DNA of 64,000 bases from an uncultured Alphaproteobacteria bacterium. Lineage in GTDB: Bacteria; Pseudomonadota; Alphaproteobacteria; MPNO01; DASWLB01. A model generated the notes under the pieces. The model ran no database searches and was not told the DNA's origin. It saw nothing but the letters and a program-made list of their open reading frames with translations. The translations under genes and the position numbers were made by a program. Location: positions 841,193 through 905,192 of the forward strand of contig CAVZIN010000007.1 in the NCBI GenBank assembly GCA_963775315.1, read 5' to 3'. Positions 1 through 64,000 of this stretch are shown in pieces (positions within the stretch are counted from its first letter, which is position 1; each line of letters starts with the position of its first letter).

Positions 1-583
1 GGGTGTCGAAATAGAACCCCATGATGAGGTCGAGACCCCATTCGGGCAGCGCGTCGCGGAACACCGGGAACATCGGGTGCTCGACCACCGGCATCTTCAG
101 CTCGTTGATCCGCGCCCAGAGCGGGTCGAACCGCGGATCGGACGGCGTGACCCCGCCGGCGTTAGAGCCCATGGCGACCCCGCACACCTCGGCCGCGTCG
201 TGCAGCCGGTCGAGTTCCTTCACCGACGCCTCGATGTCGGCGAGCGGCAGGGTCACCAGGGCGCGGGTGCGGTCGGGCCGCTTCTTCACCATCGCGATCA
301 GCTCGTCGTTCACCTTGCGGGCGAGATCGGGCTGCTGGCTCGCCGGGAACGGGTTGAGCGACGGCGCCGACAGCGAGATCAGGTGCATGTCGACACCCTT
401 CTTGTCCATGTCGTGCAGCCGGTGGTCGGGCTCCAACCAGCGCGTGTCGATGCGCTCCACCCGCTTCCCCTCGCGCTCGATGAAATGGAAGTTGCCCTCG
501 GTGCCCGCCTTGGCGCCGGGCAGCTTCTCGGCCGCCTCCAGGAACGCTCGCGAGATGATGTGGGTGTGCGAATCGATCTTCAT
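1..583 (-). CDS. Amidohydrolase-2 family protein (decarboxylase/hydratase-like), 5' part only; the 3' end runs off the window
   Basis: Reverse-strand translation from the ATG (revcomp of cat at 581-583) gives MKIDSHTHIISRAFLEAAEKL... with the HTH metal motif. It is a paralog of the gene at 616-1584, has a GGGGAAAC RBS, and is open to the window edge. Confidence 0.6.
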   Translation of the reverse strand, partial: MKIDSHTHIISRAFLEAAEKLPGAKAGTEGNFHFIEREGKRVERIDTRWLEPDHRLHDMDKKGVDMHLISLSAPSLNPFPASQQPDLARKVNDELIAMVKKRPDRTRALVTLPLADIEASVKELDRLHDAAEVCGVAMGSNAGGVTPSDPRFDPLWARINELKMPVVEHPMFPVFRDALPEWGLDLIMGFYFDT

Positions 584-615
584 GGACGTTTCCCCGATGG
601 TTGTTGGTGCCCGCG

Positions 616-1584
616 TCAGTTCAACCGGAACACCCGGGCCGCATTGTCGCCGACGATCTTGGCCTTTTCCTCGGCGTCGATCTCCAGCCCCTCGACATGG
701 CCGGGCCCGGCGTCGACGAATGGGTAGTCGGTGCCGAACATCAGATGGTCGGGTCCGACGATTGTGCGCGCCTCCATCAATGCCGGGGCGAAGAACGAGC
801 AGGTGTCGTAGTAGAGGTTCTTGGCGTAGGCGCTGAATGGCTTGGTGATGTACGCCGGCGTGATGTCGGGGCTGCGCGCCGACGACCGGTCGAGCCGGCT
901 GAGCGCGGTGAACAGGCCGGAGCCGGTATGCGCCACCAGGAACGGAAAGTCGGGGTAGCGCTCAAAGATGCCGTTCTGGATCAGCCGCGTGACCATGAGC
1001 TGGGTGTCGAACCAGAACCCGAGGATCAGCGACAGATCGTGGTCGTTCATCTGCGAGCCGAAAGGCGGATGCATCGGGTGCTCCACCACGGCGATCTTGC
1101 GTTCGTTGATCCGCTTCCACACCGGCTCGAAGCGCGGGTCGGAGAGCGGCACGCCGTCGACGTTCGAACCGATCGCGAGCCCGCAGACCTCCTTCTCGCC
1201 GGAGACACGGTCGAGCTCCTTGAGCGCGGCGTCGATATCGCCGAGCGGCAGCGACGGCAGGGCGCGCAGCCGGTCCGGCCGCTTCCGCACCGCGGCGAGC
1301 GTCTCGTCGTTCACGCGTTTGGCGATCTCGGCCTGCTCGGACGCAGGGAAGACGTAGAGGTTGGGCGTCGAAAGGGACAGGAGCCGCATGTCGATGCCGC
1401 GCTTGTCCATGTCACGGACGCAGTGGTCCGGGTCGAGCCACGCCTCGTTGCACGACACCACCCGCACTCCACCGCGCTCGTAGGCCGTGCCGAAATGGTC
1501 GGGCGTCAAGGTCATGCCGGGCACGGCCGCCATCCGGTCGTGATAGGCACGGGACATGTAGTGGGCGTGCGTGTCGATCTTCAC
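616..1584 (-). CDS. Amidohydrolase-2 family metal-dependent hydrolase/decarboxylase (ACMSD/PicC/LigW/IDCase-like)
   Basis: The 616..1851 ORF contains VKIDTHAHY preceded by a GGGGGAAG RBS, so a GTG start at 1584 is more likely. It has TIM-barrel amidohydrolase_2 motifs (HAH, FGTDYP) and is a tandem paralog of the upstream gene. Confidence 0.85.
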   Translation of the reverse strand: MKIDTHAHYMSRAYHDRMAAVPGMTLTPDHFGTAYERGGVRVVSCNEAWLDPDHCVRDMDKRGIDMRLLSLSTPNLYVFPASEQAEIAKRVNDETLAAVRKRPDRLRALPSLPLGDIDAALKELDRVSGEKEVCGLAIGSNVDGVPLSDPRFEPVWKRINERKIAVVEHPMHPPFGSQMNDHDLSLILGFWFDTQLMVTRLIQNGIFERYPDFPFLVAHTGSGLFTALSRLDRSSARSPDITPAYITKPFSAYAKNLYYDTCSFFAPALMEARTIVGPDHLMFGTDYPFVDAGPGHVEGLEIDAEEKAKIVGDNAARVFRLN

Positions 1585-1786
1585 GGCGCTTCCCCCGGTC
1601 TCGTTGGTTTTATGGCGTTCACTATAGGAGGGGCGCGAGCGCCGGTCCATGAAACGCGGCGAACGGGGCGCGGCAGCATATTGTTTATCAGTCAACAATT
1701 TGCTATCCAACGGTCCGGAGCGGTTGCCGGCCCGGTGGGCCGGCGCCAGCTCGACTCCAGGTCTGGATTTCCGCGGAAGGACCGGC

Positions 1787-2266
1787 ATGAAGACGCTGCT
1801 CACCCTCACCGTGAACGGCCGCGAGCGCACCGACGGCGTAGCGACCAGCATGCTGCTGGTGGACTACCTCCGCGAGCATCTGGGGCTGACCGGCACCAAG
1901 ATCGGTTGCGACGGCGGCGAGTGCGGCGCCTGCACCGTGCTTGTGGATGGTGAGCCGCGCCATTCCTGCCTGACCCTCGCCGCGACAATGCAGGGGCGGT
2001 CGGTCGAGACGGTGGAGCATCTGGCCCGCGACGGGCGGCTCGCCGCCATCCAGCGGGGCTTCCACGAGAAGCTCGGCGCCCAGTGCGGCTTCTGCACGCC
2101 GGGTTTCGTGATGGCGGCCGAGGGGCTCCTGCGCGAGAATCCGAACCCGAGCGAGGAAGATATTCGCGCGGGGCTCGCCTCGAACATCTGTCGCTGCACC
2201 GGCTACATCAAGATCATCGAGGCGGTGCAGGACGCCGCCCGCGAGCTGCGGGAGAGCGCGGCATGA
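1787..2266 (+). CDS. Molybdenum hydroxylase small subunit, (2Fe-2S)-binding (CoxS/XdhC-type)
   Basis: [13 protein letters not shown]..., two Cys clusters ([11 protein letters not shown] and CGFCTPG...CRCTGY), and position as first gene of an S-L-M operon. Confidence 0.9.
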
Positions 2267-2287
2267 GGTTCGCGACCCCCATCCCCG

Positions 2288-2354
2288 CCCTCCTCCTGCA
2301 AGGGGGAGGGGGCGAGCGCCGATACAACGCGTCCCTCCCCCTGCAAGGGGGAGG
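2288..2354 (+). repeat. Two tandem GC-rich stem-loops (CCCTCC(T/C)CC-TGCAA-GGGGGAGG) in the spacer between the small and large molybdenum hydroxylase subunit genes
   Basis: Copy 1 lies at 2288-2312 and copy 2 at 2332-2354. Both have the same TGCAA loop and sit in a 130-bp spacer, REP-like. Confidence 0.6.
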
Positions 2355-2396
2355 ACAGGAGGGGGTCGGCACTGGCGGGATTCGGGAGCAACTCGC

Positions 2397-4748
2397 ATGA
2401 GCACCATTCTCGAGCGCGGCGGGGCGGCCCCGGCGCCGGCCGAATCGATTGGCGTCCGGACGCCGCTGGTGGACGGGCCGGAGAAGGTCGCCGGCAAGGC
2501 GATGTACGCCGCCGACTTCGTGACCCCGGACACCCTGACCGGCCGCATCCTCCGCAGCCCGCATGCCCACGCGCGCATCCTGTCGGTCGACGTCTCGGCC
2601 GCGCGGGCGCTGTCCGGCGTGAAGGCAGTGGTGACGGGCGAGGATTGCGCCGCCAATTACGGCGTATTGCCGATCGCCATGAACGAATGGGCGCTGGCGC
2701 GCGGCAAGACCCGCTATCGCGGCGAGCCGATCGCAGCCGTCGCCGCCGTCGATGCCGAGACGGCGAACCGCGCCCTCGGCCTCATCGAGGTCGCGTACGA
2801 GGTGCTGCCCGCCTACTTCAAGGCGAAGGACGCCCGCGCCGAAGGGGCAATCCAGCTCCATGACGAGAAGCCGGGCAACATCGAGCGCGAGGTGCATTTC
2901 GAGCTCGGCGATCTCGCCAAGGGCTTCGCCGAGGCGGATTTGGTGCGCGAGGCGGAGTTCGACTGCGCCGAAGTGTGCCAGGTGCAGTCCGAACCGCACG
3001 CAGCCTTCGCCGAGTACGACGCGCTGCGCAACCGGCTGACGGTGCGCGCCTCGACCCAGGTGCCGTACTACGTGCATCTGATGCTTGCCCGCACGCTGGG
3101 CATGGACCGCTCGCGCATCCGGGTCATCAAGCCGCAGGTCGGCGGCGGGTTCGGCTGTCGCACCGAGACGCTGCAGATCGAGCTGATCGCGGCGCTGCTC
3201 GCCCGCGCGGCGAAGGGCACGGTACGCATCGTCGCCTCGCGCGAGGAGACCTTCATTACCCATCGCGGCCGGCCGGAGACGCAGAGCCGGATCAAGATCG
3301 GGCTCCGCAAGGACGGCAGGATCACCGCGGTCGAGTTCGAGACGGTGCAGCGCGGCGGGGCCTATTCGGGTTACGGCATCGTCACCATCATCTATGCCGG
3401 CTCGATGCTGTACGCGCTCTACGACATCCGGGCCGCGAAGTACGACGGCTACCGCGTGCTCACCAACACGCCGGTAAACGGTGCGTTCCGCGGCCACGGC
3501 ACGGTGAACACGCGCTTCGCCTTCGAGAATCTCTTGGACCAGATGGCGCACGAGATGGGGCTCGATCCCTTCGCCGTGCGGCGCGCGAACCTCCTGAAGG
3601 CGCCGACCGTCACCCAGAACGACATGATGGTAAACTCCTACGGATTGCCGGAGTGCCTGGACTGGGTGGAGCAGGCGTCGGGCTGGCGCGAGCGCAAGGG
3701 CAAGATGGACAAGTGGCGCGGGCTCGGCATGGCCTGCTCGCACTACATCTCCGGCGCGTCGAAGCCGAAGCACTGGACCAACGAGCCGCACGCGACCGTC
3801 AATCTCAAGCTCGATTTCGACGGGGCGGTGACGCTGCTGACCGGCGCATCTGACATCGGCCAGGGCTCGACCACCGTGCTGACCCAATGCGCCGCCGAGG
3901 TGCTCGGCATCCCGATCGACCGCATCCGCGCCGTGGTCAACGATTCCGCGCTGACGCCGAAAGACAACGGGTCCTATTCCTCGCGCGTCACCTTCATGGT
4001 GGGGAACGCCGCGATCGACGCGGCGAAGAACCTCAAGACCGTGCTGATCGAGGCCGCGGCCCGCAAGCTCGACGTGAAGCCCGAGGACGTCGAATGCCTG
4101 GGCGAGCTCTACCGCGCCGGCACGCAGGACGAGGGGCTCACCTTCGACGAGGTCGTGATGGCGGCGCTCGAGGAGACCGGAACGCTGACCGTGAAGGGCA
4201 AGTTCTCCACCATCCCCGGTAGCTGGGGCACCAAGAAATATCGTGGCGGCGCCATCGGCGGCACGATGGCCTATTCCTACGCCGCCCAGGTCGTCGAGTT
4301 GTCGGTCGACCCGGAAACCTGCGAGATCAAGGTCGAGAAGGTCTGGGTCGCGCACGATTGTGGCAAGGCGCTGAACCCCTTGTCCGTGGAAGGACAGGTG
4401 CAGGGCTCGGTGTGGATGGGGATGGGCCAGGCGCTGACCGAGGAGACGCGGTATCACCAGGGGCTCGGCATCACCAACTCGATGCTCGACTACCGCGTGC
4501 CGACCATCGTGGAATCGCCGCCGATCGAGGTGAAGATCGTCGAGGCGAACGATCCATATGGGCCATTCGGCGCCAAGGAGGCGGGCGAAGGCTCGCTCGC
4601 GGGCTTCATTCCGGCGCTGGCCGCCGCGATCGCCGACGCGACCGGCGTGCGGCCGAATGTGCTGCCGATTACGCCCGACCGGCTGATGGAAATGTTGGAG
4701 AAGCGCGAGCGGTTCGGCGGCGGCGCCGCCGACGAGGTCGAGGAGTAG
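2397..4748 (+). CDS. Molybdenum hydroxylase large subunit, molybdopterin-binding (xanthine dehydrogenase/aldehyde oxidase family; substrate unknown)
   Basis: 783 aa with typical family blocks ([10 protein letters not shown], dimerisation and MoCo domains). It lacks the CO-dehydrogenase VAYRCSFR loop, so it is a heterocycle or aldehyde hydroxylase rather than a CODH. Confidence 0.9.
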
Positions 4749-4775
4749 CGGTCGAGCGTTCGGCCCTCGTAGTTC

Positions 4776-4812
4776 GACAGGCTCACCATGATGGCCCCAC
4801 CCTGAGCCTGTC
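4776..4812 (+). repeat. Perfect 10-bp inverted repeat (GACAGGCTCA-N17-TGAGCCTGTC) in the spacer between the large and medium subunit genes
   Basis: Seen directly in the sequence; located in a 107-bp spacer. Confidence 0.55.
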
Positions 4813-4855
4813 GAAGGGCGAGGCCCGACGAAAAGAACCAGGGTTGCGGTAGAAC

Positions 4856-5830
4856 ATGGAATTCATGCCCGATTTTGCCCTTCACCGTCCCGCGACGGTG
4901 GACGAGGCGGTGAAGCTCCGCGCGGCCGAGGCGGGTTCGCGCTTCTGCGCCGGCGGCACCGACATGCTGGTGAACGTCCGGCGCGGGATCGAGAGCCCGA
5001 CGGCGCTGATCGACCTCACCGGCGTCCCCGGCCTCGGCGAGATTGCCGAGACGGACGACGGGCTCCTCATCGGCGCGGCGGTGACGCTCGACGCGCTCGC
5101 CCGCCACCCTGCGGTGCGGCGCGACTGTCCTGCCGTCGCCGAGGCGGCGGGCGAGGTCGCCGGGCCCACCCACCGGCGCTACGGCACGGTCGGCGGCAAC
5201 CTCTGCCTCGACACCCGTTGCCTGTTCTACAACCAGTCGGAATGGTGGCGGAAATCCAACGACTACTGCCTGAAGCGGAACGGCACGGTGTGCCACGTCG
5301 CGCCGGGTGGCAAGCGCTGCTTCGCGGCCTTCTCGGGCGACGTCGCGCCGGCGATGCTGGTCTCGGGCGCCGAGATCGAGATCGCGGGGCCGGCGGGCAC
5401 GCGGCGCGTCCCGCTCACGAGCCTCTACCGCAATGACGGGATGAACCACTTGACGCTTGCCCCGGGGGAGATGGTGAGCGTCGTGCATCTGCCGAAGCCG
5501 GTTACGGGCGCGCGGACAGGCTATGCCAAGGCGCGGGTGCGCGGCTCGATCGACTTTCCGCTGGCGGGCGCTGCCGTGCGGCTTCGCATGGACGGCGCCA
5601 ACGTCGCCGAGCTCGCGGTCGCGCTGACCGGCGTCAACCCATACCCGCATCTGGTCCGGGGGCTCGAGCCATTCGTCGGCAAGCCGCTCGACGACGCGGC
5701 ACTCGACCGGCTGCGCGAGACGGTGCGCCGCCAGGCGAAACCCATGCGCACCACGACGGTGAAGCCTTGGTACCGCCGCCGCGTGGTCGGCGCACTCGCC
5801 CGCAAGCTCGCGGTGCGTCTCGCGGGCTGA
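4856..5830 (+). CDS. Molybdenum hydroxylase medium subunit, FAD-binding (CoxM-type)
   Basis: 324 aa, GGTDM FAD-binding motif, CO dehydrogenase flavoprotein-like, third gene of the S-L-M operon. Confidence 0.9.
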   Translation: MEFMPDFALHRPATVDEAVKLRAAEAGSRFCAGGTDMLVNVRRGIESPTALIDLTGVPGLGEIAETDDGLLIGAAVTLDALARHPAVRRDCPAVAEAAGEVAGPTHRRYGTVGGNLCLDTRCLFYNQSEWWRKSNDYCLKRNGTVCHVAPGGKRCFAAFSGDVAPAMLVSGAEIEIAGPAGTRRVPLTSLYRNDGMNHLTLAPGEMVSVVHLPKPVTGARTGYAKARVRGSIDFPLAGAAVRLRMDGANVAELAVALTGVNPYPHLVRGLEPFVGKPLDDAALDRLRETVRRQAKPMRTTTVKPWYRRRVVGALARKLAVRLAG

Positions 5831-5858
5831 TAACATCCTCCCGACCGGGAGGGATTCC

Positions 5859-7124
5859 ATGGGCATGAACATCGCCGAGAAGATCCTGGCGCGCGCGGCC
5901 GGAACGGAGCGCGTCGTGCCGGGCGACATCGCCATCGTCGAGGTCGGTACCGCCGTCCTGATGGACATGAACTTCATGCCGGCGAGCTGGCGCGAGATCC
6001 TGAAGGTTCACGATCCGAAGCGCGTCGTCGTCGTGCTCGACCACATGGTCCCGGCGAACGAGCCGCAATCGGCCGGCGCCCACGCCAGGGCGCGCGAGTT
6101 CTGCGCCACGTTCGGCATCGAGCGGTTCCACGACGTCGGGCGCAACCAGGGCATCAGCCACGTCGTCGTCGCCGACAACGCCTACGCGCTGCCCGGCACG
6201 GTGATGGTGAACCCGGATTCGCACACCTGCGGCGGCGGCGCGTTCAACTGCGCCGCGCGCGGCGTCGGGCTGCCCGAGACGACCTTCGCCGTCACTACCG
6301 GCAAGAGCTGGTTCCGCGTCGGCGAGACGGTGCGCTACGAGCTGCACGGCAGGCTTTCGCCCGGCGTCTCGGCCAAGGACGTGTTCCTCCACATCGCGGG
6401 CAAGTACGGCGTGCACGTCAACCAGAACGTCGAGTTCGGCGGGCCGGGCATGTCATCGCTCAGCCTCAACGCGCGCCGCACCATCGCCATCATGGGCGCC
6501 GAGCTCTCGGCCGAGTTCGTGATCTTCGAGCCGGACGATGCGATGCTCGACTACGTCAAGGCGCGCAACCCGGCGCCGTTCGAGGCGACCTGGCCGGACG
6601 CGGACGCCACCTACGCCGACCGCCGGACGCTCGACCTCGCTTCGATCGAGCCGCTTGTCGCGCTGCCCGACGCGATGCTCAACAACGCGGTGCCGGTGGG
6701 CGAGGCGGCGGGCGAGCGGATCGACCAGGCCTTCATCGGCTCCTGCGCCAACGGCACGCTCGACGATTTCGCGATCGCGGCGAGGGTGCTGGCGGGTCAG
6801 CGCGTCGCGCCGGGCGTCCGGCTGATCGTCACGCCCGGATCGCAGGCGATCTATCGCGAGGCGTTAGCGAAGGGCTACGTCGCGACCATCGCCGAGGCCG
6901 GCGCGGTCGTGACGCCCGCCACCTGCGGCGCCTGCGTCGGCGGCCACATGGGCGTGCTCGGGCCGGGCGAGATATGCATCACCGCCTCGACCCGCAACTT
7001 CAAGGGCAGGATGGGCGACCCCACGGCGCGCATCTATATGGCCTCGCCGGCGACGGTCGCGGCCTCGGCTATCGCCGGGCACATCGCCAGTGCCGCCGAG
7101 TATTTCGCGGGAGATTTGTCGTGA
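5859..7124 (+). CDS. Aconitase-family hydro-lyase large subunit (LeuC/homoaconitase/maleate-hydratase-like)
   Basis: MNIAEKILARA..., aconitase catalytic-domain motifs and three conserved Cys (ICITASTRNF), short LeuC type of 421 aa. Confidence 0.85.
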   Translation: MGMNIAEKILARAAGTERVVPGDIAIVEVGTAVLMDMNFMPASWREILKVHDPKRVVVVLDHMVPANEPQSAGAHARAREFCATFGIERFHDVGRNQGISHVVVADNAYALPGTVMVNPDSHTCGGGAFNCAARGVGLPETTFAVTTGKSWFRVGETVRYELHGRLSPGVSAKDVFLHIAGKYGVHVNQNVEFGGPGMSSLSLNARRTIAIMGAELSAEFVIFEPDDAMLDYVKARNPAPFEATWPDADATYADRRTLDLASIEPLVALPDAMLNNAVPVGEAAGERIDQAFIGSCANGTLDDFAIAARVLAGQRVAPGVRLIVTPGSQAIYREALAKGYVATIAEAGAVVTPATCGACVGGHMGVLGPGEICITASTRNFKGRMGDPTARIYMASPATVAASAIAGHIASAAEYFAGDLS

Positions 7125-7618
7125 TCGGCGCTCGCCTCTGGAAGTTCGGCGACGACATCAACACCGACCTCCTGCTGCCCGGCTCGGCGATGATGAAGCC
7201 GGAGCCGGAGCAGGCGCGCGCCGTGTTCGCCGCCAACCGGCCGGGCTGGGTGGACGAGATGAAGCCGGGCGACGCGCTGGTCGCCGGGCGCAATTTTGGC
7301 ATGGGCTCGAATCGTCCGGCCTCGCGCTCGCTCCGTAATCTGGGGGTCGCCTTCCTGCTCGCGGAATCGATCAACGGGCTCTTCTTCCGCAACAGCGTGA
7401 ACTACGGCCTCGTCGCGCTCGAATGCCCGGGCTGCTATGCGGCGTTCGAGGAGGGCGACATGGCCGAGCTCGACCTCGCGGCCTGGACGGTGCGCAACGC
7501 GCGCACCGGCGCGGTGCTGACGCCCGACCCGATTCCGGAGCGGCTGCTGACCCTGATGCAGGGCGGCGGCATCTACCCGCTGATGGAGCGCGAGGGGCTG
7601 GTCGCCCCGCGCCGTTGA
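7120..7618 (+). CDS. Aconitase-family hydro-lyase small subunit (LeuD-like swivel domain)
   Basis: The GTG start overlaps the stop of the large subunit (GTGA). Sequence IGARLWKFGDDINTDLLLPG... is a classic LeuD N-terminus; 166 aa. Confidence 0.85.
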
Positions 7619-7637
7619 CGCCGAAATCGGCCTCGCG

Positions 7638-7859
7638 CTACGCCCGCGGGATCAGGTGGAGCATCATCAGCTCGTCGGGGGTGAGGGAACGGCGCGCGCC
7701 GTCCCCCGGATAGACCTCCCACGCGTCGCGCTCGACGGTCTGCCAATCGAACCCGACGATCAGGGCGAGAGCGATGCGCGCCAGCGTCCGCCTCAGCCCC
7801 GCCTCGCGCGCGGGCGCGACGTAGCCCGGCGGGTCGTAGCGCTTCAGCACCCCGCTCAT
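7638..7859 (-). CDS. Small hypothetical protein (73 aa) co-transcribed downstream of the Rieske oxygenase pair
   Basis: ATGA start/stop overlap with the upstream Rieske gene, strong GC3 codon bias, and it fills the convergent gap. No recognisable domain. Confidence 0.4.
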   Translation of the reverse strand: MSGVLKRYDPPGYVAPAREAGLRRTLARIALALIVGFDWQTVERDAWEVYPGDGARRSLTPDELMMLHLIPRA

Positions 7860-8881
7860 GACGCAAGCCTCGATTCGGGCTCGCCCTCGGCGGCGAGCAG
7901 GTCCTGGAGCATGCGGCGCATGCGCAGCCCCGGCGCGTCGCTCATCATGTGGAACTCCAGCGGATCCTTGTTGTCGAGCGGCACGTCGAATTCGGTCGAC
8001 TCCAGGATCTCCTTGTCTTCCAGCGTGACCTGCCGGTCGAAGGCGATGATGTCGGCGGCCTTCGCCTCTTCCTCGGTGTCGCTGCGGTAGCAGAACTGGA
8101 CCACCATCGCGCGGTCGTCGGCCATCGGCGTCGCCGCGGTGATGATGGTGTGCTGGAGCCCGTGCGGATAGGTGATGCCCAGCCGGCGCACGAACGGCAT
8201 GTACCACGTGGAGTGGTTCTTCCGCACCGTCTCCTCGGAATTCGCCCCGCCGAGATATTTCTGCGAGACGGCGCCGCGGTTCATGACCTTGTGCTCGGCG
8301 AAGATGTGGAAGCCATAGTCGAACGGCTCGATCTCCACTTTGGCGGGTACCGGCTGCCGGTCGTTGCCGAAACTTGCGCGGTGGGTGAAGGCGATGTGCG
8401 CGGCGTCGAACGAGTTCTCCATCAGCCGCAGCGGCGCGATCTTCCACTCCTCGTAGAACTGGTCGATGCGCCGCAGCCCGTCGGTCTCGTCCGGGAAGTC
8501 CGGAAGCGGGGCCAGCGGCTCGTCGAGCGCGACCCACACATGGCCGTAACGGACCGCCGTGCGGTAGGAGGGCACGCGGAGCTCCGCCGGCACCTTTTTC
8601 GGATCGGGCTGCTGCGGGATGGTGACGCAGCGTCCGGTGCCGTCGTACTGCCAGCCGTGATAACCGCAGGTGGCGAGCCCTTCGGCGAGATAGCCCTTGG
8701 AGATTTTCGCCGTGCGATGACAGCACCGGTCACGGATGCAGGCGACCGAGCCGTCGGCTTCGCGCCACAGCACGATGTTCTCGCCCAGCAGGGTGAACGG
8801 CACCAGCCCGGCGTCGAGATGGCCTTCGCGGAGCACCGGGTACCAGAAGCGCCGCAGGCTCTTTTGCATCGTGGTCAGCAT
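7856..8881 (-). CDS. Alpha-only Rieske non-heme iron oxygenase (NdmA/NdmB-like N-demethylase/hydroxylase family)
   Basis: Rieske ligands CCHRTAKIS...CGYHGWQY, mononuclear Fe motif ENSFDAAHIAFTH, an N-terminal RRFWYPV block resembling NdmA RHFWHPV, and an ATG at 8881 with an AAAGGA RBS. Confidence 0.85.
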   Translation of the reverse strand: MLTTMQKSLRRFWYPVLREGHLDAGLVPFTLLGENIVLWREADGSVACIRDRCCHRTAKISKGYLAEGLATCGYHGWQYDGTGRCVTIPQQPDPKKVPAELRVPSYRTAVRYGHVWVALDEPLAPLPDFPDETDGLRRIDQFYEEWKIAPLRLMENSFDAAHIAFTHRASFGNDRQPVPAKVEIEPFDYGFHIFAEHKVMNRGAVSQKYLGGANSEETVRKNHSTWYMPFVRRLGITYPHGLQHTIITAATPMADDRAMVVQFCYRSDTEEEAKAADIIAFDRQVTLEDKEILESTEFDVPLDNKDPLEFHMMSDAPGLRMRRMLQDLLAAEGEPESRLAS

Positions 8882-8897
8882 CACTCGGTCCTTTCGT

Positions 8898-9950
8898 TCA
8901 GGCCGCAGCCGTCGTGTCGCGTTCGTCGGGTGTGCCGGTCGTGCGCGCCTCGCGCTCGCCGTGCGCCGCAAGCAGCTTCATCAGCCGCTTGCGCATTTCG
9001 AGACCGGGCCGGTCGGACCACATGTGCAGCTCCTCGCGGCGGCGCAGATCGAGTGGCACGTCCCAGTCGCACGCCTCCAGGATGGCGCGGTCCTCGTGCG
9101 TCACCTGGCGGTCGAAGGCGATGACACCCTCGGCCGGCGCGTCCGCCTCGGTGTCGTTGCGCACCGCGAACTGGGTCAGGATCGAGCGGCGGTCGTCGAT
9201 CGGCGCGGTCAGGGTGATCAGGATGTGTACGAGCCCGTTCGGGTAGGTGATCTTCATCTTGCGGCTGAACGGCATCCACCACGTCTTTTCGTAGTTGCGG
9301 ACCGTCCGGTCGCCGGATTCGCGCAGGTTTCGCTTCTGGATGTCCGGGTTCTGCACCGGCACGATGGTCCGCATGACGAACCCGTCATCCGTGTCGGTGA
9401 TGCTCATCGGCTGCGGCTCGGGCTCCTCGATGATCCCGAACGACGCGCGGTGAACGAAGGAGAAGTGCGCGTTGTCGAATGAGTTCTCCATGATGCGGAG
9501 GCCTGGCGCATCCCACTCCTCCCAGAACTCGTGAAACTGCCGGAAGCCGGTCATGGCGGCCTCGGGCAGCGCCGGAATGTCGTACAGCGGTTCCTCCAGG
9601 GCGACCCAGACATAGCCGTAGCGCTCGGCGCAGTGGTAAGACTTGACCCGGGCGCCCGAGGGCACCGCGCCGTTCCGCGCCTGGGGCACCTTCACGCACA
9701 GCCCGTCCGGGCGGTAGGTCCAGCCGTGATAGCCGCAGACGATGTTCCCGTCTTCGCACCAGCCGTGGCTCAGCTTGGCGGTGCGGTGGCAGCAGCGGTC
9801 GGCCACGGCGGCGGGCGCGCCGTCCGGCCCATTCCACAGCACGATGTCCTCGCCCAGCAGGCGGAACGGCCGCGGCGCGTCGCCAAGCTCTGACATTGGC
9901 ATCAGCGCGTACCAGAACCGGCGAAAAACGGGCTGCTGCGTCACGAGCAT
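8898..9950 (-). CDS. Alpha-only Rieske non-heme iron oxygenase, paralog 2 (NdmA/NdmB-like)
   Basis: CCHRTAKLSHG...CGYHGWTY and ENSFDNAHFSFVH motifs, AGGAGG RBS before the ATG at 9950, and a sigma-54 promoter about 40 bp upstream. Confidence 0.85.
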   Translation of the reverse strand: MLVTQQPVFRRFWYALMPMSELGDAPRPFRLLGEDIVLWNGPDGAPAAVADRCCHRTAKLSHGWCEDGNIVCGYHGWTYRPDGLCVKVPQARNGAVPSGARVKSYHCAERYGYVWVALEEPLYDIPALPEAAMTGFRQFHEFWEEWDAPGLRIMENSFDNAHFSFVHRASFGIIEEPEPQPMSITDTDDGFVMRTIVPVQNPDIQKRNLRESGDRTVRNYEKTWWMPFSRKMKITYPNGLVHILITLTAPIDDRRSILTQFAVRNDTEADAPAEGVIAFDRQVTHEDRAILEACDWDVPLDLRRREELHMWSDRPGLEMRKRLMKLLAAHGEREARTTGTPDERDTTAAA

Positions 9951-9989
9951 GTGGCGATCCCTCCTGTGGCCGAGGCGTCGCCTCTTGCC

Positions 9990-10006
9990 TTGCAAGTTCC
10001 GTGCCA
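9990..10006 (-). promoter_or_regulatory. Sigma-54 (RpoN) promoter for the Rieske oxygenase operon
   Basis: Minus strand reads TGGCACGGAACTTGCAA, a GG-N10-GC match to TGGCACG-N4-TTGCW, about 40 nt upstream of the start at 9950. Confidence 0.7.
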
Positions 10007-10060
10007 CTCCGAAGCCGCCGTGTTTTCAGGCGTCCCGATCCACGGATCGGAGGCTGTTGC

Positions 10061-10984
10061 CTAGCCCGTGGGCAGCGCTGCCCGAAACGGATGCGTCCGC
10101 ATCCAATGTCGTGCGACGTCGACGCGGCGCGCGATCCATACGTCGCGATGGCCGAGTACGTGATCGAGGAAGCGCTCGACACCGGCGGCGCGCGCGGCAT
10201 GGCCGCTGACCCGGAGGTGGAGCGAGAGGGTCATCGCCCGCGGCCGCCGCGCCGACTCCCGGTACAGGACGTCGAACGCATCGGTCATGTAGGTGACGAA
10301 GTCGCTGGACGTGGCGAACCAGCCGCGGCCGTACTTGTTGTCGTTGTGACTGAAGGTGTGGGGCAGGACCAGGAACGGCTTGCCGCGATCGGTCGTCCAG
10401 AACGGCAGGTCGTCGGCGTAGGAGTTGCAGTCGTAGAGGAAGCCGCCCTCTTCGATCAGCAGCCGTCGGGTGTTGAGCGACGGCCCGTAGCGGCAATACC
10501 AGCCGAGGGGCCGTTCACCCATTGTGCGGGTGAGCGAGGCGACGGCGCCGACGATGTGGTCGCGCTCCGCCGCCTCGTCCATGTTGAACTGCTCGACCCA
10601 GCGCCAGCCGTGGCAGAGCACTTCCCACCCCGCCTCTCGGATCGCCTGGGCAGCGTCGGGATTGCGCTCGAGGGCGAGCGCCGCACCGCTTACCGTCACG
10701 GGCAAGTCGCGCTCACGGAACAGATCGTGCAGCCGCCAGAATCCGACCCGGCTTCCGTATTCGAACAGGGACTCGGCGGCGAGGTCGCGCCCCTTGACGC
10801 CGAGGTCCGGGGCGCCGGCGTCGGTCATCGTGGCCTCCGACCTGCCGTCGCCGTCGGGCACCGAGTACTCCGACCCCTCCTCGTAATTCAGCACCAGGTT
10901 GAACGCCATGCGGGCGCCGTTGGGCCAGCACGGGTCGGGCGGATTGCGCCCGTACCCGACCATGTCGCGCGGATAGTCGGTCAT
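10061..10984 (-). CDS. Divergent PuuE-type allantoinase / polysaccharide deacetylase-family cyclic-ureide hydrolase
   Basis: MTDYPRDMVGYGRNPPDP...NYEEG...FEYGSRVGFWRL resembles PuuE, but the active-site region differs from the canonical copy at 23390. ATGA overlap with the allA stop. Confidence 0.8.
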   Translation of the reverse strand: MTDYPRDMVGYGRNPPDPCWPNGARMAFNLVLNYEEGSEYSVPDGDGRSEATMTDAGAPDLGVKGRDLAAESLFEYGSRVGFWRLHDLFRERDLPVTVSGAALALERNPDAAQAIREAGWEVLCHGWRWVEQFNMDEAAERDHIVGAVASLTRTMGERPLGWYCRYGPSLNTRRLLIEEGGFLYDCNSYADDLPFWTTDRGKPFLVLPHTFSHNDNKYGRGWFATSSDFVTYMTDAFDVLYRESARRPRAMTLSLHLRVSGHAARAAGVERFLDHVLGHRDVWIARRVDVARHWMRTHPFRAALPTG

Positions 10985-11481
10985 GCGGCGATTTCCACGC
11001 GGAGCCCCAGCCGCCCTTTCAGGGCCGCCGACTGGTGGTCGGTCCGGTTGGTGTCGGCGAGCTCGAGATTGAGGAAGTCCATGCAGGGCGCACGGAAATA
11101 AGGGCCCGCATGCCAGGTGCCGCAGTGGAGCTTCACGATGGCGGGTCCGACGATGGTGAAGGCGCGGAGCGTGCCGGGTTCGGGCAGCGCCTGTGGGTCG
11201 TCGAACGCCGCGGGTGGCGCCACCGCGAGGAACCATTCGAGCCCGAGGGCCGATCCCAGGCACTGCGTCACCTTCCGGTGTCGCGCCAGTGCCTCGAAGG
11301 CCAACCCGTGGTCGGGCACGCGCATGATGTAGAGCCGCGGCGTGCCGCCGAATTCCAGCCGCGCGTCCTCCGGACCGAACGGCGTGCCGTAGCCGGAGGG
11401 CGCGATCAGCTCGCCGAATGGCGCAAACGCGGCGGCGGTGATCGGCTCGGGCCGGAGGCGGATCAGGCGAGGTTCGATCAT
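10981..11481 (-). CDS. allA: Ureidoglycolate lyase (AllA family)
   Basis: 166 aa with the AllA-family PFG motif (EPITAAAFAPFGELI), consistent size and ureide-pathway context. Confidence 0.8.
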   Translation of the reverse strand: MIEPRLIRLRPEPITAAAFAPFGELIAPSGYGTPFGPEDARLEFGGTPRLYIMRVPDHGLAFEALARHRKVTQCLGSALGLEWFLAVAPPAAFDDPQALPEPGTLRAFTIVGPAIVKLHCGTWHAGPYFRAPCMDFLNLELADTNRTDHQSAALKGRLGLRVEIAA

Positions 11482-12734
11482 GACACGCGGTCCTTTGCGC
11501 GTGCCATGGCGAGGGGTGTGTCGGTATAGAGGCGGCGCAGCTTCGCCCGGTGGTCAGGCCCGTCCCGTCCGGCCGTCGCGCGCACCGGATCGGCGCCTTG
11601 CAGCAACGGCGCGCTCGCATCCCACGAGAAGCGGCTGACGAAGGCGATACGCTCGGCGCGGGCGGCCTCGAACGCGGCGGTGAAGGCGGGGGCGTCGAAC
11701 CTGTGGGCCGCCGCCTCCGCGAAGGACGTGAGGAGCGCGCACCCGTCCTCGATCGCCTGGGTCGCGCCCTGGCCGAGCGTGGGCGCCATGGCATGGCTGG
11801 CGTCGCCGAGGAACAGCACATGGCCGCTTGTGTCGCGGTAGGCGGCGTCGATTTCCTGCGCGCGCGACCAGTGCAGCGGGCCCTCGCACCGGGCCAGCGC
11901 GTCGATCAGCCACGCGCAGCTCGGATCGGGAGCGCCGGCGTGGGGGCGGTAGGCGGCGCAGAGACGGTTCCGGTCGGCGCAGCCTTCCGGCACCTCGCCA
12001 TTCGCGTCGGTCGGCAGGTTGCCGGACAGGTAGACCACCCCGTCCGCCAGACGGAAGGCGAGCAGGCGGTTCGGCCCGGTGTAGAACTGCTCGAGATCGT
12101 CGATCCCGCTCGCGTCGGCGTCGGGCAGCAGCAGCCGGAAGTTGGCGACGCCGAGGAAGCGGGTCGCCGGAGTGCCGAGAAGCCGCTCGCGGAGGGGCGA
12201 GTAGCGCCCGTCGGCGGCGATCAGCAGGTCGATCCCTTCAATCCGCTTGCGCGCGCCGGTCACGTCGTCGATCAGGGTGAAGGAGATCGCCCCGCGTCGG
12301 CGCCCGGGCGTGATGGCGACGTCCTCGATGCGGGCGCGGAACCGCGCGAGCCGGCGCAGCGGCGCGCGGATGGCACGATAGAGCTCCGACCAGCGGATAC
12401 GGATGCCGTCCGTTTCCGCAACCTCTTCAAGCGGGATGAAATAGAGCAGGCGCCCGCCCGAGAGCGCGGCGCGCCATTGCCGCCATGGCAGGCTCGCCGC
12501 CTGCAGGTCCCGCGCGAGGGCGGGGAGGGTCGCCGCCAGAGCGCCCATCGCATTCGGTCCGACATTCAGCCCGTTGCCGGCATGGTCGTGGTCGTCCGGC
12601 CCGACCTTTTCGACCGCGATCAGCTCGACGTCCGGCCGTCCGGCGAGTCCTGCCGCGACCACGCCGCCGGCGACGCCGAGGCCGATCACGGCGACGCGCA
12701 GCGGCAGGCGCGCATTCACGCTGGCATTCGGCAT
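11478..12734 (-). CDS. FAD-dependent monooxygenase (HpxO/TmuM-like urate-type hydroxylase candidate)
   Basis: N-terminal GxGxxG (RVAVIGLGVAGG), DG and GD(A/S)xH flavin monooxygenase motifs, operon with allA and puuE-like, sigma-54 promoter upstream. Confidence 0.8.
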   Translation of the reverse strand: MPNASVNARLPLRVAVIGLGVAGGVVAAGLAGRPDVELIAVEKVGPDDHDHAGNGLNVGPNAMGALAATLPALARDLQAASLPWRQWRAALSGGRLLYFIPLEEVAETDGIRIRWSELYRAIRAPLRRLARFRARIEDVAITPGRRRGAISFTLIDDVTGARKRIEGIDLLIAADGRYSPLRERLLGTPATRFLGVANFRLLLPDADASGIDDLEQFYTGPNRLLAFRLADGVVYLSGNLPTDANGEVPEGCADRNRLCAAYRPHAGAPDPSCAWLIDALARCEGPLHWSRAQEIDAAYRDTSGHVLFLGDASHAMAPTLGQGATQAIEDGCALLTSFAEAAAHRFDAPAFTAAFEAARAERIAFVSRFSWDASAPLLQGADPVRATAGRDGPDHRAKLRRLYTDTPLAMARAKDRVS

Positions 12735-12768
12735 GCTGGCAAACCCTCGACCATCCCAGCGCGAGGGA

Positions 12769-12784
12769 TGCAAATTCCGTGCCA
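12769..12784 (-). promoter_or_regulatory. Sigma-54 promoter for the FAD monooxygenase-allA-puuE-like operon
   Basis: Minus strand reads TGGCACGGAATTTGCA, about 35 nt upstream of the start at 12734. Confidence 0.7.
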
Positions 12785-12912
12785 CGCGGGTTCGCCCGGA
12801 AACCGGGCGGCCGGCCGGCGCCCTGTGCCCAGTGTTCGGGCAGGCTGCATATTCGCGCGCCATCGCTGGCCGCGCGGAACGGCCTTCGGAACGGATTCCG
12901 CCCTGGAAACGG

Positions 12913-12930
12913 TTGGCACGATTCTTGCGA
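12913..12930 (+). promoter_or_regulatory. Sigma-54 promoter for the isochorismatase-cupin-CocE operon
   Basis: TGGCACGATTCTTGCGA. The 22-mer GGTTGGCACGATTCTTGCGAGG is identical to the promoter at 20156-20177 on the opposite strand. Confidence 0.75.
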
Positions 12931-12940
12931 GGTGTGCCGC

Positions 12941-13720
12941 ATGGATGCTCGCGAAGATACGAAGCGATCGTTGGGCACGGCGCCCGCGAACCGCTGGCGG
13001 GTGGACGCGGCGGAAGTCGATCTCGTCCGGGCCCAGCCGGTGCCTCGCCCGGTGCGGATCGCCGCGACGCCGCAGAACCTGACGCTCGACCTTGCGCGCA
13101 CGGCGATCCTGGTGATCGACATGCAGAACGATTTCTGCCACCCGGACGGGTGGCTTGCCTCGATCGGCGTCGACGTGTCGCCGCTGCGCGCCCCGATCGC
13201 CCCGCTCGCGGGGCTCCTGCCGGCACTGCGCCAGGCCGGGGTGCCGGTGGTGTGGGTCAATTGGGGCAACCGGCCGGACCGGCTCAACCTCAGCCCGTCC
13301 TTGCTGCACGTCTACAAGCCGACCGGCGAGGGCGTCGGGCTCGGCGATACTCTGGTCAGCGGTGCGCACGTTCTTCAGAAGGGAAGCTGGTCGGCCGCCA
13401 TCGTCGACGACCTCGCGCAAGAGCCCGTCGACATCCATGTCGACAAGTACCGGATGAGTGGATTTTGGGACACGCCGCTCGATTCCATCCTACGCAATCT
13501 AGGAGTGGCGACCTTGCTGTTCGCCGGCGTCAATGCCGACCAGTGCGTACTCTGCTCGCTTCAGGACGCGAACTTCCTGGGACACGATTGTGTCCTCCTC
13601 GAAGACTGCACCGGGACGAGCTCGCCGAAGTTCTGCTTGGAGGCGACGCTCTACAATGTGCGCCAGTGCTTCGGCTTCGTCGCGGGGTCCGGGGCCTTGG
13701 TCGCGGCGTTGGCAAGATGA
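12941..13720 (+). CDS. Isochorismatase-family cysteine hydrolase (RutB / N-carbamoylsarcosine amidase / maleamate amidase-like)
   Basis: LVIDMQNDFCHPDGW and a C-terminal block YRMSGFWDTPLDSILRNLGV...GVNADQCVL close to RutB. GAGGTG RBS and a sigma-54 promoter 10-30 bp upstream. Confidence 0.85.
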   Translation: MDAREDTKRSLGTAPANRWRVDAAEVDLVRAQPVPRPVRIAATPQNLTLDLARTAILVIDMQNDFCHPDGWLASIGVDVSPLRAPIAPLAGLLPALRQAGVPVVWVNWGNRPDRLNLSPSLLHVYKPTGEGVGLGDTLVSGAHVLQKGSWSAAIVDDLAQEPVDIHVDKYRMSGFWDTPLDSILRNLGVATLLFAGVNADQCVLCSLQDANFLGHDCVLLEDCTGTSSPKFCLEATLYNVRQCFGFVAGSGALVAALAR

Positions 13721-14160
13721 AGGCGATCCTCAAGCATCCCGGCGAGCTGCGCGCGTTTCGCATCAGCCCGGGCGACACCAACTACCTCGCCTGCGTGTTC
13801 GACCCGGTCGAGCACGGCGAGGTCGGCTTCACCGCGGTGATCGAAATCTTCGAGCAGGGCGGGAAGACGCCGCCCAATACCCACCGCGCGGCGCACGAGA
13901 TGTTCCTGGTGCTGGAGGGCGAGGGGATCGCGACCTGCGACGGCCGCGCCGAGAAGGTACGGACGGGCGATGTGCTGTTGGTCCGGCCCGGCGCCGAACA
14001 CGTGGTCGAGAACACCGGGCCGGGGCGGCTCTACTGCTTCACCGTCATGGTGCCGGACGAGGAATTCGCGGCGCTGATCCGGGGCGGCATCCCGGTCGCG
14101 CTAGACGCCGCCGACCTCGCCGTCATCACCCGCGCACCGGGCTTCGCGCCGCATGGCTGA
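13717..14160 (+). CDS. Cupin-domain protein
   Basis: 147 aa single cupin (G(X)5HxH-like THRAAHEMFLVLEGEG ... PGAEH) with ATGA coupling to the upstream gene. Confidence 0.7.
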   Translation: MKAILKHPGELRAFRISPGDTNYLACVFDPVEHGEVGFTAVIEIFEQGGKTPPNTHRAAHEMFLVLEGEGIATCDGRAEKVRTGDVLLVRPGAEHVVENTGPGRLYCFTVMVPDEEFAALIRGGIPVALDAADLAVITRAPGFAPHG

Positions 14161-15820
14161 CGGGAGTCCGGAAATTGTCTCCATGCGCACCCGCGACGGG
14201 GTGCGGCTTGACGCGGACGTCTATTTCCCGCCGGCGACACTGAAGGGCCCGCACCCGGTATTGATGATGCGCCAGCCCTATGGACGGCGCATTGCCTCGA
14301 CCGTGACCTTTGCCCACCCGTCCTGGTACGCGGCACACGGCTATATCGTGGTGATCCAGGACGTGCGCGGGCGCGGGACGTCGGAGGGCGTGTGGCGGGC
14401 CTTCGAGAACGAGGCGGCGGACGGGGCCGACGCGGTGCGCTGGGCTGCCACGCTGCCGGGGGTGAGCGGGGCCGTCGGCATGTACGGCTTTTCCTACCAG
14501 GGCGCGACGCAGCTCCTTGCTGCGGGCGGGCTCGCCGCGGAGGACGGAACGACCGGCGCGCTCAAGGCCATAGCCCCGGCGATGACCGGGTGGCGCATTC
14601 ACGACGACTGGGCCTATGAGGGTGGAGCGTTCGCGCTGGCCGCCAACGTGTCGTGGGGCCTCCAGACGGCCGCGGAGACCGCGCGGCTCGCCAGGGACGA
14701 GGAAGCGTTCGTGGCACTCGCCCGCGCCGCCGCCGCGCCGCCGCTGCGGGACGCCATTCCGGCGGTCCCGGACATATTGCGGCGCTACGCCAGCTACGCC
14801 CACTACATGGAGTGGGTGGGCAATCCCGGCAACGGCCCCTACTGGGACCGCATCGCGCCGGCCGCGCAGATGGGGCGCGCCGACCTTCCGGCGCTGCACG
14901 TCGGCGGCTGGTACGATTCGTTCCTCGCCGGCACGCTCGCCGCCTATCGCGAGCTCTCGGCGCGGGCTCGAAGCCCGCAGCATCTTGTCGTCGGCCCTTG
15001 GACCCATCTCGACTGGACGGGGCGGCATTCCGCCTACGACGCCGGCCCGGCGGGCGCAAACACGATCGACGCGCTGCAGCTCCGCTGGTTCGACCATTGG
15101 TTGAAGGGCGCGGCGAACTGGGACGCGGTCGAACGGCCGGTGCAGCTTTTCGACATGGGTGCCAACGTGTGGCGCGGGTTCGAGAGGTGGGACGCGGCGC
15201 CGTCGCACGCGCTGCACTTGGCGAGCGATGGGCGAGCGGCGCTGATGCCGTGCGCCGGCCGGCTCACGGACGTGGCGGGACCGCCCGGCGCGAACGTGGT
15301 GGTGCTCGACCCATGGCGACCGCCGCCGAGCCATGGCGGCCATGCGGCCCCGCCGGTCGGGCGGGTCGACCGCGCCGCCATCGACGACCGGCCCGACGTC
15401 TGCGCCTACACGACGGAGCCGCTCTCCGGGCCGCTGCGCCTCGCCGGGGCCGTCGCGGCGGAGCTCTGGGTGCAGGCCGACCAGTCGAGCTTCGATGTCT
15501 CCGCCGTGCTATCGGAGCTCCGCCCCGACGGCAAGGTGGTGAATTTGACCCAGGGCTATCGCCGCGTGGCGCCCGGCGAAGGGGCAGCGCCGCTCCGCGT
15601 CGAGATGCGCGGCACGGCGGCGACGATCCCGGCCGGAACCGCGCTCCGCCTCTCGCTCGCGCCGTCCTGCTTTCCGGCCTTCCCGGTGAACGGGGGCGAC
15701 GGCGCGCCGCCCGCGGTCGCACGGCGAATCGACCAGCGGATCGTGACGCTCACCATTCGCCACGGGTCCGGCACACCGTCGCGCCTGCTGCTCCCGATCG
15801 TCGCTGAGGGGTCCGCGTGA
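14153..15820 (+). CDS. CocE/NonD-family hydrolase (X-Pro dipeptidyl-peptidase S15-like alpha/beta hydrolase)
   Basis: 555 aa with the GxSYxG nucleophile elbow (MYGFSYQG) and a C-terminal beta-sandwich domain. Confidence 0.8.
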   Translation: MADGSPEIVSMRTRDGVRLDADVYFPPATLKGPHPVLMMRQPYGRRIASTVTFAHPSWYAAHGYIVVIQDVRGRGTSEGVWRAFENEAADGADAVRWAATLPGVSGAVGMYGFSYQGATQLLAAGGLAAEDGTTGALKAIAPAMTGWRIHDDWAYEGGAFALAANVSWGLQTAAETARLARDEEAFVALARAAAAPPLRDAIPAVPDILRRYASYAHYMEWVGNPGNGPYWDRIAPAAQMGRADLPALHVGGWYDSFLAGTLAAYRELSARARSPQHLVVGPWTHLDWTGRHSAYDAGPAGANTIDALQLRWFDHWLKGAANWDAVERPVQLFDMGANVWRGFERWDAAPSHALHLASDGRAALMPCAGRLTDVAGPPGANVVVLDPWRPPPSHGGHAAPPVGRVDRAAIDDRPDVCAYTTEPLSGPLRLAGAVAAELWVQADQSSFDVSAVLSELRPDGKVVNLTQGYRRVAPGEGAAPLRVEMRGTAATIPAGTALRLSLAPSCFPAFPVNGGDGAPPAVARRIDQRIVTLTIRHGSGTPSRLLLPIVAEGSA

Positions 15821-15823
15821 ACG

Positions 15824-17203
15824 TTATGCGAGCGGGGCGAAGGTGCGCATCTTGCCGGGGTTGAGAAGCCCGTAGGGGTCTGCGGTCAGCTTGAACCCAT
15901 GCTGGTCGCCGGCGATCTGCTTGTGCCGCGTACCGTCCTCCAGCGTGTAGACGTGCGGGTTGGCGATCATCGCGCCATGGGATTCGTGGTAGGCGATGAT
16001 CTCGTTCAGCCGCTTCTCGGTGGTGAAGCGCACCAGGGGCAGACCGGAGCAGGTGAGCTCGCCGGCATACTTGATGATCTCGAGGTGCATCGGGAGTTCG
16101 TCGCCGAACTTGGCGCGCATGTGCTGCACGGTCTCGAGCGCCCGGCCGGCCGGGTAGAGGATCTGCAAATAGGTCACCGACTTGTCCACCTTGAGCGCGT
16201 GCAGGGTGGTGTGGTTCCAGGTGTATTCGTAGAGCGGCGGGTAGGCGGCGCGGTCCTCGGTCGCGATGGAATCCTCGTCGTAGGTGAGCGTTCCGCGGTG
16301 CTCCTCGATCAGGTCGGCAAGAGCGACCATCGATCCCTCGGCAATCATGCAGATCACAATGTGCTTGCCCTCGGGCAGGATCGTGTTGAGGCGCGGAAAG
16401 TATTTCGGGATCGGCCAGGCGACAGGAGTCACCAGCTTCTTCACGATGCCGTCGGCCGCGCCGAGCGCGAAGGCGAAGAGACCGGCGTCGAGGAAATCGT
16501 CGAACGCCACCACCACGTCTCGCCACGGCCAGAGCGGCGTCAGCGGCATCTCGATCTCGGTGATGATCCCGGTCGTCCCGTACGCGTGGTTGACTACGTT
16601 GGCGGCCTTGCCCTTGAGGTCGAGGACGCGTGGTTCCGCCTCCGCCGTCACGACGCGGGCCCCGATCACGTTGCCCGGCTCGCGCAGCCCGCCGAACGTG
16701 ACCGAGCCGATGCCGCCGGAGCCGCCGGCCACGAACCCGCCGATGGTCGCGGTTCTCTTGGTCGAGGGATACATGCGCTGCTCCCAGCCGAACCGGCGGG
16801 TCTGGTGGTCGAGCTCGAGCATGTACTTGCCCGGACCGACGCGGACGCGGCCCGGTGAAATCTCGCGCACCTCGTTCATCTCGATCATGTCGAGCAGCAC
16901 GCCGCCGGAGAGCGGCACGGCTTGGCCGTAATTCCCGGTGCCGCCACCGCGTGCGGTGACCGGCACGCGGTGGCGCACGGCGGCGCGCATCACCGTCACC
17001 ACGTCAGCTTCCGAGCGGGGCGTGACGACGATCTCCGCGAGGCGGGTTTCGAGCTGAGGCTTCAGGATCGGACTGTACCAGAAGAAGTCGTGCGACTTCT
17101 TGCGGATATGGCGGGCGTCGCGCGTGTGCGGCACCGACCCGAGATCATCGAGGAAGGCGTCGAGGGCCCGCGAGGGCGGCGCGGCGGCGGCGAGGCGGCT
17201 CAT
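15824..17203 (-). CDS. FAD-linked oxidase (PCMH-type FAD-binding oxidoreductase)
   Basis: 459 aa, FAD-binding_4 motifs (ARGGGTGNYG...), and last gene of the creatininase operon. Confidence 0.85.
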   Translation of the reverse strand: MSRLAAAAPPSRALDAFLDDLGSVPHTRDARHIRKKSHDFFWYSPILKPQLETRLAEIVVTPRSEADVVTVMRAAVRHRVPVTARGGGTGNYGQAVPLSGGVLLDMIEMNEVREISPGRVRVGPGKYMLELDHQTRRFGWEQRMYPSTKRTATIGGFVAGGSGGIGSVTFGGLREPGNVIGARVVTAEAEPRVLDLKGKAANVVNHAYGTTGIITEIEMPLTPLWPWRDVVVAFDDFLDAGLFAFALGAADGIVKKLVTPVAWPIPKYFPRLNTILPEGKHIVICMIAEGSMVALADLIEEHRGTLTYDEDSIATEDRAAYPPLYEYTWNHTTLHALKVDKSVTYLQILYPAGRALETVQHMRAKFGDELPMHLEIIKYAGELTCSGLPLVRFTTEKRLNEIIAYHESHGAMIANPHVYTLEDGTRHKQIAGDQHGFKLTADPYGLLNPGKMRTFAPLA

Positions 17204-18516
17204 ACGGCGGGCGCCCCCAGCACGGCGTCCAGCATTCGATAATCGGGAGGGGCGGTATCGATCGGCTTGCCCGACCGCAGCACGATGCGATCGTTCTGTG
17301 GGCGGCTCAGCATCTCGGAATAGCTGCGCCCGCGCAGGACCACCAGATCGGCCGTTGCGCCGCGCGCGATCTTGCCGGCATCGCTCGCCCCCATGACCGA
17401 GGCCGGAGTCGACGTGATCGCTGCCGGCCAGCCGTCATAGTCGGAGTCGAGGTGGGCGATGCGGGTCGCCTGGGTGAACACTTCCACCATGTCGAGGTCG
17501 CCGAACCCGCAGAACGGGTCGCGCGTGTTGTCGGACGAGATCGAAACCGGGATGTCGTGGCTCTTGAACTCCTGAAGCAGCGTGACGCCGCGATATCGCG
17601 GCGTGCGGCCGGGCGTGCGGTCCTGAAGGTACATGTTGCACATCGGGAGGCTGACGATGGAGAGCCCGCAGTCGGCCGCGAGCCCGAGCACCGTCTCGAC
17701 ATACTCGTCAGACTGAACCGAAAAGGCGCAGCAATGGCCGCAATTCACCTTGCCGCGGAAGTTGCGGCGCAGCGCGGCTTCGGCGACGGCCTTGAGCGAG
17801 CGGGCCTCGGGATCGAGCCCTTCGTCAATGTGGAAGTCGAGGTTGAGCCCGCGCTCGGCCGCGAGCAGGAACACGCGGTCGAGCAGCGCCGGCGCTTCCT
17901 TCTCGATATAGCTCACCGCGCCCAGAACGCCGCCGCTTTCGGCCACCAGGTCGGCCATCGCCTTGCCGGCGTCCCGATCGGCGAAGAACGAGATCGGCAC
18001 CAGGTTGACCGGTTGCAGCTCGATGCGCCCGGCCCAGCGCTCGCGCACCTCGCGCACCACCGGCCAGCTTCGCACGTTCTGGGGCGGTAGGCTGTCGACA
18101 TGGGTGCGGATCGCCTTGGTGCCGTGGGCGTAGGCGCAGGCTAGGCTGAATTCCATCCGCGCGCGCACGTCGTCCGGCGACCAGTTCGCCTCGCGGTCGG
18201 CCGCGACGTTGGTGTAGGCGCCCATGAACGTGCCGTCCGGGTTGCGCCGGCGCGGCCAGATATGGCCCTTGTCGAGGTGGGTGTGGAGCTCGACGAAGGA
18301 GGGCCAGACGAGCCCGTCGTCGGCGTCGTGGACCGGGCCATCCACCGGCGCCGAGCCGGGCTTCGCAATTGCCGCGATCTTGCCATCCGCGACGTGGATG
18401 TCGACGCGAACGAGACCGTCGGAAAGCGTGGGGGCGCCGGCCGGGATCAGGTCGAGGCAGATTGCCGGGACCGTGGCGTTCGTCAGCCAATGGTCCTTGA
18501 GTTCGAGCGCGCTCAT
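17200..18516 (-). CDS. Cytosine/creatinine deaminase-like amidohydrolase (CodA/AtzC family)
   Basis: MSALELKDHWL... start with ATGA overlap to the ATPase stop, and the HTHLDKG metal motif; 439 aa. Confidence 0.8.
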   Translation of the reverse strand: MSALELKDHWLTNATVPAICLDLIPAGAPTLSDGLVRVDIHVADGKIAAIAKPGSAPVDGPVHDADDGLVWPSFVELHTHLDKGHIWPRRRNPDGTFMGAYTNVAADREANWSPDDVRARMEFSLACAYAHGTKAIRTHVDSLPPQNVRSWPVVREVRERWAGRIELQPVNLVPISFFADRDAGKAMADLVAESGGVLGAVSYIEKEAPALLDRVFLLAAERGLNLDFHIDEGLDPEARSLKAVAEAALRRNFRGKVNCGHCCAFSVQSDEYVETVLGLAADCGLSIVSLPMCNMYLQDRTPGRTPRYRGVTLLQEFKSHDIPVSISSDNTRDPFCGFGDLDMVEVFTQATRIAHLDSDYDGWPAAITSTPASVMGASDAGKIARGATADLVVLRGRSYSEMLSRPQNDRIVLRSGKPIDTAPPDYRMLDAVLGAPAV

Positions 18517-19304
18517 GATTGGCGCCCCATCGCATCGGTCAGCATCGCGGATACCTCGCGGCAGTAGTCGGCGTAGACGTTCGAGGTGCGGAATGCCTCG
18601 GTCCGGGGGTAGGGGGCGTCGATCTCGATCTCGCCCACGACGCGGCCCGGCCGCGCGGCCATCACGATGATGCGGCGCGAGAGGTAGACCGACTCGAAAA
18701 CGCTGTGGGTAACGAAGATCACCGTCCAGTCGTTGTCGCCCCAAAGCTCCAGCAGGTCGTTGTTGAGCTTGAAACGCGTGATTTCGTCGAGGGCGGCGAA
18801 GGGCTCGTCCATCAACAGGAGGCGCGGCTTCACGATCATGCCGCGCGCGATGGAGACGCGCATCTTCATGCCGCCCGAAAGCTCGCGCGGGTAGGAATTC
18901 TCGAAGGCGGAGAGCCCGACGCGCGCGATGGCCGCCTTCACATCCGGCGCGGCCTTCGTCCGCGAGACGCCCTCGAGGCGGAGGGGGAGGTAGACGTTCT
19001 CGAACACCGTGGCCCAGGGCATCAGGGTCGGCTCCTGGAACACGAAGCCCACTTCGCGCTCCGGGTTGCCGCCTGCGTCGTAGGACGAGGTGGGCCAGTC
19101 GACCGTGCCGGCGCTCACCCCGGACAGGCCCGAGATGAGCTTGAGTGCCGTCGACTTGCCGCAGCCAGACGGGCCCAGCAGGCTGACGAAATCGTGCTCG
19201 TGGATGTCGATGTCGAGCCCGCGCAGCGCAATCGTTCCATTTTCGAACGTCTTGGAGACGCCCTTGATGCTGACCAGCGGGCGATCGGCCGTGATTACCG
19301 CCAT
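18513..19304 (-). CDS. ABC transporter ATP-binding protein (NitT/TauT family)
   Basis: Walker A GPSGCGKST, signature LSGGMKMR, Walker B LLLMDEP, GGAGAAGG RBS. Confidence 0.9.
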   Translation of the reverse strand: MAVITADRPLVSIKGVSKTFENGTIALRGLDIDIHEHDFVSLLGPSGCGKSTALKLISGLSGVSAGTVDWPTSSYDAGGNPEREVGFVFQEPTLMPWATVFENVYLPLRLEGVSRTKAAPDVKAAIARVGLSAFENSYPRELSGGMKMRVSIARGMIVKPRLLLMDEPFAALDEITRFKLNNDLLELWGDNDWTVIFVTHSVFESVYLSRRIIVMAARPGRVVGEIEIDAPYPRTEAFRTSNVYADYCREVSAMLTDAMGRQS

Positions 19305-20128
19305 GACGACGCCTTCTCCATGCTGTGGCGCGAGATGATGCGGTCGAGCGGGTAGCGCGCGACCTCGTCCAGAAGCGCGACCAGTGCATTGGCCGCGTGG
19401 TCGATCAGCAGCTTTCCGCGCTCCGGATCGGCGTCGAGCGCATTGCCGCAGGCGCCATCGGGGTGCAGGTCCTGGGTTTGCCAGCCGAACCCGATCTTCC
19501 CTTCGGCGCGGAGGTAGGTGTAGCTCCGCGCCACGTCCTCGGCGGCGGATTGGAAGTTCGCGAGGCGCGCGTGGTTCACGAGCTCGGGTCGCGCCGCCAT
19601 CATGATCGAGGTCTCGACCGCGCCGCCGTGGATGCCGAACTCGAGCTCGTCGTCGCTGAACAGGCCCTTCGGCCGCCCGAGTCCGCCCGGTCCCACCGTG
19701 ACGACGAACATGCCGAGCCGGACGCGCAGATCGCGGGCGACGATGTCGGCGATCTGCGGCTGTCCGCCATGGGTGTTGAGGATCAGCATGCGGCGCACGC
19801 CGGTCCGATGGACCAACTCGCCGATCTCGGTCCAGAGGCGCGTCAAAGTCTCGGCCGACAGGGTAAGCGTTCCGGGAAATTCCTGGTGCTCGTTCGATTT
19901 GCCGACGTTCATCGCCGGTAGGACGAGGACGGGCAGTGCCTCGGGCGCGCGCGCCACGGCCTCGCCGACGATCGCCCGGTTGATCGCGGCGTCGACGCAA
20001 ACCGGGAGATGCGGCCCGTGCTGTTCAATGGCGGCGACCGGCAGCAGGGCGACGATGCGCGCGGCATCCAGTGCCGCGAACTCCGTGGTCGTCAGCTCTT
20101 CCCAATAGCGGCTCGGCAATCGGCTCAT
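19295..20128 (-). CDS. Creatininase-family amidohydrolase (creatinine amidohydrolase-like)
   Basis: 277 aa with creatininase-fold motifs (HGPHLP, NTHGG), GGGAAGGG RBS, and a sigma-54 promoter about 30 bp upstream. Confidence 0.85.
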   Translation of the reverse strand: MSRLPSRYWEELTTTEFAALDAARIVALLPVAAIEQHGPHLPVCVDAAINRAIVGEAVARAPEALPVLVLPAMNVGKSNEHQEFPGTLTLSAETLTRLWTEIGELVHRTGVRRMLILNTHGGQPQIADIVARDLRVRLGMFVVTVGPGGLGRPKGLFSDDELEFGIHGGAVETSIMMAARPELVNHARLANFQSAAEDVARSYTYLRAEGKIGFGWQTQDLHPDGACGNALDADPERGKLLIDHAANALVALLDEVARYPLDRIISRHSMEKASSWR

Positions 20129-20157
20129 CGCATCCCTTCCCGGTCCCGCCCCATCCC

Positions 20158-20177
20158 TCGCAAGAATCGTGCCAACC
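20158..20177 (-). promoter_or_regulatory. Sigma-54 promoter for the creatininase-ABC ATPase-deaminase-FAD oxidase operon
   Basis: Minus strand reads GGTTGGCACGATTCTTGCGA, about 30 nt upstream of the start at 20128. Confidence 0.75.
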
Positions 20178-20314
20178 GGCGGCGCTGCGGATTTGACGCG
20201 ATTTGCGCCGCAAGGCGCCGCGCGGCTGCACAGCGAATGCGCAGGCTGGTCACGCGATGGGCAACGCGGCCCCGTGAAACGTGCGAAGGGGCCCGCACGC
20301 GGCCGTTTTCGTCG

Positions 20315-20331
20315 TGGCACGGTTCTTGCGA
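20315..20331 (+). promoter_or_regulatory. Sigma-54 promoter for the Rieske-less oxygenase paralog
   Basis: TGGCACGGTTCTTGCGA, 30 nt upstream of the ATG at 20361. Confidence 0.7.
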
Positions 20332-20360
20332 CGCAAAGGCGGTCTACCAAGGGAGGAGCC

Positions 20361-21239
20361 ATGCTTGCGACCCGACAGAACTTGCTGCGCCACTTCTGGT
20401 ACCCGCTGATGCCCGTCGACGGCATCGGGCTGCTGCCGCGCCCGTTCACGCTGCTGGGCCGCGAACTTCTCTTGTGGCGCGATGCGGGAGGAGCGGTCCG
20501 GGCCTCTCCGGAGCCGGCCGGCATCGACGAGCGCTACGGCTATGTCTGGCTCGTCCTCGCCGAGCCGCTGTTCCCGATCCCACCGCTGCCGCCGGCATCG
20601 GACCCGGCGTTTCGCATGATCTCCGAATTTTACGAGGTGTGGCGCTGCGCCGGGCTCCGGCTTATGGAGAACGAGTTCGACAATGCCCACGTTGCCTTCG
20701 TCCACCGCGCGACGTTCGGGGTGATCGCGGAGCCCGAGCCGCCGCGCTCGACCATCTCGCCGACCGCGGATGGGTTCGAGATGCGGACCGTGTTCAACGT
20801 CCGCAACAACGATTTGCAACTGCGCAACCTGCGGACCGCCGAGGACCGCATCGACCGCAATATCGTGATGACCTGGTTCATGCCGTTCTCGCGGACGCTC
20901 GACATCCGCTATCCGAGCGGGCTGCGCCACGTGATCTTCACCGCCGCTACCCCGATCGACGACGCCCATTCGCAGTTCGTGCAGTTCGCCATGCGGAACG
21001 ACAGCGAGGCCGAGGCGTCGGCCGCGGGAGTCGTCGCGTTCGACCGGCAGGTGACCTCGGAGGACCGCGCTGTCCTGGAGACGACCGACCCCGACGTGCC
21101 GCTCGACCTCCGTGCCCGGAACGAGGTGCACATGGCATCGGACCGACCGGGGCTGGTGATGCGCCGCATGCTGGGGGCGGTTCTCGCCCGGCGCGGAGAG
21201 GCGGAGGCGACGGGTGCGCGCGCGCCTGCCTGTTCCTGA
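20361..21239 (+). CDS. Rieske-less paralog of the Rieske oxygenase catalytic subunit (NdmC-like; retains the mononuclear Fe site)
   Basis: 292 aa that align with the paralogs at 7856 and 8898, but the roughly 55 aa carrying CxH...CxxH are absent. Keeps ENEFDNAHVAFVH. GGGAGGAG RBS and a sigma-54 promoter. Confidence 0.75.
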   Translation: MLATRQNLLRHFWYPLMPVDGIGLLPRPFTLLGRELLLWRDAGGAVRASPEPAGIDERYGYVWLVLAEPLFPIPPLPPASDPAFRMISEFYEVWRCAGLRLMENEFDNAHVAFVHRATFGVIAEPEPPRSTISPTADGFEMRTVFNVRNNDLQLRNLRTAEDRIDRNIVMTWFMPFSRTLDIRYPSGLRHVIFTAATPIDDAHSQFVQFAMRNDSEAEASAAGVVAFDRQVTSEDRAVLETTDPDVPLDLRARNEVHMASDRPGLVMRRMLGAVLARRGEAEATGARAPACS

Positions 21240-21325
21240 GGCTGTTGACCAACGATTGATCGAACTTTGTCGGGAAGCGACGGACGCGAAGGCCGTTCGC
21301 GCCCGCCCGGTGGCATTCCCCGCCG

Positions 21326-21341
21326 TGGCACGAATCTTGCA
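21326..21341 (+). promoter_or_regulatory. Sigma-54 promoter for the SBP-permease-puuE-allC-uraD-puuD operon
   Basis: TGGCACGAATCTTGCA, about 47 nt upstream of the ATG at 21388. Confidence 0.7.
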
Positions 21342-21387
21342 TCGCCCCTTTCGGCCGTCCGCAACGTCGAACGATTGGAGATCAACG

Positions 21388-22449
21388 ATGCCGACCAGAT
21401 TATCGAAGCCGCGCGGTCTCGCGGCGAGGCGCGCTGCGCCCCTGTTTGCCGCGGCAGCCGCCTTCGTCGCCGCGGCGCTTTCGGCCCATGGCGCCCTCGC
21501 GAACGAGAAGATCAACTTCCTGACCTCGTGGAAGGCGGAGGCCGAGCACGGCGGCTTCTACCAGGCGCAGGCGACGGGCATCTACAAGAAGTACGGGCTC
21601 GACGTCACGATCCGCCAGGGCGGACCGCAGATCAACGCAACCCAGATGCTGGTCGCGGGCGCGGTCGACATGGCCATGCTGTCTTCGAACGACGACCTGC
21701 TGGTCGCGCTCAAGAATGGCGGGCACATCACGGCTGTGATGGCCGGCATGCAGAAATCGCCGCGTGTCCTGCTTGCCCATCCCGACTCGGGGATCAAGTC
21801 GCTTGCCGACATGAAGGGGCGGCCGATCTTGATCTCCTCGGAATCGATCAACACCATGTTCGCCTGGCTCAAGGCCAAGTATGGGTTCAAGGATTCCCAG
21901 ATCCGCAAGTACACGTTCAACATGGCGCCCTTCATCGCCGAGAAGTCCGCCATTCAGCAGGGCTATGTGTCGAGCGAGCCCTACGTCATCAAGAAGGAGG
22001 GCGGGTTCGACCCGGAGGTCTTCCTCCTCGCCGACTACGGCTACGACACCTACGCCACGATCGTCGCCGTGCCGAACTCGTGGATAAAGACGAAGCCTAA
22101 GGTGGTGCAGGACTTCGTCAACGCCTCGATCGACGGCTGGTACAGCTACATGTACGGCGACCCGTGGCCCGCGAACGCCCTGATCAAGAAGGACAATCCG
22201 GAGATGACCGATGACACGATCGCGTACTCGATCGAGACGATGAAGAAGTACGGCATCGTCGATTCCGGCGACTCCCTGAAGGAAGGGATCGGCGCGATGT
22301 CGGACGCGCGCTGGAAGAGCCAGTTCGACGCGGCCGCGTCAGTTGGGGTCTATCCGAAGGACCTTCCCTACAAGGAGGCCTACACGCTCCAGTTCGTGAA
22401 CAAGGGTCACGGGCTCGAGATGAAGTCCGCCATGAAGCCGAAGATGTGA
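21388..22449 (+). CDS. ABC transporter substrate-binding protein (NMT1/TauA/SsuA family), paralog 1
   Basis: Signal peptide, NMT1-like fold, GGAGA RBS and a sigma-54 promoter. Confidence 0.9.
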   Translation: MPTRLSKPRGLAARRAAPLFAAAAAFVAAALSAHGALANEKINFLTSWKAEAEHGGFYQAQATGIYKKYGLDVTIRQGGPQINATQMLVAGAVDMAMLSSNDDLLVALKNGGHITAVMAGMQKSPRVLLAHPDSGIKSLADMKGRPILISSESINTMFAWLKAKYGFKDSQIRKYTFNMAPFIAEKSAIQQGYVSSEPYVIKKEGGFDPEVFLLADYGYDTYATIVAVPNSWIKTKPKVVQDFVNASIDGWYSYMYGDPWPANALIKKDNPEMTDDTIAYSIETMKKYGIVDSGDSLKEGIGAMSDARWKSQFDAAASVGVYPKDLPYKEAYTLQFVNKGHGLEMKSAMKPKM

Positions 22450-22456
22450 GAGAGTG

Positions 22457-23377
22457 ATGGTCGGTATTCAGCGTGCCATGTCGCGCGGCAAGCTTCACCC
22501 CGGGTCGGTCGCTCCGGCCCGGGCCGGCCGCGCCGCCCCGCCCGCCGCGGACGTCGAGTCCGAGGCGCCGGTCGTCGAGACCTCCAGCCATCGCCAGGCG
22601 CTGGTCAAGTTCCTGATCCCCGCCTTGGTCGGTGTCGCGTTCATCGGCTTCTGGCAGTGGTCCGTCGGCTATTTCGGCGTGCCAAAATTCGTGCTGCCGG
22701 CGCCGAGCCTGATTGCCGCCTCGTTCGTGAAGGACTTCCACTCGCTGCTCGCGTCATTCTGGATCACGTTCCAGGTAACGCTGTCGGCCTTTCTCCTGGC
22801 GGTGGTGACCGGCATCGCGATCGCGGTGATCTTCGTGCAGAACCGCGCCATCGAGTATGCGCTGTTCCCATACGCGGTGATCCTGCAGGTGACGCCGGTC
22901 GTCGCTATCGCGCCGCTGATCATCATCTGGGTCGGGTTCGATCATATCGAGGTGGCGGTGCTGATCCTCGCCTGGATCGTCGCCTTCTTCCCGATCCTGT
23001 CGAACACGACCATTGGGCTCAGCTCGGCGGACCACAATCTTCGAGACCTGTTCTCGCTCTATGGCGCGTCGCGCTGGCAGGTGTTTCGCTACCTCCAGCT
23101 TCCGACCGCTCTGCCCTACATCCTTGGCGGGGCGCGGATCTCGGGCGGGCTTGCCCTGATCGGGGCCGTGGTAGCGGAGTTCGTGGCCGGCTCCGGCGCC
23201 GCCACGGGCCTCGCCTGGCGAATCGTGGAAGCGGGCAACCGGCTCAACATCCCGGCGATGTTCGCGGCACTGATCCTCCTGTCCGCGCTCGGCATCGCCA
23301 TCTTTTTCTGTCTCACCTGGCTGCAGAGCCTGCTGCTCGGGCGTTGGCACGAGAGCGCCGTCGCGCGCGGCGGCTGA
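22457..23377 (+). CDS. ABC transporter permease (BPD_transp_1)
   Basis: Six predicted TM segments; no ATPase gene in this operon. Confidence 0.9.
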   Translation: MVGIQRAMSRGKLHPGSVAPARAGRAAPPAADVESEAPVVETSSHRQALVKFLIPALVGVAFIGFWQWSVGYFGVPKFVLPAPSLIAASFVKDFHSLLASFWITFQVTLSAFLLAVVTGIAIAVIFVQNRAIEYALFPYAVILQVTPVVAIAPLIIIWVGFDHIEVAVLILAWIVAFFPILSNTTIGLSSADHNLRDLFSLYGASRWQVFRYLQLPTALPYILGGARISGGLALIGAVVAEFVAGSGAATGLAWRIVEAGNRLNIPAMFAALILLSALGIAIFFCLTWLQSLLLGRWHESAVARGG

Positions 23378-23389
23378 CGGCCGCCGCCG

Positions 23390-24313
23390 ATGCGTGACGG
23401 AGACGCCACCGGCTATCCGCGCGACATGCGCGGCTACGGGGCGACGCCGCCGGACCCTTACTGGCCCGGTGGCGCCCGTCTCGCCCTCCAGTTCGTGATC
23501 AATTACGAGGAGGGGGCGGAGAATTGCGTGCTGCACGGCGACGCGGCGTCGGAGGCGTTCCTGTCCGAGATCGTCGGGGCCGTGCCGATCCAAGGCGCGC
23601 GCCACATGAACATGGAGAGCCTCTACGAATACGGCAGCCGGGCTGGGTTCTGGCGGCTGCACCGGCTGTTCGCCTCGCGCGACCTGCCGGTCACCGTGTT
23701 CGGTGTCGCCATGGCGCTGGCGCGCAATCCGGAGGCGGTCGCCGCGATGATCGAGGCCGGATGGGAGATCGCAACCCATGGCTGGCGCTGGATCGACTAT
23801 CAGCATGTGTCCGAGGCGGAGGAGCGCGCCGACCTGCTCCGTGCCATCGAAGTTCACACAGGCGCGACCGGGCAGCGCCCGCTCGGCTGGTATCTCGGCC
23901 GGTGTAGCCCGAACACGCGCCGGCTGGTGGCGGAGGAGGGCGGGTTCCTCTACGACGCCGACAGCTATGCCGACGACCTGCCCTATTGGGACACGAGCCA
24001 CGGCCGAGCGCAGCTCATCGTCCCCTATACGCTCGACGCCAACGACATGCGGTTCGCGACGGCGCAAGGCTTCAACGCCGGCGACCAGTTCTTCGCCTAT
24101 CTGAAGGACAGCTTCGATGTGCTGTACGCCGAGGGCGGCGAACAGCCGAAGATGATGTCCGTCGGGCTGCATTGCCGCCTGATCGGTCGGCCCGGCCGCA
24201 TCGCGGCGCTCGCGCGCTTTCTCGACTATATCGCGAGCCATGACCAGGTGTGGGTGTGCCGGCGCATCGACATCGCACGCCACTGGCACGCCCGCCACCC
24301 GCCGCCGTCGTGA
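23390..24313 (+). CDS. puuE: Allantoinase PuuE (polysaccharide deacetylase type)
   Basis: YPRDMRGYG...NYEEGAENCVLHGD...ESLYEYGSRAGFWRL is nearly collinear with characterised PuuE. Confidence 0.9.
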   Translation: MRDGDATGYPRDMRGYGATPPDPYWPGGARLALQFVINYEEGAENCVLHGDAASEAFLSEIVGAVPIQGARHMNMESLYEYGSRAGFWRLHRLFASRDLPVTVFGVAMALARNPEAVAAMIEAGWEIATHGWRWIDYQHVSEAEERADLLRAIEVHTGATGQRPLGWYLGRCSPNTRRLVAEEGGFLYDADSYADDLPYWDTSHGRAQLIVPYTLDANDMRFATAQGFNAGDQFFAYLKDSFDVLYAEGGEQPKMMSVGLHCRLIGRPGRIAALARFLDYIASHDQVWVCRRIDIARHWHARHPPPS

Positions 24314-25599
24314 CGGCTCGGGCCAAGCTTGCGCCCGCCGCCGGCTATCGTCGCGACGCCGAAACGGTGATGGCGCGGCTTGATGCGCTGGCCGCGTGTT
24401 CGGAGACCGAGACCGGTCTCACCCGCCGTTTCCTCACCCCCGCGCACCGCGCCGCCATCGATCTGGTCGCGGGCTGGATGGGCGCGGCCGGGATGACGAC
24501 GCGGCTCGATCCGATGGGGACGCTCATTGGGCGTCGCGAAGGGAAGCGGCCAAGCGCGCCCTGCCTGATGCTCGGCTCGCACATCGACACGGTCGTGGAC
24601 GCCGGGAAATACGACGGCGCGCTGGGGGTGATCGCCGCCATCGCTTGTGTCGCACGCTTCGCCGAAACCGGGTTCGCCCCCGACTTTGCGATCGAGGTGG
24701 TCGCGTTCGGCGACGAAGAGGGCTCGCGCTTCCCGATCACGCTGACATCGAGCCGCGCGCTCGCCGGCACGCTCGACCCCGGGGTCTTCGCCATCCGCGA
24801 TGCCGCCGGGACGAGCCTCGGCGAAGCCATGCGGTCCTTCCGGCTCGATCCGGAAGCGCACCGGGCGGCGGCGCGGCGGCGCGAGGACGTGCTGGCATAT
24901 ATCGAGCTGCATATCGAGCAGGGGCCTGTGCTGGAGGCGGAAAGCCTCCCGGTCGGGGTGGTGACTGCCATCGCGGGCCAATCGCGCTTCGAGGTCGCGA
25001 TCGAAGGTGTGGCCGGCCACGCCGGGACCGTGCCGATGGCACTCCGCCGGGACGCGCTGGCTGCGGCGGCCGAGTGCATCCTGGCGGCCGAGGATGAATG
25101 CCGCGCCCGCGCCGGGTCGGGCGCGGTCGGGACGGTCGGGCGCATCGCGGCGGCGCCCGGGGCCGTCAATGTGATTCCGGGCCGCGCGCAATTTGTCCTG
25201 GATGTGCGAGCGCCCGCCGATGCCGACCGGTCCGCGGCGGTCGACGCGCTGCGCGCCCGGTTCGAGGCGGTCGCCAAGCGCCGCGGCGTATGGCTGGAGA
25301 TGCGTGAGACTCATTCGGCGGCGTCGGTTGCCTGTGCGTCCGATTTGGCGGATTGCCTCGCCCAGGCCGTCGCGGCGGAGGGCGTGAAGGTGCGCCGCCT
25401 GCCCAGCGGGGCAGGGCACGACGCCATGGCCGTCGCGGCGCTTTGCGACGTGGCGATGCTGTTCGTCCGATGCCGCGGCGGGGTGAGTCATCATCCGGAC
25501 GAGCATGTCGAGATTACCGACGTCGCCGTCGCCCTCGCCGTGCTCGATCGCTTCGTGCGCGCCTTCGGAGCGGCAACCTGCCCAAGGTTCGGGCAGTGA
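24310..25599 (+). CDS. allC: Allantoate amidohydrolase-like M20/carbamoylase-family hydrolase
   Basis: Zn-binding blocks GSHIDTV, DEEGSRF and HAGTVPM. A GTG at 24310 is coupled to the puuE stop; an alternative ATG lies at 24370. Confidence 0.8.
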   Translation: MTARAKLAPAAGYRRDAETVMARLDALAACSETETGLTRRFLTPAHRAAIDLVAGWMGAAGMTTRLDPMGTLIGRREGKRPSAPCLMLGSHIDTVVDAGKYDGALGVIAAIACVARFAETGFAPDFAIEVVAFGDEEGSRFPITLTSSRALAGTLDPGVFAIRDAAGTSLGEAMRSFRLDPEAHRAAARRREDVLAYIELHIEQGPVLEAESLPVGVVTAIAGQSRFEVAIEGVAGHAGTVPMALRRDALAAAAECILAAEDECRARAGSGAVGTVGRIAAAPGAVNVIPGRAQFVLDVRAPADADRSAAVDALRARFEAVAKRRGVWLEMRETHSAASVACASDLADCLAQAVAAEGVKVRRLPSGAGHDAMAVAALCDVAMLFVRCRGGVSHHPDEHVEITDVAVALAVLDRFVRAFGAATCPRFGQ

Positions 25600-25701
25600 G
25601 GCCGGTTCTCCGCGCGCCAGGGCAGCGATTTCCACGCATTTCCGGTCGCCCATGCTTGGCACGCCGCTTGCAAGGCGAGGGACGGGACAAGGCGTGAGGC
25701 G

Positions 25702-26244
25702 ATGACGGTCCAGTTCCTGCTCGCTGAGCTCAACGCGATGCCGCGCGGCGATTTCGTTGCCGCGCTGGGCGAGGTGTTCGAGCATTCGCCCTGGGTCGCC
25801 GGCTGCGCCTGGGATGCGCGCCCATTTGAGAGTCGGACGGCACTGCACCGGGCGATGGTGGGCGCGGTGCGCGCGGCGGGACGCGAGCTGCAGGTCACGC
25901 TGGTCTGCGCCCATCCCGATCTTGCCGGGCGGCTCGCCCGCAAGCGCAAGCTGGGCGCGCATTCGGCGCAAGAGCAGGCCGCGGCAGGACTCGACAGCCT
26001 GACGGACGACGAGTTCGCGCGGTTCGAGAGGTTGAACGCGCTCTATCGCCGCTGCTTCGATTTCCCTTTCGTCATCTGCGTTCGCGATCACCACAAGTCC
26101 GCCATCCTCGAAGCGTTCGAGCGCCGCCTGTTCCACACGCCGGAGCACGAACTGGACGAGGCGCTGACCAACATCGCCCGCATTGCCGAGCTCCGCCTCG
26201 TCGGGCTGGTCGCTGATCCCCAACCCGAGAGAGCCGAGCCGTGA
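25702..26244 (+). CDS. uraD: OHCU decarboxylase (2-oxo-4-hydroxy-4-carboxy-5-ureidoimidazoline decarboxylase)
   Basis: 180 aa, AHPDLAG motif, in an operon between allC and puuD. Confidence 0.85.
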   Translation: MTVQFLLAELNAMPRGDFVAALGEVFEHSPWVAGCAWDARPFESRTALHRAMVGAVRAAGRELQVTLVCAHPDLAGRLARKRKLGAHSAQEQAAAGLDSLTDDEFARFERLNALYRRCFDFPFVICVRDHHKSAILEAFERRLFHTPEHELDEALTNIARIAELRLVGLVADPQPERAEP

Positions 26245-27449
26245 TGAATCCCGAAATCCACGAATGGCTGAGCCTCGCGCTGCGCTGGGCGCATATCGTG
26301 ACCGCGATGGCGTGGATCGGCGCGTCGTTCTATTTCATGTGGCTCGATTCCCACCTCGAGCCGCCGCGCCATCCGAAACCCGGCGTCGAGGGTGACCTGT
26401 GGATGGTTCACTCCGGCGGGTTCTACGAGGTGAACAAGATCCTGGTCGCGCCGCGGGATCTGCCGCCCCACCTGCACTGGTTCAAGTGGGAGGCCGCGTT
26501 CACCTGGATTAGCGGCATCTGCCTTTTGGCGGTGGTCTATTACCTAGGCTCGTCGGCCTTCCTGATCGACCCCGCCGTCGCCAATATCGAGCGGCACGAT
26601 GCGCTCGGAATCGCGTTGATCCTCTTCATCGTCGGCTGGTTCGTCTATGACGGGCTCTACATCTCGCCGTTGGCGAAGATGGGCCATCTCGCCGCCGCGA
26701 TCGGGTTCCTCCTGCTTTGCGGCGTCGCATACGGGTTGTTCCATATTTTCGCCGCGCGCGCGGCCTACATCCACGTCGGCGCGCTGATGGGCACCATCAT
26801 GGTGGCGAACGTGTGGGTGCGCATCATACCGGCCCAGCGCGCCCTGGTCGCCGCGACCAAGGCGGGCACGCGGCCCGACCCGACGCTCGGGCTCCGGGCC
26901 AAGCAGCGGTCGGTGCACAACAACTACATGACGCTGCCCGTCATCTTCGTGATGATGAGCTCCCACTACCCCGAGACGTACGGCAACAAGTACGGCTGGG
27001 CGATCCTGATCGGAATGTTCGTTGTGGGCGCGGTGGTCCGCCACTGGTTCAACCTGCGGAACGCGGGCCGCACCCATTGGTGGCCGGTACCGGTCTCGGT
27101 GGCCGGGGTGCTGCTGATCATGTACCTGACCATGCCGGCGCGCCCGACGATGGAAGCGATGGCGGCGACCGCGGGTCCGGCGGGGCACGTGCCGTTCGGC
27201 GAGGTGCGCGCAGTGTTCGAGCGGCGCTGCGTCGCCTGCCATTCGCGCCACCCGACCGACAGCGACTTCGTCGTGCCGCCCAAGAACATTGTCTTCGATT
27301 CCGCTGCGCATATCCGTGGCCACGCCGAGGACATCATGCGGACGGTCGTCGTCGCGAAGATCATGCCGCTCGGCAACGTCACCGGCATGACGCCGGCGGA
27401 GCGCGCGCTGCTCGGCCGATGGCTGGCCCAGGGCGCGCCGGTCAACTGA
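26241..27449 (+). CDS. puuD: Urate hydroxylase PuuD (membrane protein with a C-terminal cytochrome c)
   Basis: Multi-TM N-terminal region, C-terminal CVACHS heme-binding motif, and a start that overlaps the uraD stop. Confidence 0.85.
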   Translation: MMNPEIHEWLSLALRWAHIVTAMAWIGASFYFMWLDSHLEPPRHPKPGVEGDLWMVHSGGFYEVNKILVAPRDLPPHLHWFKWEAAFTWISGICLLAVVYYLGSSAFLIDPAVANIERHDALGIALILFIVGWFVYDGLYISPLAKMGHLAAAIGFLLLCGVAYGLFHIFAARAAYIHVGALMGTIMVANVWVRIIPAQRALVAATKAGTRPDPTLGLRAKQRSVHNNYMTLPVIFVMMSSHYPETYGNKYGWAILIGMFVVGAVVRHWFNLRNAGRTHWWPVPVSVAGVLLIMYLTMPARPTMEAMAATAGPAGHVPFGEVRAVFERRCVACHSRHPTDSDFVVPPKNIVFDSAAHIRGHAEDIMRTVVVAKIMPLGNVTGMTPAERALLGRWLAQGAPVN

Positions 27450-27456
27450 GATGCGG

Positions 27457-28701
27457 TCAGGAGCCCCCGAGCAGGTCGACGAGGGCGCGGGCCACGATCT
27501 CGGTCGCGGCCGCGAGGTCGGCGAGGCGCAAATTCTCGTCGGCGTTGTGTCCGTTGGCCTCGGCCAGGGTGCGGGGTCCGGCGCCATACAAAACCACGGG
27601 GATGCCGGCGGCGGCATAGTGGCGCGCGTCAGTGTAGAGCGGCGAGCCGACGACCGGAACCGGATGGCCCAGGAGCGGTGCGGCGTGGCGGGCGAGCGCC
27701 TCGGCCAGCCGCTCCCACCCCGGTCCCGGGGCGAGCGGCGCGGCGGCGAGTACGATTGCCGTCTCGACGGTGATGTCGGGATATTCGCTCGCAGCCTCGG
27801 CAACCAGCGCGCGCAGCTCGGCCTCGGCGTCGGATGGCGTCTCCTCGGGCACGATGCGCCGGTCGAGCCGGAAGCGCACCCGGTCGGGCACGACGTTGGC
27901 GGCGATGCCGCCGGAGATCGTCCCCACGTTCAATGTCGGCGCGGCGATCCCTGGGATGGCGGAGCATCGCTCCGCCAGCTTTGCGCGATGGGCGTAGAGG
28001 GCGGCGAGTACGCCGGTCGTGGCCTCCAGCGCATCGCGCCCGGCGGCGGGTTCCGCCGCGTGGGCCTGGCAGCCGGTGACCGTGACCTCGAGATGCAGGC
28101 AGCCATTGTGGGCGTTGACGATGGCGTGGCTGAACCCGGCGCAGATCGCGTAGTCGGGCCGTGCGAGTCCCTCGTCGAGCAGGAATTTCGGGCCGATCTG
28201 GCCCCCCGTCTCCTCGTCCCAGGTGAAGTGCAGCTCCACCGTGCCGCCGAGACGCGCGCCCCCTGCCGCGGCCTCGCGAAGCGCGAGCAGGGCGAAGGCG
28301 TAGGTCGCGAAGTCGGACTTGGAAACCGCGACGCCGCGCCCGTACATGCGCGCATCGCCGCCCACGCCGGCGATCTCCGCGCCGTAGGGGTCGTGGGTCC
28401 AGCCGAGCCCGGGCGGCACCACGTCGCCATGTGCGTTGAGGGCGAGGGTCGAGCCGTCGCCGAACCGGTGGCGAACGATCAGGTTGGTCGCGCTGATCAT
28501 GCCGGCCCGGCGCGCGCGCGCCTCCGGCACGGGGTACGCCGCGACCGGGAGGCCCAGCCCTTCCAGAAGGGTGCGCGCGACGTGGGCATGCGGTGCGCAG
28601 TCGCCCGGTGGGTTGTCGGAAGGCGCCCTGACCAGCGCCGCCAGAAAGGCGAGCTGCCGGTCGCGCTGACGTTCGAGGTAACGGGAAATCGCGTCGGTCA
28701 T
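27457..28701 (-). CDS. M20-family metallohydrolase (ArgE/DapE/carboxypeptidase G2-like)
   Basis: 414 aa with M20 metal-binding motifs (HGDVV, DEE), on the opposite strand. Confidence 0.85.
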   Translation of the reverse strand: MTDAISRYLERQRDRQLAFLAALVRAPSDNPPGDCAPHAHVARTLLEGLGLPVAAYPVPEARARRAGMISATNLIVRHRFGDGSTLALNAHGDVVPPGLGWTHDPYGAEIAGVGGDARMYGRGVAVSKSDFATYAFALLALREAAAGGARLGGTVELHFTWDEETGGQIGPKFLLDEGLARPDYAICAGFSHAIVNAHNGCLHLEVTVTGCQAHAAEPAAGRDALEATTGVLAALYAHRAKLAERCSAIPGIAAPTLNVGTISGGIAANVVPDRVRFRLDRRIVPEETPSDAEAELRALVAEAASEYPDITVETAIVLAAAPLAPGPGWERLAEALARHAAPLLGHPVPVVGSPLYTDARHYAAAGIPVVLYGAGPRTLAEANGHNADENLRLADLAAATEIVARALVDLLGGS

Positions 28702-28742
28702 CGGCGCGGCAGTCTATCCGAAGGAACGAGGTGAAACGAGCC

Positions 28743-29729
28743 ATGGCCACGCAAATCCGAACCACACAGACCGCGCACTTGCCGCTGATCGACATCGAGG
28801 GCCTCGTAAGCCCCGATCCCGCCCGCCGCCAGGCGGTCGGTGCCGCCATGCGCGCCGCCTGCATCGACAAGGGTTTCATGTACGTCACCGGCCATGGGGT
28901 GCCGGAGCGTCTGATGGACGAAACGTTCGCCCTGTCGCGGGACTTTTTCGCTCTGCCGCTTGGGACGAAGCAATCCTACGATGTGCGGAACGCCATCGCG
29001 CGCCGCGGCTATGCCGGCATCCGCACCCAGGCGTTCCAGCTGGGCCCCGCCGACCTCAAGGAAAGCTTCTTCTTCGGCGAGGAGCTGCCGCTCGACGAGC
29101 CGCGCGTGGTGCGCGGACTCTACGACCACGGCCCGAACCAGTGGCCGGCGGAGCTGCCGGCGTTCCAGCCGGTCATGTACGAATACTGGCGCCAGATGAT
29201 GGCGCTGAGCGAGCGGCTGCTGGTCAGGCTTGCGCTGTCGCTCGGCCTCCCTGAGCCGTTCTTCGACGGATTCAAGCGCGCCGCGATGTGCCCGGTGCGC
29301 CTGCTGCACTATCCGCCGCCTCAGGACGACAGCCCGCTTGGCGAGGTGAGCTTCGGTGCCCACACCGATTTCGGCGGCATGACCGTGCTTGCCCAGGACG
29401 CGGCCGGCGGGCTCCAGATCCAGGGCGAGGAGGGGGATTGGATCGACGCGACACCGGTGCCCGGCGCGTTCATCGTCAATCTCGGCGATTTCGTACAGCG
29501 TTGGACCAATGACCTCTATCGCTCAACTCTGCACCGAGTGGTGTCGAACGGCGGCGCACGCTACTCCATCGCGGCGTTCTACGACGGCAATCCGGAATAT
29601 CGCGTGGAGACGTTGCCGGGCTGCATCTCGCCGGGCGAGGCGGCGAAGTACCCGCCGACCACGATGATCGAGTATCTCGAGATGCGCGCAAGGAGGTCCC
29701 AGGTCGATTACGGCGAGCAGGCGTTTTGA
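28743..29729 (+). CDS. 2-oxoglutarate/Fe(II)-dependent dioxygenase (IPNS/ACC-oxidase-like family)
   Basis: 328 aa, HxD...H facial triad (HTDFG...H) and the RxS 2OG-binding motif. Confidence 0.8.
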   Translation: MATQIRTTQTAHLPLIDIEGLVSPDPARRQAVGAAMRAACIDKGFMYVTGHGVPERLMDETFALSRDFFALPLGTKQSYDVRNAIARRGYAGIRTQAFQLGPADLKESFFFGEELPLDEPRVVRGLYDHGPNQWPAELPAFQPVMYEYWRQMMALSERLLVRLALSLGLPEPFFDGFKRAAMCPVRLLHYPPPQDDSPLGEVSFGAHTDFGGMTVLAQDAAGGLQIQGEEGDWIDATPVPGAFIVNLGDFVQRWTNDLYRSTLHRVVSNGGARYSIAAFYDGNPEYRVETLPGCISPGEAAKYPPTTMIEYLEMRARRSQVDYGEQAF

Positions 29730-30244
29730 GCGCAGCACCGCCGGACATCAATGCGGAACTGCACGCCCAGCTGCATGCCTGCGGAGTGACGGTCGCCGCG
29801 TCGCTGCCGGACGACTGGATCGCGCCGCTGATCGGGCGGATCGCCTCTGATCCCGGGATGCGGCACGTTCCGGTGGCGCGCGAGGCCGAGGCGGTGGCGA
29901 TCTGCAGCGGCGCGTTCTTCGGCGGTGTGCGTTCCGCCGCGCTGATGGGCGCGACCGGCCTGCTCACCTGCACGGGCGAACTCGCGACGCTCAACCTGCG
30001 GCACGCGATTCCGGTGTTTCTGATCGTGAGCGCACGCGGTTCGATCGACGACCACCGGATCTACCAGGAGGTGCAGGGTCGCCGTACGCGGCCGCTGCTC
30101 GACATGTACGACTTCCCCTATCACGTGATCGAAAGTGCGGACCGGATCGGCGACATACCCGACTGCTACGAGACCTGCCGCCTCCAGAAGCGGCCCTTCG
30201 TGCTGTTCCTCGCGCGCCACCTGATGAAGGGGGACGTACGATGA
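29726..30244 (+). CDS. TPP-dependent decarboxylase alpha subunit (sulfopyruvate/phosphonopyruvate decarboxylase ComD-like)
   Basis: About 172 aa TPP-enzyme N-terminal (PYR) domain. The putative TTG start overlaps the dioxygenase stop; the exact start is uncertain. Confidence 0.7.
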   Translation: MSAAPPDINAELHAQLHACGVTVAASLPDDWIAPLIGRIASDPGMRHVPVAREAEAVAICSGAFFGGVRSAALMGATGLLTCTGELATLNLRHAIPVFLIVSARGSIDDHRIYQEVQGRRTRPLLDMYDFPYHVIESADRIGDIPDCYETCRLQKRPFVLFLARHLMKGDVR

Positions 30245-30843
30245 ATGCGCGCGAGGCTATCGAGGTTCTGGCGGCCCACCGCGGCGACGCCGTTGCCGTC
30301 TGCGCGCTCGGCATGGCGGCGAACGAATGGTGGGCGGTGACCGAGGGCGAGGATTCGTTCTACATGCATGGCGCCATGGGCTTCGCGGCGAGCTTCGCGC
30401 TCGGCCTCGCCCTTTCCCTGCCGCAGGCGACCGTCTGGCTGTTGAACGCGGACGGGTCTCTCTGCATGAATCTCGGCTGCCTTCTCACCGAAGCAGGACA
30501 GGCCGCGCCCAACCTCAAGCATTTCGTCATCGACAACGGCGTCTACCAGACGGTCGGCGCCGTTCCGATGGTCAATCGAGGTCGCACGGACTATGCCGCC
30601 ATCGCCCGCGGCGCCGGCTTTCCGCGCGCCCGCACCATCGAGGATATCGACACGCTTACTCGCGCGATGCCGGAGATCGCAACCGAGCGAGGCCCGACCT
30701 TCACCGCCGTCCGAGTCCCGCCCGAGACCGGCTTCCTGCGCACGCCGCCGATGACCTACGAAGGTCCGGAGATGAAGTACCGCTTCGGCCGTGCTCTTGA
30801 ACGCAAATTCGGCATCGACGTATTCGGGCCGCAGGGCTACTGA
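30241..30843 (+). CDS. TPP-dependent decarboxylase beta subunit (ComE-like, TPP-binding PP domain)
   Basis: 200 aa, GDG-x25-N TPP/Mg motif (NADGSLCMNLGCLLT...DNGVY), ATGA coupling. Confidence 0.75.
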   Translation: MNAREAIEVLAAHRGDAVAVCALGMAANEWWAVTEGEDSFYMHGAMGFAASFALGLALSLPQATVWLLNADGSLCMNLGCLLTEAGQAAPNLKHFVIDNGVYQTVGAVPMVNRGRTDYAAIARGAGFPRARTIEDIDTLTRAMPEIATERGPTFTAVRVPPETGFLRTPPMTYEGPEMKYRFGRALERKFGIDVFGPQGY

Positions 30844-30936
30844 TCGCTGCCGTTTTCGTGAGCGTTTGACCATCGATTGACCGGCACGCGCACCGCACCG
30901 GTCGCCGTCCCGCCCGTTCTCGCGCCAATCCTGCGC

Positions 30937-30953
30937 TGGCATGAATCTTGCAT
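30937..30953 (+). promoter_or_regulatory. Sigma-54 promoter for SBP paralog 2
   Basis: TGGCATGAATCTTGCAT, about 45 nt upstream of the ATG at 30996. Confidence 0.65.
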
Positions 30954-30995
30954 TGCAAGCTGCAAGACCCAACGGGTGGGAATTGGAGACAGACC

Positions 30996-32027
30996 ATGCT
31001 CGAGATGCTCAGGATCGGACGCCGCAGGTCGGCGCTCATGGCAGCGGCCGCCTTTGCCGCCGGAGTCCTCGTCGCGCACGAGGCGTCCGCCGACACGAAG
31101 GTGAGCTTCCTTACCTCGTGGAAGGCGCAGGCCGAGCATGGCGGCTACTATCAGGCGCTGGCGCTCGGATATTTCAAAAAGCATGGGCTCGACGTCAAGA
31201 TCCGCGAAGGCGGGCCGCAGCTCAACGGCACCCAGATGCTGGCCGGCGGCGCGGTCGATTTCGCCATGCTGTCGAACAACGATGACATCCTCCAGGCGGT
31301 CATCCATGGCGCGCATATGAAGGCGGTCATGGCCGGGTTCCAGAAGTCGCCGCAGATCCTGATGACCCACGAGGGCAACGGCATCGAAAAGCTGGAGGAC
31401 ATGAAGGGCAAGCCGATCCTTCTGGCGGCCGGCTCGGTCAACACCATGTTCGCCTGGCTCAAGGCCAAGTACGGCTTCATGGATTCGCAGATCCGCAAGT
31501 ACACCTTCAACATGGCGCCGTTCCTCGCCGACAAGAATTCGATCCAGCAAGGGTACCTGTCGAGCGAGCCGTTTATCGTGAAGAAGGAGGGCGGAATTAC
31601 TCCCAAGGTCTTCCTGCTCGCCGACCATGGCTACAACACCTACGCCTCGATCACCGCGACCTCTGACAAGATGATCGAGGAGCATCCCGAGGTGGTGCAG
31701 GCCTTCGTCGACGCCTCGATCGAGGGGCTCTACAGCTATCTCTATGGCGATCCGTCTCCGGCGAACGCGCTGATCAAGAAGGACAACCCGGAGATGACCG
31801 ACGATACGATCGCGTTCGGCATGGCAAAGCTCAAGGAGGCCGGTATCATCGACTCGGGCGACGCGCTGACGATGGGCATCGGCGCGATGACCGACGCGCG
31901 CTGGAAGAGCCAGTTCGCGTCTGCCGCTTCGGTCGGCGTCTATCCGAAGGATTTCGACTACAAGAAAGCCTACACGCTGCAGTTCGTCGACAAGGGCCAC
32001 GGTCTCGCGATGAAGCCGAAGATGTAG
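30996..32027 (+). CDS. ABC transporter substrate-binding protein (NMT1/TauA family), paralog 2
   Basis: Close paralog of the 21388 gene (shared blocks KVSFLTSWKAQAEHGGYYQA, NTMFAWLKAKYGF), with its own sigma-54 promoter. Confidence 0.9.
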   Translation: MLEMLRIGRRRSALMAAAAFAAGVLVAHEASADTKVSFLTSWKAQAEHGGYYQALALGYFKKHGLDVKIREGGPQLNGTQMLAGGAVDFAMLSNNDDILQAVIHGAHMKAVMAGFQKSPQILMTHEGNGIEKLEDMKGKPILLAAGSVNTMFAWLKAKYGFMDSQIRKYTFNMAPFLADKNSIQQGYLSSEPFIVKKEGGITPKVFLLADHGYNTYASITATSDKMIEEHPEVVQAFVDASIEGLYSYLYGDPSPANALIKKDNPEMTDDTIAFGMAKLKEAGIIDSGDALTMGIGAMTDARWKSQFASAASVGVYPKDFDYKKAYTLQFVDKGHGLAMKPKM

Positions 32028-32049
32028 TCTTCCGAGGGCACGTCGGCGC

Positions 32050-33438
32050 TCAGTTCGGGGCGCGCTCGGTGAAGGTCGCCGCCGGGCGCGCCTCGCTTGA
32101 GTCAGGCCACGGAATCGCGGCGCGACCCGGCCGCCCGTCGCGGACGAACGAAATCCATGCGCCCTGCATGTCGCGGGCGAGCCGCTCCATCGCGCCCGCG
32201 TCGGCGCCCGCGAGCATCGTCGCGTCCTGCCAGGCCGACAGGGCGCCGAACACGAAGGGCTGCTCGATGCAGTGGCAGGCGCCGAGCGGCGATCCTGGCG
32301 GTGCCCAGTCGAACTCGAAGGTGAAGGCGCGCCCGCTGGCCGCCGCGACCGCGTTCGCGAAATCGACAGAGGGCGCGCGGAACACCTGCTCGGTCACGAG
32401 CGCACTCAGCCGCAGGACGGGATCGGCGCCGGGCCCCTGCACGCTGCCGGGCGCGATGCGATCGATCGCGGTCCGCGCGGCCGCGGAGTCGAGCCTCGGC
32501 AGGCCGGGGGCGCAGAAGAAAGCGTGCGCCTCGTCCTTTGTCGTACCGATCAGGATATCGATCCCGCCTTCGACGGCGCCGGCGACAGCGGCCGCGACGA
32601 AGCGCGCCTCCTCGGACAAGGCGTCGATCGTGGGCATGTAGAGGGGCGTGATCATGCCGGGAACGTGACCGGCACGCGCGACGGCGTCCGACGCCGCGAG
32701 CAGCGATTCCGGCGGGCCGTCGAGCTTTCCGCCGGCTGCCACGACCCGCGCCAAAACCTCCGCGGCGTGCCGGTCGGAAGAGGGGGCGAGCCCGGCCGGC
32801 GGGCTTTCCAGGATCGCGCGGCGGAACAGCCCGCGACCTTCGGGAAGCGCCAGCATGCAAAGAATGGCGTGGGCGCCGGCCGATTGGCCGGCGACGGAGA
32901 TGTGGTCGGGATCGCCGCCGAACGCGGCGATCTCGCGCGCTACCCAGCGGAGCGCCGCCATCATGTCGTCGAGCCCCTGGCGTCCGCCGCCAGAGCCGGC
33001 CGCGAGAAAGCCCAGCGCGCCGAGCCGGTAGTTGACCGTGACCACGACCATCTTGCCGCGCACGGCGAGGCTTGTTCCGTCGAACCAGTCGAGCGAGCCG
33101 GCGCAGGCCTGGTAGGCCCCGCCGTGCAGGAACACGAGCACGGGGAGGGCGCCGCCCGAGACTTCCGGGACGGTCAGGGTCAGGGTCAGGCAGTCCTCGC
33201 CCTGCGGGCGCGAGAAGTCCCCAATCGCCGCCGCCAGGCGCGACGGGCGCTGCGGCGGGATCGGCCCGTGAACCGTGGCGTCGCGCACCCCCACCCAAGG
33301 CAACGGAGCGCGAGGCGGCGCGAAGCGCAGCGCGCCGGTCGGTGGCGCCGCGTAGGGCACGTTGCGGTACTGCACAGCCCCGCCCGCGCGGAGGCCCCGC
33401 AACACGCCGCACGAGGTCCGGATCTCGATCTCTGCCAT
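32050..33438 (-). CDS. Carboxylesterase type B (para-nitrobenzyl esterase-like)
   Basis: GQSAG nucleophile motif, strong GAGGAGG RBS. The upstream 230 aa of the 693-aa ORF is an artefactual extension. Confidence 0.85.
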   Translation of the reverse strand: MAEIEIRTSCGVLRGLRAGGAVQYRNVPYAAPPTGALRFAPPRAPLPWVGVRDATVHGPIPPQRPSRLAAAIGDFSRPQGEDCLTLTLTVPEVSGGALPVLVFLHGGAYQACAGSLDWFDGTSLAVRGKMVVVTVNYRLGALGFLAAGSGGGRQGLDDMMAALRWVAREIAAFGGDPDHISVAGQSAGAHAILCMLALPEGRGLFRRAILESPPAGLAPSSDRHAAEVLARVVAAGGKLDGPPESLLAASDAVARAGHVPGMITPLYMPTIDALSEEARFVAAAVAGAVEGGIDILIGTTKDEAHAFFCAPGLPRLDSAAARTAIDRIAPGSVQGPGADPVLRLSALVTEQVFRAPSVDFANAVAAASGRAFTFEFDWAPPGSPLGACHCIEQPFVFGALSAWQDATMLAGADAGAMERLARDMQGAWISFVRDGRPGRAAIPWPDSSEARPAATFTERAPN

Positions 33439-33439
33439 C

Positions 33440-34849
33440 TCAGTCCTCCTCGCTCCAGCCTGGTGCGACCAGCCGGCGCTTGCCGTCCGGCGTGGTGGCA
33501 ATGCCGGGGCGGTCGAGCCCCTCCTTGTCCCAGAGCTGGCAGGTGACCGGCTTGTGCTTCTGGTCCAGCCCTTCGCAGTAGTTCGTATATTCGCAGAGCC
33601 GTACCTGGTCGCCCTTGCCGAGCGCGATCTTGCGGAACCAGTCGGGATCGGCGAGCGACTGGCGGGCCGCGCCGACGATGTCGCACGCGCCCTCGGCGAG
33701 AAGCTTCTCCGCCATTTCGAAATTGTGGATGCCGCCGGTGCAGACGACGGGCGTGGCGTGGCCGGCGTCGCGGACGGCGCGGCGGACGGCGGCAGTGGCG
33801 GCGACATTGCGCCCGAACGGGCCGCGCGCATCGGAGATGAATTGCGGCATGCACTCGTAGCCGCTGGGGCCGGTATAGGGGTAGGCGGCCCAGCCGACCG
33901 CCGGCTGCTTCGCGTCGTCGAACTTGCCGCCGCGGGATGTGGAGAGGAAGTCCATCCCGGCCGCGGCGAAGGCGACGCCGAACCACGTGGCGTCCGCGAC
34001 GTCGCTGCCGTCCGGGATGCACTCGTCGGCGAGGAAGCGGCAGCCGACCGCGAAGCCCGCCCCGACCGCCGCACGCACCGCGGCATAGGCCTCGAGCGGC
34101 AGTCGGACGCGGTTCTCGCGCGCTCCGCCATAGCCGTCCGTCCGCGTGTTGGTGCGCGAGAGGAACGACGCCATCGTATAGGCGTGGGCGTAGTGCAACT
34201 CCGCCCCGTCGAAGCCGGCGGCTTCAGCCCGGCGCGCCGCCGCAGCGAAGAGCGGCGGCAGGGTCCGCGGCAGGTCGAGCACGTGGAGAAGCTCGGTGTC
34301 GGTCACCCGCTCGCGCGCGCCATATTCGAGTGCCTCTCGCTCGGCGGGGGAGAGGATTGCGGCGCGCGCGTCTGGTGCAAGCGAGAGGAGTTTCGCCCGC
34401 ACCTCGTCCTCCTGCGCGCCGGGAAGGGCGAGGGCCAGCCGGTGGGCGTCGGTGATGGCGAGGAAACGCTCGAAGAATTTCTGCGGATCGGGACGGCGGC
34501 GGATCGCCAGGAAGTCGATGAGCTGGATGAACAGGCGCGTGTGCCCGCCGCTTGCCCGGCGCACCGTCTCGACCAACTTCGCAAGGCCGGGGATGTAGCG
34601 GTCGTGCCCGATGCGGAGCAGCGGCCCGCTCGGCACGTCGCGGATGCCGGTTGCCTCGACGACGATCGCGCCGGGCCGGCCCGCCGCGAAGCGTTCGTAC
34701 CAGCCGATCACCTCGTCGGTGACGAACCCGTCCTCCGTGGCCCGCCAGGGCACCATCGCCGGAACCCAGCTACGGGATTCCAGCGTGACGGGCCCGAGCG
34801 TGACGGGGGAGAAGAGCAGGGCGCGCGCTGCCTCCTCGCGCGTGGGCAC
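33440..34849 (-). CDS. NADH:flavin oxidoreductase (Old Yellow Enzyme / 2,4-dienoyl-CoA reductase N-terminal-like)
   Basis: 469 aa, OYE TIM-barrel FMN motifs. Confidence 0.85.
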   Translation of the reverse strand: MPTREEAARALLFSPVTLGPVTLESRSWVPAMVPWRATEDGFVTDEVIGWYERFAAGRPGAIVVEATGIRDVPSGPLLRIGHDRYIPGLAKLVETVRRASGGHTRLFIQLIDFLAIRRRPDPQKFFERFLAITDAHRLALALPGAQEDEVRAKLLSLAPDARAAILSPAEREALEYGARERVTDTELLHVLDLPRTLPPLFAAAARRAEAAGFDGAELHYAHAYTMASFLSRTNTRTDGYGGARENRVRLPLEAYAAVRAAVGAGFAVGCRFLADECIPDGSDVADATWFGVAFAAAGMDFLSTSRGGKFDDAKQPAVGWAAYPYTGPSGYECMPQFISDARGPFGRNVAATAAVRRAVRDAGHATPVVCTGGIHNFEMAEKLLAEGACDIVGAARQSLADPDWFRKIALGKGDQVRLCEYTNYCEGLDQKHKPVTCQLWDKEGLDRPGIATTPDGKRRLVAPGWSEED

Positions 34850-34969
34850 GTGTCCCAGCGCCGCCCGGTACCGAGTTCCGTTCCTGCGGCCGCCACATGG
34901 ATCGATTTTTCGCTAGCGCGACGATTACTTCAAGCTTAAAGTATAGCCCTCTGTGCGAAAGGTCGAGCC

Positions 34970-35473
34970 ATGGAGGGAGCGCCTCTTCCGCTGGATGCGG
35001 AGACCAAGGCCGCCGAGCGGCCGGGCGACCACAAGGACGAGCTGCGGCTTTGGCTGCGGCTGTTTTCCTGCACAACAATGGTCGAGCGCGAAATCCGGCG
35101 CCGCCTGCGCGAGCGCTTCCGTACGACCCTGCCGCGCTTTGACCTGATGGCGCAGCTCGACAAGGTTCCCGACGGGATGAAGCTCGGCGAGCTGTCGCAA
35201 CGGCTGATGGTGTCGAACGGCAACATCACTGGGCTTGTCGACCGGCTGGTGGCGCAGGGGCTGCTCGACTGCCGCCCGGCGCCGAACGACCGACGCACCC
35301 AGATCGTCCGGCTGACCGCCGACGGGCGCCGCCGCTTCCGCGCCATGGCGGACGCGCACGAGGGATGGATCGCGGAGATCTTCGCGGGGCTTGCGCCCTC
35401 CGACATCGAGGGTCTGATGCACCTCACTGCGCGGGTGAAGCAGTCGGCCTACCTGGCGGTCCAGCCGCGATGA
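34970..35473 (+). CDS. MarR-family transcriptional regulator
   Basis: 167 aa with a winged-HTH region (LSQRLMVSNGNITGLVDRLV). Confidence 0.85.
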   Translation: MEGAPLPLDAETKAAERPGDHKDELRLWLRLFSCTTMVEREIRRRLRERFRTTLPRFDLMAQLDKVPDGMKLGELSQRLMVSNGNITGLVDRLVAQGLLDCRPAPNDRRTQIVRLTADGRRRFRAMADAHEGWIAEIFAGLAPSDIEGLMHLTARVKQSAYLAVQPR

Positions 35474-37119
35474 GCGCTCGGTCGGTCCATGTCGACAGCT
35501 TCGCGCGCGACAACCTGCCGCCGCGTGAGCTTTGGCCCGACCTGATCTTCGATCTTCCCGAGCTTCGGTATCCCGAGCGTCTGAACGCCGCGACCGAATT
35601 CGTGGATTCGCATGTGGCGGCGGGCAGGGGGGATCGGCCTTGCCTGATCGCGCCCGGCGTCGCGTGGAGCTATACCGACCTCGCCGAACGTGTGAACCGA
35701 ATCGCCAATGTGCTGACGCGCGATCTTGGGATGGTGCCCGGTAACCGCGTACTGCTGCGCGCGCCCAACAGCCCAATGCTGGTCGCGGCGTATTTCGCCG
35801 TGCTGAAGGCTGGCGGTATCGTCGTGCCCACCATGCCGCTCCTGCGCGCCCGCGAGCTGGCTTACCCCATCGCCAAGGCCGCGATCCGCTTCGCGCTGTG
35901 CGATGCCCGGCTGACCGCGGAGCTTGAGGCGGCGTCGGCGGGGCTCGAGCGCATGGTCACCTGGGGCGACGGCCGGCCGGACGGTCTGGAGGCGCTGATG
36001 GCGCGTCCGGGCTATGACGCGTTCATGGCATGCGACACGGCATCCGACGATGTCTGCCTGATCGCCTTCACCTCGGGCACCACCGGCGTCCCCAAGGGCA
36101 CGATGCATTTCCATCGCGATTTCCTCGCGATCTGCGACACCTATGCCCGGCACATCCTGCGCGCATCGCCCGACGACCGGTTCATCGGCTCGCCGCCGCT
36201 TGCCTTCACGTATGGGCTCGGCGGGCTGGTGCTGTTCCCGCTGCGGATCGGCGCGAGCACGGTGCTGATCGAGAGCGCACCGCCCGAGGCCCTGATGGCG
36301 GCGATCGAATCATACCGTGCCACCGTCTGCTTCACGGCGCCGATCGCCTACCGCGCCATGCTGGGGCTATGGGGCAGGTACGACGTCTCGTCGCTGCGCA
36401 AGTGCGTGTCGGCGGGCGAGACATTGCCCAAGGCGACGTTCGATGCCTGGAAGGAAGCGACCGGCATCGCCATCCAGGACGGGCTCGGCTCGACGGAGAT
36501 GCTGCACATGTTCGTCTGCTGCCGCGAGGACGAGATGCGCGGCGGCGCGACCGGCAAGGCCATTCCCGGCTTCGAGGCGCGGGTGATCGACGAGAATGGG
36601 ACCGAGGTGCCGCCCGGTACGATCGGGCGGCTCGCCGTGCGCGGCCCGACCGGCTGCCGCTACCTCGCGGACGAGCGCCAGCACGACTACGTGGTCGATG
36701 GCTGGAACGTGACCGGCGATACCTACGTGATGGAACCGGACGGGTACTTCGTCTACCAGGCGCGCTCCGACGACATGATCATCTCGGCCGGCTACAACAT
36801 CGCGGGTCCGGAAGTCGAGGCGGCACTGCTCGAGCATCCGGCGGTTGCCGAGTGCGGCGTGGTGGGCGCGCCCGACCCGGGGCGGGGCCAGGTCGTCAAG
36901 GCGTATATCGTGCTGCGCGAGGGGCATGCGGGCGGCGAGGACCTCGTGCGGATTCTGCAGGACCACGTGAAGGCGGCGATCGCGCCCTTCAAGTATCCCC
37001 GGGCAATCGAATTCGTGCCTCGCCTGCCGCGTACCGAAAGCGGTAAGTTGCAGCGGTTCGAGCTGCGCCGCCGGGCGGCGGAGGGTTCGGACCCGAACGC
37101 TGCGACGCAGAGGCCGTGA
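35470..37119 (+). CDS. Aryl-CoA ligase (benzoate/2-aminobenzoate-CoA ligase family, AMP-binding)
   Basis: AMP-binding motifs TSGTTGVPKG and YGxTE; the ATGA start overlaps the MarR stop. Confidence 0.85.
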   Translation: MSARSVHVDSFARDNLPPRELWPDLIFDLPELRYPERLNAATEFVDSHVAAGRGDRPCLIAPGVAWSYTDLAERVNRIANVLTRDLGMVPGNRVLLRAPNSPMLVAAYFAVLKAGGIVVPTMPLLRARELAYPIAKAAIRFALCDARLTAELEAASAGLERMVTWGDGRPDGLEALMARPGYDAFMACDTASDDVCLIAFTSGTTGVPKGTMHFHRDFLAICDTYARHILRASPDDRFIGSPPLAFTYGLGGLVLFPLRIGASTVLIESAPPEALMAAIESYRATVCFTAPIAYRAMLGLWGRYDVSSLRKCVSAGETLPKATFDAWKEATGIAIQDGLGSTEMLHMFVCCREDEMRGGATGKAIPGFEARVIDENGTEVPPGTIGRLAVRGPTGCRYLADERQHDYVVDGWNVTGDTYVMEPDGYFVYQARSDDMIISAGYNIAGPEVEAALLEHPAVAECGVVGAPDPGRGQVVKAYIVLREGHAGGEDLVRILQDHVKAAIAPFKYPRAIEFVPRLPRTESGKLQRFELRRRAAEGSDPNAATQRP

Positions 37120-37581
37120 GTGTCATCCCGCACCCCTGTTGAGGACCGTCCCGAAGACCGCGCATCCGCCGGGCACCAGGTGCTGCTGCCGGACGGATGG
37201 CCGCGGCCGCGTGGCTATGCCAACGGCATCCGCGCCCGCGGAGAGATGGTGTTCGTCGGCGGCATGGTCGGCTGGGACGCCTCGGGAACGTTCGCGGACG
37301 GGTTCGTCGCCCAGGCGCGCCAAGCGCTCGCCAATATCCGGGCGGTGCTGGCCGAGGGCGGCGCGGGCCCGGAGGACGTGGTGCGCCTCACCTGGTACGT
37401 CGTGGATATGGCGGCCTATCGCGCGAACCTCGGCCCGCTCGGCGCCGCCTATCGCGAGCTGATGGGGACTCATTTTCCGGCGATGGCGCTGGTCGAGGTC
37501 AAGGGGCTCGTGGAGCCGCGCGCGCTGCTCGAGATCGAGGCGACGGCGGTGGTTCCGGACGAGGCCGGGAGGAGGCGATGA
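37120..37581 (+). CDS. RidA/YjgF-family enamine/imine deaminase
   Basis: 153 aa with a RidA-fold signature (VFVGGMVGWD...). The GTG start is tentative. Confidence 0.75.
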   Translation: MSSRTPVEDRPEDRASAGHQVLLPDGWPRPRGYANGIRARGEMVFVGGMVGWDASGTFADGFVAQARQALANIRAVLAEGGAGPEDVVRLTWYVVDMAAYRANLGPLGAAYRELMGTHFPAMALVEVKGLVEPRALLEIEATAVVPDEAGRRR

Positions 37582-38417
37582 CTGCCGATCCCGCAACCGT
37601 CACCCGTCCCGCGACGACGACAGCGGCGGTCGGCGCCGCCGCGCCGATCATCTCGCTCGAAGGGGTCTCGGTCGAGCTGTCTGGCGAGCGCATCTACAAT
37701 TCGATGAACTTCGCCGTCCGGCCGGGCGAGTTCCTGTGCATCCTCGGCCCGTCCGGCTGCGGCAAGTCCACGTGCCTTCGCCTGATGGGCGATCTCCTGC
37801 AGGCGAGCGGCGGCACGGTGCGGGTCGACGGCAGGACGCCGGCAGAGGCGTGGGACCAGCTTGCCTACGTGTTCCAGGCGCCGCGCCTGGTGCCGTGGCG
37901 CACCGCGCTCGGCAACGTGATGCTGGCGATGGAGCTCCGCTTCGGCCGCGGCGTGAAGCGCGAGATGGAGGCGCGGAGTCGCGCGCTGCTCGATCTCGTC
38001 GGGCTGAGCAATGATGTCCGCAAGTATCCCCGCATGCTGTCGGGCGGCGAGCGCCAGCGCGTCGCCATCGCCCGCGCTCTGGCGGTCGAACCCAAGATCG
38101 TGCTGATGGACGAGCCGTTCTCGGCGCTCGACCTCAACACGCGGCGGCGGCTGCGCGCCCAGATGATCTCGATCTGGGAGGAGACGCGGAAGACCATCGT
38201 GTTCGTCACGCACGATATCGATGAGGCGCTTGTGCTGGCGGACCGCATAATCCTGATGTCCAACAAGCCGACTCGGGTGATCGAGACGATCGAGATCGAC
38301 CGTCCACGCCCCCGTGATCTGGACGGCACGCCCGAGCTGCGGGCACATCGCGACCATTTGCACCGGCTGTTCCGCCAACTCGAGCCGGGATACGTGGAGG
38401 AAAGTGAACCGGGGTGA
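37578..38417 (+). CDS. ABC transporter ATP-binding protein (NitT/TauT family)
   Basis: GPSGCGKST, LSGGERQR, GGAGGAGG RBS and ATGA coupling. Confidence 0.9.
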   Translation: MTADPATVTRPATTTAAVGAAAPIISLEGVSVELSGERIYNSMNFAVRPGEFLCILGPSGCGKSTCLRLMGDLLQASGGTVRVDGRTPAEAWDQLAYVFQAPRLVPWRTALGNVMLAMELRFGRGVKREMEARSRALLDLVGLSNDVRKYPRMLSGGERQRVAIARALAVEPKIVLMDEPFSALDLNTRRRLRAQMISIWEETRKTIVFVTHDIDEALVLADRIILMSNKPTRVIETIEIDRPRPRDLDGTPELRAHRDHLHRLFRQLEPGYVEESEPG

Positions 38418-38448
38418 GTGGGCCCCGATAAAAGGAGGCAGACGGCAG

Positions 38449-39435
38449 ATGAAACGGACGATTGTCGGCGCGCTCGGTGCGCTCGCGGTGGCGCTTGCCG
38501 CCGCCGGCCCAGCCCAGGCGAAGGAGAAGGTGAGCTACGCGTATCTGGTCGACCCGGCGCTGGAAGGCGTGCTCTACGGCATCAAGTCGGGCAAGGTGCA
38601 TTCGGACACGGTCGAGATCGCGGCGACGCCCCTCTCGATTCCGGCTCTGATCCAGTCGACCACCACCAAGCAGTACGACGTGGTGATGAACGCCGTCCTC
38701 TCGATCCCGCGCGCGCTCGAGAAGGGGCTGCGTATGGAGGTGCTGTCGACCGCGCTTCGCTCCGTACCGAGCGCGGTGAGCGGCGGCGCCTGGGTCAAGA
38801 AGGACAGCCCCTACAAGAAGCTCACCGACCTCAAGGGCAAGACGATCGGCGACACGGCGCTGCAATCGACCGGCACCATGTGGAACCGCATCGCCATGTG
38901 GAAGACCTACGACGTCAACGTCTCCTACGACGATGGCGACTTCAAGTGGGTGCAGCTTCCGGCCTCGGGGCTGCTCGGCGCGCTGCAGACCGGCCGGGTG
39001 GACGCCGCCAACCTGATCCACCTGCAGGCGTTCGAGGCGCTGAAGTCGGGCAACTACGTGTCGCTCCTGCATACCGCGAAGGACATCCACGATCGTTATG
39101 GCGTGGACCAGGTCTCGGCGGTCAATGTCGGCTATCCCGAGAAGCTGAACGCCCGGCCGGACGCGTTCAAGGAGTTCGACCGGATGATCAAGGCTTCGGT
39201 CGATTATGCCAACACCCACACGGCGGAGGTCGGCGCGGCGATCGGCAAGGAGTTCAAGATTTCCCCCGACTTCTTCGGCTGGTGGCTGAAGAGCTACTCG
39301 ATCTTCCCGGGCGTGGTCAGCAAGGGCGACCTGAAGGCCATGGAGGTCGTCTGGAAGGAAGCCCAGGCGCTCCACGCGATGGGCAAGTATCCGTCGGCCG
39401 AATCGGTCGTTTGGAAGTACGCGATCCGCGAGTAG
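38449..39435 (+). CDS. ABC transporter substrate-binding protein (NMT1-like), paralog 3
   Basis: Signal peptide and an AGGAGG RBS. Confidence 0.9.
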   Translation: MKRTIVGALGALAVALAAAGPAQAKEKVSYAYLVDPALEGVLYGIKSGKVHSDTVEIAATPLSIPALIQSTTTKQYDVVMNAVLSIPRALEKGLRMEVLSTALRSVPSAVSGGAWVKKDSPYKKLTDLKGKTIGDTALQSTGTMWNRIAMWKTYDVNVSYDDGDFKWVQLPASGLLGALQTGRVDAANLIHLQAFEALKSGNYVSLLHTAKDIHDRYGVDQVSAVNVGYPEKLNARPDAFKEFDRMIKASVDYANTHTAEVGAAIGKEFKISPDFFGWWLKSYSIFPGVVSKGDLKAMEVVWKEAQALHAMGKYPSAESVVWKYAIRE

Positions 39436-39439
39436 ACGT

Positions 39440-40237
39440 GTGACGGCTTCGCTCGACCGCGCGCGGGAACGCTGGACCGCGAGCCGGCGCTCCCGGCTCG
39501 CGGCCCATCTGTTCACGCTCGCTGCCCTCGCGGCGTGGCAGGGCTATTCGATGACGGTGGAGCCGTTCGTGATGCCCGGGCCGTGGCCGGTGGCAATACG
39601 GCTCTACCAGTTCCTCACCACCTGGAGCCTCGCCCGACAGGCGTTCTACTCGTTCGGTCACATCTTCGCGGCCATGGCGCTTTCGTTCGTCGTCGGCAGC
39701 GGGCTCGCGTTCCTCGCCCATTACGTGCCGGCGCTGCGGCTTGCCGTCCATGGCCGGCTGAGCCCATTCCTCAACTCGTTTTCGGGGATCGGCTGGACGC
39801 TGCTCGCCATCGTCTGGTTCGGCGTCAACGATTTCACCGTTATATTCGCGATTACGGTGGTTCTTACCCCCTTCGCGATCATCAACATGCGCGAGGGGCT
39901 GGAGACGCTCGACGCCGAGCTACTCGAGATGTCGGCGAGCTTCACCCGCCGGCGCGGGCGGGAGTTCACGAAGATCGTGCTGCCCGCGCTGATGCCTTTC
40001 ATCTTCGCGACGGCGCGTATCAGCTTCGGCGTGTCCTGGAAGGTGACGCTGGCGGCCGAGCTGTTCGGCGGGCGCACCGGCCTCGGCTATCTCTTCAACT
40101 TGGCGCGCCAGGATTTCGACATGGCGCTGATCCTGGTCGTGATCGTCGTCATCATCGCCTTCGTCTACGGCACCGACCGGCTGGTGTTCGCGCCGCTACA
40201 GGCCCGGCTCGGCCGCCATCATGGGGCGGCGCCGTGA
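39440..40237 (+). CDS. ABC transporter permease
   Basis: Multi-TM BPD_transp_1 protein with a GTG start. Confidence 0.85.
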   Translation: MTASLDRARERWTASRRSRLAAHLFTLAALAAWQGYSMTVEPFVMPGPWPVAIRLYQFLTTWSLARQAFYSFGHIFAAMALSFVVGSGLAFLAHYVPALRLAVHGRLSPFLNSFSGIGWTLLAIVWFGVNDFTVIFAITVVLTPFAIINMREGLETLDAELLEMSASFTRRRGREFTKIVLPALMPFIFATARISFGVSWKVTLAAELFGGRTGLGYLFNLARQDFDMALILVVIVVIIAFVYGTDRLVFAPLQARLGRHHGAAP

Positions 40238-41019
40238 CGGCGATCGTTCGCCCCACCCCGCGTCCGCCCCGGCGCCGGGCCTTCACCGAGCGTGCCATCG
40301 CCGACGGGCTGGTGATCGTGGCCGTTGTCGGTTGGTGGCTTGGCGCCCGCCACATGCCGGAGTTCATCCTACCCGGTCCGGTCGACGTGGCGCGGACGCT
40401 GGCGGCGCTGTTCGTCACCGCGTCGCTCCTCGCCGACACGGCGACCAGCGCGTTCCGCGTGGTCGTGGCGGTGGTCGTCGCGGTCGTGCTCGGCAGCGCG
40501 CTCGCGATCCTGCCCTACCGCTTCCCGGTGACGGACCGGATTGTGCACGACCGGATCAAGCCGTTCCTCAATTCGTTCCCGTCGGTCGGATGGGCGATCC
40601 TGGCGATGGTGTGGTTCGGCACGTCGTCGCTTTCGGTCATCATCGTCGAGGTGATGATTCTGACGCCGTTCTGCCTGGTGAACGTCTCCGAGGGCATTCG
40701 CGAGCTCGACCACGAGCTGCTGGAAATGGGGGCGAGCTTCACGCGCAGCCGGCGCCGGGTGATGTTCAAGATCGTCGTGCCGCTGCTCTTGCCCTACACC
40801 CTGTCGGCGGTGCGCATCGCCTATGGCGTGGCATGGAAGATCGCGCTGGTCGCCGAGCTGTTCGGCGCGACCAGCGGGCTAGGCTACGTCATGCTCAAGG
40901 CCGAAATCGTATCCGATGCTTCCACGGTCTATGCCACCTGCTTTGCGATCGTCATCCTGTTCCTCGTCGGCGAGAAGCTGGTGATCGATCCCCTGTCGCG
41001 CTTGGTGAGCTACAAGTGA
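40234..41019 (+). CDS. ABC transporter permease (second subunit)
   Basis: Paralog of the preceding permease; a GTGA-coupled start. Confidence 0.85.
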   Translation: MTAIVRPTPRPPRRRAFTERAIADGLVIVAVVGWWLGARHMPEFILPGPVDVARTLAALFVTASLLADTATSAFRVVVAVVVAVVLGSALAILPYRFPVTDRIVHDRIKPFLNSFPSVGWAILAMVWFGTSSLSVIIVEVMILTPFCLVNVSEGIRELDHELLEMGASFTRSRRRVMFKIVVPLLLPYTLSAVRIAYGVAWKIALVAELFGATSGLGYVMLKAEIVSDASTVYATCFAIVILFLVGEKLVIDPLSRLVSYK

Positions 41020-41038
41020 ATATTATTGGAGAGGCGAG

Positions 41039-42664
41039 ATGGTCGCGGCGGACCTGCTGCTGAAGAACGGCGCGGTGATGACGCTCGACGCGAGGTCGAC
41101 GCGCACCGACGCCGTCGCGATCGCGAACGGGCGGATCGTGGCGCTGGGCGCGGACGCGCTCGAATTGGCCGGCCCGCGAACCGAGACGGTAGACCTTGGC
41201 GGACGGACCGCCATACCCGGGCTGTTCGACAGCCACATCCACACCGTGATGGGCGGGCAGAACGAGCTCGCCGTCTCGCTCGAGGACGCACGCTCGGTCG
41301 CGGACGTGCAGAAGGCCTTCGCCGCGCGGGCGAAGACGGTCGCGCCCGGCACGTGGATCCTCGGCGGCAGCGGTTGGCATGAAAGCCAGCTCGTCGAAGG
41401 GCGCATGCCGCACCGGGCCGAGCTCGACGCGGTGACGCCGAACAATCCGGTGTTCCTCCGCCGCGGCGGGCATGTGGCGGTCGCGAACAGCGCTGCGTTC
41501 AAGATCGCCGGCATCACCAAGGAGACGCCCGACCCGCACGACGGGGTGATCGCGCGCGATCCGGGCACCGGCGAGCCCAACGGCATGCTGGTCGAGCGCG
41601 CCGCCTTCACCATGGTGCTGAAGCACGTTCCGAAGCCGACCCGCGCCGACTACGTCGAAGGCCTCAAGAAGTACACCGCCCGGCTCAACGGCCGCGGCAT
41701 CACCGCGACGCTGGAGCCGGGCATCAGCCTCGACGAAATCGCCGCCTACATGGAGCTCTGGCGCCAGAAGGCCATGACAACCCGGGCGCGCATCTTGCAG
41801 CGCGTCGCCTGCGCCGACGACGTGTCCGGCCTGACCCAGGTGCTGGCGCCCGAGTTCGGCGACGATTGGCTGCGGATCGGCGGGTTCAAGTACATGGCCG
41901 ACGGCGGCATCGAGGCGGCCTATCTGCGCGAGCCTTACCAGATCGTGGAGGGCGAGCAGAACGACCCCGAATTCCACGGGAAGATGGTGCTCCCGCCGGG
42001 CGGGCTCGACGAATTGCGCGAGATGATGATGGAAGCCGCCGCGCAGGGCTGGCAGATGCAGATCCACATGGTCGGCGACGCGACCATCGACACCATCGTC
42101 GGGCTTGTGGAGGAGGTCGCGCGCAAATACCCGGTCGGCGACATGCGCTGGACCATGATGCATGTCTTCCTGCCGACCGACGAGGCGCTCGCCAAGATGA
42201 GGCGGCTGGGGCTGCGCGCCACGGTGCAGGACCATCCAGTCAAGCTCGGCCACAACATGCTGCGGTACTGGGGCGAGGCGCGGGCGGCAAAGTCGATACC
42301 GGTGCGCTCGATCCTCGCCGCAAAGATCCCGACCGGCGGTGGCACCGACGCGCCGGTGGTCGACTGGAACCCGTTCGAATCGATCTGGTGGATGACCACG
42401 CGCAAGGTGTTCGCCCAGGGCGGCGTGCGCGTGCTGGGGCCCGAGGAGGCCATCGGCCGGGAGGAGGCTCTGCGCCTCTACACGCTGGGCAGTGCCGAAA
42501 CCTGCTTCATGGAGAACATTGTCGGTTCGATCGAGCCCGGCAAGCTCGCCGACATCGCGGTGCTCGACGCCGACCCGATGTCGGTCGAGGACGACGCGCT
42601 CCGCGACATCAAGGCGGCCCTCACCGTCGTCGGCGGCAGGATCGTCCACCGTCATGGTATGTGA
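41039..42664 (+). CDS. Amidohydrolase-3 family metal-dependent hydrolase (YtcJ-like)
   Basis: 541 aa, HxH (DSHIHTV) and later metal ligands. Confidence 0.85.
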   Translation: MVAADLLLKNGAVMTLDARSTRTDAVAIANGRIVALGADALELAGPRTETVDLGGRTAIPGLFDSHIHTVMGGQNELAVSLEDARSVADVQKAFAARAKTVAPGTWILGGSGWHESQLVEGRMPHRAELDAVTPNNPVFLRRGGHVAVANSAAFKIAGITKETPDPHDGVIARDPGTGEPNGMLVERAAFTMVLKHVPKPTRADYVEGLKKYTARLNGRGITATLEPGISLDEIAAYMELWRQKAMTTRARILQRVACADDVSGLTQVLAPEFGDDWLRIGGFKYMADGGIEAAYLREPYQIVEGEQNDPEFHGKMVLPPGGLDELREMMMEAAAQGWQMQIHMVGDATIDTIVGLVEEVARKYPVGDMRWTMMHVFLPTDEALAKMRRLGLRATVQDHPVKLGHNMLRYWGEARAAKSIPVRSILAAKIPTGGGTDAPVVDWNPFESIWWMTTRKVFAQGGVRVLGPEEAIGREEALRLYTLGSAETCFMENIVGSIEPGKLADIAVLDADPMSVEDDALRDIKAALTVVGGRIVHRHGM

Positions 42665-43160
42665 CGGGGTGACGGCAGAGCCGACCATCCTGTCGCCGCA
42701 CGGACGCAACCACGGGCGGCTGGTGGCCGCGCGCGACATTCCGCGCCTGCCGGCGGCGACCGACAACTACCCGCTGCTCGCCTTTCGCGAAATCTACGCC
42801 ACCATCGGCGTGATCGGGCTCCGAATCGGCGAAGAGGCGCGGGCGCTCGCCGGCCGGCCGGTGCGGGTGCGCGGCTACATGGCGCCGCCGGTCGCGGACC
42901 GCGACAGCACTTTCGTGCTCACGCGGAGCCCGTTCATCACCTGCCCTTTCTGCGATCCGGCGGCGAGCTGGCCCGACGACGTGGTGCTCGCCTGCCTCGA
43001 AAAGTACAGCGCCTTCGTCGATCCGACGCTCGCGATCGAGCTGGTGGGCGAACTCGAGATCGGGCCCAAACCGGATCCCCGCACGGGCACGACGCGCTAT
43101 GTGCGTCTGCTCGACGCGCGCTGGCAGCCGGTCGCGCCACAGGCTCGCCCATCATGGTAG
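42654..43160 (+). CDS. Hypothetical protein
   Basis: Coding-like GC3 bias; the start is either the ATG at 42654 or the GTG at 42668. No recognisable domain. Confidence 0.5.
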   Translation: MVCDGVTAEPTILSPHGRNHGRLVAARDIPRLPAATDNYPLLAFREIYATIGVIGLRIGEEARALAGRPVRVRGYMAPPVADRDSTFVLTRSPFITCPFCDPAASWPDDVVLACLEKYSAFVDPTLAIELVGELEIGPKPDPRTGTTRYVRLLDARWQPVAPQARPSW

Positions 43161-43210
43161 CCCGAAAAGCACAAGGGGTTGAGCTTTGCGGCCCAACCCC
43201 TTGATCTAAC

Positions 43211-43286
43211 TGGCTCCGCGGGAGGGACTCGAACCCCCGACCCGGCGGTTAACAGCCGCCTGCTCTACCAGCTGAGCTACCGCGGA
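43211..43286 (-). tRNA. tRNA-Asn (anticodon GTT)
   Basis: The reverse complement folds as a 76-nt cloverleaf with a 7-bp acceptor stem, anticodon loop CTGTTAA and 3' CCA. Confidence 0.85.
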
Positions 43287-43347
43287 ATGGGCCGCTTATA
43301 CCAGCCCGGAATTCCGGTCGCCACCGCTTCGGCGTGATTGGCGGGGC

Positions 43348-43421
43348 TGGAGGCACGGGCCGGAATCGAACCGGCGTACGCGGCTTTGCAGGCCGCTGCA
43401 TAGCCACTCTGCCACCGCGCC
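43348..43421 (-). tRNA. tRNA-Cys (anticodon GCA)
   Basis: The reverse complement GGCGCGGTGGCAGAGTGG...CTGCAAA...TTCGATTCC...CCTCCA is 74 nt. Confidence 0.8.
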
Positions 43422-43586
43422 CCGGCCCGCGCCGGCGGGAAGCCCGCCTGCGGCACAGCGCCGCTATATAGGCGTCGGTATAGGTCGGGTCAAGGAATGA
43501 CGAGGAACGACGGCGGGCGCGTTGTGTTCGACCGGACAGCTTAGTATAACCACCGCGCGTGCCGCGTCGCGAATTCGAAGGGGGCC

Positions 43587-44243
43587 ATGCCGGACTACGC
43601 CGTCGCCCGCCGCAACATGGTGGACAGCCAGCTACGCACCAATCGGGTGACGGAGCCGTCGGTCATCGCTGCGATGGAGGAGCTTCCGCGCGAGCAATTC
43701 GTGCCCCTCGATCTTGCCGGCGTCGCCTATCTGGACGAAGACCTGCCGATCGGCCACGGCCGCTATCTGGTCGAGCCGATGGTGCTGGCCCGCATGCTGC
43801 AGGAAGCGCAAATCCGTCCGACCGACGTCGTACTCGATATCGGCTGCGCCACCGGCTACTCGACCGCCGTCGCCGCGCGCCTTGCCGACACGGTTTTCGG
43901 GCTCGAATCGGACGCGGGGCTCGCTCGTCGCGCGTCCGAGACGCTTGCCCAGCTCGAGATCGACAATGCCGTGGTGGTCGAGGCGCCGCTCGCCCAGGGC
44001 TACCCGCCGCACGCCCCCTACGACGTCATCCTGATCGAGGGGGCGGTCCCCGAGGTGCCCGCAGCCATCGCCGGCCAACTCGCCGAGGGCGGGCGGCTGG
44101 TCGCTGTCGTCGCCGGCACGGGACGGGTCGGGCGCTGCGTGCTGGCCGCCCGCTGCGGCGGGGTGGTGTCCTATCGCGAGCTGTTCGACGCGGCGACGCG
44201 GTCCCTCCCGGGCATCGCCGGCCGGACGGGTTTCCGCTTTTGA
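43587..44243 (+). CDS. pcm: Protein-L-isoaspartate O-methyltransferase
   Basis: SAM motif VLDIGCATGY and PIMT family blocks. Confidence 0.9.
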   Translation: MPDYAVARRNMVDSQLRTNRVTEPSVIAAMEELPREQFVPLDLAGVAYLDEDLPIGHGRYLVEPMVLARMLQEAQIRPTDVVLDIGCATGYSTAVAARLADTVFGLESDAGLARRASETLAQLEIDNAVVVEAPLAQGYPPHAPYDVILIEGAVPEVPAAIAGQLAEGGRLVAVVAGTGRVGRCVLAARCGGVVSYRELFDAATRSLPGIAGRTGFRF

Positions 44244-44329
44244 CTTGGCGGTCCGCGGCGAGGATGATCGGGACAGGCGCGACGGAACGCGCGCGCGCCG
44301 CTCGTGTTAACGGCTTAACTGGAACGAGA

Positions 44330-45760
44330 ATGCTGGGCGGGGCCATGATCCGGGGGCGAAGCAGGATAACCCGCGTGCCGGCGGCCGCGCTCGCATGCGC
44401 GGGCATCGTGTTGGCCCTTGGCCTTGCGACGGCGGCGCCGGCGCCGGCCGAGACGCTTCAGGACGCCCTGGTTCAGGCCTACAATACGAGCCCGCGCCTC
44501 GCCGCCATCCGTGCCCAGCTCCGCGCGACAGATGAAACCGTGGCCCAGGCGATGTCCGGCTGGCGTCCGACCCTCACCCTTTCGGGCAGCGCCGGCGAGG
44601 ATTACAGCAATTCCGGCGGCGGGTTCGGCTCGGGACGTCGCCACACGACCCCCCGCAGCGGCTCGCTGTCGCTCAACGAGAACATCTATCGCGGCGGCCG
44701 CACCGAGGCCGCAATCAGTGTCGCCGACTACAACGTCAAATCCAATCAGGCGCTGCTGTTCGACACCGAGCAGCAGGTGCTGCTGGCCGCCGCCACGGCC
44801 TACATGGACGTGCTGCGCGACCAGGCGGTGGTCGAGCTCAACATCAACAACGAGAAGGTGCTGCAACGTCAGCTCGACGCGACGCGCGACCGCTTCCAGG
44901 TGGGCGAGGTGACGCGCACCGACGTGTCGCAGGCTGAAGCCAGCCTTGCCGGCGCGCACGCCGACCGAACGGCCGCCGAGGGCGCGCTCGCCAACTCACG
45001 GACCAACTACCGCGCCGTGGTCGGCACGTTGCCGGGGACGTTGCAGCCAACACAGGCGCTGGGCGGGCTGCCCGCCAATCTCAAGGAGGCGACGGCGCTC
45101 GCCGGCGACAAGGCGTTTCCGGTGCTGGAGGCGGCTTACACCGAGCAGGCGGCGCGGTCCAACGTCGACCTGATCTTCGGCGAGCTCCTGCCGCTCGTGA
45201 CGGTCGGAGGCAATCTGGCCGACGGGCGCGACACCAGCCTTCCGGGCTCGTTCAGCAAGACCGCCTCGCTTTCTCTCAACGTGACCGTGCCGCTCTACGA
45301 ATCGGGCAGCGTCTATGCCCGGGTGCGCCAGGCAAAGGAAACGGCGGCGCAACGGCGGAACGAGCTCGACCAGCAGGTTCGCACCTCGATCCAGAACGCG
45401 ACCACGGCATGGAACCAGCTTGAGACCGCACGGGCCCAGATCAACTCGTTCGCGGCGCAGGTGAACTCCAGCCAGATCGCCCTCAACGGCATTCAGCAGG
45501 AGGCCCAGGTGGGCCAGCGCACCGTTCTCGACGTCTTGACCACGCAGCAGACCTTGCTGACCGCCCAGGTCAACCTGGTGCGGGCGCGCCACGACTTCGT
45601 GATCGCGAGCTATGCGGTGCGCTCGGCGGTGGGAGAGCTTACCGCCCGGGATCTTAAGCTGCCGGTCGACTTCTACGACTACGTGCGGCATTACGAAGAG
45701 ACCCGCGACCGCTGGTTCGGCACCGGAATCAAGGCCGAGGACCAGACGACGGGGAAGTAG
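44330..45760 (+). CDS. tolC: TolC-family outer membrane efflux protein
   Basis: Signal peptide followed by a duplicated TolC repeat architecture. The N-terminal 257 codons of the 733-aa ORF are an artefact. Confidence 0.85.
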   Translation: MLGGAMIRGRSRITRVPAAALACAGIVLALGLATAAPAPAETLQDALVQAYNTSPRLAAIRAQLRATDETVAQAMSGWRPTLTLSGSAGEDYSNSGGGFGSGRRHTTPRSGSLSLNENIYRGGRTEAAISVADYNVKSNQALLFDTEQQVLLAAATAYMDVLRDQAVVELNINNEKVLQRQLDATRDRFQVGEVTRTDVSQAEASLAGAHADRTAAEGALANSRTNYRAVVGTLPGTLQPTQALGGLPANLKEATALAGDKAFPVLEAAYTEQAARSNVDLIFGELLPLVTVGGNLADGRDTSLPGSFSKTASLSLNVTVPLYESGSVYARVRQAKETAAQRRNELDQQVRTSIQNATTAWNQLETARAQINSFAAQVNSSQIALNGIQQEAQVGQRTVLDVLTTQQTLLTAQVNLVRARHDFVIASYAVRSAVGELTARDLKLPVDFYDYVRHYEETRDRWFGTGIKAEDQTTGK

Positions 45761-45824
45761 TTCGCGGCGTTTAGATTATGTAAACGCTGTTTGGCCACCT
45801 TGGTCGGAAACCCGGATTCAGGAC

Positions 45825-46625
45825 ATGGCCGATCCAAAGCCACAGCAGCAAGAGCCGTCGATGGAGGAGATTCTTGCCTCCATCCGGCGAATCATTTCCG
45901 AGGACGACGCCGAAGCGCCGATTCCCGCGGCCGCCGAGGCCGCCCCGAGCGCGGCCCCTCCCGTCGCGGAGCCGCCGCCCGAGGCGCCCCGGGAGGCGCC
46001 GACCCGTGCTGCGCCACCGGCCAAGTCCACCCCCGTGCGGCCCGTGCCGGTGGAGCCGGATGAGCCCGAGGACGTGCTCGAGCTGACCGACACCGTTTCG
46101 GAGAGCGGCACGGTGGTGCCGCTCGGCCCGCCTGCGCCGCCCCCGGCGGCAGCACCGCCGCCGCCCGCACCCGCTGCGAAGGCACCGCCACCCGTGCCTG
46201 CCGCAAAGGCGCCGCAGACCGCGTCTACGGCAAAGGCGCCCACACCCAACGCCAAGGCGCCGCCGGAGGAGGAAATCGAGCTCCGTGACGTCACCGAGGA
46301 GCCGCCTTCCATGCCTGACGCCCCGTCACGCTCGTCACCGCCCGAGCCGGAACCGGCCGCAGCCACCCGTGCCGCCCGCGAAACCGACCTGGTGTCGCAG
46401 GCGACGGCGCAGGCCGCGACGGCGAGCCTTGCCGCGCTGGCCCAGGCGGTTGACCGCCAAGTGTCCGGCGCGCCGCTCAGCGTGGGTGGCCACTCGCTCG
46501 AGGACCTGGTGAAGGAGATCATGCGGCCGATGATCCGCGACTGGCTCGACGCCCACCTCCCGGGCCTGGTCGAGCGGCTGGTCCGGCGCGAGATCGAGCG
46601 CATGGCGCACCACGCGCAGGAATAG
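45825..46625 (+). CDS. popZ: Pole-organizing protein PopZ (DUF2497)
   Basis: N-terminal MEEILASIRRIISEDD, a Pro/Ala-rich linker, and a conserved C-terminal helical region. Confidence 0.75.
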   Translation: MADPKPQQQEPSMEEILASIRRIISEDDAEAPIPAAAEAAPSAAPPVAEPPPEAPREAPTRAAPPAKSTPVRPVPVEPDEPEDVLELTDTVSESGTVVPLGPPAPPPAAAPPPPAPAAKAPPPVPAAKAPQTASTAKAPTPNAKAPPEEEIELRDVTEEPPSMPDAPSRSSPPEPEPAAATRAARETDLVSQATAQAATASLAALAQAVDRQVSGAPLSVGGHSLEDLVKEIMRPMIRDWLDAHLPGLVERLVRREIERMAHHAQE

Positions 46626-46692
46626 CGGGACCGCCTCGCGGTCCGGTCGAAGCGCGGTGACAAGCCGGGCCGGAACGCGCTAAACGTCCGCT

Positions 46693-49360
46693 ATGCTCGA
46701 AAAGACCTATAATCCGGCCGAGGCCGAGGCCCGCCAGTACGCCCGCTGGGAGGAGGCCGGCGCCTTCGCCTGCGCCGACACGCGGGGCGAGACACCGGGC
46801 GCGCGGGCCTACACCATCGTGATCCCGCCGCCCAACGTGACGGGCAGCCTGCACATGGGGCATGCCCTCAACAACACGCTGCAGGACATCCTGGCCAAAT
46901 TCGAGCGGATGCGCGGGCGCGACGTGCTGTGGCAGCCAGGCACCGACCATGCCGGCATTGCGACCCAGATGGTGGTCGAGCGTCAGCTTGTGGCCGAGGG
47001 CAAGACGCGCCAGGAGATGGGGCGCGAGGCCTTCATCGAGCGGGTGTGGAGCTGGAAGGCCGAGTCGGGTGGGACGATCATCGGCCAGCTCCGCCGGCTC
47101 GGCGCCTCGTGCGACTGGTCGCGCGAGCGTTTCACGATGGACGAGGGTCTGTCGCAAGCGGTCCGGCGCGTGTTCGTCACGCTCTACCGCGAGGGGCTGA
47201 TTTACAAGGACAAGCGGCTGGTCAACTGGGACCCGAAGCTGCACACCGCGATCTCCGACCTCGAGGTGGAGAACCGCGAGACGGTGGGGAAGCTTTGGTA
47301 CTTCCGTTACCCGCTGGAGGACGGGTCGGGGCACATCACCGTCGCGACCACCCGGCCCGAGACCATGTTGGGCGACACGGCGGTCGCGGTGCATCCCGAC
47401 GACGAACGGTACAAGGCCCTCGTCGGCAAGCACGTCATCCTGCCGCTCGTGGGACGGCGCATCCCCATCGTGGCCGACGAATATGCCGACCCGGAGAAGG
47501 GCGCGGGCGCGGTCAAGATCACCCCGGCGCACGATTTCAACGATTTCGAGGTCGGGCGGCGGCATGGGCTCCCGATGATCTCGGTGCTCGATTCCGACGC
47601 GCGCATCTCAGAGGAGGCGCCCGAGCAATTCCGCGGCCTCGACCGGTTCGAGGCGCGCGAGCGGGTGGTCGCGGAGATGGACTCGCTCGGCCTCCTCGAC
47701 AAGATCGAGGACAACGCCATGACCGTGCCCTACGGCGACCGGTCGGGCGTCGTGATCGAGCCGCGCCTCACCGATCAGTGGTACGTGAACGCGGCCGAGC
47801 TCGCCAAGCCGGCGGTGCAGGCGGTCGAGCGCGGCGCCACGGTCTTCGTGCCGCGCCATTGGGAGAACACGTTCTTCGAGTGGATGCGCAACATTCAGCC
47901 CTGGTGCATCTCGCGCCAGCTCTGGTGGGGTCACCAGAATTCCCGCATGGTACGGGCCGGACGGGCGCATCTTCGTCGCCGAGACCGAAGACGAGGCGAA
48001 GCGCGACGCCGCGAAGCACTATGGAAAGGCCACCGAGATCGCGCGCGATCCGGACGTGCTCGACACCTGGTTCTCGTCGGCGCTGTGGCCGTTCTCGACG
48101 CTCGGGTGGCCCGACGACACGCCGGCGCTCAGGCACCACTACCCGACCGACGTGCTGGTCACCGGCTTCGACATCATCTTCTTCTGGGTCGCACGCATGA
48201 TGATGATGGGGCTGCATTTCCGCGAGGAGGTGCCGTTCCACACGGTCTACATCCACGCGCTGGTGCGCGACGAGCGCGGCCAGAAGATGTCGAAATCCAA
48301 GGGCAACGTGCTTGACCCGCTGGAGCTGATCGACGCTTACGGCGCCGACGCGCTGCGCTTCACCTTGGCCGCGCTGGCGGCGCAGGGGCGCGACATCAAG
48401 CTCGCCCCCGCGCGCGTCGAGGGCTACCGCAACTTCGTCACAAAGCTGTGGAACGCGGCGCGCTATGCCGAAATGAACGGTTGCGCCGCGGTCGCCGGGT
48501 TCGATCCGGCCGCGGCCAAGCTCACCGTCAACCGCTGGATCGTCGGTGAGGCGGCGGCCTGCGAGCGCGCGGTCAGCGAGGCGCTCGGCGAGTACCGGTT
48601 CAACGACGCGGCGGGCGCGATCTACCACTTCACCTGGCACAGCTTCTGCGATTGGTATCTCGAGTTCACCAAGCCGATCCTCAACGGCGGGGACGAGCTC
48701 GCCGCGATCGAGACGCGTGCCACGACCGCCTGGGTGCTGGAGCAAATTCTCCACGTTGCCCACCCGTTCATGCCCTTCGTGACCGAGGAGTTGTGGACGA
48801 CGTTGGCGCCGGAAGGCGGCGCGCGCGCCTCGATGCTGGTGACCGCGCCTTGGCCGCAGCTCGGGCCCGCGCTGGAGGATGCGGCGGCCCGGGACGAGAT
48901 GGGCTGGGTGGTGCGGCTGATCTCCGCCGTGCGCGGCGTCCGGACCGAGATGAACGTGCCCGCCGGGGCCAAGATCCCGCTCGCCTTCGCCGGCGCGTCC
49001 GATATGACGGCTTCGCGCGTCGCCACTCATCGCGAGCTGATCGAACGTCTCGCCCGCGTGACCGACCTCGCGCCGGTCGCCACCCCGCCGAAGGGGGCGC
49101 TGCAGATCGTTGTTGACGAAGCGACGTTCCTGCTCCCGCTCGCCGGGGTGATCGACGTCGCGGCGGAGAAGACGCGGCTTGCGCGCGAGCGCGACAAGGT
49201 GGCGGCGGAGATCGCAAAGATCGACAAGAAGCTGGGCAACGAAAGCTTCGTGTCCCGCGCGCCGGTCGAGGTGGTCGAGGAGCAGCGCGAGCGCCGAGCC
49301 GAGTACGAGGCGACCCGGGCCCGCCTGGCCGAAGCGCTGGAGCGGCTGGCGTCGGTCTAA
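46693..49360 (+). CDS. valS: Valine--tRNA ligase, interrupted by an apparent +1 frameshift near 47937
   Basis: HMGH and KMSKS motifs. The N-terminal ORF (46693-48315) and C-terminal ORF (48056-49360) are collinear ValS halves in different frames. Confidence 0.9.
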
Positions 49361-49383
49361 ACGTCGCCTTTCTTGGGGAGCGC

Positions 49384-49406
49384 GGAGCCGGTAGGATCGC
49401 GGCTCC
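49384..49406 (+). terminator. Possible hairpin terminator downstream of valS
   Basis: GGAGCCG-N9-CGGCTCC inverted repeat about 25 nt after the valS stop. No U-tract. Confidence 0.3.
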
Positions 49407-49425
49407 CGCTGCAAGGGAGGCTGTT

Positions 49426-49890
49426 ATGGTCGGTTTCCTGCGTGTGCTGGCTTATGCGTGTGCGCTGCTCTCGATCGCGGCCGCCTCGGCGGACGCGGCT
49501 GGCGCGCGTCGGCCCGAGGCGCAATTCGTCGGCGCGGTCGAGATCAGCGGCTTTCATTTCGGCTATAGCTCGCCGGTGACCCTCGTCGTCGAGTCGCAAT
49601 CGCCGTTTCGTGCCCGCGTTCTCACGCCGCCCGTCGACCAGGTCGGAGATGCCGGCAAGGTCTACCTCGAAATCGCTCCTGTCGGGGTCGCGGAATGGTT
49701 CGTGATCACCCAAGGTCAAGCCAATGACCACGAGCTGTCGTTTTCGATGCCGACCGAGTACTGGCCCGAGGGTGCGGCCGTGAAGCTCGAACGGACCGAC
49801 GACGGCTATCGGAGCACCTTGATCTTCGAGCCACAAACCTTGGCTGGGCGCTCCGTTGTTGGACAAATTCTGCTGAAGCCGAGTCCCTGA
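49426..49890 (+). CDS. Hypothetical secreted protein
   Basis: Signal peptide and a GGGAGG RBS. Confidence 0.6.
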
Positions 49891-49978
49891 CCGTCCGGCG
49901 CTAGTCGTCCCCCTAGGCATGGCGCGGGGGCGCGTCTATGCTCGCGCCCTTCTAGTCAAAAGACGCCGAGGGGAGCAC

Positions 49979-51739
49979 ATGCCCGAAGGAACAACCGCCC
50001 GCACCCGCGCCCGTCCGGCGGCGAAGCGCATCGACAAGTCGCGCCTGCCGTCGCGCCACGTGACCGAAGGTCCGGAGCGTGCGCCGCACCGCTCCTACCT
50101 CTACGCCATGGGGCTGACGGAGGAAGAGATCCACCAGCCGCTGGTCGGCGTCGCGACCTGCTGGAACGAGGCGGCACCCTGCAACATCACGCTGTCGCGC
50201 CAGGCGCAGGCGGCGAAGAAGGGCGCGCGCGCTGCGGGCGGGACGCCGCGCGAGTTCACGACCATCACGGTGACCGACGGCATCGCCATGGGCCATGCTG
50301 GTATGAAGTCGTCCCTGGTTTCGCGCGACCTGATCGCGGATTCGGTCGAGCTCACCATGCGCGGGCATTGTTACGACGCGCTGGTCGGTCTCGCCGGCTG
50401 CGACAAGTCGCTGCCCGGGCTGATGATGGCGATGGTCCGGCTCAACGTGCCATCGGTGTTCATGTACGGCGGCACGATCCTGCCCGGGAAGTTCCGCGGC
50501 AAGGACGTGACGGTGGTCGACGTGTTCGAGGGCGTCGGCAAGTATGCCGCCGGCAATTTTTCGGCGAGCGACCTCGCCGAGCTCGAGGCGGTGGCCTGCC
50601 CGTGCGGCGGGTCGTGCGGCGGGCAGTACACCGCGAACACGATGGCCTGCGTTTCCGAGGCGATGGGGCTCGCGCTGCCCAACTCCGCCGGCACGCCGGC
50701 GTCCTATGAGTCGCGCGACGCCTTCGCCGAGCAGTCGGGTGCGGCGGTGATGAACCTGCTGCGCCTCAACCTCCGGCCGCGCGACATCGTTACCCGCGAG
50801 GCGCTGGAGAACGCCGCGATGGTGGTTGGCGCGACCGGCGGTTCGACCAACGCGGCGCTGCATCTGCCGGCGATCGCCAACGAGGCGGGCATCAAGTTCG
50901 ACCTGTTCGACGTCGCGCGCATCTTCAAGAAGACGCCCTACATCGCCGATCTGATGCCGGGCGGGCGGTTTACAGCGGCCGACATGTGGCAGGCGGGCGG
51001 CGTGCCGGTGGTGATCCGCGAGCTTCTGGACGCGAAGCTGCTGCACGGCGACTGCATGACCGTGACCGGCAAGACCATCGCCGAGAATCATCGCGGCGTC
51101 CGCTTCCCGGAAGGGCAGGACGTGTTCCACCGCATCTCCAAGCCGCTGTCCAAGACCGGCGGCGTGGTCGGGCTCCGCGGCAACCTCGCGCCCGACGGCG
51201 CCATCGTGAAGGTCGCCGGCATGAAGGAGCTGACCTTCCGCGGCAAGGCGCGCTGCTTCGACTGCGAGGAGGATGCGTTCGACGCGGTGGTGAAGAAGAA
51301 GATCAAGCCGGGAGAGGTCATCGTCATCCGCTATGAGGGGCCGAAGGGCGGCCCCGGCATGCGCGAGATGCTGTCCACCACCGCCGCGCTCTACGGCGAA
51401 GGAATGGGCGAGAAGGTGGCGCTGATCACCGATGGGCGCTTCTCGGGCGGCACGCGCGGGTTCTGCATCGGCCATGTCGGGCCGGAGGCGGCAGTCGGCG
51501 GGCCGATCGGGCTGTTGAAGAACGGCGACGTGATCGTTATCGACGCGAAGAAAGGCCGGCTCGACGTCGAGCTTTCCGATGCCGAGCTTACCCGCCGCCG
51601 GCGCAAGTGGAAGCCGCGCATGCACGACTATCAGGCGGGCGCGCTGTGGCGCTATGCCCAGACGGTCGGCTCCGCGCGCTGGGGCGCAGTGACCCATCCC
51701 GGCGCGAGCGCCGAGACGCACGTCTACGCGGACATCTAG
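49979..51739 (+). CDS. ilvD: Dihydroxy-acid dehydratase
   Basis: ILVD/EDD motifs (CDKSLPG, Cys ligands), 586 aa, GAGGGGAG RBS. Confidence 0.9.
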
Positions 51740-51749
51740 GGAGGTCGCT

Positions 51750-52298
51750 ATGACCGCCATTCCGTATTCCGAGCTCGGCCATGTCGGGATCTATGTCGAG
51801 GACCTCGACCGGATGATCGCGTTCTACGGCCGGGTGCTGGGCTATGTGGTGAACGACCGGGGTACGCCGCCCTTGGGCGGCAACGAGATGTGTTTCCTGT
51901 CCCGCAACCCGGACGAGCATCACCAGCTCGTGTTCATGGCGGGCCGGCCACAGGGCGTGCCGTCGCAGATCGTGCAGCTCTCGCACCGCATGCGCGGCCT
52001 GGGCGATCTCCGTGCGATGCACGAGATCGTCGCGGCCGAGCCAGAGGCGTCCGATATCCAGCTCCGCGCCCACGGCATCGCCTGGTCGATGTACTTCAAG
52101 GACCCGGAGGGCAACATCATCGAATGCTACGTGCCGTCGCCTTGGTACGTGCATGCGCCGTCGGCCGTGCCGTTCGATTTCGTCACCATGTCGGACGAGG
52201 AGATTTTCGCCCACACCCAGAAGGTGCTGGAGGGCAGGGCGGACTTCCGGACATTCGCGGACTGGCGCGCCGACGCCGCTGCACGGTTGGGCGCCTAG
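51750..52298 (+). CDS. VOC-family protein (glyoxalase/extradiol dioxygenase fold)
   Basis: 182 aa with a VOC domain. Confidence 0.8.
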   Translation: MTAIPYSELGHVGIYVEDLDRMIAFYGRVLGYVVNDRGTPPLGGNEMCFLSRNPDEHHQLVFMAGRPQGVPSQIVQLSHRMRGLGDLRAMHEIVAAEPEASDIQLRAHGIAWSMYFKDPEGNIIECYVPSPWYVHAPSAVPFDFVTMSDEEIFAHTQKVLEGRADFRTFADWRADAAARLGA

Positions 52299-52330
52299 GG
52301 CGGTCGGGTAACAAGAAGGGGAGGGAAATC

Positions 52331-53362
52331 ATGCGTCATCGTCTGATCCGGGCGGCGCTCGTCGCTGCCGTGGCGTCGTCCATGCCGCTCTGCGCCCAGG
52401 CGGCGCCGGCGGTCCTACGCCTCGCCGTGACGACATCGCCGCAATCGAAGATCAATACCTGGGGCCTGACGCCCTGGGCGAACGACGTGAACAAGGCTGG
52501 CGGCGGCGCGGTCGAGGTAAAGGTCTTCGCCGGCACGAGCATCGCGAGCAACGTCAACGTCTACGAGCGCATCCTGAGCGGCGTCGCGGATGCCGGCTTC
52601 GGCATATTCGGGCCGTTTGCCGGAATTTTCAAAAAGGTGAATGTCGCGGGCCTGCCGTTCCTCGCGCACGATTGCCTCGAATCGACCATGGCGTTGTGGC
52701 AGCTCTACCATTCGGGGCTGATCGCCGACGAGTTTTCGAAGGTCAAGGTGCTCGCCCTGTTCACCTTCCCCGCCGCTGCAATCAACACCAACAAGCCGAT
52801 CCGGACGGCCGAGGACCTCGCCGGCATGAAGATCGCGAGCTCGGACCGCATCATGAGCGAGCTTGTGTCGGCGCTCGGCGCGACCCCGGTGACCATGGCC
52901 CCGCCGGAGTTCTACCAGGCGCTCAACCGCGGTACCGTCTCGGGCGCCGCGGTCGGCTGGACCGCGATCATGACCTTTCGGCTCGACGACGTGACGCACT
53001 ATCACCTCGAGACCGATTCGGGCCAGTCGCCGGCCTTCGTGCTGATGAACAAGCGCTCCTACGCGCGCCTGCCCGCAGCCGGGAAAAAAGCGATCGACCA
53101 ATATTCGGGCGAGGTCTTCTTCCGGCGCATGGGCGAGCTCACCGTCCGCCAGACCGCGCTCGGCCGGAAGCTGACCGAGGCGAAGCCCAACCAGCACATT
53201 TCCGCGCTGAGCCCGGCCGAGGCGGCGCGCTGGACAAAGCTTGGCGAGCCGGTGGTGCGGCGATGGTTGGAGGCGACACCCGATGGCGCTCGCGTGCTCG
53301 CGGCCTATCGCAAGGCGATCGCGGCCTATCGTGCGGCGCATATGAAGGGCCACGCAGGGTAG
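52331..53362 (+). CDS. TRAP transporter solute receptor (DctP family), no DctQM partner nearby
   Basis: Signal peptide and the DctP fold. Confidence 0.8.
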   Translation: MRHRLIRAALVAAVASSMPLCAQAAPAVLRLAVTTSPQSKINTWGLTPWANDVNKAGGGAVEVKVFAGTSIASNVNVYERILSGVADAGFGIFGPFAGIFKKVNVAGLPFLAHDCLESTMALWQLYHSGLIADEFSKVKVLALFTFPAAAINTNKPIRTAEDLAGMKIASSDRIMSELVSALGATPVTMAPPEFYQALNRGTVSGAAVGWTAIMTFRLDDVTHYHLETDSGQSPAFVLMNKRSYARLPAAGKKAIDQYSGEVFFRRMGELTVRQTALGRKLTEAKPNQHISALSPAEAARWTKLGEPVVRRWLEATPDGARVLAAYRKAIAAYRAAHMKGHAG

Positions 53363-53381
53363 CGGGCAGGGGGCTTGACTC

Positions 53382-53413
53382 TTAACCGATATGTTAATTA
53401 ACATGACGGTTAA
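53382..53413 (+). promoter_or_regulatory. Palindromic operator (TTAACCG-N2-ATGTTAATTAACAT-N1-CGGTTAA) overlapping the ArsR start codon
   Basis: A perfect 14-bp palindrome nested within a 7-bp inverted repeat, in an AT-rich patch of a GC-rich genome. Confidence 0.6.
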
Positions 53414-53766
53414 TGACTGAGCCCGCCGCCCTCGACCGTACTTTCGCCGCGCTCGCCGACCCAACGCGCCGGGCCATCCTCGCCCAACTCGCCGACGGGG
53501 AGGCGACGGTGAACGAGCTGGCGGCGCCCTTCGATATCTCGCTGCCGGCGATTTCCCGCCATCTCAAGGTGCTGGAGACGGCGCGGCTGATCGTGCGCGT
53601 GCGCGATCGCCAGTTCCAGCGCTGCCGGCTTGCGCCCGCCGCGCTCGCCAATGCGGCCGATTGGCTCGAATTCTACCGCGAATTCTGGACCCGGAGCCTC
53701 GACCGGCTCGAGGCGCACCTTGCCAAGGAGAAATCCGATGCCAAGCCCCGCCGCTCACCTCGCTGA
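53413..53766 (+). CDS. ArsR/SmtB-family transcriptional regulator
   Basis: HTH_20 region (ELAAPFDISLPAISRHLKVL). Confidence 0.85.
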   Translation: MTEPAALDRTFAALADPTRRAILAQLADGEATVNELAAPFDISLPAISRHLKVLETARLIVRVRDRQFQRCRLAPAALANAADWLEFYREFWTRSLDRLEAHLAKEKSDAKPRRSPR

Positions 53767-54202
53767 CACGGCGCTCGTTATCACGCGTCTGCTCGATTCC
53801 CCGCCCGAACGCGTGTGGAAGGCGTGGACCGACCCGGAGGAGGCGGGGCGCTGGCTGGGGCCAGGCGGCTGGACCGGCCGTTTCTCGGCCGCCGGCCTCC
53901 ATCCGGGCGCAGATTATCGCATCGACATGCGCCACGAGGATGGCGACCTGGCGACGGCGGTGGGCTCGCTGCGCGAGGTCGTGCCGCCCGCGCGGCTGGT
54001 GTACAGTTGGGCCTGGCTCGGCGAGGACGGCAAGCCGGGGCGCGAGACGCTGGTGACGCTCAGCCTGCGCGCGGTCGGCGCGAAATGCGAGCTCACGCTG
54101 CGCCACGAAGGGTTCGAGAACGGCGAGGCGCGCGACAACCACACCGAGGGTTGGAACGGCACGCTCGACAAGCTGGTGGAAGTCCTGGCGGGGAGACGCT
54201 GA
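53738..54202 (+). CDS. SRPBCC (AHSA1-like) domain protein
   Basis: Typical ArsR partner with an AAGGAG RBS. Confidence 0.8.
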   Translation: MPSPAAHLADTALVITRLLDSPPERVWKAWTDPEEAGRWLGPGGWTGRFSAAGLHPGADYRIDMRHEDGDLATAVGSLREVVPPARLVYSWAWLGEDGKPGRETLVTLSLRAVGAKCELTLRHEGFENGEARDNHTEGWNGTLDKLVEVLAGRR

Positions 54203-54612
54203 TGGCGAGATATGCGGGCGGGTGTCGCTGCTCGGCGGTGCGCTACGAGACCGACGCCGAGCCGGTCATGGCGCTGCAATGCCAGTGCCGCGAATGCCAG
54301 CACGCGACCGGATCGGGTCACGGCAACTGGCTGGCCTTCCCGCTGTCGTCGATGACCATCCTCGGCAAGCCGGCGCGGTTCAACCGGCCGACCGACTCGG
54401 GCAACGCCTTCGTGCAGGAGTTCTGCAAGGATTGCGGCTCGCCTTTGTTCGGCCGGCCGAACGCGGTGAAGGATATGATCGGCGTTCTGGCGGGCAGCCT
54501 GGACGATCCGTCGCTGTTCAAGCCGCAAATGGCGGTCTACACGGCGAGCGGCCACGACTGGGACAAGCTCGACCCGGCCCTCGCGTCGTTCCCGAAAATG
54601 CCGGATCGGTAA
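54202..54612 (+). CDS. GFA-family protein (glutathione-dependent formaldehyde-activating enzyme / CENP-V fold)
   Basis: Cys-rich Zn-binding motifs (CRCSAV, CQCRECQ, CKDCGSP). Confidence 0.8.
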   Translation: MARYAGGCRCSAVRYETDAEPVMALQCQCRECQHATGSGHGNWLAFPLSSMTILGKPARFNRPTDSGNAFVQEFCKDCGSPLFGRPNAVKDMIGVLAGSLDDPSLFKPQMAVYTASGHDWDKLDPALASFPKMPDR

Positions 54613-54624
54613 GGGCGGCGCGGG

Positions 54625-55251
54625 TCAGCCGTGCTTGCGCACCACGATGTTGAACAGGTGCCAGCGCTTCATCCTGCCCTTGCCGGTCTCCGCGACGCGC
54701 TCGATCTCCTCGAGCATCTCGATGTCGAACGGTCGCAGCAAATTGTCGAGGTCGACGCGGGAGAGGATCGTGATCCCCGGGTTCGCCCATTCGTCGTTCG
54801 GCCCGTAGAGATGGCCGGCGAAGCGGCCGCCGTCGCGCAAGCTGTCGACGATCCGGCGCCATAGCGCGGGAAATTCGGCGGGCGGGACGAGGGGGAGGGC
54901 GAAGCTCGAATTCACGATGTCGCACTCCGGCCACTCGGCCGCCTCCATCCGGGCGCAGACCGGCTCCAAAAGCTCTCGATGGGGCAGGTCGGTCCGCGCG
55001 GCGAGGGCAGCGATCGCTTCGGGCTCCGGATCGATGGCGCGGACGCGGAAGCCGCGGCGCAACATCTCCACCGTGTCGCGCCCCGCGCCGCAGCCGAGGT
55101 CGACCGCGAACCCATCCCGGCGGTGGATGTGCTCGGCCTGCCAGCGGTCGAGGGCGTGGACCAGCGTGTGGCGCGGCGGGCGGTTCTCGACGCCGCGATA
55201 ATATGGGCCGAAGCGGCTGGGTCCCTCGCTCACCCGTCCGACAGCTCGCAC
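54625..55251 (-). CDS. Class I SAM-dependent methyltransferase
   Basis: DLGCGAGRD motif. The start is uncertain because the ORF overlaps xthA by 22 bp. Confidence 0.7.
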   Translation of the reverse strand: MRAVGRVSEGPSRFGPYYRGVENRPPRHTLVHALDRWQAEHIHRRDGFAVDLGCGAGRDTVEMLRRGFRVRAIDPEPEAIAALAARTDLPHRELLEPVCARMEAAEWPECDIVNSSFALPLVPPAEFPALWRRIVDSLRDGGRFAGHLYGPNDEWANPGITILSRVDLDNLLRPFDIEMLEEIERVAETGKGRMKRWHLFNIVVRKHG

Positions 55252-56006
55252 CAGACGGGCGTGTGGTCGGAGGCCTTGTCGCGCCCGCGCGGCTTCCGGT
55301 CGATGCCCGACGCGACCAGACGATCCGCGGCCTGGGGCGACAGCAACAGGTGATCGATGCGAAGTCCGTGGTCCTTCTGCCAGGCGCCCGCCTGGTAGTC
55401 CCAGAAGCTGTAGGCCCCCGGCTCGCCGTGCAGGGCGCGAAACGCATCCGTGAAGCCGAGATTGAGCAGGCGGCGGAACCGATTGCGCGATTCCGGGCGG
55501 CAGAGCGCGTCGTTCGCCCAGCCGATCGGGTCGTAAACGTCGTCGTCGGTCGGGCAGACGTTGTAGTCGCCTCCCAGCACCAGCACCTCCTCGTCGGCGA
55601 GTAGCGCCTGGGCGCGATCTGCGAGCCGCTCCATCCAGGCGAGCTTGTAGGAGAACTTGTCCGTCTCGACGGGATTGCCGTTCGGCAGATAGATCGAGGC
55701 AACGCGGATGCCGCCGGTGAAGGCCTCGACGTAGCGCGCCTGAACGTCCGCCTCGTCGCCGCCGAGGACGCAGACGATGTCTTCCAGCGGGCGCTTCGAC
55801 AGGATGGCGACGCCGTTGTAGGTCTTCTGGCCGCAGAGGGCGACGTTATAGCCCATATCCTCGATCTCCATGCGCGGGAAGGCGTCGTCGACGCACTTGG
55901 TTTCCTGCAGCAGCACCACGTCGGGCATCGCTTCGGCGAGCCATTCCGTGACGCGCGGCAAGCGCGCCTTGATCGAGTTCACGTTCCAGGTGGCGATCTT
56001 CATCAT
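55230..56006 (-). CDS. xthA: Exodeoxyribonuclease III
   Basis: MKIATWNVNSIKARL and EEP nuclease motifs. Confidence 0.9.
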   Translation of the reverse strand: MMKIATWNVNSIKARLPRVTEWLAEAMPDVVLLQETKCVDDAFPRMEIEDMGYNVALCGQKTYNGVAILSKRPLEDIVCVLGGDEADVQARYVEAFTGGIRVASIYLPNGNPVETDKFSYKLAWMERLADRAQALLADEEVLVLGGDYNVCPTDDDVYDPIGWANDALCRPESRNRFRRLLNLGFTDAFRALHGEPGAYSFWDYQAGAWQKDHGLRIDHLLLSPQAADRLVASGIDRKPRGRDKASDHTPVWCELSDG

Positions 56007-56123
56007 CAGCCGAATGTAGCAAACGGTGAGAGTCGCGCGAATGGCGATGCGGGCGGGTCAGGGCCCCACCTCCACGGAGCGACGTCGAGACGGGTGTAGC
56101 GGCCGGTCCCCGACCGACCGGTG

Positions 56124-56474
56124 TCAGATCGAGAACGAGGTGCCGCAGCCGCAGGTGGAGGCGGCGTTCGGGTTGGCGATCTCGAAGCGCGAGCCGATCA
56201 GTTCCTCGACATAGTCGACCTGCGAGCCACGCAGGTATTCCCACGACATGTCGTCGATCAGCACCCTGGCGCCATCGCGCTCGATGGTGCGGTCGTCGGG
56301 GGTGGGGGCGTCGTCGAAGGTGAAGGAATACTGGAAGCCGGAGCAGCCGCCACCGGCCACGGCGATTCGGAAGGCCGTGCCCTGGTGCTCGTCCTTGGCG
56401 AGCAGCGCCGCGATCCGCCGCACCGCCCGGTCGGTCAGCGTCACCTCGTCCGGCTTCTCCAGTGTTTCCGCCAT
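56124..56474 (-). CDS. erpA: Iron-sulfur cluster insertion protein (IscA/ErpA/HesB family)
   Basis: CSGFQY...CGCGTSF motifs. Confidence 0.85.
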   Translation of the reverse strand: MAETLEKPDEVTLTDRAVRRIAALLAKDEHQGTAFRIAVAGGGCSGFQYSFTFDDAPTPDDRTIERDGARVLIDDMSWEYLRGSQVDYVEELIGSRFEIANPNAASTCGCGTSFSI

Positions 56475-56599
56475 CTTTCCGTCCCCTGCGACAATTCGGC
56501 CGCGGGTGCGTATTTAAGATGCCATCGGGTCGAAATCAATGTGCGCGGCCGCGCAGCGGTCCGTTGCGCGCCCGCCGTTCGGGTTGTATCTCTCACCCC

Positions 56600-57808
56600 A
56601 TGACCGCGCTGGAAGCCGCCTGGACGCCGGCCGCCGCCCCGCGCGCGGCCTATGCCTCGGACCCGGCCAGGACCCGCGGCCGGCGCCATCCTGAGCCCGA
56701 GAGCCCGACCCGCACGGTCTACCAGCGCGACCGCGACCGGGTGATCCATTCCACCGCCTTCCGGCGCCTCAAATACAAGACGCAGGTGTTCGTTTATCAC
56801 GAGGGCGACAACTACCGGACCCGCCTGACCCATAGCCTGGAGGTCGCCCAGATCGCGCGGTCGATCTCGCGCTGCCTCGGGCTCGACGAGGACCTCGCCG
56901 AGGCGCTGGCGCTCGCGCACGACCTCGGCCACACCCCGTTCGGCCACGCCGGCGAGGATGCCCTGAACGCCGCGATGAAGGGCCATGGCGGCTTCGACCA
57001 CAATGGCCAGGCGCTTCGCATCCTCACCCGGCTCGAGGCGCATTACGCCGAGTTCGACGGGCTGAACCTCACCTGGGAGACGCTGGAGGGCATCGCCAAG
57101 CACAACGGTCCGCTGGTACAGCGGCCGGGCGACACCGAAGGCCTGCCTTGGGCGGTGCAGGAGGTTCTGGCGCAGACCGACCTCGAGCTCCACACCTGGC
57201 CGGGGGCGGAGGCCCAGGTCGCGGCGCTCGCCGATGACATCGCCTATCACAGCCACGACGTGGACGACGGGCTGCATGCCGGGCTGTTCTCGGTGGCGGA
57301 CCTCGCGCCCGTGCCGCTCGCGGGACCGCTTTTCGGCGAGGTCGCGGCGCGCTATCCCGGGCTGGAAGAAACCCGGCTGATCCATGAGTCGGTGCGCCGC
57401 ATGATCGACCTCCTGGTCAACGACCTCCTGGCCGAGACGCGTCGCCGCCTCGCCGCCGCGAGCCCTGGGAGCGCGGCCGATGTGCGCGCCCTCGACGCGC
57501 CCGTGGTCGCGTTCTCACCGGCGATGGACGCCGACAATTGTGCCCTGAAATCGTTCCTCTACCAGCGCATGTATCGCCATGAGCGGGTCAACCGGATGAC
57601 CGCCCGTGCCCGCCGGGTGGTGAGGGAGCTTTTCCTCGCCCTGCATGCCGAACCGAGCCATCTGCCCGAGGCGTGGCGGCGCGCCGCCGACGGGCCGGGC
57701 GGCACCGCCACGGCGCGGCTCGTCGCCGACTACGTCGCCGGGATGACCGACCGCTTCGCCCTCGACCTGCATCGCCGGTTGGTTCCCGGCGCCGAGAAAG
57801 AACAATGA
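56600..57808 (+). CDS. dgt: dGTP triphosphohydrolase-like HD-domain protein
   Basis: HD motif ([22 protein letters not shown]). Confidence 0.85.
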
Positions 57809-59559
57809 ACATATTCAATAAGTTCCGAGCCGATGTTCTGTCGGTAATCGAGGCGCTGGCAAAGGAGGGCGCGCTGCCTGCCGGGCTCGACACCCCGCGC
57901 GTCTCGGTCGAGCCGCCGCGCGAGGCCGCGCATGGCGAGCTGTCCTCGAATGCGGCCATGGTTCTCGCCAAGCCGGCAGGGATGAAGTCGCGCGACCTCG
58001 CTCAGCTCCTGGCCGACCGGCTCGCCGCCCATCCGGAGGTGACCGAGGTGAGCGTCGCCGGGCCGGGCTTCGTCAATTTCCGCCTCGATCCTGCGTTCTG
58101 GCAGGCGCAGGTGAAGGACGTGCTGGAGGCCGGCACCGATTACGGCACGTCGGAGCTGGGTGCGGGGCGCAAGATCAACGTCGAATATGTCTCGGCCAAC
58201 CCGACTGGGCCGATGCACGTCGGCCACGGGCGCGGTGCCGTCGTGGGCGACGCGCTTGCCGCGGTGCTCGCGAAGGCCGGATTCGACGTGACGCGCGAGT
58301 ACTACATCAACGATGCCGGCGGCCAGGTCGACGTGCTCGCCCGGTCCGCGCACCTGCGGTACCGCGAGGCGCGCGGGGAACAGATCGGCGCGATCCCCGA
58401 GGGGCTCTACCCGGGCGATTATCTGGTCGATCTCGGCGTCGCGCTTGCCCGCACCTATGGCGAAAAGCTCGCCGGCGTGCCGGAGACCGAATGGTTGCCC
58501 GTGGTGCGCGAACGCGCGGTCGCCGCCATGCTGGCGCTCATCAAGGACGACCTCGCCGCGCTCGGAATCGCGTTCGACGTGTTCACCTCGGAGCGCGCAT
58601 TGAGCGAGGCGGGGGCAATCGACCGCGTGGTCGCCGAGCTCGAAGCCCGCGGCCTCGTCTACACCGGCATGCTGGATCCGCCCAAGGGCAAGCCGGTCGA
58701 GGACTGGGAGCCGCGCCCGCAGCTCTTGTTCCGCGCCACAAGGTTCGGCGACGACGTCGATCGGCCGCTTCGGAAATCGGACGGCAGCTGGACCTACTTT
58801 GCCGCCGACATCGCCTACCACCTCGACAAGGTGCGACGCGGCTTCGACAGCATGATCGACGTCTGGGGCGCCGACCACGGCGGCTATGTCAAGCGCATGC
58901 AGGCGGCCGTGGCGGCGGTCAGCGAGGGGCGCGCCACGCTCGACGTGAAGCTCTGCCAGCTCGTCCATCTGATGGAGCGGGGCGAGCCGGTGAAGATGTC
59001 CAAGCGGGCCGGCCAGTTCGTCACGCTGCGCGACGTGGTCGACCGGGTCGGGCGCGACGTCGTCCGCTTCATCATGCTCACGCGGAAGAACGACGCGCCG
59101 CTGGAGTTCGACTTCGCCAAGGTGCAGGAGCAGTCGAAGGACAACCCAGTCTTCTACGTGCAGTACGCCCACGCGCGCGCCTGCTCCGCGCTGCGCAACG
59201 GGTCGCAGCAGTTGCCGGCATTGAAGCTTGACGATTCGAGCCTCGAAAAGGCTCCCTTGTCGCGGCTGGTGGATGCGGGCGAGCTTGCCCTGATCCGGCT
59301 GATGGCCGGCTGGCCGCGGGTCGTGGAGAGCGCGGCGGAGGCGCATGAGCCTCACCGCGTCGCCTTCTACCTCTATGATCTCGCGTCCGAGTTCCATGCC
59401 CAGTGGAACCGCGGCAACGACGACGAGGCGCTGCGGTTCATCGTGGCGCGGGACGAGGAGCTGACAGCGGCCCGGCTCGCCCTGGTGCGGGCGGTCGCCA
59501 TCGTGATTGCATCGGGTCTTGGCGTCATGGGCGTCGCCCCGGTTGAGGAGATGCGGTGA
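57805..59559 (+). CDS. argS: Arginine--tRNA ligase
   Basis: [11 protein letters not shown] and KMSKR motifs. Confidence 0.9.
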
Positions 59560-60413
59560 TGGCGTACGAACCCCCGGACCGCGAGCGTCCGGCGACCCCG
59601 GCGGCAGCGGGACGGGCCCCCGCCGGCCGCCGGCTGACCACCATGCTGGTCGGGGTCGCCGCGGTCGCAGCTGTCGCCGCGGTCGGCGTGTTCGCCTACA
59701 AGCAGGGGATGCGCCACGGGGCGGAAAGCGTCGCCCCCGTCATCACCGCCGGCCCCGCGCCCGACAAGGTGAAGCCCACCGATCCCGGCGGGATGGAGGT
59801 GCCGAACCAGGACAAGCAGATCTACGACCGGCTGTCGCCCGAGGCGGCACCCAAGCCGGTCGAGCGCCTGCTGCCGCCGCCCGAGACGCCCATGGCGCCG
59901 CCGGCCGCCAACACGGCCGCCGCGCAGCCGGCGCCGCCGAACCCGGCCGCGTCCGAGGGATCTCCGACGGCGGGCGCCGCCCCGCCGCCGCCCATGCCGC
60001 CAGCCCATCCCGGGGGGCGGGCCGAGATGCAGCCGCCGCCGATGGAGGCGCCGGGCGCGCCACCGGCCCCTCCCGCGTCGGCCACTCGGAAATCCGTACC
60101 GCCGCCACCCCCGCCGCCCGCCGCCATGCCCGCGGGCGTGGCGCAAATCGCGCCCGCCGCCGGCGGCCGCTATCGCGTACAGCTCGCCGCGCTCCGAACG
60201 GAGGATCAGGCGAACCAGGTGATTGCGCGCAACAAGCGGGCCAACGCCGACATTCTCGCCGGTCTGACTCTCTCGGTCGCGCGCGCCGACCTCGGTGCCA
60301 AGGGCATCTATTACCGCGTGCAGGCCGGACCCCTCGGCGACGCCGCGATGGCCAAGGCGCTCTGCGGGCGGCTCAAGGCACGCAAGCAGGGGTGCCTGAT
60401 TGTCGCGCCCTGA
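59559..60413 (+). CDS. SPOR-domain protein with a Pro-rich linker
   Basis: One TM segment, a low-complexity Pro/Ala region, and a C-terminal SPOR domain (RVQLAAL...YYRVQAGP). Confidence 0.8.
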   Translation: MAYEPPDRERPATPAAAGRAPAGRRLTTMLVGVAAVAAVAAVGVFAYKQGMRHGAESVAPVITAGPAPDKVKPTDPGGMEVPNQDKQIYDRLSPEAAPKPVERLLPPPETPMAPPAANTAAAQPAPPNPAASEGSPTAGAAPPPPMPPAHPGGRAEMQPPPMEAPGAPPAPPASATRKSVPPPPPPPAAMPAGVAQIAPAAGGRYRVQLAALRTEDQANQVIARNKRANADILAGLTLSVARADLGAKGIYYRVQAGPLGDAAMAKALCGRLKARKQGCLIVAP

Positions 60414-61431
60414 GCGCCCGCGCGCGGTCGTCTTCGGCTGTGCCGGACCGGCGCTCGCGCCCGAGGAGCGCCGGTTCTTCGCCGAGAGCGACCCGCTCGG
60501 CTTCATCCTGTTTGCGCGCAACTGCGTCGATCCCGACCAGCTCGCCCGGCTGGTCGCCGCGCTGCGCGAGGCGGTCGGCCGCGCCGACGCGCCCGTGCTG
60601 ATCGACCAGGAGGGCGGGCGCGTCGCCCGTCTCGGCCCGCCCCACTGGCGCAAATCGCCCGCGGCGGCCCGGTTCGCTGCCCTCTGGCGTGCGGATCGCG
60701 AGGCGGCGCGCGAGGCCACGCGGGCGAACGCGCGGCTGATGGCGGCTGAGTTGGCCGCCGCCGGCATCACCGTCGATTGCGCGCCGGTGCTCGACATTCC
60801 CGTCGCCGGTGCTGACCCGATCATCGGCGACCGCGCGTTCGGCGATGCGCCCGAGCCGGTCGCCGTGCTCGGCCGCGCCGTCTGCGAGGGCTTGCGTGAC
60901 GGCGGAGTTCTTCCGGTCATCAAGCACATCCCGGGCCATGGCCGCGCCCGCGCCGACAGCCACAAATCTCTGCCGGTCGTCGAAACGCCGCGCGCGGAAA
61001 TGGCGTCGACCGACTTCGCGCCGTTCCGCGCGCTCGCCGACCAGCCGTTCGGCATGACCGCGCATGTGGTCTACCGCGACATCGACCCCGATAGGCCAGC
61101 CACCCTGTCCGCCCGCGCGATCGGCGAGACGATCCGGGGCGAGATCGGGTTCGACGGGTTCCTGCTCTCCGACGACGTCAGCATGGGCGCGCTCTCCGGC
61201 CCGCTCGGCGACCGGACGCGCGGCGCGCTTGCGGCCGGTTGCGACGCGGTGCTGCACTGCACCGGCGTCATGGCCGAGATGGTGCAGGTGTCCGCCGCCG
61301 CCGCGCCGCTCGGCGATGCCGCCGGGGCGCGGTGGTTGCGGGCCAAAGCCTGCCTCGCCCCGCCGATGCCCTGTGATCCGGCGGCGCTGGCGGCCCGGTG
61401 CGACGCGCTGTTGGCGGGGGCGGGTGCATGA
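60400..61431 (+). CDS. nagZ: Beta-N-acetylhexosaminidase (GH3)
   Basis: GH3 motifs; a TTG start is implied by the ORF. Confidence 0.85.
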   Translation: MSRPERPRAVVFGCAGPALAPEERRFFAESDPLGFILFARNCVDPDQLARLVAALREAVGRADAPVLIDQEGGRVARLGPPHWRKSPAAARFAALWRADREAAREATRANARLMAAELAAAGITVDCAPVLDIPVAGADPIIGDRAFGDAPEPVAVLGRAVCEGLRDGGVLPVIKHIPGHGRARADSHKSLPVVETPRAEMASTDFAPFRALADQPFGMTAHVVYRDIDPDRPATLSARAIGETIRGEIGFDGFLLSDDVSMGALSGPLGDRTRGALAAGCDAVLHCTGVMAEMVQVSAAAAPLGDAAGARWLRAKACLAPPMPCDPAALAARCDALLAGAGA

Positions 61432-62120
61432 CTCCAGGCGTCGCCAATGCCATCCACGCCCTCTCGGTCTGGGCGCTGCCCGTGCTGATCGCGGTCACGC
61501 TGCACGAGGCGGCGCACGGCTGGGTCGCCTGGCAGCGCGGGGACGACACGGCGAAAGTTCTGGGGCGGGTCACCTTCAACCCGTTCCGCCATGTCGATCC
61601 GATCGGCACCGTGCTCGTGCCCGGGCTGCTGTTGCTGTCGGGGACCGGCTTCCTGTTCGGCTGGGCGAAGCCGGTGCCGGTGAATTTCCGCCGCCTTTAC
61701 AAGCCGCGCACGGACATGGTGTGGGTGGCCGCAGCCGGCCCCTCGATCAACATCGCGATCGCATTCATCTCGGCGCTGCTCTTGCATGTCGCGGTGCTGC
61801 TGTCCCCGGCCGCGGCGGCCTGGTCGTTCGAGAATCTGCGGAACTCGATCCTCATTAACCTCGTGTTGGCCGTGTTCAATATGATCCCGCTGCCGCCGCT
61901 CGATGGCGGCCGGGTGGCGGTCGGGCTGCTGCCCCGGCGAATCGCCATGCCCCTGGCACGGGTGGAGCCGTACGGCCTGTTCATTATAATCGGGCTGCTG
62001 TTCGTGCTACCGTGGCTTGGGGGCAAGATCGGCGTAGACCTCAATATCTTCGGTTGGCTTGTAGGTGTGCCGGTGACGTACCTGTTCCATCTGATCTCGA
62101 CGCTCGCCGGGTTCGGTTGA
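61428..62120 (+). CDS. Site-2 protease family membrane metalloprotease (M50)
   Basis: HEAAHG motif, multi-TM, ATGA coupling. Confidence 0.85.
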   Translation: MTPGVANAIHALSVWALPVLIAVTLHEAAHGWVAWQRGDDTAKVLGRVTFNPFRHVDPIGTVLVPGLLLLSGTGFLFGWAKPVPVNFRRLYKPRTDMVWVAAAGPSINIAIAFISALLLHVAVLLSPAAAAWSFENLRNSILINLVLAVFNMIPLPPLDGGRVAVGLLPRRIAMPLARVEPYGLFIIIGLLFVLPWLGGKIGVDLNIFGWLVGVPVTYLFHLISTLAGFG

Positions 62121-62128
62121 GAGGGGCG

Positions 62129-62911
62129 ATGGAGTTCGTCGAGGACAACAAGGTCGAGATCGAGCCCCGCGACGGCGAGGCGCTGGTCGTCGACCTCGAC
62201 GTGTTCGAGGGCCCGCTCGACGTCCTGCTCGCGCTGGCGCGCGACCAGAAGGTCGACCTCACCCGCATTTCGATCCTGAAGCTCGCCGACCAGTACATCG
62301 CCTTCATCGAGTCCGCCCACGACCTGCGGCTCGAACTCGCGGCCGACTATCTGGTCATGGCCGCCTGGCTCGCCTACCTGAAATCGCGCCTTCTGCTGCC
62401 CGAACCGGAAGTCGAGGAGGATGGGCTGTCGGGCGAGGAGATGGCCGAGGCGCTGACCTATCGACTGCGCCGGCTGGAAGCGATGCGCGACGCCGGGGCG
62501 CGGCTGATGGCGCTGCCCCGCCTCGGGCTCGACGTCTTCCCGCGCGGCGCGCCGGAGCCGGTACCGGTGGTGCGCAACTCGGTCTACGAGCTTAGCCTGT
62601 TCGAGCTGCTGCGCGCCTATGGCGAGCAGCGCCGCAAGGCCGGCGCCCACAAGGCCTATTCGCCAATGCCGACCGAGCTCTACGCCCTTGAGGACGCGGT
62701 GGCGCGCATCGAGGCGATGCTGGGCAAGGGCCCCGATTGGCGGACGCTCCTGTCCTTCCTGCCACAAGCCCTGCAGGGCGGGGTGGTACGGCGCTCCGCC
62801 ATGGCGGCGATGCTGTCGGTCGGGCTGGAGATGACCAAGAACGGCCGCGCCGAGCTGCGCCAGAACTACGCTTTCGGTCCCATTTACCTTCGTCGCCGGA
62901 CAACACCATGA
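62129..62911 (+). CDS. scpA: Segregation and condensation protein A
   Basis: ScpA family blocks. Confidence 0.85.
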   Translation: MEFVEDNKVEIEPRDGEALVVDLDVFEGPLDVLLALARDQKVDLTRISILKLADQYIAFIESAHDLRLELAADYLVMAAWLAYLKSRLLLPEPEVEEDGLSGEEMAEALTYRLRRLEAMRDAGARLMALPRLGLDVFPRGAPEPVPVVRNSVYELSLFELLRAYGEQRRKAGAHKAYSPMPTELYALEDAVARIEAMLGKGPDWRTLLSFLPQALQGGVVRRSAMAAMLSVGLEMTKNGRAELRQNYAFGPIYLRRRTTP

Positions 62912-63765
62912 CCCCAGACGATTCGATGAACGCGATGACCGCCATGATCGCCGAAGCGCCCGAGGATGACCGGCTGGTGCCGCCGCAAGTCCTGCCCGTG
63001 CCGGAGGCCGAAATGGCGCCCGAAGCCGCCGCCGAAGCCGAGGCGGGCGAGGCGGGCGACGCCGCCGAGCAGCCGGAGGAGGCGCTTGCCGCGCCCGCGG
63101 TGGACCCCGCCCAATGCCTGCGCCTTCTGGAGGCGATCCTGTTCGCGAGCGCCGACGCGCTCGGCGACGAGACGCTGGCCGCCCGCCTGCCGGAAGGGGC
63201 CGACGTCGCCGGGCTGATCGCCACGTTGCAGGACGCCTATGCCGAGCGGGGCGTGAACCTCGTACGGGTCGCCGGTGGCTGGGCCTTCCGCACGGCGCCG
63301 GATCTCGCCAGCCTGATGCGGATCGAGCGCAACGTGGTGCGCAAGCTGTCGCGTGCGGCGGTCGAGACGCTGGCGATCTGCGCCTACCACCAGCCGGTGA
63401 CCCGGGCCGAGATCGAAGAGATCCGCGGCGTCGCGATCTCCAAGGGCACGCTCGACACGCTGTTCGAGGCGGGGTGGATCCGCCCGGTCGGGCGGCGGCG
63501 CACGCCCGGCAAGCCCGTCACCTGGGGCACCACCGATGCGTTCCTGTCGCATTTCGGCCTGCAATCGATCGCCGATCTGCCGGGGCTCGACGAGCTGAAG
63601 GCGACGGGGCTGCTCGACACCCGCCCGGCCGCCGCCATCGTCGGCGAATCCCTGCCAGAGGCGCCAGCCGCGGCCGAGGAAGAGGGCGAGGAGCCGGACG
63701 GCGATGCCGAGACCGGTGCCGCCGACGCGGCCGAGGAGCTTCTCGACGACCCCGACCGCGAGTGA
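62908..63765 (+). CDS. scpB: Segregation and condensation protein B
   Basis: ScpB winged-helix blocks and ATGA coupling to scpA. Confidence 0.85.
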   Translation: MTPDDSMNAMTAMIAEAPEDDRLVPPQVLPVPEAEMAPEAAAEAEAGEAGDAAEQPEEALAAPAVDPAQCLRLLEAILFASADALGDETLAARLPEGADVAGLIATLQDAYAERGVNLVRVAGGWAFRTAPDLASLMRIERNVVRKLSRAAVETLAICAYHQPVTRAEIEEIRGVAISKGTLDTLFEAGWIRPVGRRRTPGKPVTWGTTDAFLSHFGLQSIADLPGLDELKATGLLDTRPAAAIVGESLPEAPAAAEEEGEEPDGDAETGAADAAEELLDDPDRE

Positions 63766-64000
63766 CCAGCGGCGTTGAGGCGGCGGCTGGGCGCCGTGGC
63801 CGCTGCGGGTGGTAAATTGACGCGGGGCAATCTCACCTACGCTTGCAACGTGGCTTCATAAGCCTTAGTTACGCCGTCATGTTGCGCTGACATGGCGGGG
63901 CTCGCGTTGCGGCGGTGGCCGGTTTCTGCCATCATCGCGCGGGGCGCGTTGCTGCCGCGGCGCGGCACCGGAACACGGGAGAGAGCCTGACATGGGTTCA

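Follow-up and report, generated by a model that had tools for sequence, protein, structure and literature searches.

Sigma-54 promoters require an enhancer-binding protein (bEBP). Sites for NtrC (GlnG), tandem 17-bp boxes of the form TGCACC-N5-GGTGCA, lie upstream of enteric glnAp2. The E. coli rutA promoter is sigma-54/NtrC-dependent and carries the RutR operator TTGACCAnnTGGTCAA, and rut combines NtrC with RutR. XylR/DmpR-type activating sequences are built of TTGATCAA-like units. In Bacillus, allantoinase and allantoate amidohydrolase reportedly are target classes of PucR. The B. subtilis PucR box has been given as 5'-WWWCNTTGGTTAA-3' (Beier et al. 2002, as quoted in PMC8478341).

In the window, the whole 64-kb stretch of DNA analysed here, an 18-base motif is repeated upstream of two sigma-54 promoters in a putative purine/ureide-scavenging island. 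NtrC sites and the sites of the island are alike in the 17-bp 5-N7-5 geometry, the tandem boxes about two helical turns apart, the face-of-helix phasing at a distance of some 75-130 bp from the start site of a downstream -24/-12 promoter, and the nitrogen-scavenging target genes; the palindromes of the island, TGCCC-N7-GGGCA, are one base away from the enteric NtrC half-site. In contrast, the motif retains the left half only (TGACC versus TGCCC), its right half GAyCG agreeing with GGGCA at 2 of 5 positions. It has no visible dyad symmetry, and its centre is conserved and AT-rich. The locus recalls rutA in having a sigma-54 promoter for an N-heterocycle catabolic operon, with a TTGACCA-containing sequence upstream in the place of the operator. 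The RutR operator TTGACCAnnTGGTCAA was considered as a candidate and rejected, since only its first half is found, the partner TGGTCAA being absent and the second half carrying 5 mismatches; no TetR-family gene occurs in the window. TTGAyC(A/G)A units upstream of sigma-54 promoters are also typical of XylR/DmpR targets, but in the motif the units are spaced 11 bp and not 8 bp apart, the genes are not aromatic-catabolic, and no XylR-type gene was found near the motif. A perfect TTGATCAA is present 92 bp upstream of the -24 element in the related contig L082. The Bacillus PucR box, in the form quoted, resembles the motif both in sequence and in its place upstream of allantoin-degradation genes, but it serves Firmicute sigma-A promoters, whereas the promoters here are of the sigma-54 type, and PucR is not an enhancer-binding protein.

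The repeated motif and its promoters

The two copies of the motif are TTGACCAACGATTGATCG (21245..21262) and TTGACCATCGATTGACCG (30866..30883), both on the plus strand. Sequence look-up confirmed the initial annotation, which had placed them there with 16/18 identity and had read in each two TTGAyC half-sites 11 bp apart. In copy 2 the direct-repeat unit grows to CGwTTGAyC. Exact matches to TTGACCANCGATTGAYCG in the window are limited to the two copies. When up to 3 mismatches are allowed 3 matches are found against 0.36 expected, the third of which, at 54504(-), has no promoter context. Promoter aside, the motif is the best-conserved block between the two upstream regions, the flanking non-coding columns being only 33-45% identical. 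Sigma-70 promoters, terminators and RNA structures were looked for at the motif and not found.

Each copy precedes a near-consensus sigma-54 -24/-12 promoter, P21326 (TGGCACGAATCTTGCA, 21326..21341, plus strand) and P30937 (TGGCATGAATCTTGCA, 30937..30952, plus strand), respectively. The distance from motif start to promoter start is 81 bp for copy 1 and 71 bp for copy 2, which makes the earlier figure of 65-80 bp roughly right; location at enhancer distance from the promoters of paralogous binding-protein genes was borne out. P21326 serves a plus-strand operon of four genes (21388..25599), encoding an NMT1/NitT-TauT-type binding protein (21388-22449), a permease (22454-23377), the allantoinase PuuE (23390-24313; 560 bits, NCBIfam cut-off 424.6) and an allantoate amidohydrolase (24250-25599; 546, cut-off 479). 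P30937 serves a paralogous NMT1-type binding-protein gene (30996..32027, plus strand), whose product is 68-69% identical to the first in amino-acid sequence. The P21326 type of promoter is found also upstream of the closest orthologues, in the related contigs L081, L082 and L084.

Orthologous promoters define which part of the motif is kept. The L084 promoter carries GTGACCAAAGAATGGGCG at the identical distance of 72 bp, where the 17-bp box reads TGACCAAAGAATGGGCG, and the L082 promoter carries TGATCAATTTTTATGCG. What is conserved is the TGAyCAA half on the left, with the AT-rich centre; the two window copies agree with each other, and in part with L084, in having A as the third base, GAWT as part of the “spacer” and CG at the end. 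The second hexamer is kept neither in L084, where it reads ATGGGC, nor in L082. The direct repeat thus holds for both window copies, but the orthologous promoters do not share it. Neither motif nor sigma-54 promoter was found at more distant binding-protein orthologues (up to 63% identity, 80 genomes).

A third copy had been suggested next to the ribosome-binding site, as AACGATTGG. This is unsupported, since the word that recurs exactly at 21370 is an 8-mer, AACGATTG, expected by chance about once per 300 bp by our estimate, and overlaps the conserved ribosome-binding context ATTGGAGA, common to the paralogue.

Boxes at sigma-54 promoters of the island and beyond

Sigma-54 promoter matches in the window are 10 against 1.58 expected, and 8 of them fall in the island. 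Each of the 8 is preceded by a helically phased 17-bp box, whose centre lies 50-81 bp from the -24 element, and at 6 of them the box has at most 2 mismatches to TGCCC-N7-GGGCA. A tandem enhancer at 12826..12862, between the divergent promoters 12784(-) and 12914(+), consists of the perfect palindrome TGCCCAGTGTTCGGGCA, 3 bp, and TGCATATTCGCGCGCCA. Another, at 20227..20263 between the divergent promoters 20174(-) and 20315(+), reads TGCCCATCGCGTGACCA, 3 bp, and TGCGCATTCGCTGTGCA on the minus strand; its first box is a hybrid, combining the consensus half TGCCCA with a half, TGACCA, that resembles the one in the motif. This hybrid (20247, minus strand) and a similar one in L081, TGCCCAGAACGTGACCA, occupy the slot of the perfect palindrome 12826 in a co-linear divergent-promoter module. 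The sequence CTGCrYATTCGC, which the initial annotation had singled out at the two enhancers, is present at both, as CTGCATATTCGC at 12845-12856 and as the relative GCGAATGCGCAG on the minus strand at 20233-20244; it is not a separate shared motif, but the left part of the second 17-bp box of each enhancer (12846-12862 and 20227-20243), set 3 bp from the first. Promoter 25657(+), for OHCU decarboxylase and the urate oxidase PuuD, has a single box, the perfect palindrome TGCCCAAGGTTCGGGCA (25579..25595), with its centre 70 bp farther upstream. Promoter 10006(-), for Rieske/VanA-type oxygenase genes, likewise has one, TGCCTAGCCCGTGGGCA (10058..10074; 1 mismatch), with its centre 60 bp upstream.

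The motif copies can be read as 17-bp boxes of this series at 21246-21262 (TGACC-N7-GATCG) and 30867-30883, with centres 72 and 62 bp from the respective -24 elements, and hold the left half TGACCA in common with the boxes of the island, in the same position and phase. Box centres in the window lie 60, 50, 80, 81, 60, 72, 70 and 62 bp from the -24 element, and 58-102 bp from it in seven box-promoter pairs of related contigs. Phasing at 10.5 bp gives a Rayleigh R of 0.78 for the 15 pairs, a value that random-distance sets attain with a frequency of 1e-4, and of 0.87 for the window pairs alone (null 0.002). The initial annotation had also called for a motif search over upstream regions. An unsupervised 17-bp search of 14 such regions, 6 from the window and 8 from the related contigs L081, L082, L084 and L085, returned TGmCC-N7-GGkCA with an LLR of 245.7, versus 193.6 +/- 5.3 (maximum 209.6) in 40 shuffles, and chose for these two promoters exactly the two motif sites. 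A PWM trained without the two regions ranked the sites 8th and 10th of 128,000 window positions. When training was restricted to promoters non-homologous to those of the binding proteins the ranks fell to 45-145 of 128,000; membership in the box family leans therefore largely on related promoters and hybrids. Compared to the strict TGCCC-N7-GGGCA the motif has 4/10 mismatches, a level reached by 3.4% of window positions. A scan for boxes found no better activator-site candidate within 260 bp of the two promoters.

Both copies have a weak partner box on the plus strand, TGCCTGTTCCTGAGGCT (21227..21243) and TGCCGTTTTCGTGAGCG (30848..30864), located 19 bp upstream, centre to centre. Each has 3/10 mismatches to TGCCC-N7-GGGCA, which alone is not significant, as 0.6% of positions reach that level. 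The first overlaps the stop codon of the preceding Rieske/VanA_C gene, and sits inside a block, CTGCC..TT.C.TGAG, conserved with copy 2.

The palindromic box type is tied to nitrogen-assimilation genes. Metagenomes were searched for TGCCC-N7-GGGCA followed 41-71 bp later by TGGCAY-N5-TTGC, and at least 120 matches were found. Genes downstream encode P-II (5), UrtA-like Peripla_BP_5/6 (5), ammonium transporters (3) and NMT1_2 proteins (3), in addition to glutamine synthetase, an ANTAR regulator and an amidase; the types represented, glnB/K, amtB, urtA-like, nrtA-like and glnA, match the NtrC core regulon (PMC5343134). Box-promoter distances in 80 of the metagenome matches peak at 50-51, 58-62, 67-72 and 78-80 bp, and the motif sites, at 72 and 62 bp, are inside these peaks. 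Partner boxes at offsets of 19-23 bp accompany bona fide sites in 23 cases versus 4 at control offsets. In this small sample, none of the partner boxes beside bona fide nitrogen-gene boxes has TGACC or TGATC halves.

Alternative readings of the motif

A co-regulator, which the initial annotation had named beside an activator, is the main rival explanation, because the motif matches the PucR box. According to this hypothesis, possible though on balance unlikely, the motif is the operator of a PucR-type, purine/ureide-responsive helix-turn-helix protein acting beside the weak NtrC boxes at 21227-21243 and 30848-30864, and the promoter would integrate nitrogen status (NtrC/sigma-54) and substrate availability (the co-regulator), much as E. 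coli rut does with NtrC and RutR. On the minus strand the copies read AATCGTTGGTCAA (copy 1) and AATCGATGGTCAA (copy 2), identical at 12/13 and 11/13 positions to the box as quoted, and the L084 orthologous promoter reads ATTCTTTGGTCAC. The copies are the only matches with up to 2 mismatches in the window, but 2 matches are at chance level (1.49 expected), and the relaxed pattern recurs about once per 58 kb in all the sequence examined. Moreover, some consensus match was likely, since the motif was compared post hoc with several known consensus sequences. The allantoinase and allantoate amidohydrolase genes downstream of copy 1, the lack of a good NtrC box at the two promoters, and the unbroken conservation through the 17-bp “spacer”, which is more in keeping with a contiguous site of 13 bp than with a 5-N7-5 dyad, all favor a PucR-type operator. 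However, no PucR-family gene was found in the scanned ORFs of the window or among the annotated genes of related loci, and the reference consensus comes from another phylum, the Firmicutes, and from sigma-A promoters. The purine-catabolic promoter 25657 (urate oxidase/OHCU) has a perfect NtrC-type palindrome and no PucR-like box, and farther orthologous clusters use other regulators, as the divergent LysR gene in Rhizobium.

That the similarity has no function, being either a residue of the duplication of the binding-protein gene or a chance match in 64 kb, seems improbable. The neutral DNA of the two loci is incompletely randomised, since the genes are paralogous and their 4-fold sites are 63% identical versus 44% expected. 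When the two upstream regions of 150 bp are compared in both orientations, a match of at least 16/18 arises in 7/1000 dinucleotide shuffles, a moderate significance, and a null allowing for homology at about 45% identity, the level of the flanks, gives p of roughly 0.02 (binomial estimate). Chance is thus a moderately unlikely source of the two copies. Matches of 16/18 between arbitrary sites are estimated to be common in a 64-kb window, and the exact motif is absent from every other sequence searched, a metagenome scan for motif plus promoter giving 0 matches. Nonetheless, only motif and promoter are strongly conserved between the two regions, the position relative to the -24 element is constant, the helical phase is that of bona fide sites, and the partial match in L084 lies at the same distance in the orthologous promoter of another organism. 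Besides, sigma-54 promoters mostly need an upstream activator site, and these two have no better candidate within 260 bp.

Least plausible, and very unlikely, is that the hexamers form a head-to-tail site, be it for a reader of direct repeats one helical turn apart, such as a response regulator of the OmpR/PhoB type, or for another family, such as LysR in the role of co-activator or repressor: the exact 11-bp spacing of the hexamers in both copies, the fit of TGmCCA-N5-TGACCA to the hybrid boxes at 20247 and in L081, and the divergent LysR regulator gene in the homologous cluster of Rhizobium plasmids suit it, but the two window copies count as one observation because paralogous, the second hexamer is not shared by L084 and L082, a Pfam scan found no response-regulator or LysR gene nearby, the Rhizobium LysR intergenic region has no sequence similar to the motif, and direct and inverted readings are indistinguishable because TGATCA-like half-sites are nearly self-complementary.

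A putative NtrC-family enhancer and its meaning

The 18-base repeat is real. Most likely, it is the upstream activator site of two nitrogen-regulated sigma-54 promoters of a purine/ureide-scavenging island. As such, it is an ordinary kind of regulatory element. To its reading as a predicted enhancer box for an NtrC-family activator, which comes from sequence comparison, we assign a probability of about 0.5. The motif would be the promoter-proximal box of a bipartite enhancer of about 40 bp serving P21326 and P30937. Under nitrogen limitation, a dimer-forming NtrC-family protein would occupy the adjacent boxes 21227-21243 and 21246-21262, and likewise 30848-30864 and 30867-30883, oligomerise, loop the DNA to contact sigma-54 holoenzyme at the -24/-12 elements, always from one helix face, and open the promoter. 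Synthesis of binding protein, permease, allantoinase and allantoate amidohydrolase may then sustain the scavenging of nitrogen from ureides or N-heterocycles.

No bEBP gene (GAFTGA) was found in the window or in contigs L081-L086. The simplest binder would be the general regulator NtrC, with its gene outside the window; the alternative is a close paralogue with a changed half-site preference. An unlinked general NtrC is probable because the palindromes of the island are of the type found upstream of glnB/K, amtB, urtA-like genes and glnA. Position and phase support the candidate activator site of the initial annotation, and the bEBP regarded there as missing is probably this general NtrC. We infer both the identity of the binder and the action of one protein on the divergent motif box and on the palindromic boxes.

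Conserved non-consensus bases and an AT-rich centre would not be expected of a weak NtrC site. The enhancer might have been re-specified, and be read by a dedicated NtrC paralogue recognizing TGAyCAA half-sites, or by a PucR-type purine-catabolite sensor beside a weak NtrC box, a scenario that we regard as doubtful. If the PucR version were true, an alphaproteobacterium would have retained a PucR-box specificity that is known from Firmicutes, and would have it coupled to sigma-54 activation.

Two motif copies in a scavenging island

The region spanning ~0.6-34 kb of the window is a scavenging island for nitrogen-heterocycles and purines. It hosts genes for xanthine-dehydrogenase-type subunits, four Rieske and/or VanA_C-type oxygenases, two PuuE-like deacetylases, a creatininase-family enzyme, amidohydrolases, a cupin, ureidoglycolate lyase, OHCU decarboxylase, urate oxidase PuuD, two M20 amidohydrolases, a 2OG oxygenase and a split TPP enzyme. 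Sigma-54 -24/-12 elements are abundant (10 in the window vs 1.58 expected), and eight of the ten fall within 9.9-31 kb. The genes behind two of these promoters, P21326 and P30937, encode paralogous binding proteins of the NMT1/NitT-TauT type, 68-69% identical. In operon 1 the binding protein gene is followed by a permease gene, then by allantoinase PuuE and allantoate amidohydrolase genes, the latter two scoring above NCBIfam cut-offs. An ABC ATPase gene is absent from both binding-protein loci (21388-23377 and 30996-32027): the transporter genes of operon 1 are limited to binding protein and permease, and locus 2 encodes only a binding protein. For a third transporter, the putative ATPase ORF (40221-41063) has no Pfam match. 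The only regulator genes of the window encode a MarR (34970) and an ArsR (53413) protein; none for enhancer-binding proteins (bEBPs), PucR, LysR or TetR was found there. Outside the island, the valyl-tRNA synthetase gene (46693-49360) is split across overlapping frames (46693-48315 and 48056-49360), and Pfam tRNA-synt_1 runs on from the first frame into the second; a frameshift or an assembly error may account for the split, or this essential gene may be a pseudogene here.

Re-reading of the sequence located the two 18-mers reported in the initial annotation, TTGACCAACGATTGATCG at 21245-21262 and TTGACCATCGATTGACCG at 30866-30883, and bore out both their 16/18 identity and the two TTGAyC hexamers placed 11 bp apart in each. 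Near-consensus -24/-12 elements lie downstream, TGGCACGAATCTTGCA at 21326 and TGGCATGAATCTTGCA at 30937. In a scan of the 64-kb window the degenerate pattern matched exactly the two motif copies only. The word AACGATTG at 21370, regarded as a related copy by the ribosome-binding site, is an insignificant 8-mer repeat, and overlaps a ribosome-binding context, ATTGGAGA, common to both binding-protein genes. A second conserved block resides between motif and -24 element, GCCGTTCGCGCC / CCCGTTCTCGCGCC (21281-21305, 21291-21305 / 30910-30923); the copy 1 version is an inverted repeat (CGGACGCGAA / TTCGCGCCCG), and the block might be the site of a bending protein or of a second regulator.

Phased boxes upstream of sigma-54 promoters

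Nearly every sigma-54 promoter of the window and of the related contigs L081, L084 and L085 is preceded by an element built on TG(A/C)CC(A), whose centre lies 50-102 bp before the -24 element. Among hexamers of these upstream regions TGCCCA shows the strongest enrichment (p = 2.6e-6), with TTGACC and TGACCA next in rank. An unsupervised search for 17-bp motifs returned TGmCC-N7-GGkCA (LLR 245.7 vs 193.6 +/- 5.3 in shuffles), and the two motif copies were among the sites picked. When both their regions were held out of the model, the copies still ranked 8th and 10th of 128,000 positions. The distances from box to promoter show helical phasing (R = 0.78 at 10.5 bp, null 1e-4). The word CTGCrYATTCGC, listed in the initial annotation as shared by other island promoters, is present but is not a separate motif: it forms the left portion of a second box of 17 bp, which lies 3 bp from the first in the two divergent intergenic regions of the window (12826-12862 and 20227-20263). 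The divergent region of L081 aligns co-linearly with these two.

Perfect palindromes at 12826-12842 (TGCCCAGTGTTCGGGCA) and 25579-25595 (TGCCCAAGGTTCGGGCA) are 15/17 identical, and a sigma-54 promoter follows each of them. A box identical to the former is centred 58 bp upstream of a sigma-54 -24 element in L107 (2135-2215), a metagenome contig without protein homology to the window. Another perfect box, TGCCCGCACGCTGGGCA at 3086-3102, resides within the gene for the xanthine-dehydrogenase large subunit (2397-4748); no sigma-54 promoter could be recognised downstream of it, and the box may be a chance occurrence or an intragenic site. Overlapping TGNNC-N7-GNNCA boxes (TGCGCGCGACGTGGGCA and TGGGCATGCGGTGCGCA, 28572-28599) are found at the 5' end of a minus-strand M20 gene, ~140 bp upstream of the 2OG-oxygenase/TPP operon, where no sigma-54 promoter is recognisable.

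Metagenomes were scanned for TGCCC-N7-GGGCA followed 41-71 bp on by TGGCAY-N5-TTGC, with at least 120 matches. Among the matches listed, the first downstream ORFs include at least five P-II proteins, at least five UrtA-like binding proteins, at least three ammonium transporters and at least three NMT1_2 proteins, in addition to glutamine synthetase, an ANTAR regulator, an amidase and amino-acid binding proteins. Together these genes correspond to the NtrC core regulon and its known expansions (PMC5343134). Again among the matches listed, a second box often occurs 21-22 bp from the palindrome, and box-promoter distances fall into the classes observed in the window, with peaks at 50-51, 58-62, 67-72 and 78-80 bp. 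The nitrogen genes downstream, the tandem boxes and the distance classes suggest that the island palindromes are NtrC-type sites, and the palindrome appears to serve uncultivated, GC-rich bacteria as an NtrC box. A literature search yielded no explicit sequence for the alphaproteobacterial NtrC consensus or for the XylR UAS string. The activator had been described as missing. A search of the window and all related loci indeed found no bEBP (GAFTGA) gene near the island, but the activator would most simply be the general regulator NtrC, encoded unlinked.

Fit of the motif and rival readings

The motif most likely represents a candidate enhancer box for an NtrC-family activator, with a probability of roughly 0.5. 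The earlier proposal of an upstream activator sequence or co-regulator site is supported in part. The motif shares position, helical phase and left half-site with the box family, but deviates from the strict palindrome at 4 of 10 positions (3.4% of positions attain this level), whereas boxes of the other six promoters show at most two mismatches. In equivalent modules, the slot of the perfect palindrome is filled by hybrid boxes, TGCCCATCGCGTGACCA in the window and TGCCCAGAACGTGACCA in L081. With a model trained solely on non-homologous promoters, the motif ranks 45th-145th. Conservation extends to its non-consensus bases and its AT-rich centre, which would not be needed in a site that is simply weak. 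The adjacent boxes at 21227-21243 and 30848-30864, with three mismatches each, lie within a block conserved between both copies, and could be the real, weak NtrC sites.

The main competing explanation, to be held only tentatively, is that the motif is the site of a PucR-like co-regulator. Its minus strand (AATCGTTGGTCAA and AATCGATGGTCAA) matches the Bacillus subtilis PucR box, WWWCNTTGGTTAA (PMC8478341), at 12/13 and 11/13 positions, and such resemblance is biologically apt, as the operon encodes allantoin-degrading enzymes. These are the only window matches with up to two mismatches, yet 1.49 are expected. Moreover, the likeness was found post hoc, by comparison with remembered consensus sequences; the consensus derives from another phylum and from sigma-A promoters. 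The window hosts no PucR-family gene, and the urate oxidase promoter lacks a PucR-like box.

That the motif has no function is unlikely. In 7 of 1000 shuffles the two 150-bp upstream regions shared a stretch with 16 or more of 18 positions identical, and a chance origin is moderately improbable. Neutral sites are not saturated, as 4-fold sites of the paralogues are 63% identical vs 44% expected; the flanks of the motif are 33-45% identical, vs 16/18 for the motif, which is probably a functional element. It is quite improbable that the motif is read by a direct-repeat-reading regulator, though the repeat unit of copy 2 is longer than the hexamer (CGTTTGACC / CGATTGACC).

Further candidates were discarded. 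A sigma-70 promoter on the TTGACC hexamers has no -10 partner, and the promoter scan returned 0 sites. The upstream genes have no terminator at their 3' ends, and folding z-scores (+1.05, +1.28) speak against structured RNA. Minus-strand GATCAATCGTTGG and GGTCAATCGATGG have 2-3 mismatches to the nine positions of the IHF sequence WATCAANNNNTTR, and their flanks are not AT-rich; only a half-site of the RutR operator is found. The NtrX pattern, CAA-N3-TTG, occurs in copy 1 only (CAACGATTG), copy 2 carrying CAT, and is too information-poor to count.

Distribution among relatives and regulatory scope

In 80 genomes with a binding-protein orthologue (50-63% identity), neither the motif nor an upstream sigma-54 promoter was found. 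Metagenomes scanned for the motif together with a sigma-54 promoter gave 0 matches. Both results suggest that the regulation is lineage-specific. A homologous cluster on a Rhizobium plasmid has a LysR regulator, and neither a sigma-54 promoter nor a similar motif. Sigma-54 promoters of the same type, TGGCAYGAATnTTGC, are carried by closer relatives (L081, 74% identical; L082, 68%; L084, 67%; L085, 64%). In L084, GTGACCAAAGAATGGGCG is centred 72 bp from the -24 element, the distance of copy 1. L081, the closest relative, is a 4.8-kb Logan contig that breaks off ~65 bp before the -24 element, at the expected place of the motif; its first bases, ATCGG, may be the end of a motif copy.

Very similar islands reside in other uncultivated bacteria, as in the 78-kb contig L085 (JGI Ga0395785_0000135) and in contigs L209 and L213. 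In islands of this type a creatininase-family gene is divergent from the binding-protein gene, and Rieske/VanA oxygenases, AtzD/TrzD, M20 and 2OG oxygenases are present; the -12 element of the divergent creatininase promoters is TTGA, not TTGC (TGGCACGCATATTGAA). In L085 an ATPase gene adjoins the creatininase gene, and an IS110 transposase is present as well.

The finding refines annotation, and leaves existing knowledge of sigma-54 regulation unchanged. Since the motif marks two promoters which depart from the palindrome, these are the place to look for a second, substrate-specific input. More useful than the motif is a by-product, the NtrC-type box with its phased architecture across eight promoters. 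If confirmed, TGCCC-N7-GGGCA could be used to annotate nitrogen regulons in uncultivated alphaproteobacteria-like genomes, and the ~25-kb purine, ureide and N-heterocycle breakdown island would be a single nitrogen-limitation regulon with eight phased sigma-54 promoters, covering Rieske/VanA oxygenases, the creatininase-family enzyme, amidohydrolases, PuuD, OHCU decarboxylase, PuuE, allantoate amidohydrolase and the two paralogous transporter binding proteins.

Follow-up and report, generated by a model that had tools for sequence, protein, structure and literature searches.

The window, by which we mean the whole 64-kb stretch of alphaproteobacterial DNA analysed here (68% GC), contains what appears to be a four-gene transcription unit encoding a 2OG oxygenase, the alpha and beta subunits of a TPP-dependent enzyme, and an NMT1-type binding protein. 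The first three genes run head to tail on the plus strand with catalytic motifs intact, and look like real genes because their GC3 of 0.82-0.86 is typical for DNA of this composition. Their content (2OG oxygenase, TPP alpha, TPP beta) and the overlap of both junctions had been proposed in a first-pass annotation; the open reading frames and Pfam domains bear this out, with four nucleotides shared at each junction (TTGA at 29726-29729 between oxygenase and alpha, ATGA at 30241-30244 between alpha and beta). The unit and the neighbours that bear on it are as follows:

15824-17203, minus strand: VAO-type FAD_binding_4 flavoprotein (Pfam)
17200-18420, minus strand: cytosine-deaminase-like amidohydrolase (Pfam)
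18513-19292, minus strand: ABC ATPase (Pfam)
19295-20122, minus strand: creatininase-family hydrolase (Pfam)
23390-27449, plus strand: PuuE, allantoate amidohydrolase, OHCU decarboxylase and PuuD, urate/allantoin catabolism, upstream of the cassette (TIGR03212 560, NF006775 546, TIGR03164 196 and Urate_ox_N 395 bits)
27457-28701, minus strand: M20 (ArgE/DapE-type) metallohydrolase, uncertain member of the unit (Peptidase_M20 and M20_dimer; TIGR01910 187.7 vs 217.6 bits)
28743-29729, plus strand: 2OG/Fe(II) oxygenase of the bacterial 'IPNS-family' (PaIPNS-like), 328 aa (Pfam DIOX_N and 2OG-FeII_Oxy, motifs, solved relatives)
29726-30244, plus strand: TPP-dependent decarboxylase alpha subunit, PYR domain, 172 aa, TTG start (TPP_enzyme_N, TIGR03845, RhiE match, Glu53)
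30241-30843, plus strand: TPP-dependent decarboxylase beta subunit, PP domain, 200 aa (TPP_enzyme_C, Mg-TPP motif, AF2/Foldseek)
30948-32027, plus strand: NMT1/THI5-type periplasmic substrate-binding protein, probably the unit's fourth gene (Pfam NMT1, E 5.7e-35)

For the oxygenase, ATG 28743 is a more likely start than the alternative GTG 28731, because GAGG lies 11 nt upstream and the 328-aa product in the source (P0121) begins there. The TTG start of alpha, earlier flagged as uncertain, is now supported: it is the sole canonical start near the conserved N-terminus, and the codon aligned with it in an 80%-identical relative (locus L089) is an ATG. The binding protein likely starts at ATG 30996, with a signal peptide that includes RRR; in one other locus (L058), too, the gene after beta encodes a binding protein, 45% identical to it. 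Its previous description as 'taurine-type' did not survive, as it belongs only to the NMT1/THI5 family, with 46.4 bits against the 163.5 demanded by SsuA_fam (TIGR01728) and no TauA match. A promoter and terminator scan gave evidence neither for nor against co-transcription, and an Rfam scan of the window returned two tRNAs only, with no riboswitch that would name a ligand. The M20 gene is divergent from the oxygenase, 41 nt from its ATG, and no M20 homologue was found adjoining alpha/beta in other loci.

The alpha and beta subunits have the split architecture of ComDE and RhiEF, as first annotated: one small subunit carries TPP_enzyme_N (27.7 bits, gathering score 26.8), the other TPP_enzyme_C (E 6e-16), and there is no middle domain. 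Both hallmarks of a TPP enzyme are present, namely an activating Glu in the PYR domain (Glu53 of alpha, aligned with the 'RE' of RhiE) and GDG-X(24-27)-N(N) in the PP domain, which in beta reads A70-D71-G72...D98-N99-G100, with Ala replacing the first Gly and with D71 and N99 kept in at least 90% of 97 relatives. An AF2 model of beta (pLDDT 95.7) finds its best Foldseek matches in RhiF and a chain of AzcB/AzcC (9u8q_G; TM 0.81/0.84, rmsd 2.5). By sequence, the pair matches RhiEF at E 1.4e-14 and 3e-13 (the latter alpha to RhiE, 9iz3_A) and AzcB/AzcC more weakly, at 2.6e-8 and 5.6e-9 (the latter alpha to 9u8r_A). These features predict that the two subunits assemble into a heteromeric TPP enzyme of the architecture found in simple non-oxidative decarboxylases.

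Naming that enzyme is less straightforward. ComDE and Ppd remain the nearest named families by sequence, and the pair falls below the cut-offs of both: alpha scores 82.9 bits against ComD (TIGR03845, E 2.3e-23; cut-off 147.95), beta 109.8 against ComE (TIGR03846; cut-off 221.5), and the two score 55.9 and 107.3 against Ppd (TIGR03297; cut-off 312.5). Among the 96 nearest representatives at 50% identity, ComE-like scores were reached by two and Ppd-level scores by none. In all, 1510 such representatives match beta at E<=1e-10, and so the split two-subunit architecture, called rare in the Begley paper (PMC12746152), is not rare.

Orthologues of the pair form a tight, widely conserved orphan clade in Xanthobacteraceae and Burkholderiales with canonical partners of its own; the cultured Rhodoplanes roseus DSM 5909 (locus L044) is one carrier. 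Across 80 species-level loci, identity to the window proteins is 62-84% for beta and 62-81% for alpha, and 77 of the 200 positions of beta are at least 98% conserved (63 sequences). The window pair departs from family-invariant residues only at I12L and A147C in alpha and L157V in beta; that nearly all invariant residues are kept speaks for unaltered chemistry. Lineage-specific substitutions at such positions, which might have pointed to a new function acquired after the change of operon, are essentially lacking.

In the 80 other species, alpha/beta sits within catabolic operons. The closest orthologues share an operon that we call type A, in the order creatininase-family protein, VAO-type FAD_binding_4 flavoprotein, RidA, alpha, beta, cytosine-deaminase-like amidohydrolase and NMT1 ABC transporter, whose partners are co-conserved at 66-87% identity. 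A second subgroup has GntR, enolase-superfamily, M24, TctC, glyoxalase and DpaA-like genes around alpha/beta, while sister clades (49-51% identity), one of which includes locus L099, lie near UbiD, Mo-hydroxylase, Rieske, isochorismatase and NMT1 ABC genes. Imine-handling proteins recur among these neighbours (RidA, DpaA-like and ornithine cyclodeaminase/mu-crystallin-family proteins), together with an enolase-superfamily enzyme with cis-3-hydroxyproline-dehydratase-like matches. Genes in the fetched loci were called by a GC3/GC1>GC2 rule that makes beta starts unreliable, so that apparent overlaps of 70-73 nt are artefacts.

The window for its part constitutes an N-heterocycle island, with a Mo-hydroxylase, three VanA-type Rieske oxygenases, three NMT1 binding proteins and, upstream of the cassette as earlier noted, the urate-pathway genes. 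We rejected the cassette as part of the urate pathway proper: elsewhere, alpha/beta orthologues are unlinked to PuuE, AllC, OHCU decarboxylase and PuuD, and here the oppositely oriented M20 gene stands between the two units. The genes at 15824-20122 form one minus-strand operon of relatives of the canonical partners. In tblastn searches, type-A representatives were 48%, 30% and 45% identical to these genes; type-A loci share 66-82% identity with one another in these proteins, so that the window copies are paralogues rather than orthologues. That the window holds the canonical partners merely as paralogues was counted against the function proposed below.

The oxygenase exceeds the gathering scores of both of its Pfam domains (DIOX_N, E 3.9e-29, 102.1 bits; 2OG-FeII_Oxy, E 7.7e-26, 90.8 bits) and has a complete iron triad, H207-x-D209...H264, as well as the 2OG-binding R273-x-S275. 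Its closest solved relatives are the reconstructed Anc357 (9ovh, E 1.3e-64) and PaIPNS (6jyv, E 4.9e-51), which have no known substrate and show uncoupled 2OG turnover with traces of ethylene and 3-hydroxypropionate (PMC12329707). Homologues of about 50% identity are found in clusters of a pyrimidine/N-heterocycle type, with NMT1 ABC, deaminase, hydantoinase A/B, AtzD/TrzD-family and Mo-hydroxylase genes, and overlap a downstream alpha/beta-hydrolase by 4 nt. The PaIPNS-like group and the alpha/beta clade alike lack a member of known function, which was likewise counted against our main reading.

We lean towards a reading in which the cassette decarboxylates a 2-oxo or 2-imino acid in the catabolism of a nitrogen-rich, probably ring-shaped compound, with the oxygenase linked to that step. 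The operons of the clade would break down imported nitrogenous, probably cyclic compounds, from which hydrolases and an oxidase might yield a 2-oxo acid or its 2-imino or cyclic-imine form; alpha/beta would then decarboxylate this acid to an aldehyde or a decarboxylated ring. Two split TPP enzymes, LumK/LumL and AzcB/AzcC, serve as precedents for such a step. In the lineage of the window, where the oxygenase holds the place upstream of alpha that RidA occupies in the canonical operon, hydroxylation by the PaIPNS-like enzyme most likely provides or alters the compound that alpha/beta decarboxylates.

It may instead be that the oxygenase and the decarboxylase are unrelated neighbours, a rearrangement having placed alpha/beta, perhaps with the binding protein, behind the oxygenase of another pathway, with an incidental overlap. 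We regard this as fairly unlikely. It gains from the finding that in none of the 80 species-level loci does an oxygenase of this kind adjoin alpha/beta: 79 have none in the vicinity, and the one present in the remaining locus lies on the opposite strand at a distance of 9.3 kb and is 40% identical. Hence the oxygenase is a lineage-specific neighbour and not a canonical partner of the clade, and functional coupling of the two enzymes rests on one lineage. Each family also has conserved partners of its own (RidA or TctC for alpha, the alpha/beta-hydrolase for the oxygenase), and in L089 a 10-nt spacer replaces the overlap at the oxygenase/alpha junction. Against an accidental arrangement, a stretch of 2652 nt in L089, 80% identical at the nucleotide level, is colinear with the window from oxygenase to binding protein; in the window the genes share a strand and the 4-nt overlap, no terminator-like site was found between them, and both families stem from the same kind of NMT1-transporter-linked N-heterocycle cluster.

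A different departure from the favoured scheme concerns the substrate, and we consider it decidedly unlikely: alpha/beta might act in the manner of LumK/LumL or AzcB/AzcC, directly decarboxylating a ring-bound alpha-imino carboxylate instead of an open-chain keto acid. Candidates would be heteroaromatic acids derived from purines, pyrimidines or pteridines, or a cyclic ketimine such as pyrroline- or piperideine-2-carboxylate. LumK/LumL provides a precedent, a TPP enzyme of two subunits that decarboxylates a quinoxaline carboxylate in lumichrome catabolism, where hydrolytic ring opening is followed by TPP decarboxylation and then by Mo-hydroxylase and Rieske steps; LumK was soluble only together with LumL (PMC12746152). 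The same enzyme families surround the sister-clade locus L099 and occur in the window; indeed alpha/beta shares with such systems the setting of a heteromeric TPP enzyme amid N-heterocycle and imino-acid functions (amidohydrolases, RidA, Mo-hydroxylase, Rieske and UbiD genes), although this is a likeness of setting and no proof of substrate. The title of PDB 9u8q, 'TPP-dependent alpha-imino acid decarboxylase, AzcB/AzcC', along with the structural match, points the same way, as do the imine-handling neighbours; we found nothing relevant in the literature on 9U8Q, 6V42/6V43 or AzcB/AzcC. On the other side, sequence similarity to AzcB/AzcC is weaker than to RhiEF, the comparison with LumK/LumL is one of function, and the place of RidA just ahead of alpha in the canonical operon speaks for an imine that is hydrolysed to a free keto acid before it is decarboxylated.

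To our knowledge, a function has been assigned to no more than four TPP decarboxylases with two subunits, namely ComDE, RhiEF, LumK/LumL and AzcB/AzcC. It is tempting to speculate, with as little confidence as in ring-bound decarboxylation itself, that alpha/beta is a fifth functional type acting on a purine-, pyrimidine- or pteridine-derived ring-bound alpha-imino carboxylate after the 2OG oxygenase has oxidised the ring or a substituent. If true, this would be a previously undescribed oxidise-then-TPP-decarboxylate route for removing carbon from an N-heterocycle, analogous to thymine 7-hydroxylase plus iso-orotate decarboxylase via different enzymes, and Xanthobacteraceae and Burkholderiales of soils might commonly possess it.

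The first-pass annotation had suggested a keto-acid, sulfonate or phosphonate processing step attached to the island. The keto-acid step on a catabolic island stands; the sulfonate and phosphonate options are unsupported, given that the family cut-offs are missed by about half, that there is no Xsc/Pta/TauE module and that no member of the PEP mutase superfamily lies nearby. A true sulfopyruvate decarboxylase (bacterial ComDE), degrading a sulfonate such as sulfolactate or cysteate imported via an NMT1/SsuA-like binding protein, is in our estimate very unlikely. ComD and ComE are the best named family matches, many homologues carry that label in JGI annotations, and NMT1 binding proteins are distantly related to SsuA/TauA. 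Bacterial sulfolactate degradation, moreover, combines ComDE, a flavoprotein dehydrogenase and a transporter of the TctC type, which we count in favour. Set against these, the scores are about half of the curated equivalog cut-offs, the binding protein is below that of SsuA_fam, and full-length Gcl/Xsc-like TPP enzymes occur in five loci only. Probes of the loci with E. coli Pta and YfcA, which are of limited sensitivity, gave no match to Pta or to a TauE-type exporter, and the conserved neighbour clusters include no coenzyme M or sulfoacetaldehyde-module genes (comA/B/C judged by the content of the clusters, not by probing). Amidohydrolases, RidA and a creatininase-family protein, as the conserved partners, suggest that the chemistry is one of nitrogen and not of sulfur. 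Proteins of this clade are labelled 'sulfopyruvate decarboxylase subunit beta' by automatic annotation, which is probably wrong and can lead to metagenome-assembled genomes being falsely credited with coenzyme M or sulfonate metabolism.

A split phosphonopyruvate decarboxylase for phosphonate biosynthesis, suggested by RhiEF being the nearest solved structure in both sequence and fold, is scarcely credible in view of the low Ppd scores, of catabolic surroundings with uptake transporters, and of a tblastn search with E. coli PrpB (isocitrate lyase/PEP mutase superfamily, E<=0.01) that found no relative in the 64-kb window or 93 related loci; the PEP_mutase Pfam model likewise has no match in the annotated contigs. 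The initial remark that neither PEP mutase nor a coenzyme M context is present here holds, and it extends to the related loci: no orthologue was found beside such genes in the 80 species-level loci or in the others fetched, an association that had been named as grounds for a transferred canonical role.

Decarboxylation in the breakdown of a nitrogen-rich compound, then, is the role we favour. The clade is strongly conserved in a well-defined catabolic operon of six to nine genes in soil and freshwater Alpha- and Betaproteobacteria, and its substrate, once found, would probably expose an undescribed degradation route for such a compound.

Among known systems, ComDE is alike in its two small PYR and PP subunits without a middle domain, its adjacent overlapping genes and its rank as best-scoring named family; it differs in that the window pair reaches roughly half its cut-offs and keeps company with nitrogen-compound hydrolases in place of coenzyme M or sulfonate genes. 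RhiEF (PDB 9iz3), the Ppd representative, is heteromeric as well and the closest solved structure (E ~1e-14; TM 0.75-0.87), but shares only ~24% identity and serves biosynthesis, not catabolism. PaIPNS and Anc357, both of which bind 2OG, have the HxD...H and RxS motifs in common with the window oxygenase, whose closest natural homologues outside its own lineage are paired with an alpha/beta-hydrolase and not with a TPP enzyme. By analogy, LumK/LumL and AzcB/AzcC would fit the context better than ComDE or Ppd. LumK/LumL, likened here by description and not by sequence, is actinobacterial; it is a two-subunit TPP decarboxylase whose N-heterocycle cluster also encodes amidohydrolases, a Rieske oxygenase and a Mo-hydroxylase, and works much as alpha/beta is proposed to do. 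AzcB/AzcC (9u8q/9u8r/9u8s) is likewise a heteromeric split TPP enzyme, of ~24% identity and with a fold match equal to that of RhiEF; because it acts on C=N and not C=O, as its PDB title makes known, the comparison fits the RidA and imine-reductase neighbours of the clade.

The oxygenase-alpha-beta trio proposed in the first-pass annotation, with its two overlapping junctions, is real: open reading frames and domain calls agree, the three genes are co-oriented with a strong coding signal (GC3 0.82-0.86), and each junction is a 4-nt overlap, TTGA between oxygenase and alpha and ATGA between alpha and beta. The cassette and its immediate neighbors are as follows.

28702-28742, a 41-nt gap upstream of the oxygenase ATG, beyond which lies a divergent M20 hydrolase
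28743 (ATG; or GTG at 28731) to 29729, forward strand, 2OG/Fe(II) oxygenase (ORF and domain calls)
29726 (TTG) to 30244, forward strand, TPP alpha (PYR-domain) subunit (ORF and domain calls)
30241-30843, forward strand, TPP beta (PP-domain) subunit (ORF and domain calls)
30948/30996-32027, NMT1/THI5-type binding protein with an RRR-type signal peptide, ~100-150 nt downstream of beta

The TTG of alpha, previously flagged as an uncertain start, holds up: no other canonical start precedes the conserved N-terminus, and a relative has an ATG at the aligned position. The oxygenase carries the HxD...H triad (H207, D209, H264) and the RxS 2OG motif (R273, S275), alpha the cofactor-activating residue (Glu53), and beta the Mg-TPP motif (A70-D71-G72...D98-N99-G100). 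With only 41 nt between the M20 hydrolase and oxygenase start codons, which face away from each other, there is no room for a pair of ordinary promoters: unless one of the annotated starts is mistaken, promoters must be located within coding sequence. Near the C-terminus of beta (residues ~173-200), 63 orthologues share a nearly invariant segment rich in basic residues, EGPEMKYRFGRAL...FGP.GY, whose final ~15 residues run past the end of the ComE model; this C-terminal segment may be a family signature with a role in the subunit interface or substrate pocket.

Neither subunit belongs comfortably to a named family. Alpha scores 82.9 bits against a ComD cut-off of 147.95 and beta 109.8 bits against a ComE cut-off of 221.5, both far under the Ppd cut-off of 312.5. 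In an exhaustive search of representatives, beta fell in one 50%-identity cluster, with the next full-length relatives at 49-51% and a total of 1510 representatives matching at E<=1e-10; ComE-like scores occur in two of the 96 nearest full-length representatives, and Ppd-level scores in none. These low family scores and the scarcity of ComE-like and lack of Ppd-like representatives place the pair in an orphan clade within a broad radiation of split TPP enzymes, most of which are unassigned. The nearest solved structures for alpha and beta are RhiEF (9iz3; E 3e-13, 1.4e-14), followed by 9u8q/r/s (E ~1e-8), and beta, modelled with AF2 at high confidence (pLDDT 95.7), matched RhiF and 9u8q_G about equally well. 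In some genomes two paralogous split TPP decarboxylases lie near each other: one related locus (L037) has a second, divergent alpha/beta pair (35-36% identity) on the opposite strand, back to back with the main pair, and another (L069) a further beta (32% identical) ~5 kb away.

The suggestion that the cassette processes a sulfonate or phosphonate finds no support. Probes for Pta and TauE had no match, and PrpB, used to look for PEP mutase superfamily members, hit nothing in the window or in 93 loci; Xsc/Gcl-like full-length TPP enzymes occur in five loci only, and no coenzyme M, phosphonate or sulfonate enzymes were found among the conserved neighbor clusters. The supposed taurine-type binding protein is NMT1/THI5-type and falls below the SsuA cut-off. 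The earlier interpretation is thus partly right: orthologues next to PEP mutase or coenzyme M genes, which would have counted against it, were not found in the loci searched, but its sulfonate or phosphonate chemistry is not supported.

Orthologues of beta (62-84% identity) are present in 80 species-level genome loci from Xanthobacteraceae, other Hyphomicrobiales, Burkholderiales and one Vulcanimicrobiota MAG, with alpha directly upstream in nearly all that have upstream sequence available. Neighbor clustering and Pfam-annotated contigs gave two main contexts. The nearest orthologues, including metagenomic ones at 85-87%, lie in a canonical operon of creatininase-family hydrolase, VAO-type flavoprotein, RidA, alpha, beta, cytosine-deaminase-like amidohydrolase and NMT1-type ABC transporter, whose partners are 66-87% identical among themselves, indicating a truly conserved operon. 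A 62-69% subgroup adjoins GntR, an enolase-superfamily enzyme, an M24 creatinase/prolidase-like hydrolase, TctC, glyoxalase and a DpaA-like dehydrogenase, or in a variant an OYE-type flavoprotein and SDR. Sister clades (49-51%) adjoin UbiD, Mo-hydroxylase, Rieske oxygenase, isochorismatase, cyclase-type hydrolase and NMT1 ABC genes. The canonical flavoprotein (e.g. 7491-8867 in locus L009) has a close solved homolog, PDB 6v42/6v43 ('FAD/FMN-containing dehydrogenase', E 1.3e-119), which could give a handle on the pathway substrate; a literature search for these entries found no paper.

Immediately upstream of alpha, 13 loci have RidA, another 13 TctC and five GntR, and only the window has a 2OG oxygenase there; none of the 80 loci has an oxygenase homolog adjoining alpha/beta, the one detected (40% identity) being 9.3 kb off on the other strand. 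Natural homologs of the oxygenase are found at 82% (two short contigs) and 69%, then drop to ~50%. The 82% homolog sits in a contig colinear with the window (L089), where oxygenase, alpha, beta and binding protein follow in the same order over 2652 nt at 80% nucleotide identity, with a 10-nt spacer at the oxygenase/alpha junction. The union of oxygenase and decarboxylase is specific to this lineage. The ~50% homologs (L090-L093, from Bradyrhizobium sp. WD16 and a Pseudolabrys MAG) form a conserved LysR/oxygenase/alpha/beta-hydrolase unit, in which the oxygenase has a 4-nt overlap with the hydrolase, flanked in WD16 by an NMT1 ABC transporter and a CDA-fold deaminase, and in Pseudolabrys adjoining hydantoinase A/B, an AtzD/TrzD-family (barbiturase/cyanuric-acid-hydrolase) protein and a three-subunit Mo-hydroxylase. 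This unit may be an uncharacterised step in oxidative pyrimidine or triazine-like catabolism. Together with those of the alpha/beta orthologues, these neighborhoods trace each half of the cassette to an N-heterocycle catabolic setting with NMT1-type uptake. The nearest solved relatives of the oxygenase are Anc357 (9ovh) and PaIPNS (6jyv), reported to have no known function except uncoupled 2OG turnover (PMC12329707).

The window itself is a catabolic island from its start to ~42.7 kb, parted by two tRNAs from housekeeping genes (PCMT, ValRS, IlvD/Edd-family dehydratase, ArgRS).

2397-4748, Mo-hydroxylase large subunit
4856-5830, Mo-hydroxylase FAD subunit
7856-8971, reverse strand, VanA-type Rieske oxygenase
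8898-10007, reverse strand, VanA-type Rieske oxygenase
15824-20122, reverse strand, tightly packed operon of creatininase-like protein, ABC ATPase, cytosine-deaminase-like amidohydrolase and VAO-type flavoprotein
20169-21239, forward strand, VanA-type Rieske oxygenase
43211-43421, reverse strand, tRNA-Asn(GTT) and tRNA-Cys(GCA)
within the island, urate-to-allantoate genes and ureidoglycolate lyase
within the island, three NMT1 binding proteins with permeases and ATPases
within the island, an Amidohydro_2 protein, RidA, AMP-ligase, OYE, carboxylesterase and a large amidohydrolase

The Mo-hydroxylase and three Rieske oxygenases, lying beside urate genes, suggest an extended island for degrading purines or substituted purines, possibly N-methylated ones; two related loci (L038, L043) likewise have three VanA-type Rieske genes directly upstream of alpha/beta. 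Longest-ORF starts put AllC 64 nt over PuuE (24250-24313) and AMP-ligase 109 nt over MarR (35365-35473); both are implausible, and the true starts probably lie further downstream.

The 15824-20122 operon, divergent from the urate-pathway operon, is built from the four families that accompany alpha/beta in the canonical operon. The set is paralogous: identity to the canonical partners is only 48% for the creatininase-like gene, 30% for the deaminase-like gene and 45% for the flavoprotein gene. For alpha and beta the values are 76% and 81%, so the pair is an orthologue that left the canonical operon. It retains every family-invariant residue except three conservative changes, so its chemistry is probably unchanged.

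The cofactor motifs of the heteromeric TPP enzyme are intact, as is the 2OG oxygenase, the genes are closely packed and the catabolic contexts conserved; the pathway that follows is inferred. A nitrogen-rich, probably cyclic, compound would be imported via an NMT1-type system, and hydrolases and an oxidase (in the canonical operon the flavoprotein together with RidA, in the window possibly the 2OG oxygenase) would turn it into a 2-oxo acid or the corresponding 2-imino/cyclic-imine form. The TPP ylide would then attack C2 with loss of CO2, and protonation would free an aldehyde or decarboxylated ring. The decarboxylase represents an orphan clade of a known split type, the architecture it shares with ComDE and RhiEF. 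LumK/LumL, a split TPP decarboxylase (PMC12746152), and AzcB/AzcC, titled a TPP-dependent alpha-imino acid decarboxylase in PDB 9u8q, are the newest precedents for such an enzyme, and both use C=N substrates, in agreement with the RidA, DpaA-like and mu-crystallin-family neighbors of alpha/beta.
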